A stretch of DNA of 64,000 nucleotides from Gnetum montanum (GCA_015680685.1 MNCI01003323.1:187538-251537); one strand, 5' to 3'; numbered from the stretch's first letter, positions 1 to 64,000 are shown. Notes: a model not told the origin generated them from the sequence alone. Program-made: numbers and translations.

Positions 1-1130
1 TATGACAATTGATACGGCCAAGGATTATCTTACGCTGGGGTTTCCCAAGCCTAAACCCCTCATTTCTGTGCCCTTGGCCCCACTTTCTAAAAAGGACGAA
101 GTTACACAAACACAACCATCTCCTCCTAGCCAAAAAAAAACATAGCCCTCAACCAAATGACACTCTTCCCTGAGAAATTCATCTCTTAGGGCGAATGGAA
201 GAGGAAAAGGATGACAAATAGCCAGATCGTGGATGGGATCTCTTTGATGCCTTTACACAAGTCAAACAGGCTCTAAAACAAAAAAATACAACATTAAGCC
301 TTTATGACTTACTCATGATGTCACAGAAACATCGTGAAGCCATGGTTCGTATGCTAACGTCCATACCTGTGGACGAGAGCCTGCCAACGGATGAAGATGC
401 AATTCATTCCATTATGCTTCCCCTCGCCACTAAAAAACCTAGGCCTACCCTGTTGACCTTTCATGATAAATCCATTAAGGATGACCCAGAAAAGGGTCAG
501 GTGACAACGACGCCCACGTTCATCACCATCTAGGTTGGCCAACACCTAATCCGGAGAGTACATGTAGACGACAGGGCTGCCACCAATGTCATCCCATATC
601 CCATAGTGGATAAACTAGGACTGATTGATCAGATCAGTCCTACAAAGACATCGTGTCTAAAGTCATTCAATGGGGCATGAGTGTAAGTCAAAGGGACAGT
701 GCACATCAACTTTGTGGCAGGGGACCAATTCTCCACAAACGTAACATTTATTGTCGTCAAGGAGATGCCTGGCTTCAACTTGATCCTAGGGAGGTCTTTC
801 TTAGCTCAACTGAGGGCAGTTTCATCACCTATTCATCAGGAGATCCATCTGCCCTACGTAGGAGGGGAAGTGGTCATCCACGGCGACAAAATGATCCCTC
901 GGGCTATCAATAACATAGAAACAAAACAAGGTTCAGAAATTAAAATTTTCAAAGACCAATCCCCTATCCAAGCACTTGAGCAAGCCAAAATGATGGCTGA
1001 TGGTAGCCATATTTAGGCCGAACTGCCATTCCAAGAGGAAGATTGTGGCGTGAATGAACAAAGTCATAAATCTCCTCATCCTTATGCATCACCAAAGATA
1101 AAAGCAATTAGGAAACAACTACAGAGTTAG
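1..1130 (+). pseudogene. E1 gag C-terminus plus aspartic protease, disrupted
   Basis: VHVDDRAATNVIP active-site motif at ~557-595 and FNLILGRSFL. Ends PYASPKIKAIRKQLQS* (TAG 1128-1130). Internal TAG/TGA stops. Confidence 0.85.
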
Positions 1131-1309
1131 CTAATAAACCATGTTTCCTAATTGTCATTCAGTTTACGTGCACTTCTCCACCAGCTGTACTATACATTCT
1201 TTACAAATACTCATTACATTTACACTTATATCTACGCTCCCACCAGCTATTCTCATTGCGCTTATGCTTATCTTCATGCTTCCACCAACAGTTTTCATTA
1301 CTATTACTC

Positions 1310-1500
1310 TCATCCAAAACTATCAAAGGCCCGGAATGGCCTAAAACTATCAAAGGCCCAAAATGGCCTTAAACTAACGATTTCATTTACGCTTTACATT
1401 TGAATCATTTAGTGGGCCTGCAACGGCTTTAAACTAGTAACTCCATTTATGCTGCACGCTTAAACTAACTGCAGCTTGTCATAGCACCAAAACCTATGAT
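1310..1500 (+). repeat. Hairpin-motif array downstream of gag-PR (GGCC-N6-GGCC-TAAAACTA)
   Basis: ggcccggaatggcc-taaaacta at 1328, ggcccaaaatggcc-ttaaacta, plus degenerate copies. Confidence 0.75.
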
Positions 1501-1637
1501 TCCATTTACGCTTTATACAAATGAAAACAACAAAAGAACATTAAGCTCAAGAAAAAATTTGCATTAAATACGTTAAAAGAAAATATTATCTTTTTTTTCG
1601 TTCCATCATAATAAAAACTATGGCTAATATAGCCATG

Positions 1638-4600
1638 CTATGCATCTCCCTTGTCACCACTATTACCCATATCTCTCAGCTCCACCTCTGCTTCGACAAA
1701 GTCATCCTCATAGGGGCCACCCTTTTCATGAGGCATCTCTTCATGAAGGAGGCCCTCTTTGCGAGGCTCCTCCATGGGGTTGTTTGCCATAGCATTGATC
1801 ATCACCATTACGCTCTGTTTCTTGTAGACCCTCTTCATGAGGACCATCACCTTCATTATGTTCATCCTGCTAAGGATCCTCCTCAACTCGTTCCTACAAT
1901 TATACATAACATGCATATTGACATCACCATCAAAACTAGGTATGAAGAAAAAACAATAATACCATGACTTACCTTTTATTGTCCTGCATCAGTAGCAAAA
2001 GGGATTTGTTCTAGGCCAACCAACAGACGTTGCATAATTTCATCCTCGGTAAGCTCAGACCAAACCCCATCTCCTAGATTAGATCTGGCCTTGACCTTCC
2101 CCTTCTCCACAGGAGTCCATTGAGGTGGTTCAAGGAAGAAGGAAGGGACGGTGGTCTCCCCCCCAAGAAGAGTCATTTCCCTTTCTGGGGAGGCACTTAC
2201 CTTCACTTGCTCCTGAAACTTCTCAAATGATCTAGAAGCACCAATGATGTCGAGGAAAAGTTGAAGGGACTGAGCCTCAACGGCAGAATCCCTGTAATAT
2301 TGACGGTAGGCAGCACTTTCCCTCTTATAGACATGTTTATGGTCTTTCTGCATCTGCCCCCATTCTTGGACACTCGCGCTAAAGTCCTTCCAATCTTGAT
2401 TTTTTTGAGCTAGGAGATCCATCTGCATTCGCTGCTTGACCAGTCCACGGTTGGTCTGGACACTGTTCCTGACGAGCATCCAATAACGGGCATAATCAAT
2501 AACAGCTATCCACTAGTCCTTGTTGTTCATTCCCTGGGCCTGCAGGAATTCGTTCCGCGACCTTAAATCCTCAAACTCATCACTTAGAGCCGCCTTCTCC
2601 TTCGCTGACCTTTGCAGTCTCTTCCAAAGGTCTTCATTCACGCTTTGGCATTCCCATAAGTAGCGAGTCAAGCGTATAGCACATTTACGCATCTCGTTGT
2701 AAATGTTGCATGGCACGACAATCGCTTCCAATGGAGGTTCGGTTGCATCTATGTCAATAGGCTCTGATGGATCCTATCTAAGGCGAGCTCCTAATAACAT
2801 AAAATGGTGGTTAGGCATAATTAGGTAGCGTAATGCCACAATGGAATAACCTCTATGTAATGATCGTAATGTACCGACTTTGGGATTGATTCGAGCTAAG
2901 CGACCGATCATATCCTTGACAACGCTTTCCATAAAGGCGAATTTATCAGGCAATTCACCCCAAGATCGGGTCACCACTATTGATAAGTGTACGCCCTAGT
3001 CACCTATTATGCAAAATAAATTACATATAAAGACATAACTGAGATGTTACAATGACTAGTATAACCTCTGGAAGTAGTTGTCTAAAGTCTAGTATGTCGT
3101 GAAAGCTAAACTCATAGAGTGACAAATCACTTACCTCTTCCTGTCCCAGCCAAAAGGACTTCGGCATCCTTCGTTGATACTTCCTTTTCACGCGTAGGAA
3201 TTCGCACGCTACTTGCCCTATTGACTAGGGTCTCTTCTTCCAACACCCAGGCCCCTTCTTCGTGCTGCAAAACCATAGCCCCTATTTTAGGGGTCAACCG
3301 CTCCACAACCTTCTCCTTTGCTATCACACAACATCGTCAATTAACACAGGATTTCACTCTTGCTCAATAAACATTACACAATGCAACAGCGTCTGTATGC
3401 AACATAACCACAACCATTAACGCATTTCTCTACTTACCGACAGGAGGATTACTCCTCTAAAATCTGACCTGCATCTTCTTTCCCACATCACCTGCTTGCG
3501 CAATAGGCCCCTCGGTCAAACGAGGCTTCTTCCGTGGCACCAACGAATCCACTATTTTATCCACCAAGTGCTTCCCCCTTGACACATCACCCTTATAAGA
3601 GGGGAGCACCCCACCCACACTATCTTGACCCCATGTTCAAGGTGCCACCATATCTATAGTCATTACTGACAACGACTCCCTGATTCCTTCAGGAGGATCT
3701 TGCGACTGAGTAGTGTCGAAAACATGGGAAATCCACGATTTGGAAATCTGGATGCAGTCTTGCTGCACCCAGACCCCATTCCTTTGGACTACCATAAATT
3801 TGGCAATACGCTGGAAGTAAGCTATGAAGAAGGAAAAATGCACATTGAAACGGGACTCAAGCTTCTTGCGAAGCCTGACCATTTCAGTGTGTAGGCCTTC
3901 GACAAAATAGCTGGCCCAATTGAACCAAGTTCCCTCCTCCATGACCTCTCGCATAATCCAAGCCTATTCTATGGTGAGGATTCTCCCTTGGGAGAGTGTC
4001 TTGGGGAAGGCCCAGGCTCGAAAAAGGGGGTAAATAGTATTAGCCACCTCTAGCTCAATCTTGTTAGCAGGGATTCCCTTAACCTCTTTTTTAAATCCTA
4101 GCCACTCCTCTATCTCAGACTAATGCTTGAAAATCCTCTTTGACTTTTCCTCTATAGGAAGGCCATCAGAGGGGATGCCAAAGAGATTGACGAGCTTCAA
4201 TATTAAAATTCACACACATGTTACGCACACGTATGCAAAGACACTTAGCTTCTTCGCTGAAGGAGTTGACTAGGGTCAACATTTCACCTGCAGTGACATT
4301 GGGGGTTATGGCCAAAAATAGGTCCATCAATCTAGCTTCCCGAATTTTATTGGTTAACAAAACTAGGGCTACTCTATGGCCAAGCCAGCGTTGTGTGTCC
4401 TTTATATCACCGTAACAGAAGAAGAGACTATTTGCCTCGCGACCGGAGGCCATAATCGTAATTTCTTGTGATTCCCTGACTATCAACAAATAACAGTAGT
4501 TAAGGAAATATAACAACAATAAGACAACTTCATACATCATTTCCAGCTAATAATAGTGTACAATTAATTGTCATAATAAAATTTACCGAGCCCAAATGGC

Positions 4601-5998
4601 AAAGGAAATGGAGGAATTTTCTCTTGCATGTCCGCGACGATGAGGGGAGAATCCAAAGTCCACTCCCTATCCAGCCATCCGAGTTTTTTACACTTGGTAA
4701 AGAATTCGACATAGCAGGTAGGATACTCTAGGATTTCGAAGGCCAGTTGTCCCATGACACCAGCCCGTACATTGTTGATGGAAGTAAATTCCCTTATGGT
4801 CCTTTTAGCTAGAGACAATGTACCGTTATCACCCAGGAGGCCATTGTCATTGATGAAGAATCTACATCACAGAAGATAGGAAAATTCTTTACGCTCAACA
4901 TAGATTCAAACAGTAGTTACCATATTGTAACACCATGAAAAGAAATAGAAAAAAAAAGAACTTACCTGCCTGCATAATACACGATGCCAGGTGTAGGCGT
5001 GATAATAGCTAAACTTGGGCATCTCCTAGATCCAGATCAAATGCCTCAAACCTTTAATGCTCTGTTCGTGGTCTTGCACTCACACAGTTTCAACTGCACC
5101 GTCTGTCAAGAATGTCAAAATGCTCTGCGTCAACCCAACCAGTAGCGTCTCTAGAATAGCAGCAGCTACATCGCCTGGTAGATGTGACCAGACGATTACA
5201 CTATAATTATGAAGCAAAAACTGCAAGAACTCCCGTGCGCCCCTTCGGAACCATACCGCCTCCTTCTTTATACAAGCATGAGAAGGAGGAACATAGGCCA
5301 CGGGACTATGTAAGTAGCATAGAACGTCCACGATGTCCAAAATAATTAGGACGGGCTTTAGCATAATACTGTACAATAAAAAAATGTGTTACCATTAGAC
5401 AAATTGTTTAGACATAAAGGTTCATAATGCGATATTAGGGTTCTCTTGACTCCCAAAAATTATAGATTATACTGGAGACGTATGGTCAAAATTGCCCAAA
5501 CCCTTGCAACAGCTCAAGGTCTGTCCTTGACAACAACAATGAAGGCAAGACTACGCATTATTCTAGCGTAACATGCAACTATTATAGGCGAGAAAAGAAA
5601 AAGAAAATAGAACCCTGATTATGCTACGCATGGGTACAATACCTAGACTTTTCTGATTATACATTACATCTACACAGTATTACTCAACATTACCCAAATC
5701 CTCGTGACAACACAAAGTCTGTCTCCAACAACGAGGACAAGGGTAATAGAACAAACTGCAATAGCTTAGTCTGCGTAAATAAATATTAACGCCAGACACA
5801 ACATACACATTCAAAATAGATACGACCATGACGCTGCAACAAAGATAACAATTGTGCAAGAGGATGAAAGACAACTTACCAGTTGAGCGGAGTAACCTCC
5901 CAAGTCTCGACTCTGGCCTACGAAGCTCGCTGCAAACTCTCTTGCACTTCATCAATCCTCGCCAATTTGGCATTCTTTCCTCTGACCTTTGGTGCCAT
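1638..5998 (-). pseudogene. E1 antisense multi-exon accessory gene (FCP1/NIF-like HAD pseudophosphatase, PMD-like region, helical/acidic tail)
   Basis: Exons 5998-5880, 5368-4966, 4861-4587, 4479-3438, then smaller exons to 1638. GT-AG borders and phases match the E2 and E3 copies. Motifs LIILDIVDVL, FRRGAREFLQFLLHNYSVIVWS, GTWFNWASYF. Confidence 0.85.
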
Positions 5999-6600
5999 AG
6001 CTACAATTGAACAAATCTTCGCGAAAATCGTGTGTTTACGCCTTGCTTCTACTCCCTTTTCACTGTAGCTAGATTCAAATTCGCGATACTTATGGCCTGT
6101 TTTGAGCATGAACCACTGGTTTATAAGTGAAATGTTTGAAACTAACTAATTTTATGCCCAATCGATGCGAAACTTTCCTGGAACGCCAGTGTCAGTATCA
6201 CATGAAACGCGAAGATCGGGGCATTAATTTCATGGATATCGTATGAATTGTGGTCCGAAATGACCCTAAACTAACGCATAGCTTATCATCTCGTAATCTA
6301 GCTGCATTAACTAAAATCTGTACAAAAATTAAAATTCAATTATTTCAACACGCTAGACATGCCACGTTACACCTTTCATTTTACTTAACAGAAGTCACAT
6401 GCTAGCATCTAGGAAGCTCGGCTCGCCATTTTTTCATAAACTGTGCATATTTGTAATGGTCCACCAAGACCTTAGATTGGAAGCTTTTCTAATATGCAAC
6501 TCTAATGCACAAAATAATAAACCCTTATCATTTCAACAGATCGGCAAAAAAGATAATGTAACAACTTCCATTTTTGGCAATTTTGCAGGGCAATTCATAA
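5999..6600. promoter_or_regulatory. Divergent intergenic region between the antisense gene and pol
   Basis: TATAAA on minus at 6125-6120 (palindromic TTATAA 6121-6126). Acceptor-like ttttgcag ends 6588, 12 nt before the pol ATG. Confidence 0.55.
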
Positions 6601-9600
6601 ATGGATGCAACTTTATCCACACCGCTAGCCTTAACAGGCTCGTATGGGGAGACCATTAGATAGCTCAATTACACACTAATAAGAACAAACCCTTCCCTTT
6701 TTGATGCAACCATAGAAACATTGAAAATATCCCCAGACTGGCCAGAACATTTGGTCCGAACTCTAGACCTAGAAGCTGGTGATGTGACCGAGGACCATAA
6801 CGCAAGTGCTCCAAAATAACATTGTTGTATTTGCGTGGTCATACGAGGACATGCCGAGATTAGACCCAAGATTAATACAGCATAACATAATCTTAGACCC
6901 ACGCATCAAAGCAACTAGACAGAAGGCACAAAAGATTAAGCCAGAAATCGTGCTAACAGTGCGTAATGAAATCACTAAGCTATATCAGGTTGGTTTTATT
7001 CGTGCGGTCAATTACTCAGATTGGATGTCAAACATCGTAGTTGTCTCTAAGAAAATAGGAGGAATACGCATCTGCATAGACTTCCAGGATCTGAACAAGG
7101 CCATGATTAAGAACAACTTCCTGTTACCGAGTATTGACCAACTGATCGATATAATAGCTGGTCACGCGCTTTTGTCCTTTATGGATGATTTTTCAGGTTA
7201 TAATCAAATTCGTATTAACCTGGAGCATCAATTGACCACAACATTCATGATGCCCTGGGGGACTTTCTGTTACGCTATGATGTCTTTCGAGCTAAAAAAT
7301 GCCGGAGCGACGTATCAACGAGCCATGAAATACATCATTAGCGGTTACCTCTTAGGGAGATTGAACGACTACGTAGATGACATAGCTGTCAAGTCTATAA
7401 AGTCAGAAGATCATTCAGAAGATCTAGAGTTAGTCCTTAAACGATGTCTCAAATATGACCTATGGCTCAACCCAAAGAAATGCGTATTTGGAGTCAAAAC
7501 TAAATGCATGTTGGAGTTTGTGGTATCAAAAACTGGCATCCGAGTCAACCCCGACAAGATTAAAGCCATTGTTGATTTAATGCCACCTACAAACCTCAAG
7601 GAACTGCATGGGTTGCAGGGTAGACTGTAATTTATCAGGTGGTTCATTTTGAAGTTAACAGATAAATTACATCCTATGCAACATCTCCTTAAGAAGGGCG
7701 TTAATTTTGAATGGACCGATGACTTCCAGCATGCACTTGACAACTTGAAGAAGGAGCTGCAACACTTACCAATGGTTTTCCCACCACAAAGGGATCAGCC
7801 TTTTTATATTTATCTAGCATACTCAGACGTGTCTATAGCTACGTTACTTTGCCAAAAAAGGAACGATGGGTCAGAAGCCCCTATCTATTATCTAAGTCAT
7901 GCTCTATTTGCATACGAAACAGGGTACAATGAAGTGGAGCATAACTGTTTGGCATTGGTCTTCACACTGAAGAAATGTAGATATTATTTTTTCCATAGCC
8001 AGGTCAACATAATTTGCAAAAATAATGTTCTGCGAGCTATCTCAAACAACTTGTATGAGAGTAGTAGGATAGCTCGTTGGAAAGCTATCATAGTCAAATT
8101 CTACTTACATTATGTTGGCCAATCGTCCACTAAAGGTCAAGCTATAGCTGACCAGCTTGCAACATCGCCTATTCATGATCAAGCTATGATAGAACCAGAA
8201 TTTCCAGATGAGCATGTACATAGTCTAAACCCTGTATCAATAGGCCTCGAAGCAACGTCATACTTCGACGAAGCTTCGACTACCATAGGCGGTAGTGCTG
8301 CCACTGTCATTACACTCTCCCCTGAGGATGTGTGTCCACTAGCTTACCACCTAGCCTTCCCTTGTATGAACAATATGGCAAAGTACGAGGGGCTCCTCAG
8401 GGGATTATTGACAACCAAGGAACTCAACATTCAACACCTAGCAATCCTAGGCGATTCGATGCTCTTCATCAATCAAATCATAAGGGTCTACACCTGCAAA
8501 GCTGTTCATCTACAGCCCTACTGCGATATGGCTAAAGATCTTCTTAAACAATTCATGACAACTAATGCCCAACACGTGCCATGTAACGAAAATGTTGTAG
8601 CCGATGCACTAGCCACACTGGCATTAAACATGCCACCACATTTGTTTGCCACTTGGCCCTCTTTAATGATAGAATGTATAGACCTTGTCATTCAAGCAGT
8701 GCAAATCTCTTCATTAAACACGGGAAGAATGCCAGAATGGTACGACAACATTAAGACTTACCTTTTGCATGGTGAACCACTGCATGAGCTAACGTATGCA
8801 CAAAAAGATGCAGTGCGTAAGTGTGCTAGGCAATACATCATCATCGGAGACAGTACTCTCTATAGACGCTCTTTCGATGGGGTATTGCTAACCTGCATTA
8901 ATAATGACCAAGCACAATGAATAGTGAGTGAAGTCCACAAGGGGTTGTGTGGAGGACACGTAGCCCCGCAAGCTATGGCCGCTAAAATCAGACACTTAGG
9001 GTACTATTGGCCGTATATGGAAAAGAATTTCCTTACCAAGGTCAAGACATGTGATACATGCCAGCGTCACGCAAACTTAATACATGTGTCCCCAATCGAG
9101 TTACACACTACACAAATTACTTGGCCATTCCAACAATGGGGACTAGATATCATAGGTCCCATCATGCCTAAATCTTCCACAGGACATAGCTTCATTATTA
9201 CCACCACTGAGTATTTCACAAAGTGGGTTGAGGCTATTCCTCTACGGAAGATTACATCTCAACAGGTTTGCCATTTCATCTTAGACAATATAGTAACCAG
9301 ATTTGGGCTTCCTATTACTATTGTGACTGACAATGGGCCACAATTCAGTAGTGCTGAAACCAAATCTTTTTGCGATAACCTTGGTATCAAGCAATATTTT
9401 TCTTCACCCTATTATCCGCAAGCAAATGGTCAAGCATAGGCAACAAACAAAGTGGTCATCAACTTGTTGAAAAAGATGCTCAGCAGCAACAAAAAGCGAT
9501 GGCACGAGAAAATCCTCTATGTGCTATGGGCGTATTGTACGATGTGTAGGACAACTACAGACAAGACGCCCTATAGCCTAGTCTATGGATCCGAAGCAGT

Positions 9601-9979
9601 GTTGCCCTTGGAATTGTAGGTTCCTTCATTATGTATGGTCCTCTCCATGGTTATAAATGAGACTCAACACAATCAGTCTAGGATCGTGGATTTAGACTTA
9701 GTCTGGGAGAAGTGCATCCAGATGCTCGACACCATCGAAAGGTATCAAGACAGGTGAAGACAAAAGCATCATCGTCACTTGCATCAACGACCGATCAAGA
9801 AAGGAGACTTGGTTCTCAAAGCCATTCGTGAATCAGCAAGTAAATTCTTTGCAAGTTGGGAGGGCCCTTTCTTGGTTATCAACGCATACGACAATGGAGC
9901 ATTCAGGCTAGCAGACATCAACAGCAACGAACACCCGAATCTAGTGAATCATATGTATCTGAAGCCGTACTACACCTAA
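6601..9979 (+). pseudogene. pol: E1 pol: RT, RNase H, archaeal-type RNase H, integrase (no protease)
   Basis: RICIDFQDLNKA, LSFMDDFSGYNQI, YVDD; aRH YFDEAS...NNMAKYEGL...GDS...NVVADALA; HHCC, WGLDIIGP, TDNGPQF, YYPQANGQA; ends LKPYYT*. Confidence 0.95.
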
Positions 9980-9999
9980 ACGTAGCGCAAAGGTAATAA

Positions 10000-10392
10000 A
10001 CGTCTGCTACAACATAAAACTGGCAATGTTGTACCCGTCCACTATGACGTAAACTAGCAAGGTTGTACATGTCTGCTAAGACGTAAAATGGCATTTCTTG
10101 CACGCGTCCATCAAGATGCTAAACTGGAAAAGTTTTTGACCATCCACCATGACGTGAAACTAGCAAGGTAAGAACATGTTTGCTGAGATGCTAAACCAGC
10201 ATAGACTTGTCCCTAGGTCATGACACAAAATTGACACCCACAGCACAGATTACTGGGATCATAAACTAGCTCTTCCACCATCCGCTACGATGTAAAACTA
10301 GCAGGTTTCAGTCTGCCTAGACATTAAACCAGGACCACGGTCTGCTGAGACTTAAAACCAGCAACAATGGTCAACCAGGACTCAAAAATGGA
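10000..10392 (+). repeat. About 12-unit hairpin-motif array after integrase (NRTC-N6-GAYN-nTAAACTRGCA with 4-11 nt spacers)
   Basis: e.g. cgtccactatgacg 10036-10049 and catccgctacgatg 10279-10292. Confidence 0.85.
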
Positions 10393-11552
10393 ATCTATCA
10401 ATAGAAAATCCATGAAGCAAGCGAGCGTGGTCACTCTTGCACTGCATCCCTACTAGATGGAATGGGTAAGGCGTTGGAACAGATGCAATGCCATTACCCC
10501 ACTGGCATCCTACTGATTCCTCGGATATGCCGAAAGGCATGCTACTGATCCCTCAGAGATGTTGCTACGACAGCCACTTCATAGTTGCATCTTCTAGGAT
10601 CAACTTCGTCGCTTGGGGCCTCAAAGAAACTGTGGTCATCCATAGTTTCAGTAGCCTTCACCCATCGCCGTCACTAGATTCTCGCTTAGTAGATTCATCT
10701 GACTGGTTCTTTGCTCAGTCATTCGAGTAAGATGAATCTGGCTATTGAAGGCGATTTCATGAACTACAGCATCAACATTGGGCCCCTTGATCCTTGCTAC
10801 AGTCCCTATTTTGTGGCCTACGCTCTCCTTTTCACTTCAGGCTACGCTTGTTTCAACAGCCTCCCTAGCGATTAGGATGATTTCTTTTGGCTCTCTGCTC
10901 TCTATTATGTTTTGCAGGTTACTTGTTATGACAGCGTTGATTGAGAATGCATTCATTAGGAGGCGAGGCATCACAGCATTCTGAGGTGGTTGCTCAAACT
11001 AGCCTGACTACTTGGAAGTGCAGACCCTTCCTTTTCTCCCTCCATCGGGTACCTTACTTCGCTTTCTCCTTCCCTTATCCTTACGACTGCCTTTACCCTT
11101 TTCTTCGTTTGTATAGAGTGTGAACATTTAATCAAGTACTTCGCATCATCATGTCCATGAACTGGCGTAATGTAGCTTGCCTTGTGGAATGTCAAAAAAA
11201 GGGGGGCAAGGCTTGGCAAAATGGATGTAAAACAACTCATCCAGGCCATGTGGGCATAACACAACTCATCTATGCAAGCCCTTCATGTGCAGTATGGTGG
11301 CGTAACTTCTCGCAAAAAGATGCCTAATGATGTGTTCGCGAGAGTTTCATGTTCACATACTTGAGTCTTCCCCGAATCTCCCTCCTCTCACTTCTATAAA
11401 ATTCCTCCTATGCTCTCTCCCCCCACCTTCGCACTTCCAAGTTTTACAAAGCGACATTTGAGCAGTTGCCGACAGACACTGTCGATGCCTTTACCTCTCA
11501 GGTGTTTCGTATTCTTTGTTGACGTATTTTGGGCAAGCCCTCTAAATGTCAA

Positions 11553-11566
11553 CAAAGAGGGGCCAT
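11553..11566 (+). other. E1 polypurine tract
   Basis: caaagaggggccat directly before the LTR start; E3 has the equivalent caaagagaagccaa. Confidence 0.7.
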
Positions 11567-13071
11567 TAAAACACCGTGAAAATTTCAAGGCCTCAATGGT
11601 TCAGCAAAATCCTACAACTCAGACAAGGATTTGCGACAAGTCACGGCTTAGCAAGTTCCCTTATCGACTAAGGGTATGTTCTGCCATGCTACACAGTGCA
11701 ACGTAATAAGCTCCAGAGGACAGAACAAGACAAGGGATGCACGACAGCAAACTTTCAACTTTGCAAGTTTTCTATGTCCCGAAAATCTTAACTTTTGGCA
11801 TATTACGCTGCATTATGCAACATAGCGTAACGTCGCATAACACAGTGTAATGCCAGAAGGTAGTCCATCGCAACATTAAATATGGCAAAATATTGAGACT
11901 TAAGCAACGATCTGCAGCATGCCGCATATTTCAGCAAGTTTTCTTTTTCGGTTAAGGGCCATATTACGCTGCAATACGCAGTGTAGCGTAATAAACCCTG
12001 GAAGGATTGAACAGAAACAAAGAAAAGCGCGGTGACAACACTTCAATTTTTTGCAGGTTCGCTATTTTACGCTGAATTGCGCTATGCAGTGTGTTCTAAC
12101 ATGATGCAGCGTAATACAAGAAATGACAAAGATAGTGCAATTTAGGTATCAATAGTTTATACGCCATAATACGCTCTCTAGCGTAATGTAATGTAATCAA
12201 AGAATAGTTTGTTGCCAAAGCTCCGGCAAAAGTGGTTTATGACGCATTACGCTTCAGAGCGTAATGTAGCGTGGCGCTGCAAGCTTCAAACACAAACACA
12301 CCAAATCAATGGCATCTTGTAGGTTCAGGACACGTGTCATCTAAACCGCGTTTTTCTCCTAACCCTAACCTTATAAATATTCCAGTCAACAAAGATTAAA
12401 GGGTTGGCAAAAATTTCTCTGGATAGGAAAATTTTCTCCGTGAGCAATTCTCTTTCGTTGGCAATTGTTGACAACTTTTGGAAAAGATTGACGAGAGGGC
12501 AAAAGAAGACCAGCGACTGTAAGAATATCAGAGGTGATTGGAAAGAATCCTTGATCAAAAATAGCCGGTTAACGGATACTCTACCTCAGGTTTGATTTTC
12601 CTTGTGCCCAGATTGGCTAGAACAAGGTAGATCGACCTTTGCTTGTTTTATCTTTAAATAGCTTTCTTGATGTTGGCACGTGCTTCGTCTAAACCGAAGT
12701 CTGCCTATAATCTTTGTATCCAAAATATTTTATTCATAAGTTACATCCCAGATCTTGGGATTGCATGTTCTCTAAATCCAATTTCCTATGTCCTATCTAT
12801 ACAAATTTTAAAATTGCTTTAAATAGATTACATCATTTTCAATTACCTTCGAGTTTAACGATATTATATCTTCTCATAAAAATCACCATTTTTCCATCCA
12901 ATTATCACAAAAATTTTACAAATTAAGTAAGTCCCTGTCTGATCGATAAGCCCATTCAGGCGACCTCGGATTCGTCTTCTCCAGCACAGCCCTCTCACAA
13001 ATTCGGGGTTGGAACTGTGTACACGGACTTCCGCTCGGTATTTCCAGCGATCAACATTATCTGTCATTACA
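11567..13071 (+). repeat. E1 3' LTR (~1.5 kb)
   Basis: Starts T(A)AAACACCG (others start TGAAACACCA). Ends atcaacattatctgtcattaca, which aligns with the LTR ends at 58107 and 24620. Confidence 0.75.
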
Positions 13072-13250
13072 CTAGCAGACCGCTATGCTATTTTATAGTC
13101 ATAGCAATCTATTTATGCCAGTTTTACATCGTAGTGGACCTTGGTGATGCTTTGCCAGTTTAACGTTGTAGCAGACGTTTGCTCATCTTTGCCAGTTTTA
13201 CGTCGTAGCGGATATTTGTTTGCCAGTTTTACATCATAGTAGACGATCTT
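13072..13250 (-). repeat. E2 post-integrase hairpin array, cut by the E1 LTR
   Basis: About 6 units, seen on the plus strand as tgccagttttacrtcgtagyrgac. Confidence 0.8.
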
Positions 13251-13264
13251 ACCATGTTCATGCT

Positions 13265-16200
13265 TTAGATGTAGTACAGCTTGAGATACGAGTGATTCAC
13301 CAAATTTGCAAACTCGTTGTCATCCATATCTACTAGCTTGAAGGCCCCGTTCCCAAAGGCTTTTGTGACCATGTATGGACCTTCCTAGTTTGCTGAGAAT
13401 TTGTTCATCTGCTCATGGACAGCCTTGAGAATGAGGTCTCCCTTCTGTATTGGTCATTGATTTAGATTCACATGATGTTTTTGCTACTACTTATTCTAGT
13501 AACGCTCTATGCGACTCATCGTTTGTGCATGCTCCTCCTCTATTGAGTCGAGGTCAATGATCCTCGACTCGTTGTTCTGGGCTTTGCTCATGACATTTGA
13601 TAAGATCATCCGAAGTGATGGCACCTACAACTCAAGAGGTAACACTACTTCAAATCCATAAATGAGACTGTAAGGTGTCTTACCTATCACAGTTCTGCAT
13701 GTGGTCCTGTAAGCCCACAGCATATAGAGGATTTTCTCATGCCATTGCCTCTTGCTGTTGTTAAGCATTCTTTTCAGCAAGTTGATGATGGACTTATTTG
13801 TAGCCTCAGCTTGTCCATTATCCTACAGGTAATATGGTGAGGAGAATGATTGTTTAATTCCAAGATTGGTGCAGAAGGTTCAGGTTTCCGTACTACTGAA
13901 TTGTGGCCCGTTGTCAATTACAATAGTCATGGGAAGCCCAAACCTTGTTACGATGTTATCCAAGATGAAGTGGCAAATCTACTAAGATGTAGTCTTCCTT
14001 AAGGGGATAGCCTCTACTCACTTAGAGAAATACTTAGTAGTGGTGATGATGAAGCTATGCCCTGCAGAGGACTTAGGTGTGATAGGTCCTATGAGGTCTA
14101 GTCCCTATCGCTGGAAAGGCCATGTAATCTGCGTCGGATGCAGCTCTGTAGGTGAAACATGTATGAGATTTGCATATCGTTGGCACATATCACACGTCTT
14201 GAATTTGGCCAGGAAATCATGCTCCATGTGAGGCTAATAGTACCCTAGACATATGATTTTTTCATCCATAGCCCTAGGTGCTATGTGTCCACCACATAGT
14301 CCCTCATGTACTTCATTAACCACCTTCTGCGCTTGCTCCTCATTTACACATGCCAACAATATTCTTTCATAGGAGTGTCTACATAGTGCATTGTCTCCCA
14401 TGAGCACATATTGCCGAGCATGCTTAGGAATTGCATCTCTCTGGGCAAATGTCAATCCACTTGAGGGCTCGCCATGTTGCAAGTAGGCTTTAATGTTGGC
14501 GTACCACTCCTAGGTATTCGCAGCGCTAATAGAGGCTACATGTACCATTTGAGTGATAGGCTCAGTACACTCGGTAATCAAGGTTAGAAAATTTACGAAC
14601 AAGTGTGATGAAATATTTAACACTAGGATGGCTAGGGCATCTACTATAATGTTTTCGTTACATGGCACATGTTGCACGTCTATAGTTGCAAACTGTTTGA
14701 GTAGGATTTTTGCTAAGTCGCAATAGGATTGTAGGTGTGTAGCTTTGCAGGAGTAGACCTTGGTGATTTGATTCATAACTAGTTGTGAATCTCCGTAAAT
14801 CACCAAGGGTTGTATGCTTAATGCTTGGGCTACTAAAAGCCCCCTAAGTTACCCCTTGTATTCTACCACATTTTTTGTACAAGGGAACGCAAAAAGATAA
14901 GCTAAAGGATGCATTTCCCCAGAGGGGAATGAAATGATAGTAGCCGCACTACCCCCTCGCACTGTCGAGGCATTGTCAAAATGCAAAGTAGCTTCAAGAT
15001 GTGATGGGACAGCCTTGATAGTGCTAACATGCTCATCTGGGAATTTGGGATCTATGATCGCCTGATCGTCGATGGGTGAGATCGTAAGTTGTGTTGCTAT
15101 GGCTTGACCTTTCGTTGATGATTGGCTCACATAATGCAAATCGAATTCTGCTATTATTGCTTTCCACTGGGCTATCCTACTGCTTTCGTATAGATTGTTT
15201 GTGATAGCCCAGAGTATGTTGCTCTTACAAATAATGTTAATTTTTCTACGAAATAGGTAGTGTCTCCACTTCTTCAATGCAAACACTAAGGCAAGGCAGT
15301 TTCTCTCCACCTTATTGTATTTCACTTCATATGCTATCAGTGCATGACTTAGGTAATACATTGGTATCTCAGAACTGTCATCCCATTTCTGACGTAACAG
15401 TGTCACAATAGATGTATCCGAAGTAGTAAGGTAGATGAAGAAAGGCTTGTCCCTCTGTGGTGGGTAAACAGTTGAGAGGTGCAAGAGGTCTTTCTTCAGA
15501 TCATCAAAGGCTTGTTGGCACTGTGGTGTCCATTCGAAGTTAACCCCTTTCTTTAGTAGATGGTGCATGGGATGTAACTTGTCAGTCAATTTTGCTATAA
15601 ACCTTCTGATGAACTATACTCTACCTTGTAACCTACGGAATTCCTTAAGATTTGTAGGTGGCGCCAGGTTAACGATGGCCTTGACTTTGTCAGGGTCCAC
15701 TTGTATTCCAACCTCTGATACTACAAAAACCCTAACATGTGTCCGGTTCTCACCCTGAAGACACATGTTTTAGGATTAAGGCATAAATTGTGCATCTGAA
15801 AACACTTGAGGACTATACCTAGATTGTTGGGATGATCAATGGCTTCTTTAGATTTCACCGTTATATCATCCACGTAGTCATTCAGCGTTTCTAAGATGTA
15901 ATGGCTAATGATGTAAGTCATGGCTCACTGGTAGGTTGCCCTGGCGTTCTTGAGCCCAAAAGGCATCATAGTGTAATAAAAAGTACCCCATGGGGTTATG
16001 AAGGTTGTTGTTAACTGATGCTATGGGTTAATGCGAATTTGGTTGTAGTAGGAGAAACCATCCATGAAGGATAATAGAGCATGACCAGCCATAATGTCAA
16101 TGAGTTGATCAATACTCGGATGTGGGAAATCGTCTTTGATCGTTTCCTTGTTCAGAACTTGGAAGTCTATATAGATTCGTATCCCTCTTGTTTTCTTAGA

Positions 16201-16735
16201 AACTACAATGATGTTAGACACCCATTCCAAGTAATCAACTGCCCGAATGAAACCAGCCTGGTATAGCTTGGTGATTTCATCCCATATGGCCAATGCAGTC
16301 TCTGGTTTAACCTTATGAGCCTTCTGCTTAATCGCTTTCATGCACAGGTCTAAGATGATGTTGTGCTATATCAGCCTTGGATCTAAACCCAGCATGTCAC
16401 TGTATGACCATGTAAAGACTTCAATGTTGTCTTACAAAATTTTGGCTACATCTTTGTGCGTCTACGAATCTAGGAGGGAACTAAGATTCAACGTTTTTAA
16501 CTCCCCCTAGATTTGGTCACAGGCGTCTTGATGAGAGGGTCCTCAGTTGCATCCTAGCCTCTAAATCTAGGGCTTGGACCAAATGTTCAGGCTAGTCTGG
16601 AAATGCTTCTAAGGACACTACAATGCTAACTGTGGGTGATTTCTAGTCTATTAGATCTGGTTTTAGTTGTCTTGCAAGTTTTCCATGTGGACCTGCTAAA
16701 GCTAAAGGTGAAGCGAGATCATGATGGAGTTCCAT
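13265..16735 (-). pseudogene. pol: E2 pol: RT-RH-aRH-INT
   Basis: Starts MELHHDLASPLALAG; LSFMDGFSYYNQI, YVDD, LHFDNAS, GDSQLV, HEGLCGGH. Many stops and frameshifts. Confidence 0.93.
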
Positions 16736-16859
16736 TCGTGCTCAACCTACCAAAATGAGATGAGAGTCTAGTCAAGAGCTACATGTTGGTAGTAATCATG
16801 CATAGTGAAAATTTGCAAAGTAGCAATAAGATGTAATCGGTAAAGTATGATGCAAAGCT

Positions 16860-17150
16860 CAAAATTCACCAGTTTAAAGTCATGGTAGACCGCTAAGACA
16901 TCAAATAAAAAACTGCTAGTGTAAAAGTGCAAAACTACTAATTTAATGTCATTTTAGACTACCTAGATGTAAAATGCAAAACTGCTAGTATAAATAATAG
17001 AAAGTTGCTAATGTAAAGATGTGAAATTGCTAGTTTAATGTCATTGTAGACTACTAACTATATTGAAACTATACACTAGGATTGATAGTTTAAGGTCTTT
17101 TTGGACCACCTAAAATGCAAGATATTTTTATGAAGGCAAATGGCTAGTTT
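16860..17150 (-). repeat. Hairpin-motif copies upstream of E2 pol
   Basis: Minus-strand ggtctaccatgactttaaactgg, agtctacaatgacattaaactagc, ggtccaaaaagaccttaaacta. Confidence 0.65.
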
Positions 17151-17294
17151 GAAGCATGTCAAAGCTTTTCACCCAGGCCCACCTATGTTAATGCGAACAG
17201 TGCTACGATGTCATGGCGAGCATGCTACGCTGCACAGAATACTTTGCATTAAACGGAGAGAGAGAATGACAAGTTTCCTTTTTACCATTATGGC

Positions 17295-17302
17295 TATAAA
17301 TA
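17295..17302 (+). promoter_or_regulatory. TATA box of the E2 antisense gene
   Basis: TATAAATA ~140 nt before the ATG, followed by ggtaaacttgtcatttt. Nearly the same sequence follows the E3 TATATA (51308-51313, minus). Confidence 0.6.
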
Positions 17303-17433
17303 GGGATTAACCCTTGGTAAACTTGTCATTTTCATTGTAACAGTGTAGAGCCCACATTCGGAGCATAGAGTGATTTTGTAAATAAGGAGCAAGATGGTTC
17401 GACGTAGTGACGAAGAAAGAGTTGGCAAGCAAG

Positions 17434-20400
17434 ATGATGGCTCTTAGGAAAAAACGCAAACACCCAGCACTTGCCAAGGTTGATGAAGTGAAAGAAACCC
17501 TAGGGCATGTGACACAAGCATGCATCGCGGTGCATGAGGAGACATCATTGACCCGGTAGGCCGCTATGCTTCCTCTATTTTCTTTCATGCCTCTGTCATT
17601 CATTTTTTTCTTTTCTTGTTTTTGTTCCTATGATTTTGTTTAGCTATCTGTGTATTTTCTGTCATTGTGTTATTTTTGTTTTGGCCCTTACACCATCACT
17701 GTTTCCATTTCAGCTACGGTGGATGCACATATGGTACGCTAAGGTTGCATGTAAGGTTTCCTAGACCGTCGTCGCTACGGCTGTCACTACCATAAAGGCT
17801 TGGATGATTTGAGCCACTTAGCATGCAAATAGCATAGTGTAGGACCCTCAGGAGGGTTTGGCAATCTTTGATGTGATAGTGTAACACATGTTCTATCACG
17901 GCATAATGTTAATCGCTTTGTTAGGGCTAATCACTTTGTCGCTACGCTAAGCTAATCTTGCTACGCTATTGCCTTCATATTTTTTGCTACGCTATACGCA
18001 TGAAGGGAATCATGCTATGCTATCTGCTGACATGCTAGTTTTGCTACACTATGTTTGAACTTTACTCGAACATGCCATTAACATTTGTTGTTATATTGTA
18101 TAGGGTAGTGCTAAGGCCAATCTTGATTTTCCTCGAAATTGTAAGGGTCTTGTGCTGCGTTAGCCAACCAGTGGCCAATGTTCCTCCACCCCATATGCAT
18201 GTGGGATAGCAGGAGGTTTGGTTCTGAGAGGGAGCATAGGAATTCCTACAATTTCTCCTCCAACACTTCAGTGTGATCGTTTGGTCACACCTGGTGGAGG
18301 AGGTAGCAGCCACCATAACAGAAACCCTATTTCCAGGGGCAAATAAGGGTATTTTGAGATTTTTGACAGATGGAGCAATCAATAGCCAGTAGGGAGAAGG
18401 ATTCAATCAGTGCCTCAAAAATTTGAGGCGTTTGGCTTAGATCTGGAAGATGCCTGAGTATAATTGCTACCATCCCTACAACACCTTGTTTATTGCATGT
18501 CACATGGGAATATGCTTCGAAAACCCACCAAGAACCATTTACAGTGTTAGCGAGTGAGTTTTGTAACCATGTTCTGCTACGCAATGTAATGTTTGATACG
18601 CTAGCTAAATGTTAACAGTGTGTTTTTGTTACCAGGTTTTTCATCAACAAGGATGGGCTTCACAGAAATACAGATGTGTTGAACTTAGCATAGATGGTGA
18701 TGCGGGAGTTTTCTTTCACTAAGAATATGCACGCAGGTGTGATAGGCCAATGTGGGGGTGAGTACAAAACCTACCCAACCCCGTATCCCAGACTCTACAA
18801 TAGATGCAAGGAGTCTGGTTGGTTAGATGAGGGATGGGCACCCTTTAAAACGATCGCTGTTGAAGATGTCTTGATTAATATTTTGCCATTCCCATCACCA
18901 TTTAAACCCAGTAAGCTAAACAGTAAGTTACTGCATTTTTGAGTGTCATTGCTATTTTTTCTACTATTGGTGCTTTGCCTAATCTTTTTCCTTTTTTTCT
19001 TTTTTTCCTTTTGTGTTTTTTTTTGTTCTTCTATGTTTTCTATGCAAACTGCTATAGAGGCGAAGAAGTCCTAGGAGGTGACGGTGATTACCTTTAGGAA
19101 CCAAGAGGCCAACATCTACTTCAAGTACGGGAAGGTAGATGAAAGCCAACATTGGATATGCAGTGCAGCCTTAGAATCCCTGACCAAGCACCTTCAAGAT
19201 GTCAGGCTCATGGATTTGTTCCTAGCCCCAAATCCAAGCATCCCCACCACTGAGATGCTTGCCCTGGCAGACTCCTTTTCCAAAAAGGCAGACCGCTTCC
19301 GCACACATGTACACAGCGTGTAGATGGTCCTTGAGATCAACGACCAACTATTCATGGACCTTTTTGGTGTCCCTACTAATGGCATCCCTATAGGGTCAAA
19401 GACCAAGAAAGAGGTGCACCATTAAAGGGAGGACGTTAAGGAGTGGTTAGGGGTTGCAAAAGGGTGAAAGGGGATCCCTATGGAGAAGGTCAGGCTGAGA
19501 GTCACCAAAGAGGTTTACCTTGTCTTCTGTGCTCATGCCTTCCCTCAACTGCTTTCCCAAGAGAAGATCATTGGGATTGAGCAAGCCTGGGTGATGTAGA
19601 AGGTGATGGAACAGGGGGCTCTCTACAACTAGGCTATATATCTATGTAAAGGCTTACAAACTGAAATCGTCGCACTTCATAAGAAGTAGGAGTCTCGCTT
19701 CAATGTGCACTATGCCTTTTACATAGCCTATTTGCGGCATTTTGCGGAGTTTTTAGTAGTCCAGGAGAATGGAGTCTAGATCATGCGAGATCAAAACCAA
19801 ATTTCCAAACTATGGATCTTCCAAATCCTCCAGACCACCCAAGCCCAAGACCCCCCAGAAGCTATTATGGAGTTATTTTCTATGATGACTAGGGATCGAG
19901 TGGCCCGTAACTTTTGTGGCCAAGACAACATGGGAGAGGTTCCCCCTACTACTATAGGTAGCATATCACAAGGGAAATGTCTCATTGCTGAGACAGTGGC
20001 CACTAAGTTGTAGTGAAAGAGGCCTTCTTCAGCTGAGGAGACCCTCTGTACAGAAGAAGAGGACGGGTAGACACTGTGGTTTAAGCTACGAAGGCCACAG
20101 CTTCCCATTAGTAAATGCTCTTTTCTATGTTTATCTTTTCACCTCTTAACTAAATGCTTGCTATGTTGTGCTACGCTAGATAGCGTAGCATAGCATAGCA
20201 CCTACTTTAACTAACATGGTTTAAGCTAAAATTTAAATATGTTTTTTTTGTTACTGCCAGAAGAAAAAGAAGAAGAAGAAGAAGGTGACGAAGAGGTATC
20301 AGCCCCCAAGATGGGGGCGATAAATAAAAACATGAAGGTCCCAGTCTCAGAGGAAAGGGCCTTGGTCAAGAGGGAAGGAGCTCCTATCACTAACGAAGGG

Positions 20401-22097
20401 GCTCTTGTTTTCAATGAAAATCCTTCTACTAATGAGGAGGACATTTTTGGAGACAAAGAGGAGTCTCCTATGGATGAAGAGGATGTTGGTACCTCAAAAG
20501 AAAAGGCCCCAGCAAATAAAGAAGAAGCCCACATCGACCTGGAAGGGACTTCTACTGAAAATCCCTTTACCGAACATAGTTTAGCATCAGGGGAGAAGAC
20601 GAATGCTAAAGGTGCTACTATAGTTTTGAGTTAGAAAGGAGGGGAGCTGAAATTAGATGTTGATGAGCTTGACAATATATTCGATGATGTGTCGATGGGT
20701 GATCCCCCGTTATCACCCTTGAGGGTTTACTGGGTAGGAGCCCTTATATTGTCATTTTCTTTACCCACAGCCTTATCATAGTTCACCTCAGTCATTCCTG
20801 ACATGTTTGGTTGCATGATAGACACCGTTGTTAATGCTGCAGGAGCTTCTCTGATTCGTGTGAAACCATGGGCCGAGATCCCCAACAAGCTTACCTTCAT
20901 GCAAAGGGTTGTCAACGACATGATCGGCCATCTCAGACAGGTCGATCCTAAAGCGGGTAAGTAAAGTAGCTACACTAGGCTCTTTAATGTTGCTACGCTA
21001 GATGTCTTGAGCTGCTAGCTTTGCTACGCTAATGTGATTGATGCGCTCTTTGCGTGGTTACAGCCTCTTGACTCAAATGGGACCCAAAACAGGCATTGAA
21101 AGTTGGCATCGTGCTTACATTCCTGCCCGAAGTAGCTAAGGTGCCTTGTCACATATACAACGAGGCTAGAAGATGCGCTTTGGACTCAGCATGCTCCTTG
21201 TGGAAGTGTAGGCACGTCAATGAGGACCTATGGAAATGGGTCCAGAAGGCTGAGAAAGAGAAGGCTGAACTGAGCGTTCAAATGGGAGACCTCCGATCTA
21301 GTACACGTTTGTCCTGGCTCGTGATACCAATGATGGCAGTTGGCGCATGGCTATCATAGATTATGCTAGATACTAGACAATCGTGTGGTGCAACAACAAG
21401 GCCACCAGGGAAATAATAGAACAGCTAATGTAGATGGACTTGTTGGCCTAGAAGAACTAAGACTGGAAAGATTATAGTACCAAAGTTTACGAGTGGGGGC
21501 AGTCCTAGAAAAATCATAAACATATGTATAAACTATAATGTGCCACCTACTGCAAACTATATAGGGATGCTTTAGTGAAGGTGTTTACCTATGAAGCATT
21601 CATGAATGCCATTGGCACTTTTGAGGCTTACAACAAGTTCATGGAGCAGATAAAGGTCAGTGAATCTCCTAAACAGGAAGTGGATCTTCCCACAGGTGAG
21701 ATCGCTACCGCCTCCTTTTCTCTGGGACAGCCAAGATGGACGATGGTCAGAAAGGAGAAAGCTCCTGTAGATGCTGAACCAAGCGATTAGCATTGGGCAA
21801 ATATCATGGAGAAGGAGGTCTGGCACCACCTTGGGCTTAGTTTAGATCACATACCCTTCGATATACACACAAGGCCATCTCAGGTTAGTCACTTTCTATT
21901 GTGTTAATGCTTATGCTCTATTCTAGCTTTCATGTGTTTCTCTAGTTGACTACTTCACTTTTACAATGTAGGTTCCAGATGAAGATGCAGGGCCCACAGA
22001 GGGCAGAAATGAAAAGGCAGCAAGGAGCAATGTAGAGGAAGGTGATGCAGAAGGGAATGATGTGGGCAAAGATGATGTGAGTGAAGACAACCCATGA
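17434..22097 (+). pseudogene. E2 antisense multi-exon accessory gene (HAD-like, PMD-like, helical/acidic)
   Basis: Exons 17434/7-17555, 18104-18553, 18636-18910, 19058-20110, 20261-~20730, 20771-20956, 21064-21883, 21972-22097. GT-AG borders; the first three introns are in phases 2, 2, 1 and splice in frame. Confidence 0.88.
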
Positions 22098-22269
22098 CAG
22101 CATGGGGTTTTTGAAATTTTGAATTTTTTGTAAAATTTTTGCAAACATTGTTTAAGTGACAAAACTTTTTAATGAAAAAGGAGAATTTTGGAAAAGGCAT
22201 TGGTTCTATGCTAACTTATGCATTGTTTATGTGATGAATTTTATGTTATGTTTTCAATTTTGATGTTTT

Positions 22270-22450
22270 AATTTTAGGTCATTTCAGGCCCTTGCTAGTT
22301 TTAAGCCATTTCGGGACATCGCTAGTTTTAGGGCATTTCAAGCCATGGCGTGGTGGCATAGTTTTAGGCCATTTTGGGCCATGGTGGGGTAGCATAATTT
22401 TAGGTCATTTCAAGGCATGGGATAGTTTTAGGCCATTTCAGGCCATCGCA
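22270..22450 (-). repeat. E2 hairpin array downstream of gag-PR
   Basis: About 6 units, seen on the plus strand as tagttttaggccatttcaggcc. Confidence 0.8.
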
Positions 22451-22578
22451 TGGTAAAGGAATGATATGCTAATGATTTAGAGGACGACTAATTAGTACCT
22501 AGCATAGATGGATGGATGCAAAACAAAAAGGTAATAGATGTACAAAGGATGGTGACTGGGCAAGAAGCAGTGGAGTTG

Positions 22579-22995
22579 CTACGCTATGCGTAACTACTTC
22601 TTGACCCATCGTGGATTAGGCGAGGCATAAGGCCGAGGCGCTTTGCCAGGGCCTTCATCTATATGATTGTCCCCCACTTGGAAGGGCAATTCAGCCCACA
22701 TGTTTTCACTTTCTAAATCGGCATGCTAAGCTGGTTCTCTTGCTAAATAGTTAGTAAGTATGGAGACAGGTGCTTCATTCTCAGAGGTTTACAACCTCTG
22801 AGCCCTACTCCATCTCTACGTTATTGATAGCTTATGTCGCTACCTCATCACCATGGATCACCACCTCCCTGCTTGCATAGGATAGATGGATCTCCTGATG
22901 AATGGGTGAAGAGACAGCCCTAAGTTGCGCGAACCATGACCTCCCCAAGATCAATTTAAACCCAAGCATCTCTTCAACCACGATGAACATCAAGT
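22579..22995 (-). pseudogene. E2 protease C-terminal remnant
   Basis: FKLILGRSWFAQLRAVSSPIHQEIHL; WAELPFQ; PYASPNPRWVKK*LRIA*. Confidence 0.85.
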
Positions 22996-22999
22996 GTGC

Positions 23000-23905
23000 C
23001 AACGATACAAACAAGGAGTGAAACGCACCAATGTAGTGTAGCCGCCTGCTACGCTGTGGAGCGTAGCATGTTTGGTGTAGCATAGCTACCTACTACACTA
23101 TGCTATGCTATGCTATAGCATAGCATAGCATAGCCACCAATTCGAAGAAGAATTTTGCGTTAGAGTTAATTGTAGGTGCTAGAAGCCTTTGAAATGTATT
23201 GGTTGTTTCTGTATGTTTACTACGCTATGCTACGCTATGTAGCATAGCATAGCGTAGCAACTAGCCTTAACTATGATTTGCATTGCAAACATTTTTTGAA
23301 GATAATGCTGACAATTTGGAACCTTTAATCTTTTTGACATGAAGCTCTCGAACTTGCTGATCCTACATTTTGAGATGCCTTTTGCCATCCTTGCATCATC
23401 GCTACGTCGTGCTACACTACGTAGCATAGCATAACGTAGCAGCCAACAAAGCCTGCTTTCTTACTTAATTTGCTACTTCTCTAGTGAAAGGAGTTTTGCT
23501 AAAAGACTTGAAGTTGAGCGAAGAAACTAGTTTTGAAAGGTCGTAGGTGCTTGCTAAGTGCAATTAAAATCACTAAGAAATCTGGGCCTTTCTATCTTTC
23601 TTTTGCTACGCTGTGCTATGCTACGTAGCGTAGCATAGCATAGCACTTCATCCTGCAACTATCTTCTAAGGCTTGCTACGCTACATAGCCTAGCAAACTT
23701 CTTGACTAGAAAACTTGCCGAACTATTTTGTGTAGCCTAAGCACCACCGACAACCCCACGCATCGCTTCTGAGTAGACTATTAGTTGGATGAACTACCCA
23801 GATGGGCAAGCCAGAGAGTCCATTGGGCCTATCAACACTGGAAGTAGAAAATTTGCTGAACTGGACAGTCTAAACTCAGAGCATCCATTTCTTGCCGAAG
23901 TTTCA
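23000..23905 (-). repeat. E2 5' LTR, 3'-truncated by a deletion that also removed the PBS and gag
   Basis: Starts TGAAAC at 23905 (minus). gttcagcaaattttctac resembles the E1 LTR gttcagcaaaatcctac. Dense CTACGCTA/TAGCGTAG motifs. Confidence 0.6.
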
Positions 23906-24599
23906 TGACACTACCTAAATTCCAAGGACCCAGTGAAGTAAGAATGCCTTAAAAATTTAGGTTGTTTCAGTTTGGGCAAAGGCCTAGCTTACAGATTACT
24001 CTAGCTTACGGATTATTCTTTGCACATATGAAGTTGTATTATTCATTATTGAGTGCATTATACTCTAGGTCTTGGCCACATAGACTAAGGAATTACCTTG
24101 ATCCTACCATCACAAGATTCCTAGGGTTGTTAATCTTCACCTCCTGTTGGATGGTAAATGTATCAAGTGCATTTAATATCAACGTTGAAGGCTAATCTAG
24201 ATTCATGATCGCAAATTGAGTTGTCAAAGGAAGAGCTGCAGGTTGCCGGTTGCAAAGTACTATGGACAACACTAAAATTGACCCTATTTCAACTAACACC
24301 ACTGACTATTCTAACTACACTCTCCATGGACTATGCTCTCTATGCAAAGAGCTGACTACACTCTCCACAAACTACACTCTCTACATTGAGAGCTACCTAT
24401 GCTCTCCACATACTACACTCTCTATGCTAAGAGAACGAAGACTTAGGAAAATAGTGGAAAGAACTGTGATTTCAGTTGCTATGCAAGGTCCCGAGGGGAC
24501 CGACTATAGGGTCTAATCTACACTAATAGGTTGATAGACAACTACAATGTAGAGAGCACATAAGACAACCATAACAAAGTTCAAAAATGTGGTTCAGAT

Positions 24600-24614
24600 C
24601 TCCTTCTAGCGCCA
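24600..24614 (-). other. Primer binding site, tRNA-Asn type
   Basis: TGGCGCTAGAAGGAG, 5 nt after the LTR end; complementary to the plant tRNA-Asn 3' end as I recall it. Confidence 0.8.
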
Positions 24615-24619
24615 GAAAC

Positions 24620-25995
24620 TATAACAATCGAAAATGTCGACAGTTAGAACACCAAGGTTGATAGGCGCATAGCCTAACCTCAAATCCACATGACGGCCTA
24701 CTGGAGGTAGAGATGGGGTGCCCTAAATGATCTTGTTGATTGAATAGGGACTTACCAAATGTAATTAAGGTGTAGTATGGTTAGCCACGATGCTGATGTG
24801 AAATGGTGCTAAGTGTTTAAATGATGTCAATCGTGTTAACGATGTTAGGTTCAGTCAAGTTTTTCAGTGAAAATGAGGGAATTAACATATGGAAACCATT
24901 GCACAAGTGTAGTTGTAGGCATGGCTACATGATGAAATAATGAAAAATGCAAATTAAATGCTAAAAATGCAAAGAGAGACAAAAGCAGAACACCACCCCA
25001 AATGGGGTTGAGTGTAGTTAACACCAAAAGGGATTAGAAGGTATACGAGGTACAATAGGTGCAGTGGAGAGTGTAGTCATAGTCTCAAAGGTGTCTATAC
25101 GTGAAGATTGGTGCTTTCTATGGTGTCTATGTCTATCAGGTTGGCCATCGTGGTGTACCATGGGCTACCATGTTTTATTGGGCTACAATGGGGTTGTGGT
25201 GGGGTAGTGGAGGGCATAGTCTGAACACTTAGAAACTTTTGTAGTGATTGGCTTAACACTTCGAAAAATTTGCAAAAATAACCTTTTTGTTGACTATGCT
25301 CTAGGGTAGTGGAGAGAATAGTCTCAACACTTAGAAAAATATATAAAAACTGGCCTTCGTGTTGATTATGCTTGACTACACTTTGGGGCAGTGGAGATAA
25401 TAGTATTAGAACTTAGAAAAAACTACAAAAAAATTGGATTTGTGCTAACTACGCTCTCTATGAGAGGCTAACTATGCTCTGTGACAGTGAAGAGCATAGT
25501 CCCAACACTTGGAAAATTTTTTTGAAAAATGACCTTCATGTTGACTACCCTCTAGGGCAATGGAGAGCATAGTCCCAACACTCAAAAGAATTTGCAGTGA
25601 CTAGCATTATGTTGACACTTATAAAAAATTTCAAACCTAGCCTTTGTGTTGACTACGCTCTCCATGAGAGACTAATTATGCTCTGGGGTAGTGGAGAGCA
25701 TAATCACAACACTTAGAAACAATCTACAAAAATTGGCCTCCATGCTGACTATGCTTGATGATGCTCTAGAGTAGTGGAGAGTATAGTCTCAGCACTTAGA
25801 AAATTTTGCAGTGACTACCTTGACACTTAGAAAAATTTGCAAATTTGGCCTTTGTGCTGACTATGCTTGACTACACTCTGGGGTAGTGGAGAGCATAGTC
25901 TCTACACTTAGAAAATTTTGCAAAAAATGGCCTTGTGTTGACACTTAGACAAATTTGTAGTCAAGATGCCATAGTCCAAATTTGATGGTGTTTCA
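24620..25995 (-). repeat. E2b 5' LTR (~1.38 kb) with internal sub-repeats at 25200-25950
   Basis: TGAAACACCATCAAATTTGGACTATGGCAT...GTTA(T)A, homologous to 56719-58107. Confidence 0.85.
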
Positions 25996-27747
25996 TATAT
26001 CCCATTACTGCTAAATCCCTCAAAGCTACTAGAACAATTGTTAAAATTCAAACACATCCAATACAAAAAAATGTCTGAGGATGCCCACAAAACACATGAC
26101 AGATATTTCAAGTTACTAAGAAACCCCACTTCAGCGATGCCAAATGAGCCCTTGGTCCCAAGGAATTTTAGGCTAGACTAATTTTTTCATTACCATTAGT
26201 TGCCCAACCATAGCACAGATTTTTTCCTAACTTTACAAGACAACCTGCAAAGGATGATAGATAGAGGTGAGCTGGTACTTGATACTACAAACCCAGTTAG
26301 GTCCTAAAACTAGTCCATGAGGGTGTACAATGATCCTTTAGACATAGATGATGCTAGCTACATCATAAATGCTATTAGCATTGATGGTGGTCCAAAACCA
26401 ATGTAGCAACCATTCATGGTATGGATGCCCTCTAGCAATGTAAGGATCCCCTCAACTCCCACAAGTTTAAGGCATCCCTTCATTGTTAGAGCACCATCTC
26501 GAGCACCTATAGTGTCATTCATTGTTAGGGTCCCATAGCATGTCACATAAACTACAATTGACCAACCATCCTTTGTCATTAGAGTGACCAACATGCTAGC
26601 TCCTCACTTTTCTAAAGCCTAGTAGTAGGCAACACATCAATCCCCTCCTGTCCAAGGGCCAACCTCATTGGTAGCATGGGTAGACCCCCTAAGTCGCAAC
26701 ACAGGAGACCCAATGAATGTCTTGTAGATAAAATGGTTAGGCAACATCAAGACCAAAGAGTGTTGGGTCCATTAAAACTAGTTCCCATATCTATGATTCC
26801 CATGACGAAAAGAACTAAAGAGGCCACAACCAACAAATCACGAGAGAGCACTGAGGCACCTAAGCCAATCAAGTAAACAAAGCCTAAGTCACCTACATGA
26901 GGAATATATCTCTTAGGCTACATGGAAGAAGTCAAGGCTAACAAAAACATGTCCAATGGCAAGGACTTCATGAACGCATTAGCCCAAGTTAAGTAAGTGC
27001 TCAAACAAAAAAATACAACATTGAGCTTGTATGACCTGATCATGACCTTCCCTACCCATTGCAACGCATTGGTGTGGATGTTGACCTCCATTCCTATTAT
27101 AGAGGATATCCCTATAGATGATAACTCCATCCATGCAATGATGTTTCCCCCCACACTGCAATAATCAAGTTGCACATTCCTAGCATTCCGTGATGAAGCA
27201 ATTAAGGTCAACCCTGAGATGGACAAGGTCATAATAGCTCCAATGTTTATTACCATATGCTTTGGGCAATGCAAGATTCATAGAGTGCATGTCAACAATG
27301 GAGCAACCACAAACATAATACCATACACCATTGTGGATAGGCTAGGCCTCACAAACAAAATCAAGTCAACAAAAACCACATGCTTCAAATCCTTCAATGG
27401 ATCATGTGTCATCATCAGGGGTACCGTAACTATATATTTTCTAGTAGAAAAGCAATTCCCCACCACTTCCAAATTCATTTCCATTGAAGATATGTTGGGC
27501 TTTAGCCTAATATTGATTAGACTTTGGCTGGACAAGTTACAAGTTGTCTCCTCTTCGATTCATCAAGAGATCCACCTCCCGTATGAAGGTGGTGAAGTTA
27601 TCATCCACGATGATAATGTTGTCCCTTTGGCCATCAACAACATAGATATCGAGCAAGGTTCAAAGGTTGAGTTTCTTGATGATGTATTTGTGGCAGAAAA
27701 CGCAATGCATAAGGCAGACCCACCCAAAAAAAATAGTAGAAACCAAT
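25996..27747 (+). pseudogene. E3 gag (3' part) plus protease
   Basis: Degenerate zinc knuckle YH*LPNHSTD...LQDNLQRMIDRGEL, LKQKNTTLSLYDL, RVHVNNGATTNIIP, SSSIHQEIHLPYEGGEV. Confidence 0.85.
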
Positions 27748-29802
27748 TGTTACACCCCACCTAAATCTAGCAGGTATGGTCATGCTCTTATGATTAAGAC
27801 ATTACATGTGGAGTCTCAATGGGTTTTACGGTCTGAGTTAATGTATTTTATATGTCATGAGGCTTTATCTTTATGTTATGATTATGATGTCTTTACATGC
27901 TTAACTAACATGACTATGTACACTGGCCTTATATGATGTTTTAGACATGTGATGTTGCTAGCAAAGGTGTTGGATTGGGGTACAAGAGCACCAATCTGGT
28001 ATGTTTTTATACTTTATGTGTGATTTTGATATGTAGGCATTTGTACTATAACACTATGTTGCATGATGTTTGGGTGTGGGAATGTGTAGAGTGTCTGATA
28101 AGAATCTCGTAGGTTCAAACGAGTTCTGATTTGGAGTCCCAATGTGTTTATTACACAGGTTTAAAGTTGATGATATTAATTGTGGAGGAGAAAAAATATT
28201 AACTTATGAAAATCATTTGTTCCTAAAAAAAATAATAAATAATAAATAATAAATAATTCAAGTTAAAAACATAAAAAACAAAAATGTAAAGTAACTCACA
28301 TGACGTGAGGAAGGTACAATGTTGGTTTTCTTTTTTTGTTCAAAAAAAAAACATGAAGTAAACATATAATTTTTATATTGTTTTTTTACACCATCTCATC
28401 ATCACCACTTATGGAAGATATTGGGTTTTGGTTTCTATTTTTGTTTTTTTGTTCATAGAAATAGAAATGCACAAGAGTCTTTTTTCTTCCATTTTTCTTT
28501 CTAATCTCTTCTTTTTGTGGATTCTAAGCCTTGTAGATGTTTTTTTCTTATTCTAAACTTGGATTTGGGATTGTTGCAGTCATATCTACGTGGGTGCAGA
28601 ACTTGTTGGGAGTGAAACGAAGGCCTACTAGATTTTTGAGCATTTTCTCCTTATTTCAACCTTTCTACCCCAATAACTTTAATTGGTGGGTTTTCTTTAC
28701 CTTTTCCCTGTATTTTGTGCTGGATTAGTGTATATGATCATGTGATGGGAGCATGTGAGATGGATGGATCAAAGTTTAAGCTTAGTCATGTTATTTTGCA
28801 TATTTCCCAAAATTGTATGATTTTGGTTATGAATTTTTTATTAATATTATGGGATGTATGGTATGATGTGAATGTGTGGAATATGATATGTGATGTTGAC
28901 AAGGTTGGTGTGATAGGAATATTCTCTTTTCAAGGCCTATTGGGATGTGAGCATTTTTGGGCATTCCAATCCTTTTTTGTGGTACTTGATATTATTTAAA
29001 TATAATTTTATTCATTAAACTTTGAATTTGCATAATTTTTCTTCTAGGAGTCTGATTTAGGTAAAATTAGTCTCATTGGGATCATGTTGGAATGTACTTT
29101 CTAATCATGTTAGTTTTCTCTTTGGGAATATATCATTTTGAAGGTTATTCTAGTGGTCATTTGTATGGAAATACGTGTCTTTGGAGGTCTTCATGTTATT
29201 CTATTGCATCATGGTATTGTTTTCCTAGAATGACTATAATTGTTAGGGGTAGATATGTACAATTATGTTGTTTGGGTATGTTGTGCTTATGACCTGTGTT
29301 GGCTTAAGCTAGCCAAACTATGTATATGTTTTCATGACAACACGTGTGACGATCATTGGTGGGTGGTGCTAGCATGTGGGTGTGGACCAATTGATGATGA
29401 GGCACCCTAGAGGTAGTATGGATTGACTTCCACTGTGATTCATTAGTGAGGCTCCTATCTTAAGCCTCATCCTGAGAGTGGGAGAGTGTAGGTATGTTTG
29501 TCCCTATGGCTAGTCCATGGCATAGGTGTGCTCATCCCTATCACCAATCCTCTAGAAGGCTAGTGGTTGCGGGTCATAGGTTGATGGACCCTAGCACCAA
29601 TTGGATAAATAAAAGACCTACAAGTAATGGCTATTATGAGTACTCATGGCAACGTTTCACATGCTACACTGAGTGTGGATATGCTAGCAACCACGTGGGC
29701 TATGTCTATGATAGTATTGGTTTATGAGTCATATTTTTGAGAATAGGTGTTCTATTTGGATTATGATTGTGTGGATCATGGACTATTTATGATATATCAT
29801 GG
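27748..29802 (+). repeat. Tekay 5' LTR, part 1
   Basis: 29109-29802 matches 44052-~44783. Confidence 0.88.
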
Positions 29803-30375
29803 TGATGAATCACCATTTGTGTTAGTCACAATGTCAAGTATGTGACGTCAGGGCTACGACATTGCATACATGACATCGGGGCCTAGATCTGACATCGAAT
29901 ATCCAACGTCAAGGTATATTCCCCAAGTCTATAATTACCACACCTAGGCTCCATTTTTTAGTAAGTTTTTCATTAGTTAGTTTTCAATTTTCAAGAAAGG
30001 TAGTGAAGCTCTTGCTATTTTGTCCCCCTAGAGTTAGAATATTTTCTGAGTGCCCACAGAAGAAGTCTAGAGTGTGTATGGTTCTTTGTTCGAACATTGA
30101 TGTACCTGAGTGCAGCAATGTGACGGGAATAAAATGAACTCTTTTGACAATCCTTGTAGCACTAAGAATAGCTTAGTATTTTCTTTATTGCATTTTACTT
30201 TCTCATTCTTTAATTTAATGCATTTGATTAAGCAATTTATTTCTAGCAATTAATGAACATGAGCACGACCACTTCGAGCATTCATATAGTACTTGGTAAC
30301 CCAGTAATGCTTAATGTTTGGTAGCCTAGCAGTGTTAAATGTGTTTAGAAAAGTGAGATGGTTACTTGTATTATG
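29803..30375 (+). repeat. Athila-like 5' LTR, 3'-truncated (PBS lost)
   Basis: Matches 38017-~38588, then runs straight into gag-like sequence. Confidence 0.85.
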
Positions 30376-30379
30376 TCAA

Positions 30380-33300
30380 AACTAGAATCTACACTCCACA
30401 ATTCACAATCCCGATTCTGGTAACAAGGGATCCAATGATGAAGAAGGATCCAAAGGGGCAAGTCAAGATAGAGATGTCGACAAGAAGCATGATCATGATC
30501 ATGGTCATGATCAATAAAGAGGTAGTAGTAGGCATCGTGATGGTGCTAATTCTACTTCCTCTTCCTTTTTGTCATTTTCTTCTTCTTCTAGCTCTGACCA
30601 TGATCGCAGAAGGTGAGATCATGATGGAGGTCATCGAAATAAGCATAATGACTGACGAGACCATAATAATCAAGGGGACCATTGGGATAGACCAAATCAA
30701 GGGTGTAGACATTCAAGAGAGGCACATTTCCATGAATGAAGGGGTAGTAAAGGGCATTGTAGGAACCATGATCAAGGCCTCGATGAGCCTCTATTTGCTA
30801 CCCGAAGTATGCTTAACATTGTAGAGGCAATTAAAATCCCAACAAGACATGTGAAAGATAGTCAGATTAAACAATTAGACATGAACAATATTTCTTGATT
30901 TGAAGGAGGATATAACTCTGATCCATCGAAGCATCTTCAAGCTTTTGAAGATGCATGTGCCTTGCAAAACATAGAGAATGAGTGGCAAAAACTAAAGTTA
31001 TTTCCCAAGACACTCATCAAAGAAGTAGAGAATTGGTATTGATTCTTAGAATCAGAATCTATCAAACGATGGAGTACCATGCTTGAGATGTTCAATGATA
31101 AGTATCAAATGTACTCCCAGGTGTCCAACTTAAGGAAGAAAATTCAAGGGAGAAAACAAGGAGCACATGAACCCTTGGATGCCACCATTGGCCAATACTA
31201 TTCTTTGATGCATAAATGCCTTGGTCATGGTTATTCTCAATTGGGATTTCAAGCTATAAAGTAATGACTGTGAGTGCAAGAGACACAAGAAAGTTGAAGA
31301 GTCTAGAAAACAAAGTAATGCTCAAAATTGTTGAAGAGTCTAGAAAACAAGAAAGTTGAAGAGTCTAGAAAACAAGGTAATGACTATGAGGATTTCAATC
31401 TATCCTCAAAATTTTTGAAGAGTCTAGAAAACAAGGTAATGACTGTGAGTGCAAGAGACACAAGAAAGTTGAACGTGCATATTATAAAGCTAAGGGAAAA
31501 ATTTCTGCAATAGAAGAGGTTGTGGACAGTGAATTAGATAATGATCATGGATGTGATCTCTACCAATATGAACATCCTAAGGGATGTTTCCCTATTGTGT
31601 CACATCTTCAAGATTTTGGAATGTATGTTGTACATCCATGACTTACACAAAGGCAAACATCTAGAAGGTTGCCTTATCCTCAAGGTAATCTCAGGCAGTT
31701 CCACTAGCAACAACTGTATTATCCACCACAACCATATGAACAATACCGATAATGGCAGTAACCATAATCATGGGCATTTTCACCACCAAGGCAACAATAC
31801 CCTTACTGATAGCCTAATCCATATGGTTACCATGTTCAGCAATCCATGTCTCCACGTGACTCTTCTAGTCACATCTCTAATATTTAGCCTTACTACCATC
31901 CTTCTAATTACTATTGAACACCTTCTCCACATGAAAGAAGGGATGCCACCTCCTATCCTTATCCTCCTCCTGTCCCTGCACATACTCCTCCTCTAGGTGC
32001 ATAGCTACCACCTGCTTTACCAATGCAAGGTAAACTTCTTGCTCAATTGTAACAACACAATGTTACAAGGGGTGTTAATTTGCAACCCAATCATCAATTG
32101 GATGGGTCACATGCCCAATCAAATAAAAGACCTTTCTTTCAACCCATAGTCCACCTAAGTCTTCACCTATACCCATAGTTGACAACTCTACTCTTGCCTC
32201 TTCCTCCATATCAAATTCCTTTGAGCCTCCTTCAAACCAAACTCTGCCAAGGATCCATACTATAATGCTCACTTATACTATGTTTGATTAGATTCATGCA
32301 AGAAACCTTCCCAAGAAATTAGCCAATCCTGGAAGTCCTTTGATTTATTTACAGATTGTTGGAAACAAATCATGTAAGGCTCTTCTCAATTCAGGTTCTA
32401 ATGTTAATTTGATTTCTCATGAGATGTACACTATCTAGAACCTACCACCTCTTAAGAAAAGCAACATCAGATTGGAATTGGCAGACCAGTCCATCACTAT
32501 TCCATTGGAACTAGTAGAAGACATTATGACCACTATCTATGGGTGATATTATTCTACTGACTTCCTGGTAATCAAAGTGGAGAATTGCAAAGGGAACTTT
32601 CCAATCATCATGGGAAGAGCATAGCTAAGCACAGTAGATGCAAGAATGGGCATCAAAGATCTTTCCCTAGAAATCTCTAAAGAAAATGAATTTGGAAAGA
32701 TTGAGAAGAAGAGAGTTCCATGCATTGTGTACAGCAATAGTGGGTGCAATTATGTGTAGAAAATTTGGGACATCAAGCAAGAATCCATCTCTGCATTCAA
32801 GCAGTGTGCACCAGAAGTAGAAATTCAAATATGTTTGTATGAAGTAGCCAAAAAATAGGAGGATGCCTAATGGCTGACCACTGATTTAGAAAGCAACACA
32901 CTATGCATGGAACCAGCTGAGAGCCTAACATGTGAATATGTCACGAGGATGAATGAACTAGAGCAAGTTCATAACCAACTCTCCGATGATACAAATAATG
33001 ATACCTATTGGGGAGAGTTGGAAATTCCTAAGAACTTCAAGCAACCACCCCTTGAACTAAAAATGTTACTAGCTAGAATGGAATATGTATTTTTGAAAAA
33101 TAAGAAGCCAATTATAATCAATGCAAGACTTTCTCCAAAATAGAAAGAGATGTTATTGAAGGTAGTTAAAAGATGGTCAATAGCTTTTGCTTGTTTATAT
33201 CTTGAACTCACATGGATTGATCCTAGGATATGCCAACATCACATTTATGCCGACCTAGCCATGAAGCCAAAAAAAATAGCCATAGAGGTGGTTGAACCTC

Positions 33301-35870
33301 AAATTGAAGCAAATCATTGAGGAAATCGAGCAACTCCTCAAGGCAAGGTTCATCTATCCCATTGCAAATAGCAAGTGGGTTAATCCACTCATAATTGTGC
33401 CAAAGAAAGGTGATAAGTGGTAGGTTTGCATTGATTTTAGGCTACTAAATATGGCAACATTCAAGGTTCACTTTCCATTGCCATTTGTTGACCAAGTACT
33501 TGAAACAATATCAGGGCATTACTACCACAACTTCCTACATGGTTATAGTGGATAAAACCAAATCCAAGTTACATCAAAGGACCAAGTAAAGACAACAATC
33601 ACAAGTCCCTGGGGGAATTTTACATATCATAAGATGTTATTTGGTCTATGCAATGCTCCTATCACATGTCAATGCTTGGTCTTGAGCATCTTTCAACAAT
33701 AGATCAGTAGTGATGTAGAAGTCTTCATGGATGGCTTCTCCACCTATGGAGTTACATTTGAGCAAGCCCTAGACCACCTTAAGCAAGTGCTGAAATGATG
33801 TGTTAAAACTAACTTGCCCCTCAATTGGAAAAAATGTCACCTCATGGTCCAAGAGGGCATTGTATTGGGGCACAAAATATTTCAAGCAAGCATTGAGGTA
33901 GACCCTAAAAAAATAAGGTTCATCTAAGGAATAACCCACCAACCAAAAATAGTTAAAGACGTTTAGTCATTCCTTGAACATATTGGCTACTATTGACAAT
34001 TCATAGAGAATTTCTCTAAGATTTCAAAGCTATTGGTAGAGCTAACAAAGAAAGATGCTCCTTTTGTCTAGGCCCTAGAATGTGAAAAAGTGTTTCAACA
34101 ACTAAAAGAAAAGCTTGTGGAAACTCCAATTCTACAAGCACTTGACTGGTCCAGACCATTTCATATCCTGATAGATGCATCGAATTATGCTTTAGAAGAT
34201 GTGGTAATGTAGTTAGATGACAAGAAATGACCATACTACATCCACTACACTAGCTAAAGCATTATGGGTACATAATTGAACTACATCATTATAGAAAAAG
34301 AATTAATGGTGGTGGTGTTTGCTCTAGAGAAGTTCAAGCATTATGTGCTTGGATACAAGGTGCTTGTGCACATAGACCATAGTGTCATCTGCTTCTTAAT
34401 GAACAAACCAACAATGAGCCCCTGTGTCATACAATGGCTAGTGATCTTGCAGGAATTCGATTTTACAATGGTAAATCGAAAGGGCATTAAGAATTTGGCC
34501 ATGGATCACTTGTCTTAGTTGCAATGGGATGAAAAAGAGGAAGAAAGTCCATTATCTAATACGTTTCATGATGAACTCCTCTTTACTAGGGCAACAACTA
34601 AACAAATGCCCAATGAGCCAAAATGGTATGATAACATTCTCACCTATCTTCTCACTCAGGAGATGCCATAAGGGTTGGACCATTGGAGGAAATAGTAGTT
34701 TCTTCACCAAGTAAAGCACTTCATGGAGATCAATGGACACCTCTACAAGGTGTGCACTAATGGCCTGGTTCATTAGTGTATCCCTGATGCTTATCAATTG
34801 TGTGCTCTCCAAGATGCTCATAAAGGTCCTTGTGGAGGACACTATGCTAGGAGACACATAGCCATTAAAATCATGATGGTAGGGTACTATTGGCCAACAC
34901 TCTTTAGGGATGCTCACCATTTCATCCACTCTTGTGAATGATGCCAACGAGATGGTGGAATGACTGCTCAAATGGAGGGACCTCAATAATGGATTCAACC
35001 ATTAGAACCATTTGACATTTGGGGCATTGATTTCATGGGTACCATCATGTCCATGTTAAATAGAAAGGAATACATCATAGTCACTGTTGGCTATTGTACA
35101 AAATGGGAAAATGTAGCAGCCATCATCAACTATACATCCTCTACTACTACTTAGTTTATATAACAAAATGTTATAAACAAGTTTGGTGTGCCACATGCAT
35201 TAATTTCTAACAATGGAACTCATTTTATAAGCACTACTTTTCAAAATCTCATGCAATGCTTGGGGGTTGAACATAAACTCACAACACCTTATCATCCCCA
35301 AGCTAATGGTTAGGCTAAGGCTACCAATAGGGAAATCATAAGAATACTAACAAGAATTGTTAGAAAGTATAGGAAAGACTAGAGCATGAACCTCAAAAAT
35401 GCCCTTTGGGCTTACCACTCAACTTGGAAACTTCCTATAGGCTACTCTCCCTATGAGCTTGTGTGTGAAAAACTACCAAAACTTCCTATTTAATCTAAAC
35501 TTCATACACTTTCAATGGCTTGTGAGCTTGACCTTGACTTAAGTCTAGCCCAAAAAGAAAGATTAATGAATCTCAAACTGTTAAACAAAGATTGATTAGT
35601 AGCCTATAACAAAAAGTGTCATGACCTAAAAATTAAAAAAGTCAAATGTCAACTGAGAGATAAGGTTCTCTACTAGAACCCCACAAATGTACCTTAACAA
35701 ATTAAGTTCCAAACATTGTGGGAAGGACCTTATATTATTTATGAGACTTTTCCTTCTAAGGCCATGATGATCTATAAACCTAAGAGCCAAAACAAAAAAT
35801 AGATTGTCAACATCCAATAAATTAAACCTTTCCATGAGCATACACCAACTAACACAAAAGCACCTCATTA
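30380..35870 (+). pseudogene. Athila-like gag-pol, heavily decayed
   Basis: DPSKHLQAFEDAC, KLKLFPKTL, ALLNSGSNVNLI (PR), CIDFRLLN, FGLCNAP, EKELMVVVFALEKF, WGIDFMG, YHPQANG. Confidence 0.9.
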
Positions 35871-36564
35871 GATGGACAACCATGCTCAATATTTTCGATC
35901 TCCTCCTTCTTTTAACTTAGAAGTGGGGAAGATGGACAATCATGCTAACCATTCAAGTGGCTCCTTAGTTTGTCAACCTTTTTATTTTACATATTTTTCA
36001 TTTTACAACTTTTTGTTTTACACATTCTTCCTTTTACATCTTTTTGTTTTTATGTTATTAATCTTTTCTAATTTTTTTTTGCACCATCATTCATACATTT
36101 TCTATTTCTAAAATATTTTACACTTTCTTTTATATTTTCTCTTATTTGGTGTGGTTTTCTAACTTTCTATTAATAAGTGCCAAGTACATTGGTAATGCAT
36201 ATCTTATGGTGGTTTGTACTATTTTTTATTTAACTATTGCTGTCTGATTTCTAGCTTTGAATTTTAGTACGAATAATTAGGAAATTTCTTCTTTTCATGT
36301 AATAGGCAATGAATGCACAACATCCACCCATCCACACACTCTATGATTTTCCTTGTTCTAGAAACGTGCAGTACCTTTTTCATTAGTAAAAATTTAATAA
36401 ATTTGTAACTTTGGTAGTTTCTAGAATTGGGAACAATTCAAGGATTTGAATAGGATGTGGCTTCAATGGGATTCAGTATTCTTTGTACTTTTCTATTTTC
36501 TTGGGTGCATGTGTGTTTTCATGGACTTCTTACCATTTTATGTCATCCAATAAAAGGAAGTTGA

Positions 36565-36800
36565 ATAAGTCCTTGCATGGTGTGATTCTCATAAAAAAAA
36601 CAAACCAATGAGAATTCAAAGCACATCCCTTGGACAAAATAAATGCATATGTCCTTACATGGTGTGGTTCTCATCAAGAAGAAAAAATAATAAGAATTCA
36701 AAGCACAGCCCTTGGACAAAATAAATGCATTTGTCTTTGCATGGTGTGATTTCCATTTCAAAAAAACAATAGGAATTCAAAGCACACCCCTTAGGTAGAA
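36565..36800 (+). repeat. About 3 imperfect ~85-bp tandem units in the Athila 3' region
   Basis: catggtgtgrtt...gaattcaaagcacanccctt recurs three times. Confidence 0.75.
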
Positions 36801-38016
36801 TAAATGGTCTATAAGCACTGGTTATGGGACTTGTCTCCTCTAACTAAGACCCTTCCTCACTTTCTACTTCTTCTCTAATTTGGAATGGTGGTTGTTCTAT
36901 GGAAGCACTCTTGTGTCTTAGGGGCTGGATTGGTCTTAGAATGTCAATGCGAAGTCACTGAAAGTGGTTGGTTTTGGTCTAGACTAAGGATGGATCCTAT
37001 CAATTCATTTAACCACAAAATCCACAAGGGACTTCATGTAACTGTAATTAGGAGCTCCATTCCACTCTCTCTCTCTCTCATCCTTCTATGCTTTCCATGT
37101 TCCACCTCACTACTAATTTCATGTTTTGGTTTGATGCCCTGGTTTGATGTGTCAGAGTTCTTAGTCAGTTACTTCCAGGTTTTTGTACTCAACCTTTTGT
37201 AACCATTAATCATCCATGGAGCCCATGGACTCTTTGGTTTGAAGTTATGCAAGGGAATAAAAGGCCTATGTCTACTTTAGAGAGGACCCATTTGCATATC
37301 ATTTGGTTTGGTTAATTAAGTTCTTTACCCTTAGAAATTTTTACAATCAAATTTTTTCTGTTTACCCCATCAGTGATATCCAATTTTAAACATCTTCACA
37401 ATAGTTTTTAGTGAATTCTTCTTTTCATTGTTGTGAATTCTTATACCTTTTCAAATATTTCCTTGTATTGAACTTTTTCAAATTCAATGGACCACTTAAT
37501 TTAATTAACCCTATCTATCAACCTTCCCACTAACACTACTCAAGAAACCAATCAACCACAATCACAACCTAGCCAAGTGTAACCACTGATAAGACAAGGC
37601 ATTTAATAGTTATGTGTTACACATTGCATACTAATTCATGATCCTGTTGTGATTGCAGTGGGAAGCATGGACTAGAAGTGAGAGTATCTTCACCAAGGAT
37701 GATGCAGCAGTACCACACAATGAGGACCATTCATGATCGTTGAATCTCTTCTCTCTCTCTCTCTCATTCTTTTGCTGCTAAGAGGTTTTGGATGTTAGTG
37801 TTATCCAAGGTGTTTACTTCTCCTATCATGAACACCCAATGTTGTAAAAATTGCAATTCCATAGACTTGGGCACTCAGAATCTATATGTCTATTTCATCT
37901 AAGTCAGTTTGTTATGTTAGTCAATAATTCCACACCTACCCAATATGTTATGTTGTAAGGAACTTGCTCCTCCTCTTCTTCACTCAAGAACAAGTTTTCA
38001 TTCAGTTGTGGGGGTA

Positions 38017-38881
38017 TGATGAATCACCATTTGTATCAACCACAACATCGGGTATGCAACGTCAAGGCCATGACATCACGTACATGATGTCAGGGCCTAG
38101 ATCCAATGTTGAATATATGATGTTGTGATATATTCCCTAATTATATAAATAGCATGCCTGGGCTTCAGTTTTTAGTAAGTTTTTCATTAGTCAATTTTTA
38201 GTTTTCAAGCAAGGTAGTGAAGATCTTGCTATTTTGTCTCCCTAGAGTTAGAATATTTTCTAAGTGCCCACAAAAGTAGTCTAAAGTGTGTATAATTCTT
38301 TTTTCAAACACTGATGTACCTTAGCACAACAGTGTGACAAGAATAAAACAAACTCTTTTAACAATCCTTGCAACACTGATACTAGTTTAATATTTTCTTT
38401 ATTGCATTTTAATTTCTCACTCTTTACTTTAATGCATTTGATTAAGCAGTTTATTTCTAGCTATTAATAAACACGAGCATAACCACTTTGAGCATTCATA
38501 TAGTACTTGGTAACCCAGCAACACTTAACATTTGGTAGCCCAAGAGTGCTATATGTGTTCAAGAAAGTGGGATGATTACTTGTGTTAGGCTAGCTAGGCA
38601 GTAGACATTAGTTTTCAATCTACTCTATGCTTATTCTTGTTATAGGTGATCACATCCATAAAATCTAAACTAAAAAAAATTCATATACCTCAATTACACT
38701 TAAATCATACTCTTAAACCTCACAAGTATAGTTGGGGAGACAACGAACATTCTCATCATCATTTCACTTCCTAGAGAAACTAGTGTATGAGATAACTATA
38801 GGTTCACAAAATTCAACCAGATCATGCATAACACCTTTGTGATTCATATGTTTGGGCATAGGGGTACCTCATTGCTCATCA
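38017..38881 (+). repeat. Athila-like 3' LTR (865 bp)
   Basis: Preceded by PPT-like agttgtgggggta; TGATG...CATCA. Confidence 0.9.
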
Positions 38882-38886
38882 CATGG

Positions 38887-39535
38887 GTATGATGACATGG
38901 ACATGATAGATTATGTTAGACCATGGCTTTTTCTTTGCTTGTATGATAGTATGTTAGCTTTATGTGTGATACGGTGTATGTTGTTTTGAGCATGCATGAG
39001 ACTAACAGTGTTGTAGCTTGCCTTATATCCCACTCCTCTCCTCTAGTGTAGCACTTGTCAACCATCTAGCAAGGGAAGTGTAAAGGCATCCCTCTCAGTT
39101 GTGTACTAACTTTATTTAATTACAGGTAAAAGGTGCAGGAGCCTAGATGAGCACAAAGAGGAAGGGTAGAGGAGGGGAAAAACTTCTATGCTTGGTTGAT
39201 GTATATTTTCATGTATAGTAGTGTGGACTAGATACCCTCGTATGAAATTCTCTATACTCTTCTATATACAATGATGAGGTTTATGTGTTTTGTATTTTTG
39301 CATAGCAATTTATAGTTTGCTTTATGTAGAGACATGCATTTTGATAACATGATATGGATGTTTAGTTTCTGGTATGGTGGGAAAGTTTTGTACTGTTTAA
39401 CTTTTCTTATTATCATGTATTCTACACATTATTGGTCCTAGTTATCATGCTTCCGAGTTTTAGTTATCATGCTTCTGTGCTAAGATTACATGATCCTAAG
39501 CATCACCCTACCCTAAGCTAGGGTGGGATGTTACA
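38887..39535 (+). repeat. Tekay 5' LTR, part 2 (full LTR ~2.7 kb)
   Basis: Matches ~44784-45457; ends gggtgggatgttaca. Confidence 0.88.
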
Positions 39536-39538
39536 TTG

Positions 39539-39551
39539 TGGTATCGAAGCT
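39539..39551 (+). other. Tekay PBS (tRNA-iMet-like, degenerate)
   Basis: tggtatcgaagct versus canonical TGGTATCAGAGC, 3 nt after the LTR. Confidence 0.75.
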
Positions 39552-39616
39552 AGTTTACTTCGATATTATAAGATGGTGTGAATACTCACCCATTTGTGTA
39601 ATTTCATGTTACAAAG

Positions 39617-42600
39617 ATGTATAGTAGACGTGGTCATGGTGTTGGTGGGGCTCGTAGACTAGAAGGGCCTAATGATGGACAGTAGCAGCCTCTTCAAACA
39701 TCTAGCAATGGTCCTACAAATAGGCAACCAAATCTTATACAATAATTATTACAAATCCTGCAGCAGCATGTTGTAGCTAGTGATGCTCTTGCTCTTGTTT
39801 CCACGATCAAAGAAGTGGAAAGTGGTAGTGGTACTGGAGGTTTAGGAGAATCAACCAGGAAACCTATCAATAGGGTACTAGTGGAGTAATTTTGAAAATT
39901 GGGACCTCTAAAATTTGATGGCACTAAGGTTCCCATTGTGGATATAGAATGGTTAGAGGAATTGAAAAAGCTTTTGATTTGATGGATTGTTCATTGTTTC
40001 AATAGACTCACTTGGTAGTTTATCAATTGGTTGGTACTACCTAACATTGGTGGATGATTGAAGAGTAGGCCAAGGGATGGATTGGTCAAGAGGTGGCATG
40101 GGATGATTTTCTAGCATCTTTCAAAGGTTGTTATGTGTCTACCCAACATGCATAGGCCAAGGATGATGAGTTCTACTATTTGTATCAAGGTAGTTGGTCT
40201 ATGGTGGAGTATGATGCTCATTCCTCTGAGCTGAGTAGTTATGTATCCCAAATGTAGAAAAATGCTTAAGCATGGGAAAATAGGTTTGTTTGAGGTCTAA
40301 GACCATATTTAAAGGATCACCTATTACCTCTCAAGTTGACTTCCTATAATGAAGCTAGAGCAGTAGCCATGAATTTAGAGAGGAGTCAGTTGGAGGATAT
40401 AGTACATAGAGAGAGCCAACAAGGGTAGAAGAGAGGACCAGCATCTAGAAAGAGACCTAGCCCCTCTAAGCAAGCTCATGGCCATGGAAGAGAGCATCCA
40501 ACACCTGCTCATGATCCAAATATTGGAGATGGTCATGGAGCTATTATTTGCTATAGATGTGGGTAGCCTAGTCATTTGCAGAGGGATTTCTAGAATTATT
40601 TTGCATGTGGGCAGCTAGAGCATTAGGCTCAAGAGTGTCCAAAGTAGAAAAGTAGTAGTGGAGGAGGTAGAAACTGAAGACAAAAACCTCCAATTTAGGA
40701 TGGAAAAGGAGCACTAGTCACTCAGCCTAGAGGAGGGGACCAAAGGACTCAAGGATGGATGTATGCCTTAACAAACTAGCCTTTGGACATGCAACCAAAC
40801 ACAATGATGGAGATAAGAGGTATGATTTTCAACTTTTCTATGTTGATGTTATTTGATCCTAGTGCTAGCCATTCTTTTATAGATCCTATGGTTGCACATC
40901 ATGTATCTCTTGTATTTCATTCTCTTTCTCCTGGGTTGATAGTATCTTCTATTGGGGGTCATGAAACTTAAGTTCATCAAGTGTGTATAGATGTGCTAGT
41001 AGAATTGAAAGGTATGCAATGGGTTAGTGATTTACATGTTATGGATCTTGGGGTCTGTGATGCTATTTTATGGATGGATTGGTTGTCATAGTTCAATGCT
41101 ATTTTGGACTGTCAAAAAAAGCTCCTACAATTACAATTAGTTGATGGTGCTCTAATTGAGGTACAAACTCATCCAAGGAGTGTGTGCCTAGATTTAATCT
41201 CCTCTTGGATGTACCATAGGATGCTTCAAAAAGGGCATGCATGCTTTGTGGCTACAATCTATAAAATAGATGTGGTGGAGATAGATCAAATTTCTATGGT
41301 TCATGAATTCCCTGATGTATTCTAGTCTGAATTACCAATTTTTCCACCAAGGTAAGAGATTGAGTTAAAGATCAAGCTTAAACCTAGTACAGAACCTATT
41401 TCAAAGGCTCCACATAGGATGTCTTTTGTAGAGTTAGCAAAGCTAAAGATTTAACTACAAGAATTGTTAGATAAAGGCCTTATTTGCCCTAGTGCATCAC
41501 CATGGGGGTGCACCTATGCTATTTGTTAAAAATAAGGATGGGTGTTTGCAATTATGCATAGATTACAGGTAGTTAAAACAAGTGACTATGAAAAATAGAT
41601 ATGCTCTACCATGCATTGATGACTTGTTGGATGATTTCAAATATTGATCTCAAGTCTGGGTATCATCAAATGCAGCTTCATGAGTAATATGTGTTAAAGG
41701 TAGCATTTAGAAAATGGTATGGACATTATGAGTTTTTGGTGCTATCCTTTGGATTCACAAATGCACCAGTAGTTTTCATGCACCTCATGAATAGTGTGAT
41801 GTAATCATTCCTAGATCAGTTTATGATTGTATTCATTGATGATATCTTAGTATATTCTCCTAATTAGCAATTGCATGTAGAGCACTTGTGGAAAATTTTA
41901 CAAACTTTGAGGGAGCACCAATTGTATGCTCAGTCATCCAAGTATTCATTTTGGCAATCAAATATTCAATTCTTAGGACATGTGGTGTCAAGAGCTGGTA
42001 TCTCTCTAGATCCTACAAAGATTGTCACCATTTGTGATTGGCCTAGGCCATAATTAGTTGGGGAGGTATGAAGCTTCTTGGGGTTAGTAGGATATTACCA
42101 TAGTTCTGTGGAATATTTCTCTCGCATAGCATCTCCTTTGACCTACATGTTGAGAAAAGAGGCTAACTTTACTTGGGGCCCAGCTTGCAACGCTACATTT
42201 GAGGAGTTGAAGCATAGATTGGTGACTACTCCTATGATAATGTCTCCTACACCAAGACATCTGCATGATGTTAGCACTAATTATTTAGGGGATGAATTTG
42301 GTTGTGTGTTGATGTAGGATGGAGAATTTGTGGCATATGCATCCCATCAATCAAGGCCACATGAAACTAGATATCCCATGCATGATGTAGAATTGGGTGC
42401 TATGATCTTTACATTGAAGATTTGGTGGCATTATCTATATGGAGAGTAGGTGACTATTTGGACTGACTATAAGAGACTCCAATATCTTATGAGACATCCA
42501 TAGTTAAACCTACAATAACATATATGGGTAGAGCTGCTTGCTAATTTTGATTTCACTATTAAATACAGGCCTGGAAAGATTAACAAAGTAGCAGATGCAT

Positions 42601-44045
42601 TGAGTAGGGTGGCAAGTAAGCTGAATAACTTAACAATCCAATCAAATTTGCAAGAGCATATCTAAGAGCAACAATGACATGATCCTTGGCATCAAACATT
42701 GAGATAACAAATTACCTCTAATCGACTGCTCTCGATGGATAGTCATGGAGTCATATAGAGGGATGATCGAGTATGTGTTCCAAAAGCTCTCCAAATTCAG
42801 TTGATGGATGAGGTCCACATGAGCAAATACCAAATGCATCTAGGTAGTCAAAAAATGTACCAGAGCTTATGACATATGTATTGGTGGCCTAGTATGAAGA
42901 GGAATGTAAGAGAGTATGTATCTTGCTATTTAATTTTCCAGAAAATGAAGATAGAGCATCAAAGACCTAGGGGATATTTGCATTCCCACAATATTCCTTA
43001 ATGGAAATGGAATGTCATTGGTATGGATTTCATTGTTAGTCTTCTACAAGCTTGCAATGGCCATGATGCTATATTAGTGATTGTTGATTTGTTAACAGAG
43101 TCTACCCATTTCCTTCCCACATGATCATCAGTAAGTACCATAGAAACTACACATCTCTTTCTTGTAGAGATAGTGTGGTTGCATGGTGTGCCATGACGGA
43201 TTATTAGTGATAGAGATGCTTGATTCATGTCACATTTTTGGTAGGCATTTCAAAAGGATATGGGTACAAAGCTAAATATAAGTTCGACATATCATCCACA
43301 AACTGATGGTCAAACTAAATAAGTGAATCAAATTCTAGAAGACATGCTGAGAGCCTATGCTTTGCAATATAGAGAAGGTTGGAATCAAATGCTACCATTA
43401 GCTAAATTTATATATAACAACAATTATCAGGAGAGTTTACAAGTAGCACCATATGAGATTTTAGATGGTAGGCCATGTAGAACACATTTATGTTGGGATA
43501 CCATAGAATATTTTCAACAAGTGAGCATAGATTTGGTGAGGTAGACTACAAAGTAGATTCGAGAGATCTAAGATAGGTTGAGAGCTACACAAGATAGGCA
43601 GGCAACATACGCCAATCAACGTCGAAGGCCATTGGAGTTTACAGTTGAAAATCATGTATTTATTCATGGTTCTTCTTTGAAATTCCTTACTCGATTTGGC
43701 AAAAAAGGGAAATTGTCTCCTAGATACATTGATTCATTTCAAGTGTTACAACAGATTGGGAAAGTGACCTATAGGATAGCATTACCTCCTTATTTGGCAC
43801 ATGTCCATGATGTATTTCATGTATCTATGCTATGCCATTATGTGCCTGATGAACATCATATGATTATCCATTTAAGAATACAACTACAATCCAATGTTAG
43901 TTATATTCAGTAACCAATAAAAATTGTTGATCATATGGTGCAATAGCTACGTAGTAAAGTTGTCCCTATGGTCAAAATTTTATGGAGTAGACATGGAGCT
44001 TCAAAGGCTACTTGTGAGGTGGAGACTGGTATGCATGTAGCTAAT
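39617..44045 (+). pseudogene. Tekay gag-pol with chromodomain-like end, decayed
   Basis: CYRCG zinc knuckle, LFDPSASHSFI, CIDYR, VFIDDILVYS, GMDFIV, YHPQTDGQ, KGKLSPRYI, HDVFHVSML, VPMVKILW. Confidence 0.92.
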
Positions 44046-44051
44046 TGTGGG

Positions 44052-45457
44052 GTTAGTTTGCTCTTTGGGAATATATCATTTTGAAGGTTATTCTAGTGTC
44101 CATTTGTATGAAAATACTTATCTTTTGATGAACACAGTATTGTTTTGTCATATCGAGTTCTTCATGTTATTCTTTTTCATCATGGTATTATTCTCCTAGA
44201 ATGACTATAATTGCTAGGGGTGGATATGTGTAGTTATGTTGTTTGGGTATGTTATGCTTATGACCTGTGTTGGCTTAAGCTAGTTGGATTGTGTATATGT
44301 TTTTATGATGATGCATGTGATGGTCGTTGGTGGGTGGTGCTAGCATGAGGGTGTGGACCGATTGGTGATGAGGCACCATAGAGGTAGTATGGATTGACCC
44401 CCATGGTGATGCATCAATGAGGCTCCTATCTCAAGCCTCATCCTAAGAGTGGGAGAGCATAGGTGTGTTTGTCCCTACGACTGGTCTGTGGCATAGGTGT
44501 GTTTATCCCTATCGCCAATCCTCTAGAAGGCTAGTGGTTGCAAGTCACAAGTTGATGAACCCTAGCACTAGTTGGATAAATAAAATACTAATAAAATACC
44601 TATAGGAAATGGTTTTTATGAGTACTCATGGCAACATTTCACATGCTACACTAAGTGCAGATATGCTAGCAACCACATGGGCTATGTATATGATAATATT
44701 GGTTTATGAGTCATATCATTGAGAATAGGTGTTCTATTTGGATTATGATTGTGTGGATCATGGACTATTTATGGTATATCATGGGTATGATGACATGTGC
44801 ATGATAGATGATGTTAGACTATGGATTTGTTTGTGCTTGTATGATAGTATGTTAACTTTATATGGTGTATGTTGTTTTAAGCATGCATGAGACTAACAAT
44901 GTTGTAGGTTGCCTTATACCCCACTCCTCTCCTCTAGTGCAGCACTTGTCGACCATCTAGCAATGGAAGTGTAAAGGCTTCCCACTCAGTTGTTTACTGA
45001 CTTTATTTAATTATAGGTGAAAGGCATAGGAGCCTAGACAAGCATAGAGAGGAAGGGTAGAGAAGGGAAAAATCTTTTGTGCTTGGTTAATGTATATTTT
45101 CATGTACAGTAGTGTGGACTAGATACCCTTATATGAAACTCTCTGTACTCTTCTATATACAATGATGAGGTTTATGTGTTTTTTTATTTTTTCATAGCAG
45201 TGTATAGTTTGCTTTATGTAGATACATGCATTTTGATAACATGATATGGATGTTTAGTTTTTGGTATGGTGGGAAAGTTCTATACAGTTTAACTTTTCTT
45301 ATCATCATGTATTTTGCACATTATTGGTTCTAGTTATCATGATTTTGAGTTTTAGTTATCTAGTTATCATGCTTCTGAGTTTTAGTCATCATGCTTATAT
45401 GCTAAGATTACTTGATCCTAGGAATCACCTTGCCCTAAGCTAGGGTGGGGTCTTACA
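44052..45457 (+). repeat. Tekay 3' LTR, 5'-truncated (PPT and ~1.36 kb deleted)
   Basis: Homology to the 5' LTR starts only at 5' LTR position ~29109. Confidence 0.88.
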
Positions 45458-45600
45458 CCAATGACCTCTTGGAGGCTCCCCATTGGGAAAAGTTGCCCTT
45501 CGACATACCAAGCAAAGGTCACAGGGAATACTAGGTAGTGCAATCTAGACCCTACACGCTCCCTGACCCACACCGGGTTAGGAAGCAACTACATGACTAA
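45458..45600 (+). pseudogene. E3 gag-PR C-terminal tail, resuming after the Tekay insertion
   Basis: NDLLEAPHWEKLPFD...PYTLPDPHRVRKQLHD*, matching the E1 and E2 tails. Confidence 0.85.
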
Positions 45601-45904
45601 GGTACCCCCTTAGTCCAAAACACACTAGGTGCCAACCCACAATTCGCTTCTGCATGTCTTGCACCTTACTCTTTGCTTATGTTGCATTTGTGTTGCATTA
45701 GATTAGCATAGTAGCATGTTATTAACATTTAGCTTGACTGCTTAGATTATGCATTTATTTTCTTAGCTTGTGCATTCATCCACCTTGTTTATGCATTTTC
45801 TTATTAGTTTACACTTCTGTAGTTACTTCTTTAATGTATAAAAAACCTCAAAAATGCATAAAAATCATTAAAGCTAAAATTACAAAAGGAGAGATAGCAA
45901 TACA

Positions 45905-46205
45905 CAGCCTGTAATGGCCTTAAACTAACAATTTTATGGCTCACTATGGCCTTAAACTAGCTATGTGGTGACCTGCTATGGCCTTAAACTAGCAATGTTG
46001 TGGCCTGAAATGGCCTAAAACTATGACTTTTCAAACTATCACTACAGCCCAAAATGGCCTAAAACTACTACTTCTAAAAACTATTGCTATGGCCTGGAAT
46101 GGCCTTAAAGTACCACCTTGGCCTGTCAAGGCTTTAAACTGACAACAAACTTTCTATGGCTCATAATGGCCTAGTATCGCTATGGCTCGCAATGGCCCAA
46201 ACTCA
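45905..46205 (+). repeat. E3 hairpin array downstream of gag-PR
   Basis: About 9 units of ggcc-N6-ggcc-ttaaacta and variants. Confidence 0.82.
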
Positions 46206-46368
46206 CATACTCATAGCAAATGCAATAAAATCATCATATAAGGATAAATGTTTACACATTACATTTAGCAGATAATCATCCATCATATGAATAGCAAGGC
46301 ATTGCATGAATAGCATCACATAGCAAAAATGTAGCAAAAAGCCCAATGGGAGATACATGTGATCATGC

Positions 46369-49300
46369 TTAACCAATAGCACTAGGTGGGGGTGGAGGTT
46401 CTACTTCCTCTACTAGGTCGTTGGGGCCTGCAGCATTACCTAGTACCTACCATAACCATTAACAAATATGCATGATTAGTAAGCAAGCATGCATTATATG
46501 AGCTAGCTCAAAACATAAAAAGCATGAAAAACTAACATGGTAGAAACTAACTTGGGAGGGTCCCACATCGGTGAGTTTCGGAAGCAACTTTCCAAGGCCA
46601 ACCTCCAAGCACGAAAGGATCTTAGCTTCGGAGAGTTGCATCTAGTCTTCCTAGCCAAAGTCAATACCCGCAAGGGTCTTACCTTTGTCAATGGCAATCC
46701 ACATAGGTGGCTTCATGAAAAATGTAGTAGAAGAGGCCTCTCTAGAGGGGGTGATGATCTGTCTCATAGGAGAGTCACTCACAACCATACGCTGTGTGAA
46801 CAAGTCATATGCTTGCTTCTTGTTGGTCACCTCAAGAAACATCTCGAAGGGGTGATGTTCAATAAATTCTTCCTTGTACTATCATAGGTATGTGTCGCAC
46901 TCCCACTTGACTGATGCTTGTGATTCTTCTACATCTATCCCCACCAATAAACCTTTGTGCTATAATTCTTCTAATCCTAATTCTTCTGAGCAAGCAAATC
47001 CATCTAGACCTGCTACTTTACCAACTCCCACATGACCTTGTTCTTATCTCTAAGAGCTATCCAATACCTAGCATACTCCATCTTAGAGGTATGCCAAGTG
47101 CCATCTCCTCATGATCTAGCTACTATGAAGTCATATCTAGATTGAAGATCCTTGATCTTCTCATCTTGGGTAGTCACCCTCTCCCGTAGTTCATGCACAC
47201 ATTTCCACAAGTGCTCATTAGATTGCCTACAGACCCATAACAACTTTGCACAAGAAAGCACACACTTGTTAGATGTCTCGTACATGTGATGAGGCACCTG
47301 ATCAACTTTAAAAGGAAGGTCAAGTAGAGCATCCATCCTTGCCACCTTGCTCAAATTCCACTATAGCTTAGGAACTATAAGCATACAACAAAGTGTTAAA
47401 ATAACCCCCATTAGGTTGGAGCAACCCCTCCTCTTTCAACTATCATAGGATCTCAGCTATCTTATGAAGCTCATCTCCATGAGCTACTTCCTCCTTAGCC
47501 TGAGGAGATGCTTCCTTCGATGCCACCTTAACTACTGCTCTTGCAGCCCTTTTCTTTTTCTGCAATTAATACATACACATGTATAGCACATCATTGCGTA
47601 TCGCACATCATTAGCTAATCAACAAAATAGCATAAAAAATAACATAAAAATATACCTACATAAATACAACTAAAGCATCTAGCATCTACACATACTAACC
47701 TGCAACATCCTCATACAAATCTCATAGACTAATACGAATATTTTTGCTACTTGCCTTCCTAATTTTAGGGGTAGCTTCCTCTTGAGGACACAGCTTCTTG
47801 ATCTTAGCCTTGGATAACAATCCACTTTACTCACATCCCTAATACCAACTGGAGGGCCTTCACCCACACTATTGTGAAAATAATGTAAGTGTCCCACAAG
47901 AACCTTGGTTGTTACTGATAACAACACATCAATCTCCTCTGGATGGTTCTGCATGCATGTGGTTGAAAACATATGTTTGATCCATGGCTAGGATAGCTAC
48001 TCATGATCCTGCACCACCCATCATCGATCATCCCGCACAACTAGAAGTCTGCAAACCTTCACAAGTATCCTATGAAGAACACAAAGTGGATGTGGGACCT
48101 CACTTGGAGGTTGAATTAAAGCAAATAAATCTCTACATGTAGACTAGTAGCTATGTACATAGCCCAATTGAATCTTGTACCCTCTAGCAACACCTCCTTT
48201 ATCATATGTTCCTATTCCAACCCTAGGATCTTTTCTTGGAAGAGTAGCTTTGGAAAGTCACAAGCGTGGAATAGAGGGTAGAACTACTACATCTCAAGCA
48301 CTTGCACATCTTTGATTGATATGCCTTTGTGAGATCGAGTGGCCCTCAACTAGTCCTTGATCTCCTCTCTATGGTCAACCTCCCTACTAGCCTTATTGAC
48401 AATTGTCAGGCCATCAGTAGGAATGCCAAAGAGATTAGCAAAGAAGGCCTCACTGAGGTCTAGCACTACCATCACATCATGCACCCTGGTGACAAATCTC
48501 TTGACATCACTACTAAAGGAGTCAATGATGGTAATCATTTTGGCCATCAAGATACTTAGGCTAAGGGCCAAAAATAAGTCCATTAACCGAGCATGCATGA
48601 GCTAAGCTATCAACACGTCTAGCACTCTATGGCATAGCCAATGTTTTGCACCTTCCACATCCTTGTATTTCATGATACAGGTGACCTCTGTGCAACCCAT
48701 GGTGACCATCGTTACCTCAACTAAGGTAACCCCTGCTACAACACAAAGCAAAACAACATTAGCATCACATAAATAAGGTGAACTAGAAGGCACACATGGA
48801 AGTACATGAGCCAAAATGTAGATATGTAGATGGAATAAATAGAGCACAAGATGGGGTTGCAAACACCTCCTCAAATTTAATCTCACCAACAACTCACTCC
48901 TCATCTAACCAATTGTAAAACCTGCATTGCTTGTATGCATTCGAGTGATGGGAGATAGAGGTCTCTAGATCACATCCCATCTACTTAATCACGACTACCT
49001 AAACATTTGTGCTAGATGAGAAAACCTCTAAGGCAGTGTGGGTTAAGGCTAGAGCATCTAGATTGTCATGCAGGCCATCTTCATCAACTCAAAACCTAGC
49101 AATCAAACATAGAATCATTAGCAATTTAACATGAGCAAGTAGTAAAAAACACTGCACAAGCCATAGAATCACTTACCCTCTGACGTAGTAAACAGTTCCA
49201 AGTGGGTTCTAAAATAGAGTATGTAGTTACTATGTGATAAAACAGGTGTTGTTCTTGTTATAACAAGCAAACCCCATCATGTGCCATACTTTGGATAATT

Positions 49301-51200
49301 TTTGAATGCTCCTAGGACCTCTACCTAAGCCTCTTGCACCATCAACATTAGCAATGAACTCATCTAAGATAAACTTCAGGATGCTCTGGTTAGCCTTGGG
49401 TAGCAACATCTTTGTGATAGCATTAGCAGCCTCAACCGCCAAGTGTGACCACATGATCATACTAAACTATTGCAATAGGTACTCTAGGAGCTCTCAAGCT
49501 CCTAGTCAAAACCACACTACTTGATGATCCACTCACAAATCAAGTGCAAGGGTGTTGAGGACAAGTTAGCTCATGCAACATAAGATGCCCATGAGCTCAA
49601 CCATGATCAAAATGGGTTTCAAAAATAGCCTACAATCACTAAGAAATAGGCAAATCATTAGTATACACACATAGATGCAAAGTTTTGGTACACATATTAT
49701 AAATTATTAACATAAATTAGAAAAAAAATTCCAATTTTGACAATACATCCAAGGTTCCACGGGTGTAGGATGTTGATTAACTCATTTGACGCACCTAGCA
49801 CTCATTAGGATATAGCACATTTTACAGGATTAATACTACATTTTTGTAGGTTTAGCACTACATTTTGCAAGTTTTACACCATGCATAGTTAGTAAAATTT
49901 TTATTAACTCTAGACTATCCAAATAGAGAGCATAGTCCCAAAAAAATAGACATTTTGGAAAACACACATTTGGCAAATACTATGACCTTCCAAAAACAAG
50001 AATGTTCGCAAACACTTAGCAGACTACACTCTCAACACATAGAGAGTGTAGTCTCGTGGTCATGAAGAACGTAGTCTTCCCACAGTGCTATGCTTGTCAT
50101 GCTTGATAAGGCCCCACATTGTCTCTTTGTCACTGTGGCATGTCGTGCCCCATATCACTACCAAAAAAAGAAACAAAAAAAAGGAAACACACATAAGCCC
50201 TCGATGCCGATCATAGCCACAGCCCTTGCGACTGCACCATGGAGAGCAATGACAACTACAGCCCCTATGACCATGCCTCAGAGAAATCTTAAGCCCTAAA
50301 AAATATAATAATATAAAAAATTATAATAGAACCCTCCCCCTACAATGCCCACTTTGGCATCCCTGCCATTACCAGAACCCTCACTAGCACCAATCGCAAC
50401 CACGACAAGAGGAGCGCGATGGTGGCCATGGCCCCTACAGCCACGCCATAGCACGTAAGTTGCAAGGCCCTAAACCCCATGCCAAAGAAGAAAAAGCTCA
50501 ATCCCTATTTCATACACAAGAAAAAAAGAAATGAAATGACATGTGATGATGGCTGCAAGCTCCTACAGTCATGCTACGCCACATAATAATAGCCATTGCC
50601 CTTGCATGTGCATCAAAAACCCACACATAGCCCTAGCCCACGTGTAACCCCAACCCCTACGCTACCTTAGAATAAAACAAAACAAAACTCACCACCATGC
50701 CCTTCCTACTAGTGCTCAATGATAGCCATGGCCCTTACGACCATGTTACATAATGCATGCACAAAGCTTATCCCCCTACGTAGTCCCAAAGGGCCAAACA
50801 AAAACAAAAAAAATGCAACAATGCAAAACCCCATCTCCCTTCCCTATGCCAGCACAGCTTGAACAGGTCTCCAAGACCCAAGCAGGGGCAAGAATCCTCC
50901 CTAATGTCATGTCGTGCCATGATAGCACATGGTCGTGATGACCACCACCATAGTGAGGGATGCAAGGTAGCACCATGGTACTACACTTCCCAAAAGTCCT
51001 CATAACACTCACCAAAAGAAAAAACCACAATGAATAAAAAATTGAGCCAAAGGGAATAGCTTAGTCGATGTACTTGGCTGACACCAACGACCTTCTCTCT
51101 TCCATGCATGCCTACAGTAAGTGGCCCAGTGCTCTCTCTCTCTCAACAATGTTTGTCAACCTTAGATGAAGGCATCCACTCTGATGCATCATCTCCCCTA
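46369..51200 (-). pseudogene. E3 antisense multi-exon accessory gene
   Basis: Exon 2 (49629-49177) reads LFLKPILIMVELMGILCC...IMWSHL...KVW...YNKNNTCFI...ENPLGTVYY. RLMDLFLA and LFGIPTDGL follow. Last exon ends PPPPSAIG*. Confidence 0.83.
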
Positions 51201-51730
51201 GAACTATGCTCTCTACTAGCAACAAAGGTAGAAGCAACAACAATACTATGCTCCCAGTGTCACAGTGAAATGGAAAAAATGACAAGTTACCATGGTAAAA
51301 TCATGTCTATATACCCTCATAAGGTAAATTAATGATCCACCAACCCAAGACTACGCTCACCACCAAACTCTTAGTGGAGACCATAGTTGGGTGAGAGCAT
51401 TGTTAGGTGAGAGTGTAGTCAACCATACTTATCCCAAAACCACAATTTTTCACTACATTGCAAATGCCCAAGTTAATTCTACTCCCTGGGAATAACCAAC
51501 CCTCCCTAGAATGGCATGCTTTATGCATTCTTAGTCCACTAAGATCTAAAACTAGTACAAATATGACTTGCCAAGGCCTAAAACTAGCATAAACATGTTT
51601 ACTTCCCATAGCAACTTACATGCATGCCTAAGCAAATTTCATTGGATTTTTTTTCTCATTCATACATATTAACTTTGTTAAAATAGATGCCACTTGATGT
51701 TCTTCTAGTTTATTTTTGTAGGAACACAAA

Positions 51731-54700
51731 ATGGCTATGTAGGAGCAGATCCCGTCACCTTTGGTTCTCATGGGATCCTATGGTGATATTAAGCGATGCA
51801 TTAACCCTCATTTCCTAGACCTAGAGCCTACAACCTATAATGAGTACATAGCATCCATAGAAGCACCATTAGATTGGCCTGACCATTTAGTTAAGGCTCT
51901 CAACCTAGAGGTAGGAGATGTCATAAAGCATTCCCTTGTCGAGATCCCTATGGCATCGCAGAATGGTGAGGTGAGAACACTAAAACTAAGTTCCTCATTA
52001 GAACCCTAGCATGCTCAAGACATCACTAGAGTGCTTAATGATAACATCAAAGCATTTTCATGATCATACGAGGTCATGTCATGCCTAGATCCATAACTAG
52101 TCCAACACAACATCGTCCTCAATCCCTGCATCAAACCAGTTAAATAAAAAGCATGCAAGGTTCAACCTGAGATGGTGTTGGCAATCCATGATGAGATCAC
52201 CAAGCTCTACAAAGCTAGTTTCATCTAGGATGTTGACTATGTAGACTAGGTTTCCAACATTGTAGTTATGCCTAAGAAAAATAGAAGTATATGCATTTGC
52301 ATAGAATTTTAAGACCTAAATAAGACAACCATTAAAGATGACTTCTTATTACCTAGTATCGATCAACTAATTGATACCACCACCAAACACGCATTGTTGT
52401 CCTTCATGGACGGGTTCTCAGGCTACAACCAAATTAGGATCAATCCTAAACACCAACTCAATACAACCTTCATGATCTCCTAGGGTATGTTTTGCTACAT
52501 AATAATGAATTTTGGACTAACGAATGTAGGAGCAACATACCAACAAGCAATGACGTACATCTTTAGTGATTACATGCTGAGTTTACTCAATGACTACATA
52601 GATGATATAGCAGTTAAGTCAAAAGTGGCCCAAAACCATGCAAATGACTTAGACTTAGTGCTTAAATATTACCTAAAACACAAGCGTAGGCTAAACCCCA
52701 AGAAGTGTCTTTGACATCAAAATGGGTAAGATACTTGGCTTTGTAGTATCCAAAGTAGGTATATGCATAGATCCTGACAAGGTTAAGGCCATAACCAACT
52801 TAGCTCCATTGGCTAACCTTAAGGAGCTATGAGGGTTACAAGGTAGAATATAATTTATATGCAGGTTTATCACACGATTAACCAAAAAGCTACAAACAAT
52901 GCAATATTTTCTCAAGAAAGGAGCCCACTTCAAGTGGACCACTCAGTACAAACAAGCATTTGACAACATTAAGCAAGAGCTAGCACAACTACCTATGGTT
53001 AACCCTCCACAAGGAGATAAGCCTTTTTACATCTACCTCACCACTTCTAACACATCCATCACTTCTCTGCTTTGCCAAAAGTGAGATGATGGCATAGAGT
53101 TCCCAATCTACTACCTAAGTCATGCATTAGTAGCCCAAAAAATGAGATACAATTATGTGTAGAAGTATTGCCTTACCCTAGTCTTCTCACTAAAGAAGTG
53201 GAGGCATTACCTCTTCTGCAACTAGGTTAACATCATTTGTAAAAACAATGTACTCTGAGCTATAACAATGAATATCTATGAAAGTAGTCACATTACATAA
53301 TGGAAAGCAATAATAGTGGAGTTTGACCTACATTATGTCATGCAAGCCTCAATGAAAGGTCAAGAATAGCCACATAACCCATGGCTTCACCAGTAGACAA
53401 TCAAGCTACTATAAACCCTAAGTTCCTAGATGACCATGTCAGTAGTATTAGCCAAGTGCCTGACAACTATGAGGCACTCCTACATTTCAATGGAGCTTCA
53501 ACCTCTTAAGCGGGTAGTATTATCACATTTTCCTATCAGGAGATCCGATCCTTCACATATCGTTTCGCATTTCCTTGCACCAACAACATGGTAGAGTATG
53601 AAGGTTTCCTCCAAGGCATCCTTGCAGCACACAACCTAAGAATCCAATGCATAGTGATCGAAGGTGATTCACAATTAGTTGTTAATCAAGTAATAGAGGT
53701 TTACACTTGCAAGGCACAACATTTACAAACTTACTATGACCTATCAAAACACCTGCTCCACACTTTATAGTTGTTGATGTCTAACATGTTCCTCGAAGTG
53801 AAAATGCCATTGCCAATGTACTTGAAACATTAGCCCTTAGCATAGCACCTAGCATGTTCAACGCATTGCCCACCTTGATGATGAATTGCACTACACCTAT
53901 CACACAAAACATCGAGGATGCATCCATAGCCATAGTTAACACCACCCACATAAAAGAGTGGTATGATGACAACAAGGTGTACCTTCTACAAGGTAAGCCC
54001 CTGCAACACTTAACTACTGCTCAAAAAGACACAGTGCGTAAATGTTCACGGTAGTATGTCATCGTAGATGATAATACATTATGTCACAAATCCTATAATG
54101 GCATACTGCTAACCTGCATAAGCAAAAACAATCATTGAGTAAGTCCACAAAGGGCTATATGAGGTTACATAGCACCTAGGGCAATGGTAGCAAAAATCAA
54201 ACAACTAGGCTACTATTGGCCTCACATGAAGAGCACTTGTTGGAAAGTCAAAACATGCAATACTTGTCAGTGGAATAGCAATTTAATGCACATGCCACCA
54301 ACTGAATTGCATACAATTCAAATCACATGGCTATTCCAATGCTGGGGCCTGGACATCATCAGACCCATAATGCCTAAGTCCTCCATAGGGCATAGCTTCA
54401 TAATAACCGCAACAAAATATTTTACCAAGTGGATCAAAGCTATTTCCCTTAGGAAGATGACATTCTAGAAACTTTGCAAGTTTGTGTTAGATAACATAGT
54501 AACCTATTTTGGCTTGCCCATGACCATAGTGACAAACAACAAACCGTAGTTTAGTAGCACGGAGACCAAAGTCTTTTGTGAGCACTTCGACATCAAGCAC
54601 TCCTTTTTGTTTCCATACTACCCTTATGCAAATGGCAAAGTAGAGACCACCAACAAGGTTATCATTAACCTCCTCAAGAAGATTCTAAGCAACAAAAAAT

Positions 54701-55185
54701 GATGATGGAATGAGCAACTAGTCTATGCACATTGGGCCTACCACACGATGCATTGAATAGCAATAGGTATGACACCTTATAGCCTCATATATGGATCTGA
54801 AGTAGTTTTTCCACTTGAATTATAGGTTCCATCACTCTAGGTAACCCTCTTAGACTTCATCAATGAAGGTCAGAATAATGAGTTGAGAACTGTAGACCTC
54901 AACTTAATAGAGGAAGAGCACAAGCATATGCTTGATCACATTAAGTGGTACCAAAAAAAGCAACAACAAAGGCATCGTCATAATCAGCATCAACACCAAA
55001 TCAAGAAAGGGGACCTAGTCCTCAAGGCCATTGACAAACCTACAAAAAAATTCTTAGCTAATTAGGAAGGGCCTTTCCTGGTCACTCAGGCCTATAACAC
55101 AGAAGCATTCAAGCTTACTTATCAAGAAAGAAACGAGTTTGCCAATCTAGTGACCCATTTGTACTTGAAACCATACTACATTTAG
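51731..55185 (+). pseudogene. pol: E3 pol: RT-RH-aRH-INT
   Basis: ATG 9 nt after tttttgtag; SFMDGFSGYNQI, YIDD, EGDSQLVVNQ, WGLDII, LKPYYI*. Confidence 0.93.
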
Positions 55186-55221
55186 CATGTAACACTACAC
55201 ATCAATGAAACAAGGTAAATG

Positions 55222-55572
55222 ATCATCTGCTATGACACTAAACTAGTACAATTGTCTACTATGATGCTAAACTAGCATAGCTCATCTGCTATGATGCTAA
55301 ATTGACACAATTCATCTACTACGATGCTAAACTAGCACAACTCATTTTCTATGATGTTAAACTAGCATAGAGGTCTGCTAAGACTATAAACTGGTAGTCC
55401 ACCATGACTTTAAAGTGGCACAACATGTCTGCTATGACATTAAACTAACACAGACCAGTCTACAAGGACTATAAACTAGCACAGCATGGTCTACCAAAAC
55501 CTTAAACTAGGCCCAACGATTTGCTAGGACCTTAAACTAGTAAAGACATGGTCTACCAAGACCTTGAATTGG
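55222..55572 (+). repeat. E3 post-integrase hairpin array (~11-12 units of ~30 bp)
   Basis: catctgctatgatgctaaa-type units, tgtctgctatgaca 55426, agtctacaaggact 55457, ggtctaccaagacc 55550. Confidence 0.85.
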
Positions 55573-56718
55573 GTTCATGGTTAGTCATTAATAACTCTTT
55601 CCATCCTTCTATAAGAATGCAAGCAAGCATACTCCCTCCCTCCTTCTACATCAAGCAAGCAAGCATACTCTCTCCCTCCTTCTACATCAAGCAAGCAAGC
55701 ACACCTACAATCTGTGCAACTTGTGTCACTCATGTGGCCTTCTACATTCCTTCATCTTCAATCTATTTTCATTTATGTATTGTGTGGTTTTCTTGCCTTT
55801 TCAAAGTTGTGTTTACAAGATGAAGCCCCAAGAGATCATGTAAAGGTGCATCTCATCATAGCAAAAAATATTTCCATCACTCTAATGTGCATGATTGGAG
55901 TACTTAAACCTCTCAAGAGTGCATATTCCTATTATCCCATTATAGCCTACTCACATCTACTCCTATATCTTGATACCCATCTATTTCCCACATAGCATAG
56001 ATTGCAAACCTTTTTAACACTCACGTGTTGTGACCACATGGCACCCCCTTCAAGTCAAACCACAAAACCCAAGGTGAACGTAACATAATTCACCTCGTTG
56101 AAAGCCTCAATTGGCTAGTCAAAGCCCAGGTAGACATAACATAAGTTATCCCAAGGAGAAAACACCTATCATACAAATGTGACACAATTTTGCAAACAAC
56201 AAAGCAAACCCCATCTAGTGACACGAAACCCACTTGATGGGAAGCACCTTGCAGCAAGAATTTAGTAACATGCAGAGCCCCAAGAAGGTTCACCCTACCA
56301 AAAGAAAAAGTAAAAAAAGGATGGGGCATCATGTCACCAAGCAATCCAACAACAAAGTAGTTTTATAGTTGGCCTAGCCTTGAATCTACAACTCGACTCT
56401 CTCACAAGCACTCTAATGAGAGATCAACATTTTCAAGGATAAGCCACTCCGGTGCCATGAGCTGTGATGTCCTTGCATCATAACATCCTATTTGTACCTC
56501 ATCTTTCCTTTTATCCCTAGCACATCACCTACACCTTTTACTCCCGCTTCTCACCTACCATCTATCATACCACTACCCACAACATTCTTGAGCATGGTAC
56601 AGTAACATCTAATAATGTATTGAAGAGTAATGTTGGTGCCAAGTCTATTATGATGTTTTGTTATCCTTTGTTGATGTCTCTTGGTTCACTCCTCCAAACA
56701 TCAACAAAGAGAAGCCAA

Positions 56719-58107
56719 TGAAACACCACCAAATCTAGACTATGGCATCTCAACTACATAAATTTTTTCTAAGTGTTGAGACTACACTCAACCCAAATGA
56801 GCGTAGTAAACCTCTCATAGAGAGCGTAGTTAGCAAGAAGCATGTTTTTTGCAAATTTTTTCTAAGTCCCAGGACTATGCTCTTACCCAACCCAAAGCAT
56901 ACTTAGCCTCATGTGGATTGCGTAGTTAGTTAGAATAGTCTCCAATAGCCTCCATAATGCAACAACAATGCTTGGCTCAGCTCCAAAATGTAGTCAATGC
57001 ACCTTTGGCAAGCATAGTTAGCAAAATATCTTCTTTTTGTGTTCCCTTTTGCCCTAAAATTGTAACTATGCTTGACCCAACCCAAATCGTGGAGAGCGTA
57101 GTCCAACAAAGTGTAGTCTCTAGCTTGCATTTTTCAAGTAGCTTGTAGTCCTCTCGACACACACATGTGGTTGGCAGCGTAGTCATAGTCTCATAATTCT
57201 GCAAAGTTTGGTAAAGCACAATAAAGCACAACACCACTAGCCCCATTAGTACACCACATGAATAGTGACTATGCTAAGCATAGTCCCAACCGTTCCCTCC
57301 ACCACATAGTAGTCAGCTTGCATTTTTTGCTAACCCTAGACCTATAAATACCCATGCCCTCAAAATTTGCAAGGACGGAAAATCTAAGAAGCACTTGGAA
57401 GAAAATAAAAGGCATTTTGGCAAACTAAGAAGAGGAAAAGTTGCAAACCATTGCATATCCACACAGCCCAATTAAACACTATAGCCAATAGTACACCACA
57501 ATGGCCAACCTAGCAAATGCAAATACCTTAATAGAATGCTAGTCTTCATGGCCAAACACCTCAAATACTGTGACTACATTGTCCATTGTGCCTATCGTAC
57601 ACCATGTACCTTCTAACCCCTTTTGCTATTAACTACACTCAATCCCATTTGGGGTGGTGTTCTAGTTCTCTCTCTCTCTCTCTTTCTCTTTGCATTTTTT
57701 GCACTTTACTTGCATTTTTACCTATTTTACCACATAGCTATGCCTAAAACTATGCTCAAGTGATAGTCTACATGTGTTGACACTACTCACTTCACTAAAA
57801 CTTTTGACTATGCTCAACACCCCCCCCCCCTTCGAGCACCTATGACTATGCTTGACACCATCGACATCATCGACACTATAAACACCATTAACACTACAAA
57901 CACCACTTACACACTTAACACCATTTCACATTAGCACTATAGCTAACCATGCTACACCCCCATTACATTTATTAAGTCTCTTTTTGATCAGCAAGACCAT
58001 TCAAGGCACTCTATCTTTGCCTCCAACAAGCCCTCATGTGGATTCGTGGTTAGGCTATGCACCTATGAACCTTGATGTTCTATTCATCGATGTTTTCAAT
58101 CATTATA
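56719..58107 (+). repeat. E3 3' LTR (~1.39 kb), preceded by PPT aaagagaagccaa
   Basis: TGAAACACCACC...CATTA(T)A; end-to-end homology with 24620-25995 (minus). Confidence 0.87.
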
Positions 58108-58808
58108 GTATTGTAATGCCATCCATGGCAAGGTTTCTCTTGCTAGGAAATTCATAGAGCAAAAGCTACATATGGACTTACTAACATGCAAGGCTAGGAA
58201 GTGGAGAGATTATTATGCCTAGGTCCTTGAGTGCACCTAGTCATAAAAAGACCACAAGAAAAAGTACAAGGAAAAATGTGAATCCTTTCTTAATTGGTCA
58301 CAAAAGTAGTCCACCGAATAGTGCAAATTAGAGTTGTTCATGAAGGAGATCCAAGCAAAGAGTATCTTCAAATTATTTGAAAGCTCTCTAATAGTGGGTG
58401 ATTCCCTAATGCCTTAGGTCTGTACTACTTCTAGGAAGGTAACTACCACTACATTTTCATAGGAGCCACCCACATAGACCAATATTAATGAGAGTAACAT
58501 CCTAATAGGGATTAATCTTGGGAAGGTGGATTGGGCCCACATGACTGAGGACCAAATTCTCCATCATCTAGAGGTTAGCCTTCAGAGCTTCCCCACACAG
58601 AATGTTGCATCTAATCCCTTCCAAGTTTGTTTATTTTATTTTATTTTTGGATGATTTAATCCTAGTTCAATTTAATTTGATTTGATTTTATCTTGTGTTA
58701 ATTATTGATTAAACTTATCTTATCATGGTACAAGTACCAGGTGACATTGGCAACCCCAGTAGTGATGATGTTAGAGATGCTCCTCCTCATCCTCTAGTTG
58801 CACCTTAG
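58108..58808 (+). pseudogene. E4 antisense gene, last two exons
   Basis: EQKLHMDLL..KARKWRDY...KDHKKKYK and DWAHMTEDQILHHLEVSLQSFP align to E1 QRMQMDLLAQKNQDWKDF...KDHKHVYK and VWSELTEDEIMQRLLVGLEQIP. Confidence 0.78.
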
Positions 58809-59169
58809 CACCATCCATTGATTATTATCCTTGGCTATCTTTATCATTATTATTGATGTTGTCATTATGATGTTGTGGCTAGTGTTAGCCTTTGGTTGTT
58901 GAGAGATGGTTTATTGTTCTTATGCATTATTTAAACTTTTCTCACACTATGTGATCTTGGCCATTATGTTACAGATATTTCAACTATTATTTTTCAAATT
59001 TTAATTTTTGTGTACATGTTTTAATGCTTAATGTTTCATACATGTCATACATATTACATTTTTGTTCATGTCATAAGGCTAACTTGATTAACGTATGCAA
59101 TCACAAAAATGTAAATCAACTAGGCAACTAAAACATAAGCTATGTCATAATCAGCTATAATGGGTTATA

Positions 59170-59305
59170 AAAGTTTTTCTAGTTTTAGGTCATGGTGGGC
59201 CATATGTTTTGTTAGTTTTAGGCCATGGTGGGCCATATGTTTTGTTAGTTTTAGGCCATGGTAGGCCTTAATGTTGCTAGTTTTAGGCCTTATCAAGCCA
59301 TAGGC
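59170..59305 (-). repeat. E4 hairpin array downstream of gag-PR
   Basis: Minus-strand ggcccaccatggcctaaaacta, about 4 units. Confidence 0.8.
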
Positions 59306-59699
59306 ATCAAAAATGAAATTTTTATCAGATTTGTGTTCTAAAATATTATGAATTTTTCAAGTTTTAAAGTTTCTATATTATTTTTCATATTTTATGTTCC
59401 AAAATAGACAAGGAATAAAGGGTAAATTATAAATGAGAATAAACCCTAGGCTATGTGCAAAGTAAGGTCAAAAAAAAGTAACATAAAGTAGTATGTATAA
59501 ATAATGTTTAATCTAGGTTAAAAAGACTAAAGAAAAAGAAGGCTACATGGTTATGGATACAAGAGCAATTGAATAGGAGACAAACATCAATCATGCAACT
59601 ATTTCCTAATCTTTGAAATATTAGAAATGTTTTATGACCTACATTGCATAATTTTGTATTCCTCATTTCCTTCACTAATCATGTTGAAGGGGTGCTCTT

Positions 59700-60560
59700 C
59701 CCATGGTGCATCCATGGTTCCATTATTATGCGTTTGGGACTCTTCCACTCTATCAAGCCTTTGGACTTCATCATCGATAGTAGGAGCTCTTCTTGAAACT
59801 CCACCTTAAATCCTTGTTTTATGTCAACATTGTTAACTACCAAGGGAACTACACTATCACCATGGACAATTATTTCACCTTCCTCATAAGGCAAGTGAAT
59901 TTCTTGGTGGATGGGTGAGGAAACAGCTCATATCTAAGCTAACCAAGGCCTTCCCAGGTTGAGGTTAAATCCTAGTGTCTCCTCCACCACCAAGAAACTG
60001 GCTATTATGGGCAATTATTCCCCTATTATGAACTCCAAAGAGATTGATCCTTTAACCACAACCCAAGATCCATTAGATAATTTAATACCATAAGTTTATG
60101 TGCATTGCATATGTTATGTTAAACTAAAACATTCAACAATGGTCTAAGGTATTACATTGGTGGCCATCCCATCATCCACATGCACTCTCATGAAACACCA
60201 ATGTTGTTAACTTCGTTTCTTTCTTTTATGAAGGTGGTACCATCATTACATGGATGGACTCTTCACTAGTGGGGATGTCCTCACTAACAAGAATAAAAGT
60301 CAACGTCTTCACCAAGGCTTATCGATGAGCAACTAAGGTTATTAATAGGTCATACAGGCTAAGGGATGTTTTCTTCTATTTCAAATATTGCCTAACCTAT
60401 TCCATTTCATTGAGCAAGTCCTTGTCATTAGTCGTTGGTTTTTTGTTCTTGTTGACTTTGACTTCCTCGATGTGTCCTAAGATGCAAACTTCATGTTTTT
60501 GGGGTTTTTCCTTGGTCTCTTTCCCCCTCCCTTGTTACTTAAGATCCTTTCATGTTTGAC
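59700..60560 (-). pseudogene. E4 gag C-terminus plus protease remnant
   Basis: KKTSLSLYDLL, RVHVDDGMATNVIP, FNLNLGRPWL, PIHQEIHLPYEEGEIIVHGD. Confidence 0.82.
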
Positions 60561-61188
60561 TTGTTAAAGTAGCCTAAGCATTACATCTCATGGGAATGGA
60601 TGAAATATAAGTGGGCTTCAGTGGGCCAACCTTCTTTCATGCCTTGAGAAGATATAATGGTTTTGTGTTGAAAACACCAACTACGCTGGCTTTGTGAGTA
60701 ATGGTTATGCTAGTGGGGGGAAAAGAAGTAAGATGTTAACAACCACATCACCCACTTTCCCTACATTGGGATTCCTCCTATTGGCAAGAACAATATATGT
60801 TTTTGAAAATGTAAATGAAAAATTTAATCTTTTCAAAGGTTACGTTGATGGGTGAAGAAGGGCCAATGTTGACCTTGCTAGAAAATTTCATAGCAAGGGG
60901 GTTTGACTAGTTGTGGCAAAACAACACTAGCCTCCAGAACACACAAAGGCAATGTTGAATGATAACCATGTTGGCCTTAAAAAGTCTAGCAACTACTATA
61001 AAAATTTTCCTAAAATCCAAACCATTTGCAATCTTAATGTTGGGTTTAGGGTTTAGGGTTTGGATTTTGGTGTTGGTTTCTCTTGCAAGATAACTTTTAT
61101 CAAAGTTTAAATATATTTAATGTTTTCAACTTGCAACAAATGTTATTGAAATGGAAAAATGGGATTAGACACAAAACTTGGGTAGAGG

Positions 61189-61205
61189 CCCTCCTTCTAG
61201 CACTA
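61189..61205 (-). other. E4 PBS (tRNA-Asn type, deaminated)
   Basis: TAGTGCTAGAAGGAGGG, with the same 5-nt spacer to the LTR end as in E2b. Confidence 0.7.
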
Positions 61206-61210
61206 GAAAA

Positions 61211-62633
61211 TGGTTGTGCTTGAAAAATTCAATTGTTGGAAAATTGAAAATCATAGTTAAGGACAGTTTTAACCTTGGATCCCAAGGGCCTCCAAGAAAG
61301 AGGATTTAAGGTGCCTTGGATAGTCTCGCTGATCACACAAGGACTTGAAAAGTGTAAACAAGGTAAACAAATGGTAAAATGGTGCAAACCTAACTTAAAA
61401 TGAATGCAAAAAATAAAAACTATAATAGTTTACACAAAAAATAGAACTATAAACTTTATTACAATGAAAATATTAAAAATAAAGAGAATTTGGGATGTGT
61501 ACAAATGGTGCCTCAAAGCATAAGGGATTTTCTTTAATGAAGTTCAAAGTTTGTTGAAGTCAGTAATTTGCACACCACAATCATCTCCATGGTCTAGGTA
61601 CTTCCCAACTTCAAAAACTAAAACACCTTGCTGGTTCCTTACATAGATCTATAGCATTGGTCACAGGGAGGTAAGGTGTGTGAATGATTTTTTGGTTAAC
61701 AAGGAATACCATGCTGGAAGTCTTTGTGCCCAAGTGGTAGAGCATTGATCCACAAAAAACCTCACACAAGCCTCAAGGTTAAAAGTGCTTGAAATGACCA
61801 AAGGTTCCACACCCAAGACTTGCCAAAAGCTTTGCACTTGCAATCAATTCAAAAGCTTTAGAATTATAAAGTGGTGGAACCTTTTCAATGTATTTGAAGT
61901 TGGCTTATAAACGATATATGATTGCTAAATTTTATCTATAAATTTCTACCATGATTACTAACATATTGTTATCACATTCAAGTGTGGTAGGTGTTTGATT
62001 CCAATGTAGCTACTATTTTTGATAAGTTTTGATACCCCAAAATCACCAAGACTATGCTAGTTACCAAAAATAGTAAATGGACTTTTCAATCATGTTGGCT
62101 TCTACCACCCACACTAGAGTTGTAGGAGCAACATTGAGATTTGTTAAAAATGAAAACTCCAACCACTCCAATGCTATTCTTGATGTGGCAACACTAGCCT
62201 TATGGTGACTACACTAGCCATAGTTGAGAGAATGAAAGTCAAACCCTCAAACATTGGGCATAAGTACTTNNNNNNNNNNNNNNNNNNNNNNNNNNNNNNN
62301 NNNNNNNNNNNNNNNNNNNNNNNNNNNNNNNNNNNNNNNNNNNNNNNNNNNNNNNNNNNNNNNNNNNNNNNNNNNNNNNNNNNNNNNNNNNNNNNNNNNN
62401 NNNNNNNNNNNNNNNNNNNNAAATATAGACATGATAGGACTTTTTCCACTTGGGAAGTGAGGCTACAAGAACTTATGAGGCATTGTTTTAGCCCCAAAAG
62501 TTAAAGTATGTGAAATTACATATCATGGATTACAATCTTCACATTTTATAATGAAATTCTAGCCTCAGGTTTTGTGGGGTAAAAGTTATAATGCTAAAAA
62601 GGTTGCAACATGCATTTTCTTGGTGGTGTTTTA
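61211..62633 (-). repeat. Probable E4 5' LTR (contains the assembly gap)
   Basis: Starts T(A)AAACACCACC at 62633 and ends CA 5 nt before the PBS; ~1.4 kb like its siblings. Interior homology not verified. Confidence 0.55.
62270..62420. other. Assembly gap (151 N)
   Basis: Run of N. Confidence 1.
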
Positions 62634-64000
62634 GGAGAGAATGTGTTTTTCTCACAATTTATCATAATAAACTTGGGTACACATAATTATTTTGAACAAA
62701 CTATAGAACATCCATAACATTCCCTTGAAACACCACATGATTTTTTAGGATAAAATTTTAAGTTAAAGCATATTTGTATTTTATGCTAGAGCTTACCCTA
62801 ACAAGAAAGAAAATTTCATAGAATTACTCAATGATTAAATCATTCAACTATTTCTATTCTAAGTAGATGACATGTGATTGCATCACTCACTTATGACAAC
62901 TATTCCTGTAATCAAAAAACTCAAGAGTTATTCAGATCCCATTGGCTTAAGGTAGATGATGCATGTGTATGTCATCTACTTGTAACAACTGTTTATACAA
63001 TTACAAAAGTATGGTTTGGATCTATTCACTGATCTTTAAGTGTCTCATTTATCACTCATAATTGCCTAATAAAAGTATTTGAATGTGTCATTCACTTGAA
63101 CTAAAACTTTATTTTTTATACAAAGTGTAACAAATACTACTTTTGGGAAGAATTTCTTAGCATTATTAAATAGTAATTCTTGCATTTTCTTGATTTTTAA
63201 GTCATATTAAGTCAAGTTAGTCACTCATAAGTACCGTGAGCCAATTCTTAATCCCTGGGATCAATTCATATACAAAGAATTGATTCATCAAACTATATGT
63301 TATGAAAAAAAAACAATTTGTAAGTCTATATGTTACAACACAAAATAATTCATAAAACTAATTAAATAATCTTACGAATGTATAAACAAATTTCATTATC
63401 TTATGTTGTTTGTATGAATAGTGACTCTTCATCTTGTTAAAGGTCTACCTAGTACCAAGTTTGTAAGTCAGTGAAATTTTTGAAGAAGATGAGTATAATG
63501 AGACCAATAATTGTTTTAAAATAAGGAACAAATTATTATAACCAAAAGATCTAAATCAAGTTATTCAAAAGATTTATTCCAAAAATTATCATATTAAAAA
63601 GTTCTTATTATATTACAAATTTACTATAAACTCTTAAGTTCTTCATGCCATTACCTTCTTAAGTTACTTTTAATAAAACTGCATTAAGTTTAACATGGTA
63701 TCAAAGCAAGGAAAAGATAAAAGGTAAAGTAATGATTAAGAGTATACTAAGAAAAATGAAACTAAAAGTATTAAAGATGTCACCAACTACATGTATAATA
63801 TGACATTGAAAGAAGAAGATAAAAATCTCCTATGGTTATTAATCAACAAGATTATAATTATAATACATGGGCACAAAGGATGAGAATCATCTTATGATCT
63901 AGTAGGTTATAACATACTATTTTAAATCCTAATTTTAAATTTGAAGATGACTAAAAATGATAGCAAAATGATATAGCCTTAAGTATTCTCTTAGATCCAA

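Follow-up and report, generated by a model that had tools for sequence, protein, structure and literature searches.

When a whole gene, read from the opposite strand, lies between the protease and the reverse transcriptase of a retrotransposon, how does the element still produce its polymerase? The question is raised by the layout of the copies in the window, the whole stretch of 64,000 nucleotides analysed here. Two of the copies are contiguous.

1-9979, plus strand: E1, cut by the window start
13265-22996, minus strand: E2, 5'-truncated

E1 and E2 share the order of a gag-protease (gag-PR) ORF with a stop, a hairpin array, the antisense gene and RT-RNaseH-aRNaseH-integrase. The antisense-gene/pol junction is kept in E3. 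As the first-pass annotation stated, E4 preserves the junction of protease, array and antisense 3' end, with a tblastx match of E1 to the last large antisense exon at 58109-58594 and a gag-PR part at 59799-60420. The DNA identity between copies is 66-69%, i.e. they are 31-34% diverged. Each copy carries stops and frameshifts, so the window holds no intact three-gene element. An LTR pair, PBS or TSD could not be defined for any copy in the window, and a search upstream of the E3 gag recognised neither an LTR end nor a PBS. The copies are likely to be decayed members of one Tat-clade lineage with three internal units: gag-PR, the antisense eight-exon gene and pol.

The copies were compared by tblastx of E1 against the remainder of the window. 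From PR to RT, E1 measures about 5.7-5.8 kb and E2 about 6.1-6.3 kb; the spacer from the gag-PR stop to the pol ATG, which contains the gene, measures about 5.5 kb and 5.9 kb, respectively. The gap is filled by collinear matches in the antisense frame (E1 5385..1955, E2 18087..21901), and matches collinear with E1 continue in E3 at 49628..46585. PR and RT had been described as lying about 5.5-6.1 kb apart with the antisense gene between them in three copies; this holds for E1 and E2 but not for E3, whose protease end (27683) and RT start (52021) are about 24 kb apart with a block of other Gypsy-type sequence between.

The upstream unit is represented in all four copies.

1-1130, plus strand: 3' part of gag and protease ORF of E1, cut by the window start, with decay stops
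22588-22996, minus strand: C-terminal part of the E2 protease and its tail, where the element is 5'-truncated
26904-27683, plus strand: gag-PR part of E3, 53% identical to E1 in amino acids over 260 codons
59799-60420, minus strand: gag-PR part of E4, from tblastx and translation

The gag-PR part of E1 is collinear with the other three by tblastx. Two motifs of retropepsin type appear in its translation, VHVDDRAATNVIP (558-596) and NLILGRSFLAQLRAV (777-821); Pfam gives the protease weak support, with gag-asp_proteas matched in E3 at E 0.18. The ancestral stop of E1 lies at 1128-1130, after IRKQLQS, and is preceded by a decay stop at 1014. Of the aligned stop reported earlier for three copies, the E1 and E2 instances are clear, and the third quoted motif fits E4 best, not E3.

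The polymerase unit is found in three copies.

6601-9979, plus strand: E1 pol, a conserved leader of about 60 codons followed by RT, RNase H, aRH and integrase
13265-16735, minus strand: E2 pol, ATG at 16735-16733, decayed
51731-55185, plus strand: E3 pol, conserved ATG at 51731

The Pfam order on the plus strand of E1 (6788-9436) is RVT_1, RT_RNaseH_2/RT_RNaseH, RVT_3, Integrase_H2C2 and rve. RVT_3 (PF13456, E 3.6e-12), the aRH, follows RT_RNaseH and precedes the integrase zinc domain. An extra archaeal-type RNase H (aRH) in the polyprotein defines the Tat clade (PMC6317226), and its presence assigns the lineage to this clade of Ty3/gypsy, OTA superclade; its location between RH and INT is that of angiosperm Tat (Ogre/Retand clades). 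Angiosperm Tat lineages IV-VI encode the protease with gag, not pol (Ustyantsev 2015, PMC4408406), and here the protease motifs lie in the ORF ending at 1128-1130, with pol starting from 6601. The non-coding gag-PROT/pol intron of about 0.27 kb that characterises Ogre is not seen in E1 or E2. E1 and E2 lie tail to tail, and the roughly 3 kb between their integrase ends (10093-13153) hold no conserved ORF, although truncation is possible there. Because this gap is only about 3 kb, at most about 1.5 kb per element, any LTR included, lies 3' of integrase. A tandem repeat is present 3' of integrase.

The antisense gene was delineated in E1 exon by exon and followed into the other copies.

5999-6579, no strand: interval between the E1 antisense ATG and the pol start, about 600 bp, presumed antisense promoter region
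5880-5998, minus strand: E1 exon 1, ATG at 5998-5996, basic, NLS-like start
4966-5368, minus strand: E1 exon 2, NIF/FCP1-like HAD domain
4587-4861, minus strand: E1 exon 3
3438-4479, minus strand: E1 exon 4, large central domain without known family
3135-3320, minus strand: E1 exon 5, variable, charged
2875-3003, minus strand: E1 exon 6
1973-2790, minus strand: E1 exon 7, C-terminal region, judged by eye to be helix-rich and coiled-coil-like
1741-1893, minus strand: E1 exon 8, short acidic tail with an internal decay stop
17437-22100, plus strand: decayed eight-exon antisense gene of E2, on the strand opposite to the gag-PR and pol of the same copy
46380-49640, minus strand: E3 antisense gene, exons 2-8 recognisable except exon 6
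58109-58800, plus strand: last two exons of the E4 antisense gene, the element being truncated beyond

The reconstructed gene would comprise roughly a thousand codons in eight exons. E1 and E2 have seven GT-AG introns in corresponding places, and E3 agrees with them at introns 2, 3 and 7 and at the acceptor of intron 1. E1 and E2 agree in the length (119 nt) and intron phase of exon 1 and share conserved residues there; exon 3, of 275 nt in both, has GT-AG borders at either end in E1, E2 and E3. Exon 4 (1042 nt in E1, 1053 nt in E2) has 45% amino-acid identity between the two over 228 codons, and exon 7 (818 and 820 nt) is matched by tblastx in E2, E3 and E4. The donor of exon 6 falls at the same codon in E1 and E2; the exon itself was not found in the E3 antisense gene. 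Exon 5 is much longer and acidic in E2, where its boundaries are uncertain. The last intron and the acidic tail exon are conserved in E1, E2 and E3, and probably in E4.

Differences between E1 and E2 at codon positions 1, 2 and 3 amount to 0.40, 0.31 and 0.57 over 806 codons. This order is the same in seven of seven blocks (chi-square p 5e-16) and the RT control behaves alike, with the reservation that the blocks were picked by tblastx, which gives some favour to a coding pattern. It is very improbable indeed that the conservation of the spacer is non-coding, reflecting RNA structure or regulatory DNA, with ORFs and splice sites present by chance and no functional antisense gene. Such a reading could draw on the stops in all copies, the poor fold predictions, the lack of homologues in any protein collection searched, and the RNA reads, in which the window's own copy is not expressed. 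It is opposed by the third-position excess in every block and by the antisense frame, which outscores the sense frames and is the best of six throughout. Moreover, the blocks are alignable whereas the DNA between them is not, GT-AG sites occur at matching places, two exons (119 and 275 nt) are equal in length, and a Pfam family is matched above its curated cut-off. In its substitution pattern, matched introns, equal exon lengths and congruent divergence, the antisense unit behaves like a real gene.

The NIF/FCP1/SCP family consists of CTD phosphatases and includes non-catalytic members such as TIM50. Exon 2 of E1 matches the Pfam family NIF (PF03031) with E 7.4e-5 and 22.9 bits against a cut-off of 21.8, and the E2 piece matches in the same register (15.3 bits, E 0.016). 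The exon fits the model from the motif I strand through the following helix and strand, and its 'EFLQ...' stretch is in a place equivalent to that in SCP1. In contrast to the family, motif I is degenerate: it reads D-I-V-D-V in E1, E-I-V-R-V in E2 and E-L-M-G-I in E3, the second Asp of the catalytic DxDx(T/V) being missing in all three copies, each of them decayed, and both Asp in E2 and E3. No pairwise similarity to solved NIF structures was detected. The support for NIF is modest, at 22.9 bits with no match in the PDB or protein collections. For exon 4, no relatives were found among 1.84 billion representatives, and its pieces from E1, E2 and E3 gave no Pfam match, the plant mobile domain (PMD, PF10536) included, at E up to 10; since these pieces are short and broken, a distant homology to PMD may nevertheless exist. 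In the Atlas a PMD cluster comes only at rank 18, and its score of 0.75 is within the chance range. Exon 7 yielded no Pfam family and no protein homologues, and Pfam detected neither PMD nor Transposase_28 in the antisense gene. The predicted product would consist, in order, of a basic N-terminus, the NIF-like HAD domain, the large domain, the variable charged exon, the helix-rich C-terminal region and the acidic tail. It is probably a nuclear, non-catalytic binder of phospho-proteins, for example of the RNA polymerase II tail, and would regulate the element's transcription, RNA processing or silencing.

The three units have diverged together. For the pairs E1-E2, E1-E3 and E2-E3, amino-acid identities are 64, 56 and 58% in pol, 61, 53 and 59% in gag-PR, and 45, 38 and 38% in the antisense gene; E1-E2 is the closest pair in all three, and the divergence of the antisense gene is congruent with that of pol and gag-PR. 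Hairpin units flank the gene.

1316-1515, plus strand: E1 hairpin array, between the gag-PR stop and the antisense gene 3' end

The units of the array are short and consist of GGCC, 6 nt, GGCC and a TAAAC-like tail. The same motif is present in E2 at 22240-22420, and one further unit in E1 lies at 6252-6276, between the antisense ATG and the pol start. The resemblance of the units on the two flanks might suggest that the antisense module is not ancestral: an independent mobile element, or a host gene taken up by capture, would have entered this site several times, or a single time in one family. Capture has been proposed as the origin of extra ORFs in retrotransposons (PMC7264820), and the NIF-like domain is of a cellular type. 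A separate module is quite improbable, however: copies as far apart as 31-34% in DNA have homologous junctions, the module has diverged in step with pol and gag-PR, and the flanking motif has a direct, sense-strand orientation at each end. The first-pass annotation considered the layout ancestral and named an insert with its own TIRs as evidence to the contrary; no consistent terminal inverted repeats were found around the antisense module. The homologous junctions and congruent divergence support the view that the layout is a trait inherited throughout the lineage, as opposed to a one-off insertion. One ancient capture event, at the root of these elements, would agree with such inheritance and is no rival to it.

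E3 is interrupted.

29109-45457, no strand: other Gypsy-type sequence between the E3 protease and antisense gene

The block is bounded by direct repeats of 84% identity (29109-29808 and 44052-44790) and contains other Gypsy pol fragments. An LTR pair joining the two halves of E3 was sought and none was found, and for this reason the continuity of E3 is unproven. The halves are plausibly one element; they may also be two separate fragments.

The start of pol bears directly on how the polymerase is made.

6580-6603, plus strand: acceptor-like site and pol ATG of E1, from the alignment of E1, E2 and E3

The acceptor-like site is a T-rich tract followed by YAG|G, with the AG at 6587-6588, and the ATG is at 6601-6603. 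Both are conserved in E1, E2 and E3, and the alignment collapses upstream of the site. The ATG is in frame with the conserved leader and RT. One explanation is that the whole 5.5-6 kb spacer is a sense intron of the Ogre type, partly spliced so that gag-PR is fused in frame to pol, and that the accessory gene has settled inside it. This is somewhat unlikely but deserves serious weight: the spliced intron of Ogre occupies exactly this place, between separate gag-PROT and pol ORFs, the acceptor-like site precedes pol in three of three copies, and no stop separates acceptor from ATG in E3. On the other hand, an in-frame stop lies in this interval in E1 (TAA) and E2 (TGA), although these stops could be decay mutations, and none of the three copies has lost the pol ATG, which has a purine at -3 and G at +4. 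Furthermore, no splice donor above background and none positionally conserved was found downstream of the protease in E1, E2 and E4. No RNA reads at least 99% identical map to E1 and no splice joint was seen, at a coverage far too thin to count against splicing. Reads of relatives about 90% identical accumulate over 6000-6537 and share ends at 6536/6537.

In the preferred reading, pol RNA would arise either by splicing of an upstream donor to the acceptor before the pol ATG or as an internally started RNA. Either way, pol would be translated alone, not as a gag-PR-pol fusion. The 5.5-6 kb spacer would replace the short Ogre intron. The accessory gene being antisense, its introns would be invisible to the spliceosome on the sense genomic RNA and would for that reason survive each reverse transcription. 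We tentatively propose, with considerable doubt, a three-cistron LTR retrotransposon with Gag-protease made from genomic RNA, a Gag-independent Pol, and an antisense, dead CTD-phosphatase-like protein that steers the host. If this reading is true, translation of Pol begins at its own ATG, on an RNA that is spliced or starts internally, and the antisense protein steers RNA polymerase II, RNA processing or silencing at the element's own copies. To our knowledge, a Gag-independent Pol is a strategy known in foamy viruses and not in LTR retrotransposons.

In known Tat elements the extra ORFs are sense ORFs upstream of gag (Ogre) or antisense ORFs that follow pol and precede the 3' LTR, and the gag-PROT/pol spacer of Ogre is about 274 bp (Ustyantsev 2015 PMC4408406; Neumann 2019 PMC6317226; Vicient & Casacuberta 2020 PMC7264820). 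The first-pass annotation had placed the antisense ORFs and the short Ogre intron in agreement with these papers. No paper with a gene in the gag-PROT/pol spacer was found in a search that was not exhaustive, and an earlier description is possible; angiosperm Tat elements as a rule already have gag-PR and pol in separate ORFs. The size and content of the spacer are new, not the split.

Ogre (TatIV; REXdb Ogre clade; legumes and other angiosperms) shares with the present lineage the aRH between RH and INT, a gag-protease ORF separated by a spacer (in Ogre a spliced non-coding intron) from a second ORF for RT-RH-INT, and the character of a giant element with an extra ORF. Ogre is further characterised by a tRNA-Arg primer binding site. 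Its spacer averages 274 bp without a gene, whereas here 5.5-6 kb contain an eight-exon gene; its extra ORF is upstream of gag and sense, whereas here it is internal and antisense; and here there is no good donor after the protease and pol has its own conserved ATG. Retand, TatIII, TatV-VI, maize Grande (gene23) and rice RIRE2 are likewise Tat elements with a conserved antisense accessory gene, which, where studied, is driven by a promoter of its own and has a nuclear protein as its product (PMC7264820). However, these elements have their antisense ORF after integrase and before the 3' LTR, in Retand within a long internal region, and not between protease and RT. The products described for them contain PMD(-coiled coil) or Transposase_28, in contrast to the NIF-like domain found here.

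Two retroviral systems offer more distant parallels. Foamy viruses (Spumaretrovirinae) produce Pol from its own spliced mRNA, with a proven splice, and their protease stays with Pol. The apparent likeness is a polymerase start codon just after a splice acceptor (here acceptor-like) and no fusion to Gag; it is an analogy only. Here the protease is with Gag, and the splice and the packaging route are hypothetical. HBZ of HTLV-1, a spliced antisense retroviral gene, has one intron, begins in the 3' LTR and is situated 3' of pol and env. Like HBZ, the present gene would be an intron-containing regulatory gene on the minus strand of a retroelement, preserved because introns of this strand go unrecognised on the genomic RNA, but here there are seven introns and the gene lies inside the gag-pol region. 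Antisense promoters of HTLV are also cited in this context (PMC7264820).

Two copies in the window, E1 (1-9979, plus strand) and E2 (13265-22996, minus strand), are contiguous Tat-type LTR retrotransposons in which an eight-exon gene on the opposite strand, the antisense gene, lies between the gag-protease (gag-PR) frame and pol. E3 and E4 are partial copies of the same lineage. DNA identity among the copies is only 66-69% in a self-comparison of the window. At the protein level, E1 and the oppositely oriented E2 are collinear, with the protease, a chain of antisense-frame blocks and pol in succession. The corresponding stretches are:

E1 738-1124 against E2 22996-22588: protease match, protein-level alignment
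E1 5385..1955 against E2 18087..21901: chain of antisense-frame blocks, protein-level alignment
E1 6791-9982 against E2 16455-13262: pol match, protein-level alignment
E3 49628..46585, then 52021-55185: the same antisense blocks as in E1 and E2, then pol
E4 60420-59799, then 58109-58800: gag-PR, then the last two antisense exons

The first-pass annotation claimed this layout in three copies. It stands in the contiguous E1 and E2. In E3 about 19 kb separate the gag-PR (26904-27683) from the antisense gene downstream of it, and E3 and E4 offer only half-junctions. Between the two parts of E3 is a block with direct repeats of 84% identity (29109-29808 and 44052-44790), together with other Gypsy domains. 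No LTR pair was found for E2 or E3, so that the halves of E3 may or may not be one element, and no PBS was recognisable upstream of E3 gag. The solid evidence for the layout consists of the two contiguous copies and the two half-junctions.

The nested block between the E3 gag-PR and antisense gene (29109-45457) matches Pfam SH3_Tf2-1, RT_RNaseH and Integrase_p58_C; the Pfam survey of this block found other Gypsy domains only, and no PMD. A repeat of about 1.3 kb is present in three partly overlapping copies (29109-30373, 38017-39535 and 44052-45457). The block is a compound insertion of another Gypsy family, and the repeat copies suggest tandem or recombined elements sharing LTRs. A 67%-identical inverted match connects 24618-25184 with 57465-58109; it is non-coding, all six frames scoring alike, and related tandem arrays (25202-25996 and 56718-56929) follow it in both places. 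The matching stretches may be LTR-like and stem from two family members in opposite orientation, but no LTR pairing was gained from them. An assembly gap of 151 N is located at 62270-62420.

The pol of E1 comprises, on the plus strand at 6788-9436, the Pfam domains RVT_1, RT_RNaseH_2/RT_RNaseH, RVT_3 (the added, archaeal-type RNase H), Integrase_H2C2 and rve, in this order. Its closest relatives found are angiosperm Tat proteins of Ipomoea, Solanum, Nicotiana and Tasmannia, at 35% identity or less. Such a domain order with the added RNase H is a hallmark of the angiosperm Tat elements Ogre and Retand (Neumann 2019, PMC6317226). The upstream frame of E1 (window start to 1130) contains the retropepsin-type motifs VHVDDRAATNVIP (558-596) and NLILGRSFLAQLRAV (777-821); its final residues are IRKQLQS before a TAG (1128-1130), and a decay stop interrupts it earlier, at 1014. 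The Pfam signal of the protease is faint (gag-asp_proteas, E 0.18, in the E3 copy), and the protease is therefore identified by its motifs and position. No conserved sense ORF was found in the approximately 5.7 kb between the E1 gag-PR stop and RT.

The antisense unit in this interval is a gene, as indicated by frame scores, codon positions, introns and exon lengths. The antisense frame outscores every sense frame in each block, for example by 225 to 176 bits and by 155 to 86 bits. Over 806 codons, E1 and E2 differ by 0.40, 0.31 and 0.57 at codon positions 1, 2 and 3, the comparable values for RT being 0.21, 0.16 and 0.50. This order is identical in 7/7 antisense blocks (p 5e-16), with some bias in the test because the blocks were picked by tblastx. 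The DNA between the blocks is unalignable. GT donors (often GTAAGT or GTGAGT) and pyrimidine-rich YAG acceptors occur on the antisense strand at matching places in each copy and define seven introns in E1 and seven in E2; E3 still shows introns 2, 3 and 7 and the intron 1 acceptor, and intron 7 is probably present in E4. Both copies have a basic exon 1 (MAPKVRGKNAKLARIDEV in E1, MALRKKRKHPALAKVDEV in E2) that opens with an ATG and has an identical intron phase at its end. The lengths of exons 1-7 in E1/E2 are 119/119, 403/450, 275/275, 1042/1053, 186/473, 129/186 and 818/820 nt. The E2 values for exons 5 and 6 depend on uncertain limits, and exon 2 of E1 carries a deletion at its end.

The three modules of the element were compared among the copies.

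Amino acid identity between copies (E1-E2/E1-E3/E2-E3)
pol: 64/56/58%
antisense gene: 45/38/38%
gag-PR: 61/53/59%

E1 and E2 are the closest pair in 3/3 modules, and the accessory gene simply evolves faster than pol and gag-PR. A hairpin unit, GGCC-6 nt-GGCC with a TAAAC-like tail, is found in E1 after gag-PR (1328-1439 within 1316-1515) and before pol (6252-6276), and also at 22240-22420 in E2 and at about 45905-46205 in E3. These units bracket the antisense gene in sense-strand orientation throughout and do not form inverted termini. They may serve the genomic transcript as RNA signals; Rfam identified no family anywhere in the window. A search for terminal inverted repeats around the module in E1, E2 and E3 returned only short, unrelated pairs at chance level, none of them consistent. 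The shared closest pair, the direct hairpins and the lack of inverted termini disfavour a separate mobile insert, in agreement with the initial reading, and argue for the antisense gene as an integral part of the element.

Several other repeats accompany the copies. A tandem repeat was confirmed beyond the E1 integrase (10017-10087). The 9-mer GCTACGCTA occurs 12 times in 17941-23683, against 0.08 expected from shuffles, and is confined to E2, where it lies in introns 1, 4 and 6 of the antisense gene and just beyond the protease; some copies form inverted pairs (20170-20189). The E1 introns contain looser TACGC-type motifs, and the 9-mer is specific to one subfamily.

Exon 2 of the E1 antisense gene matches NIF (PF03031) with an E of 7.4e-5, over the curated cut-off, and a 50-residue piece of E2 matches it in the same register (E 0.016). 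The position of the DxDxT motif reads D-I-V-D-V in E1, E-I-V-R-V in E2 and E-L-M-G-I in E3; the NIF-like domain, if real, looks non-catalytic. No Pfam family is matched by the large exon 4 or by exon 7, and PMD is not among the hits even at E 10. In the ESM Atlas, PMD appears only at rank 18 with a score of 0.75, and no match reaches 0.9. The 108-aa piece of exon 4 has no relatives among 1.84 billion representatives; its sole match, a bacterial SH3, was rejected as a repeat-summed artefact. Searches with a 178-aa piece of exon 7 and a 101-aa NIF piece likewise gave no protein relatives, and a PDB sequence search with the antisense pieces gave nothing relevant. All these searches were run exon by exon, and the blanks hold within search length and word limits. 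Structure prediction for two single exon pieces was unusable (pLDDT 49 and 55).

On the other side of the gap, a T-rich tract ending in YAG followed by G precedes an ATG by 12-14 nt in E1, E2 and E3, and this ATG has a purine at -3 and G at +4 in all three:

E1 6601, plus strand: pol ATG
E2 16735, minus strand: pol ATG
E3 51731, plus strand: pol ATG

The alignment of the three copies is lost upstream of the acceptor-like site. The ATG shares its reading frame with a conserved leader of about 60 codons and, after it, with RT. The gap of about 6 kb could be a giant Ogre-type intron, giving a gag-PR-pol fusion. However, no convincing splice donor follows the protease in E1, E2 or E4, as judged by a rough donor score, and an in-frame stop separates the acceptor from the ATG in E1 (TAA) and E2 (TGA). 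These stops, the conserved ATG and the lack of a good donor make translation of pol from its own ATG somewhat more likely than the fusion; because the copies are decayed, this is a route that we infer. For translation from its own ATG, the pol RNA would be spliced from a donor farther upstream onto the acceptor before the ATG or, alternatively, would start within the approximately 600-700 bp separating the two divergent ATGs.

In four RNA runs labelled as the same species, reads on 800-6799 number only 42-263. None of them reaches 99% identity; they thus derive from relatives, and expression of E1 itself is not detectable. These sparse reads contain no splice joints on 800-6799, which is neutral on splicing. 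In X11, the single clearly strand-biased run, first mates are nearly all plus over 1800-3800 and nearly all minus over 6000-6599. Over 6000-6537, reads from a relative of about 90% identity accumulate to 13-18x, on one strand only, and 16 molecules end at 6536/6537. This point lies about 540 nt upstream of the antisense gene's ATG, and the pol acceptor-like site comes about 50 nt after it. Depending on library chemistry, the pattern represents either antisense-gene RNA together with sense RNA primed internally at a nearby A-run, or transcription of the antisense gene from a start some 540 nt ahead of its ATG.

Taken together, a structural variant of Tat retrotransposons, with an enlarged gag-PR/pol spacer and a conserved intron-rich antisense accessory gene, is well supported, and this gene looks to bear a NIF-like pseudo-phosphatase domain. 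LTR retrotransposons make up the bulk of many plant genomes, with gene layouts generally regarded as few and simple; a conserved multi-exon gene within the gag-pol region would be a new one. Antisense placement would be a way for a retroelement to bring introns through reverse transcription, and the gap of about 6 kb raises the question of how pol expression bridges it, for which removal of a giant intron as in Ogre or synthesis of Pol independently of Gag could be the answer. With its predicted dead CTD-phosphatase-like domain and a large domain without a Pfam family, the accessory protein is a candidate transposon-encoded regulator of transcription or silencing. Standard annotators presume that protease and RT adjoin; elements of this type will be split or mis-classed by them, and the antisense gene may be called a host gene. 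The layout is of clear interest for transposon biologists.

A protease fused to gag is the rule in flowering-plant Tat lineages, whose extra ORFs encode PMD, PMD-coiled coil or Transposase_28 and sit 3' in antisense or 5' in sense (Ustyantsev 2015, PMC4408406). A review of additional ORFs lists positions only upstream or downstream of gag-pol (PMC7264820), and the Ogre spacer, with a mean of 274 bp, is a partly spliced intron (Neumann 2019, PMC6317226). The openly searchable literature yielded no account of a gene located between protease and RT, and the suggestion that the layout had not been described was borne out to that extent. In contrast to the short, spliced Ogre spacer, the one found here is about twenty-fold larger and holds an antisense gene, which, unlike the extra ORFs of other Tat elements, is placed within the gag-PR/pol spacer itself.
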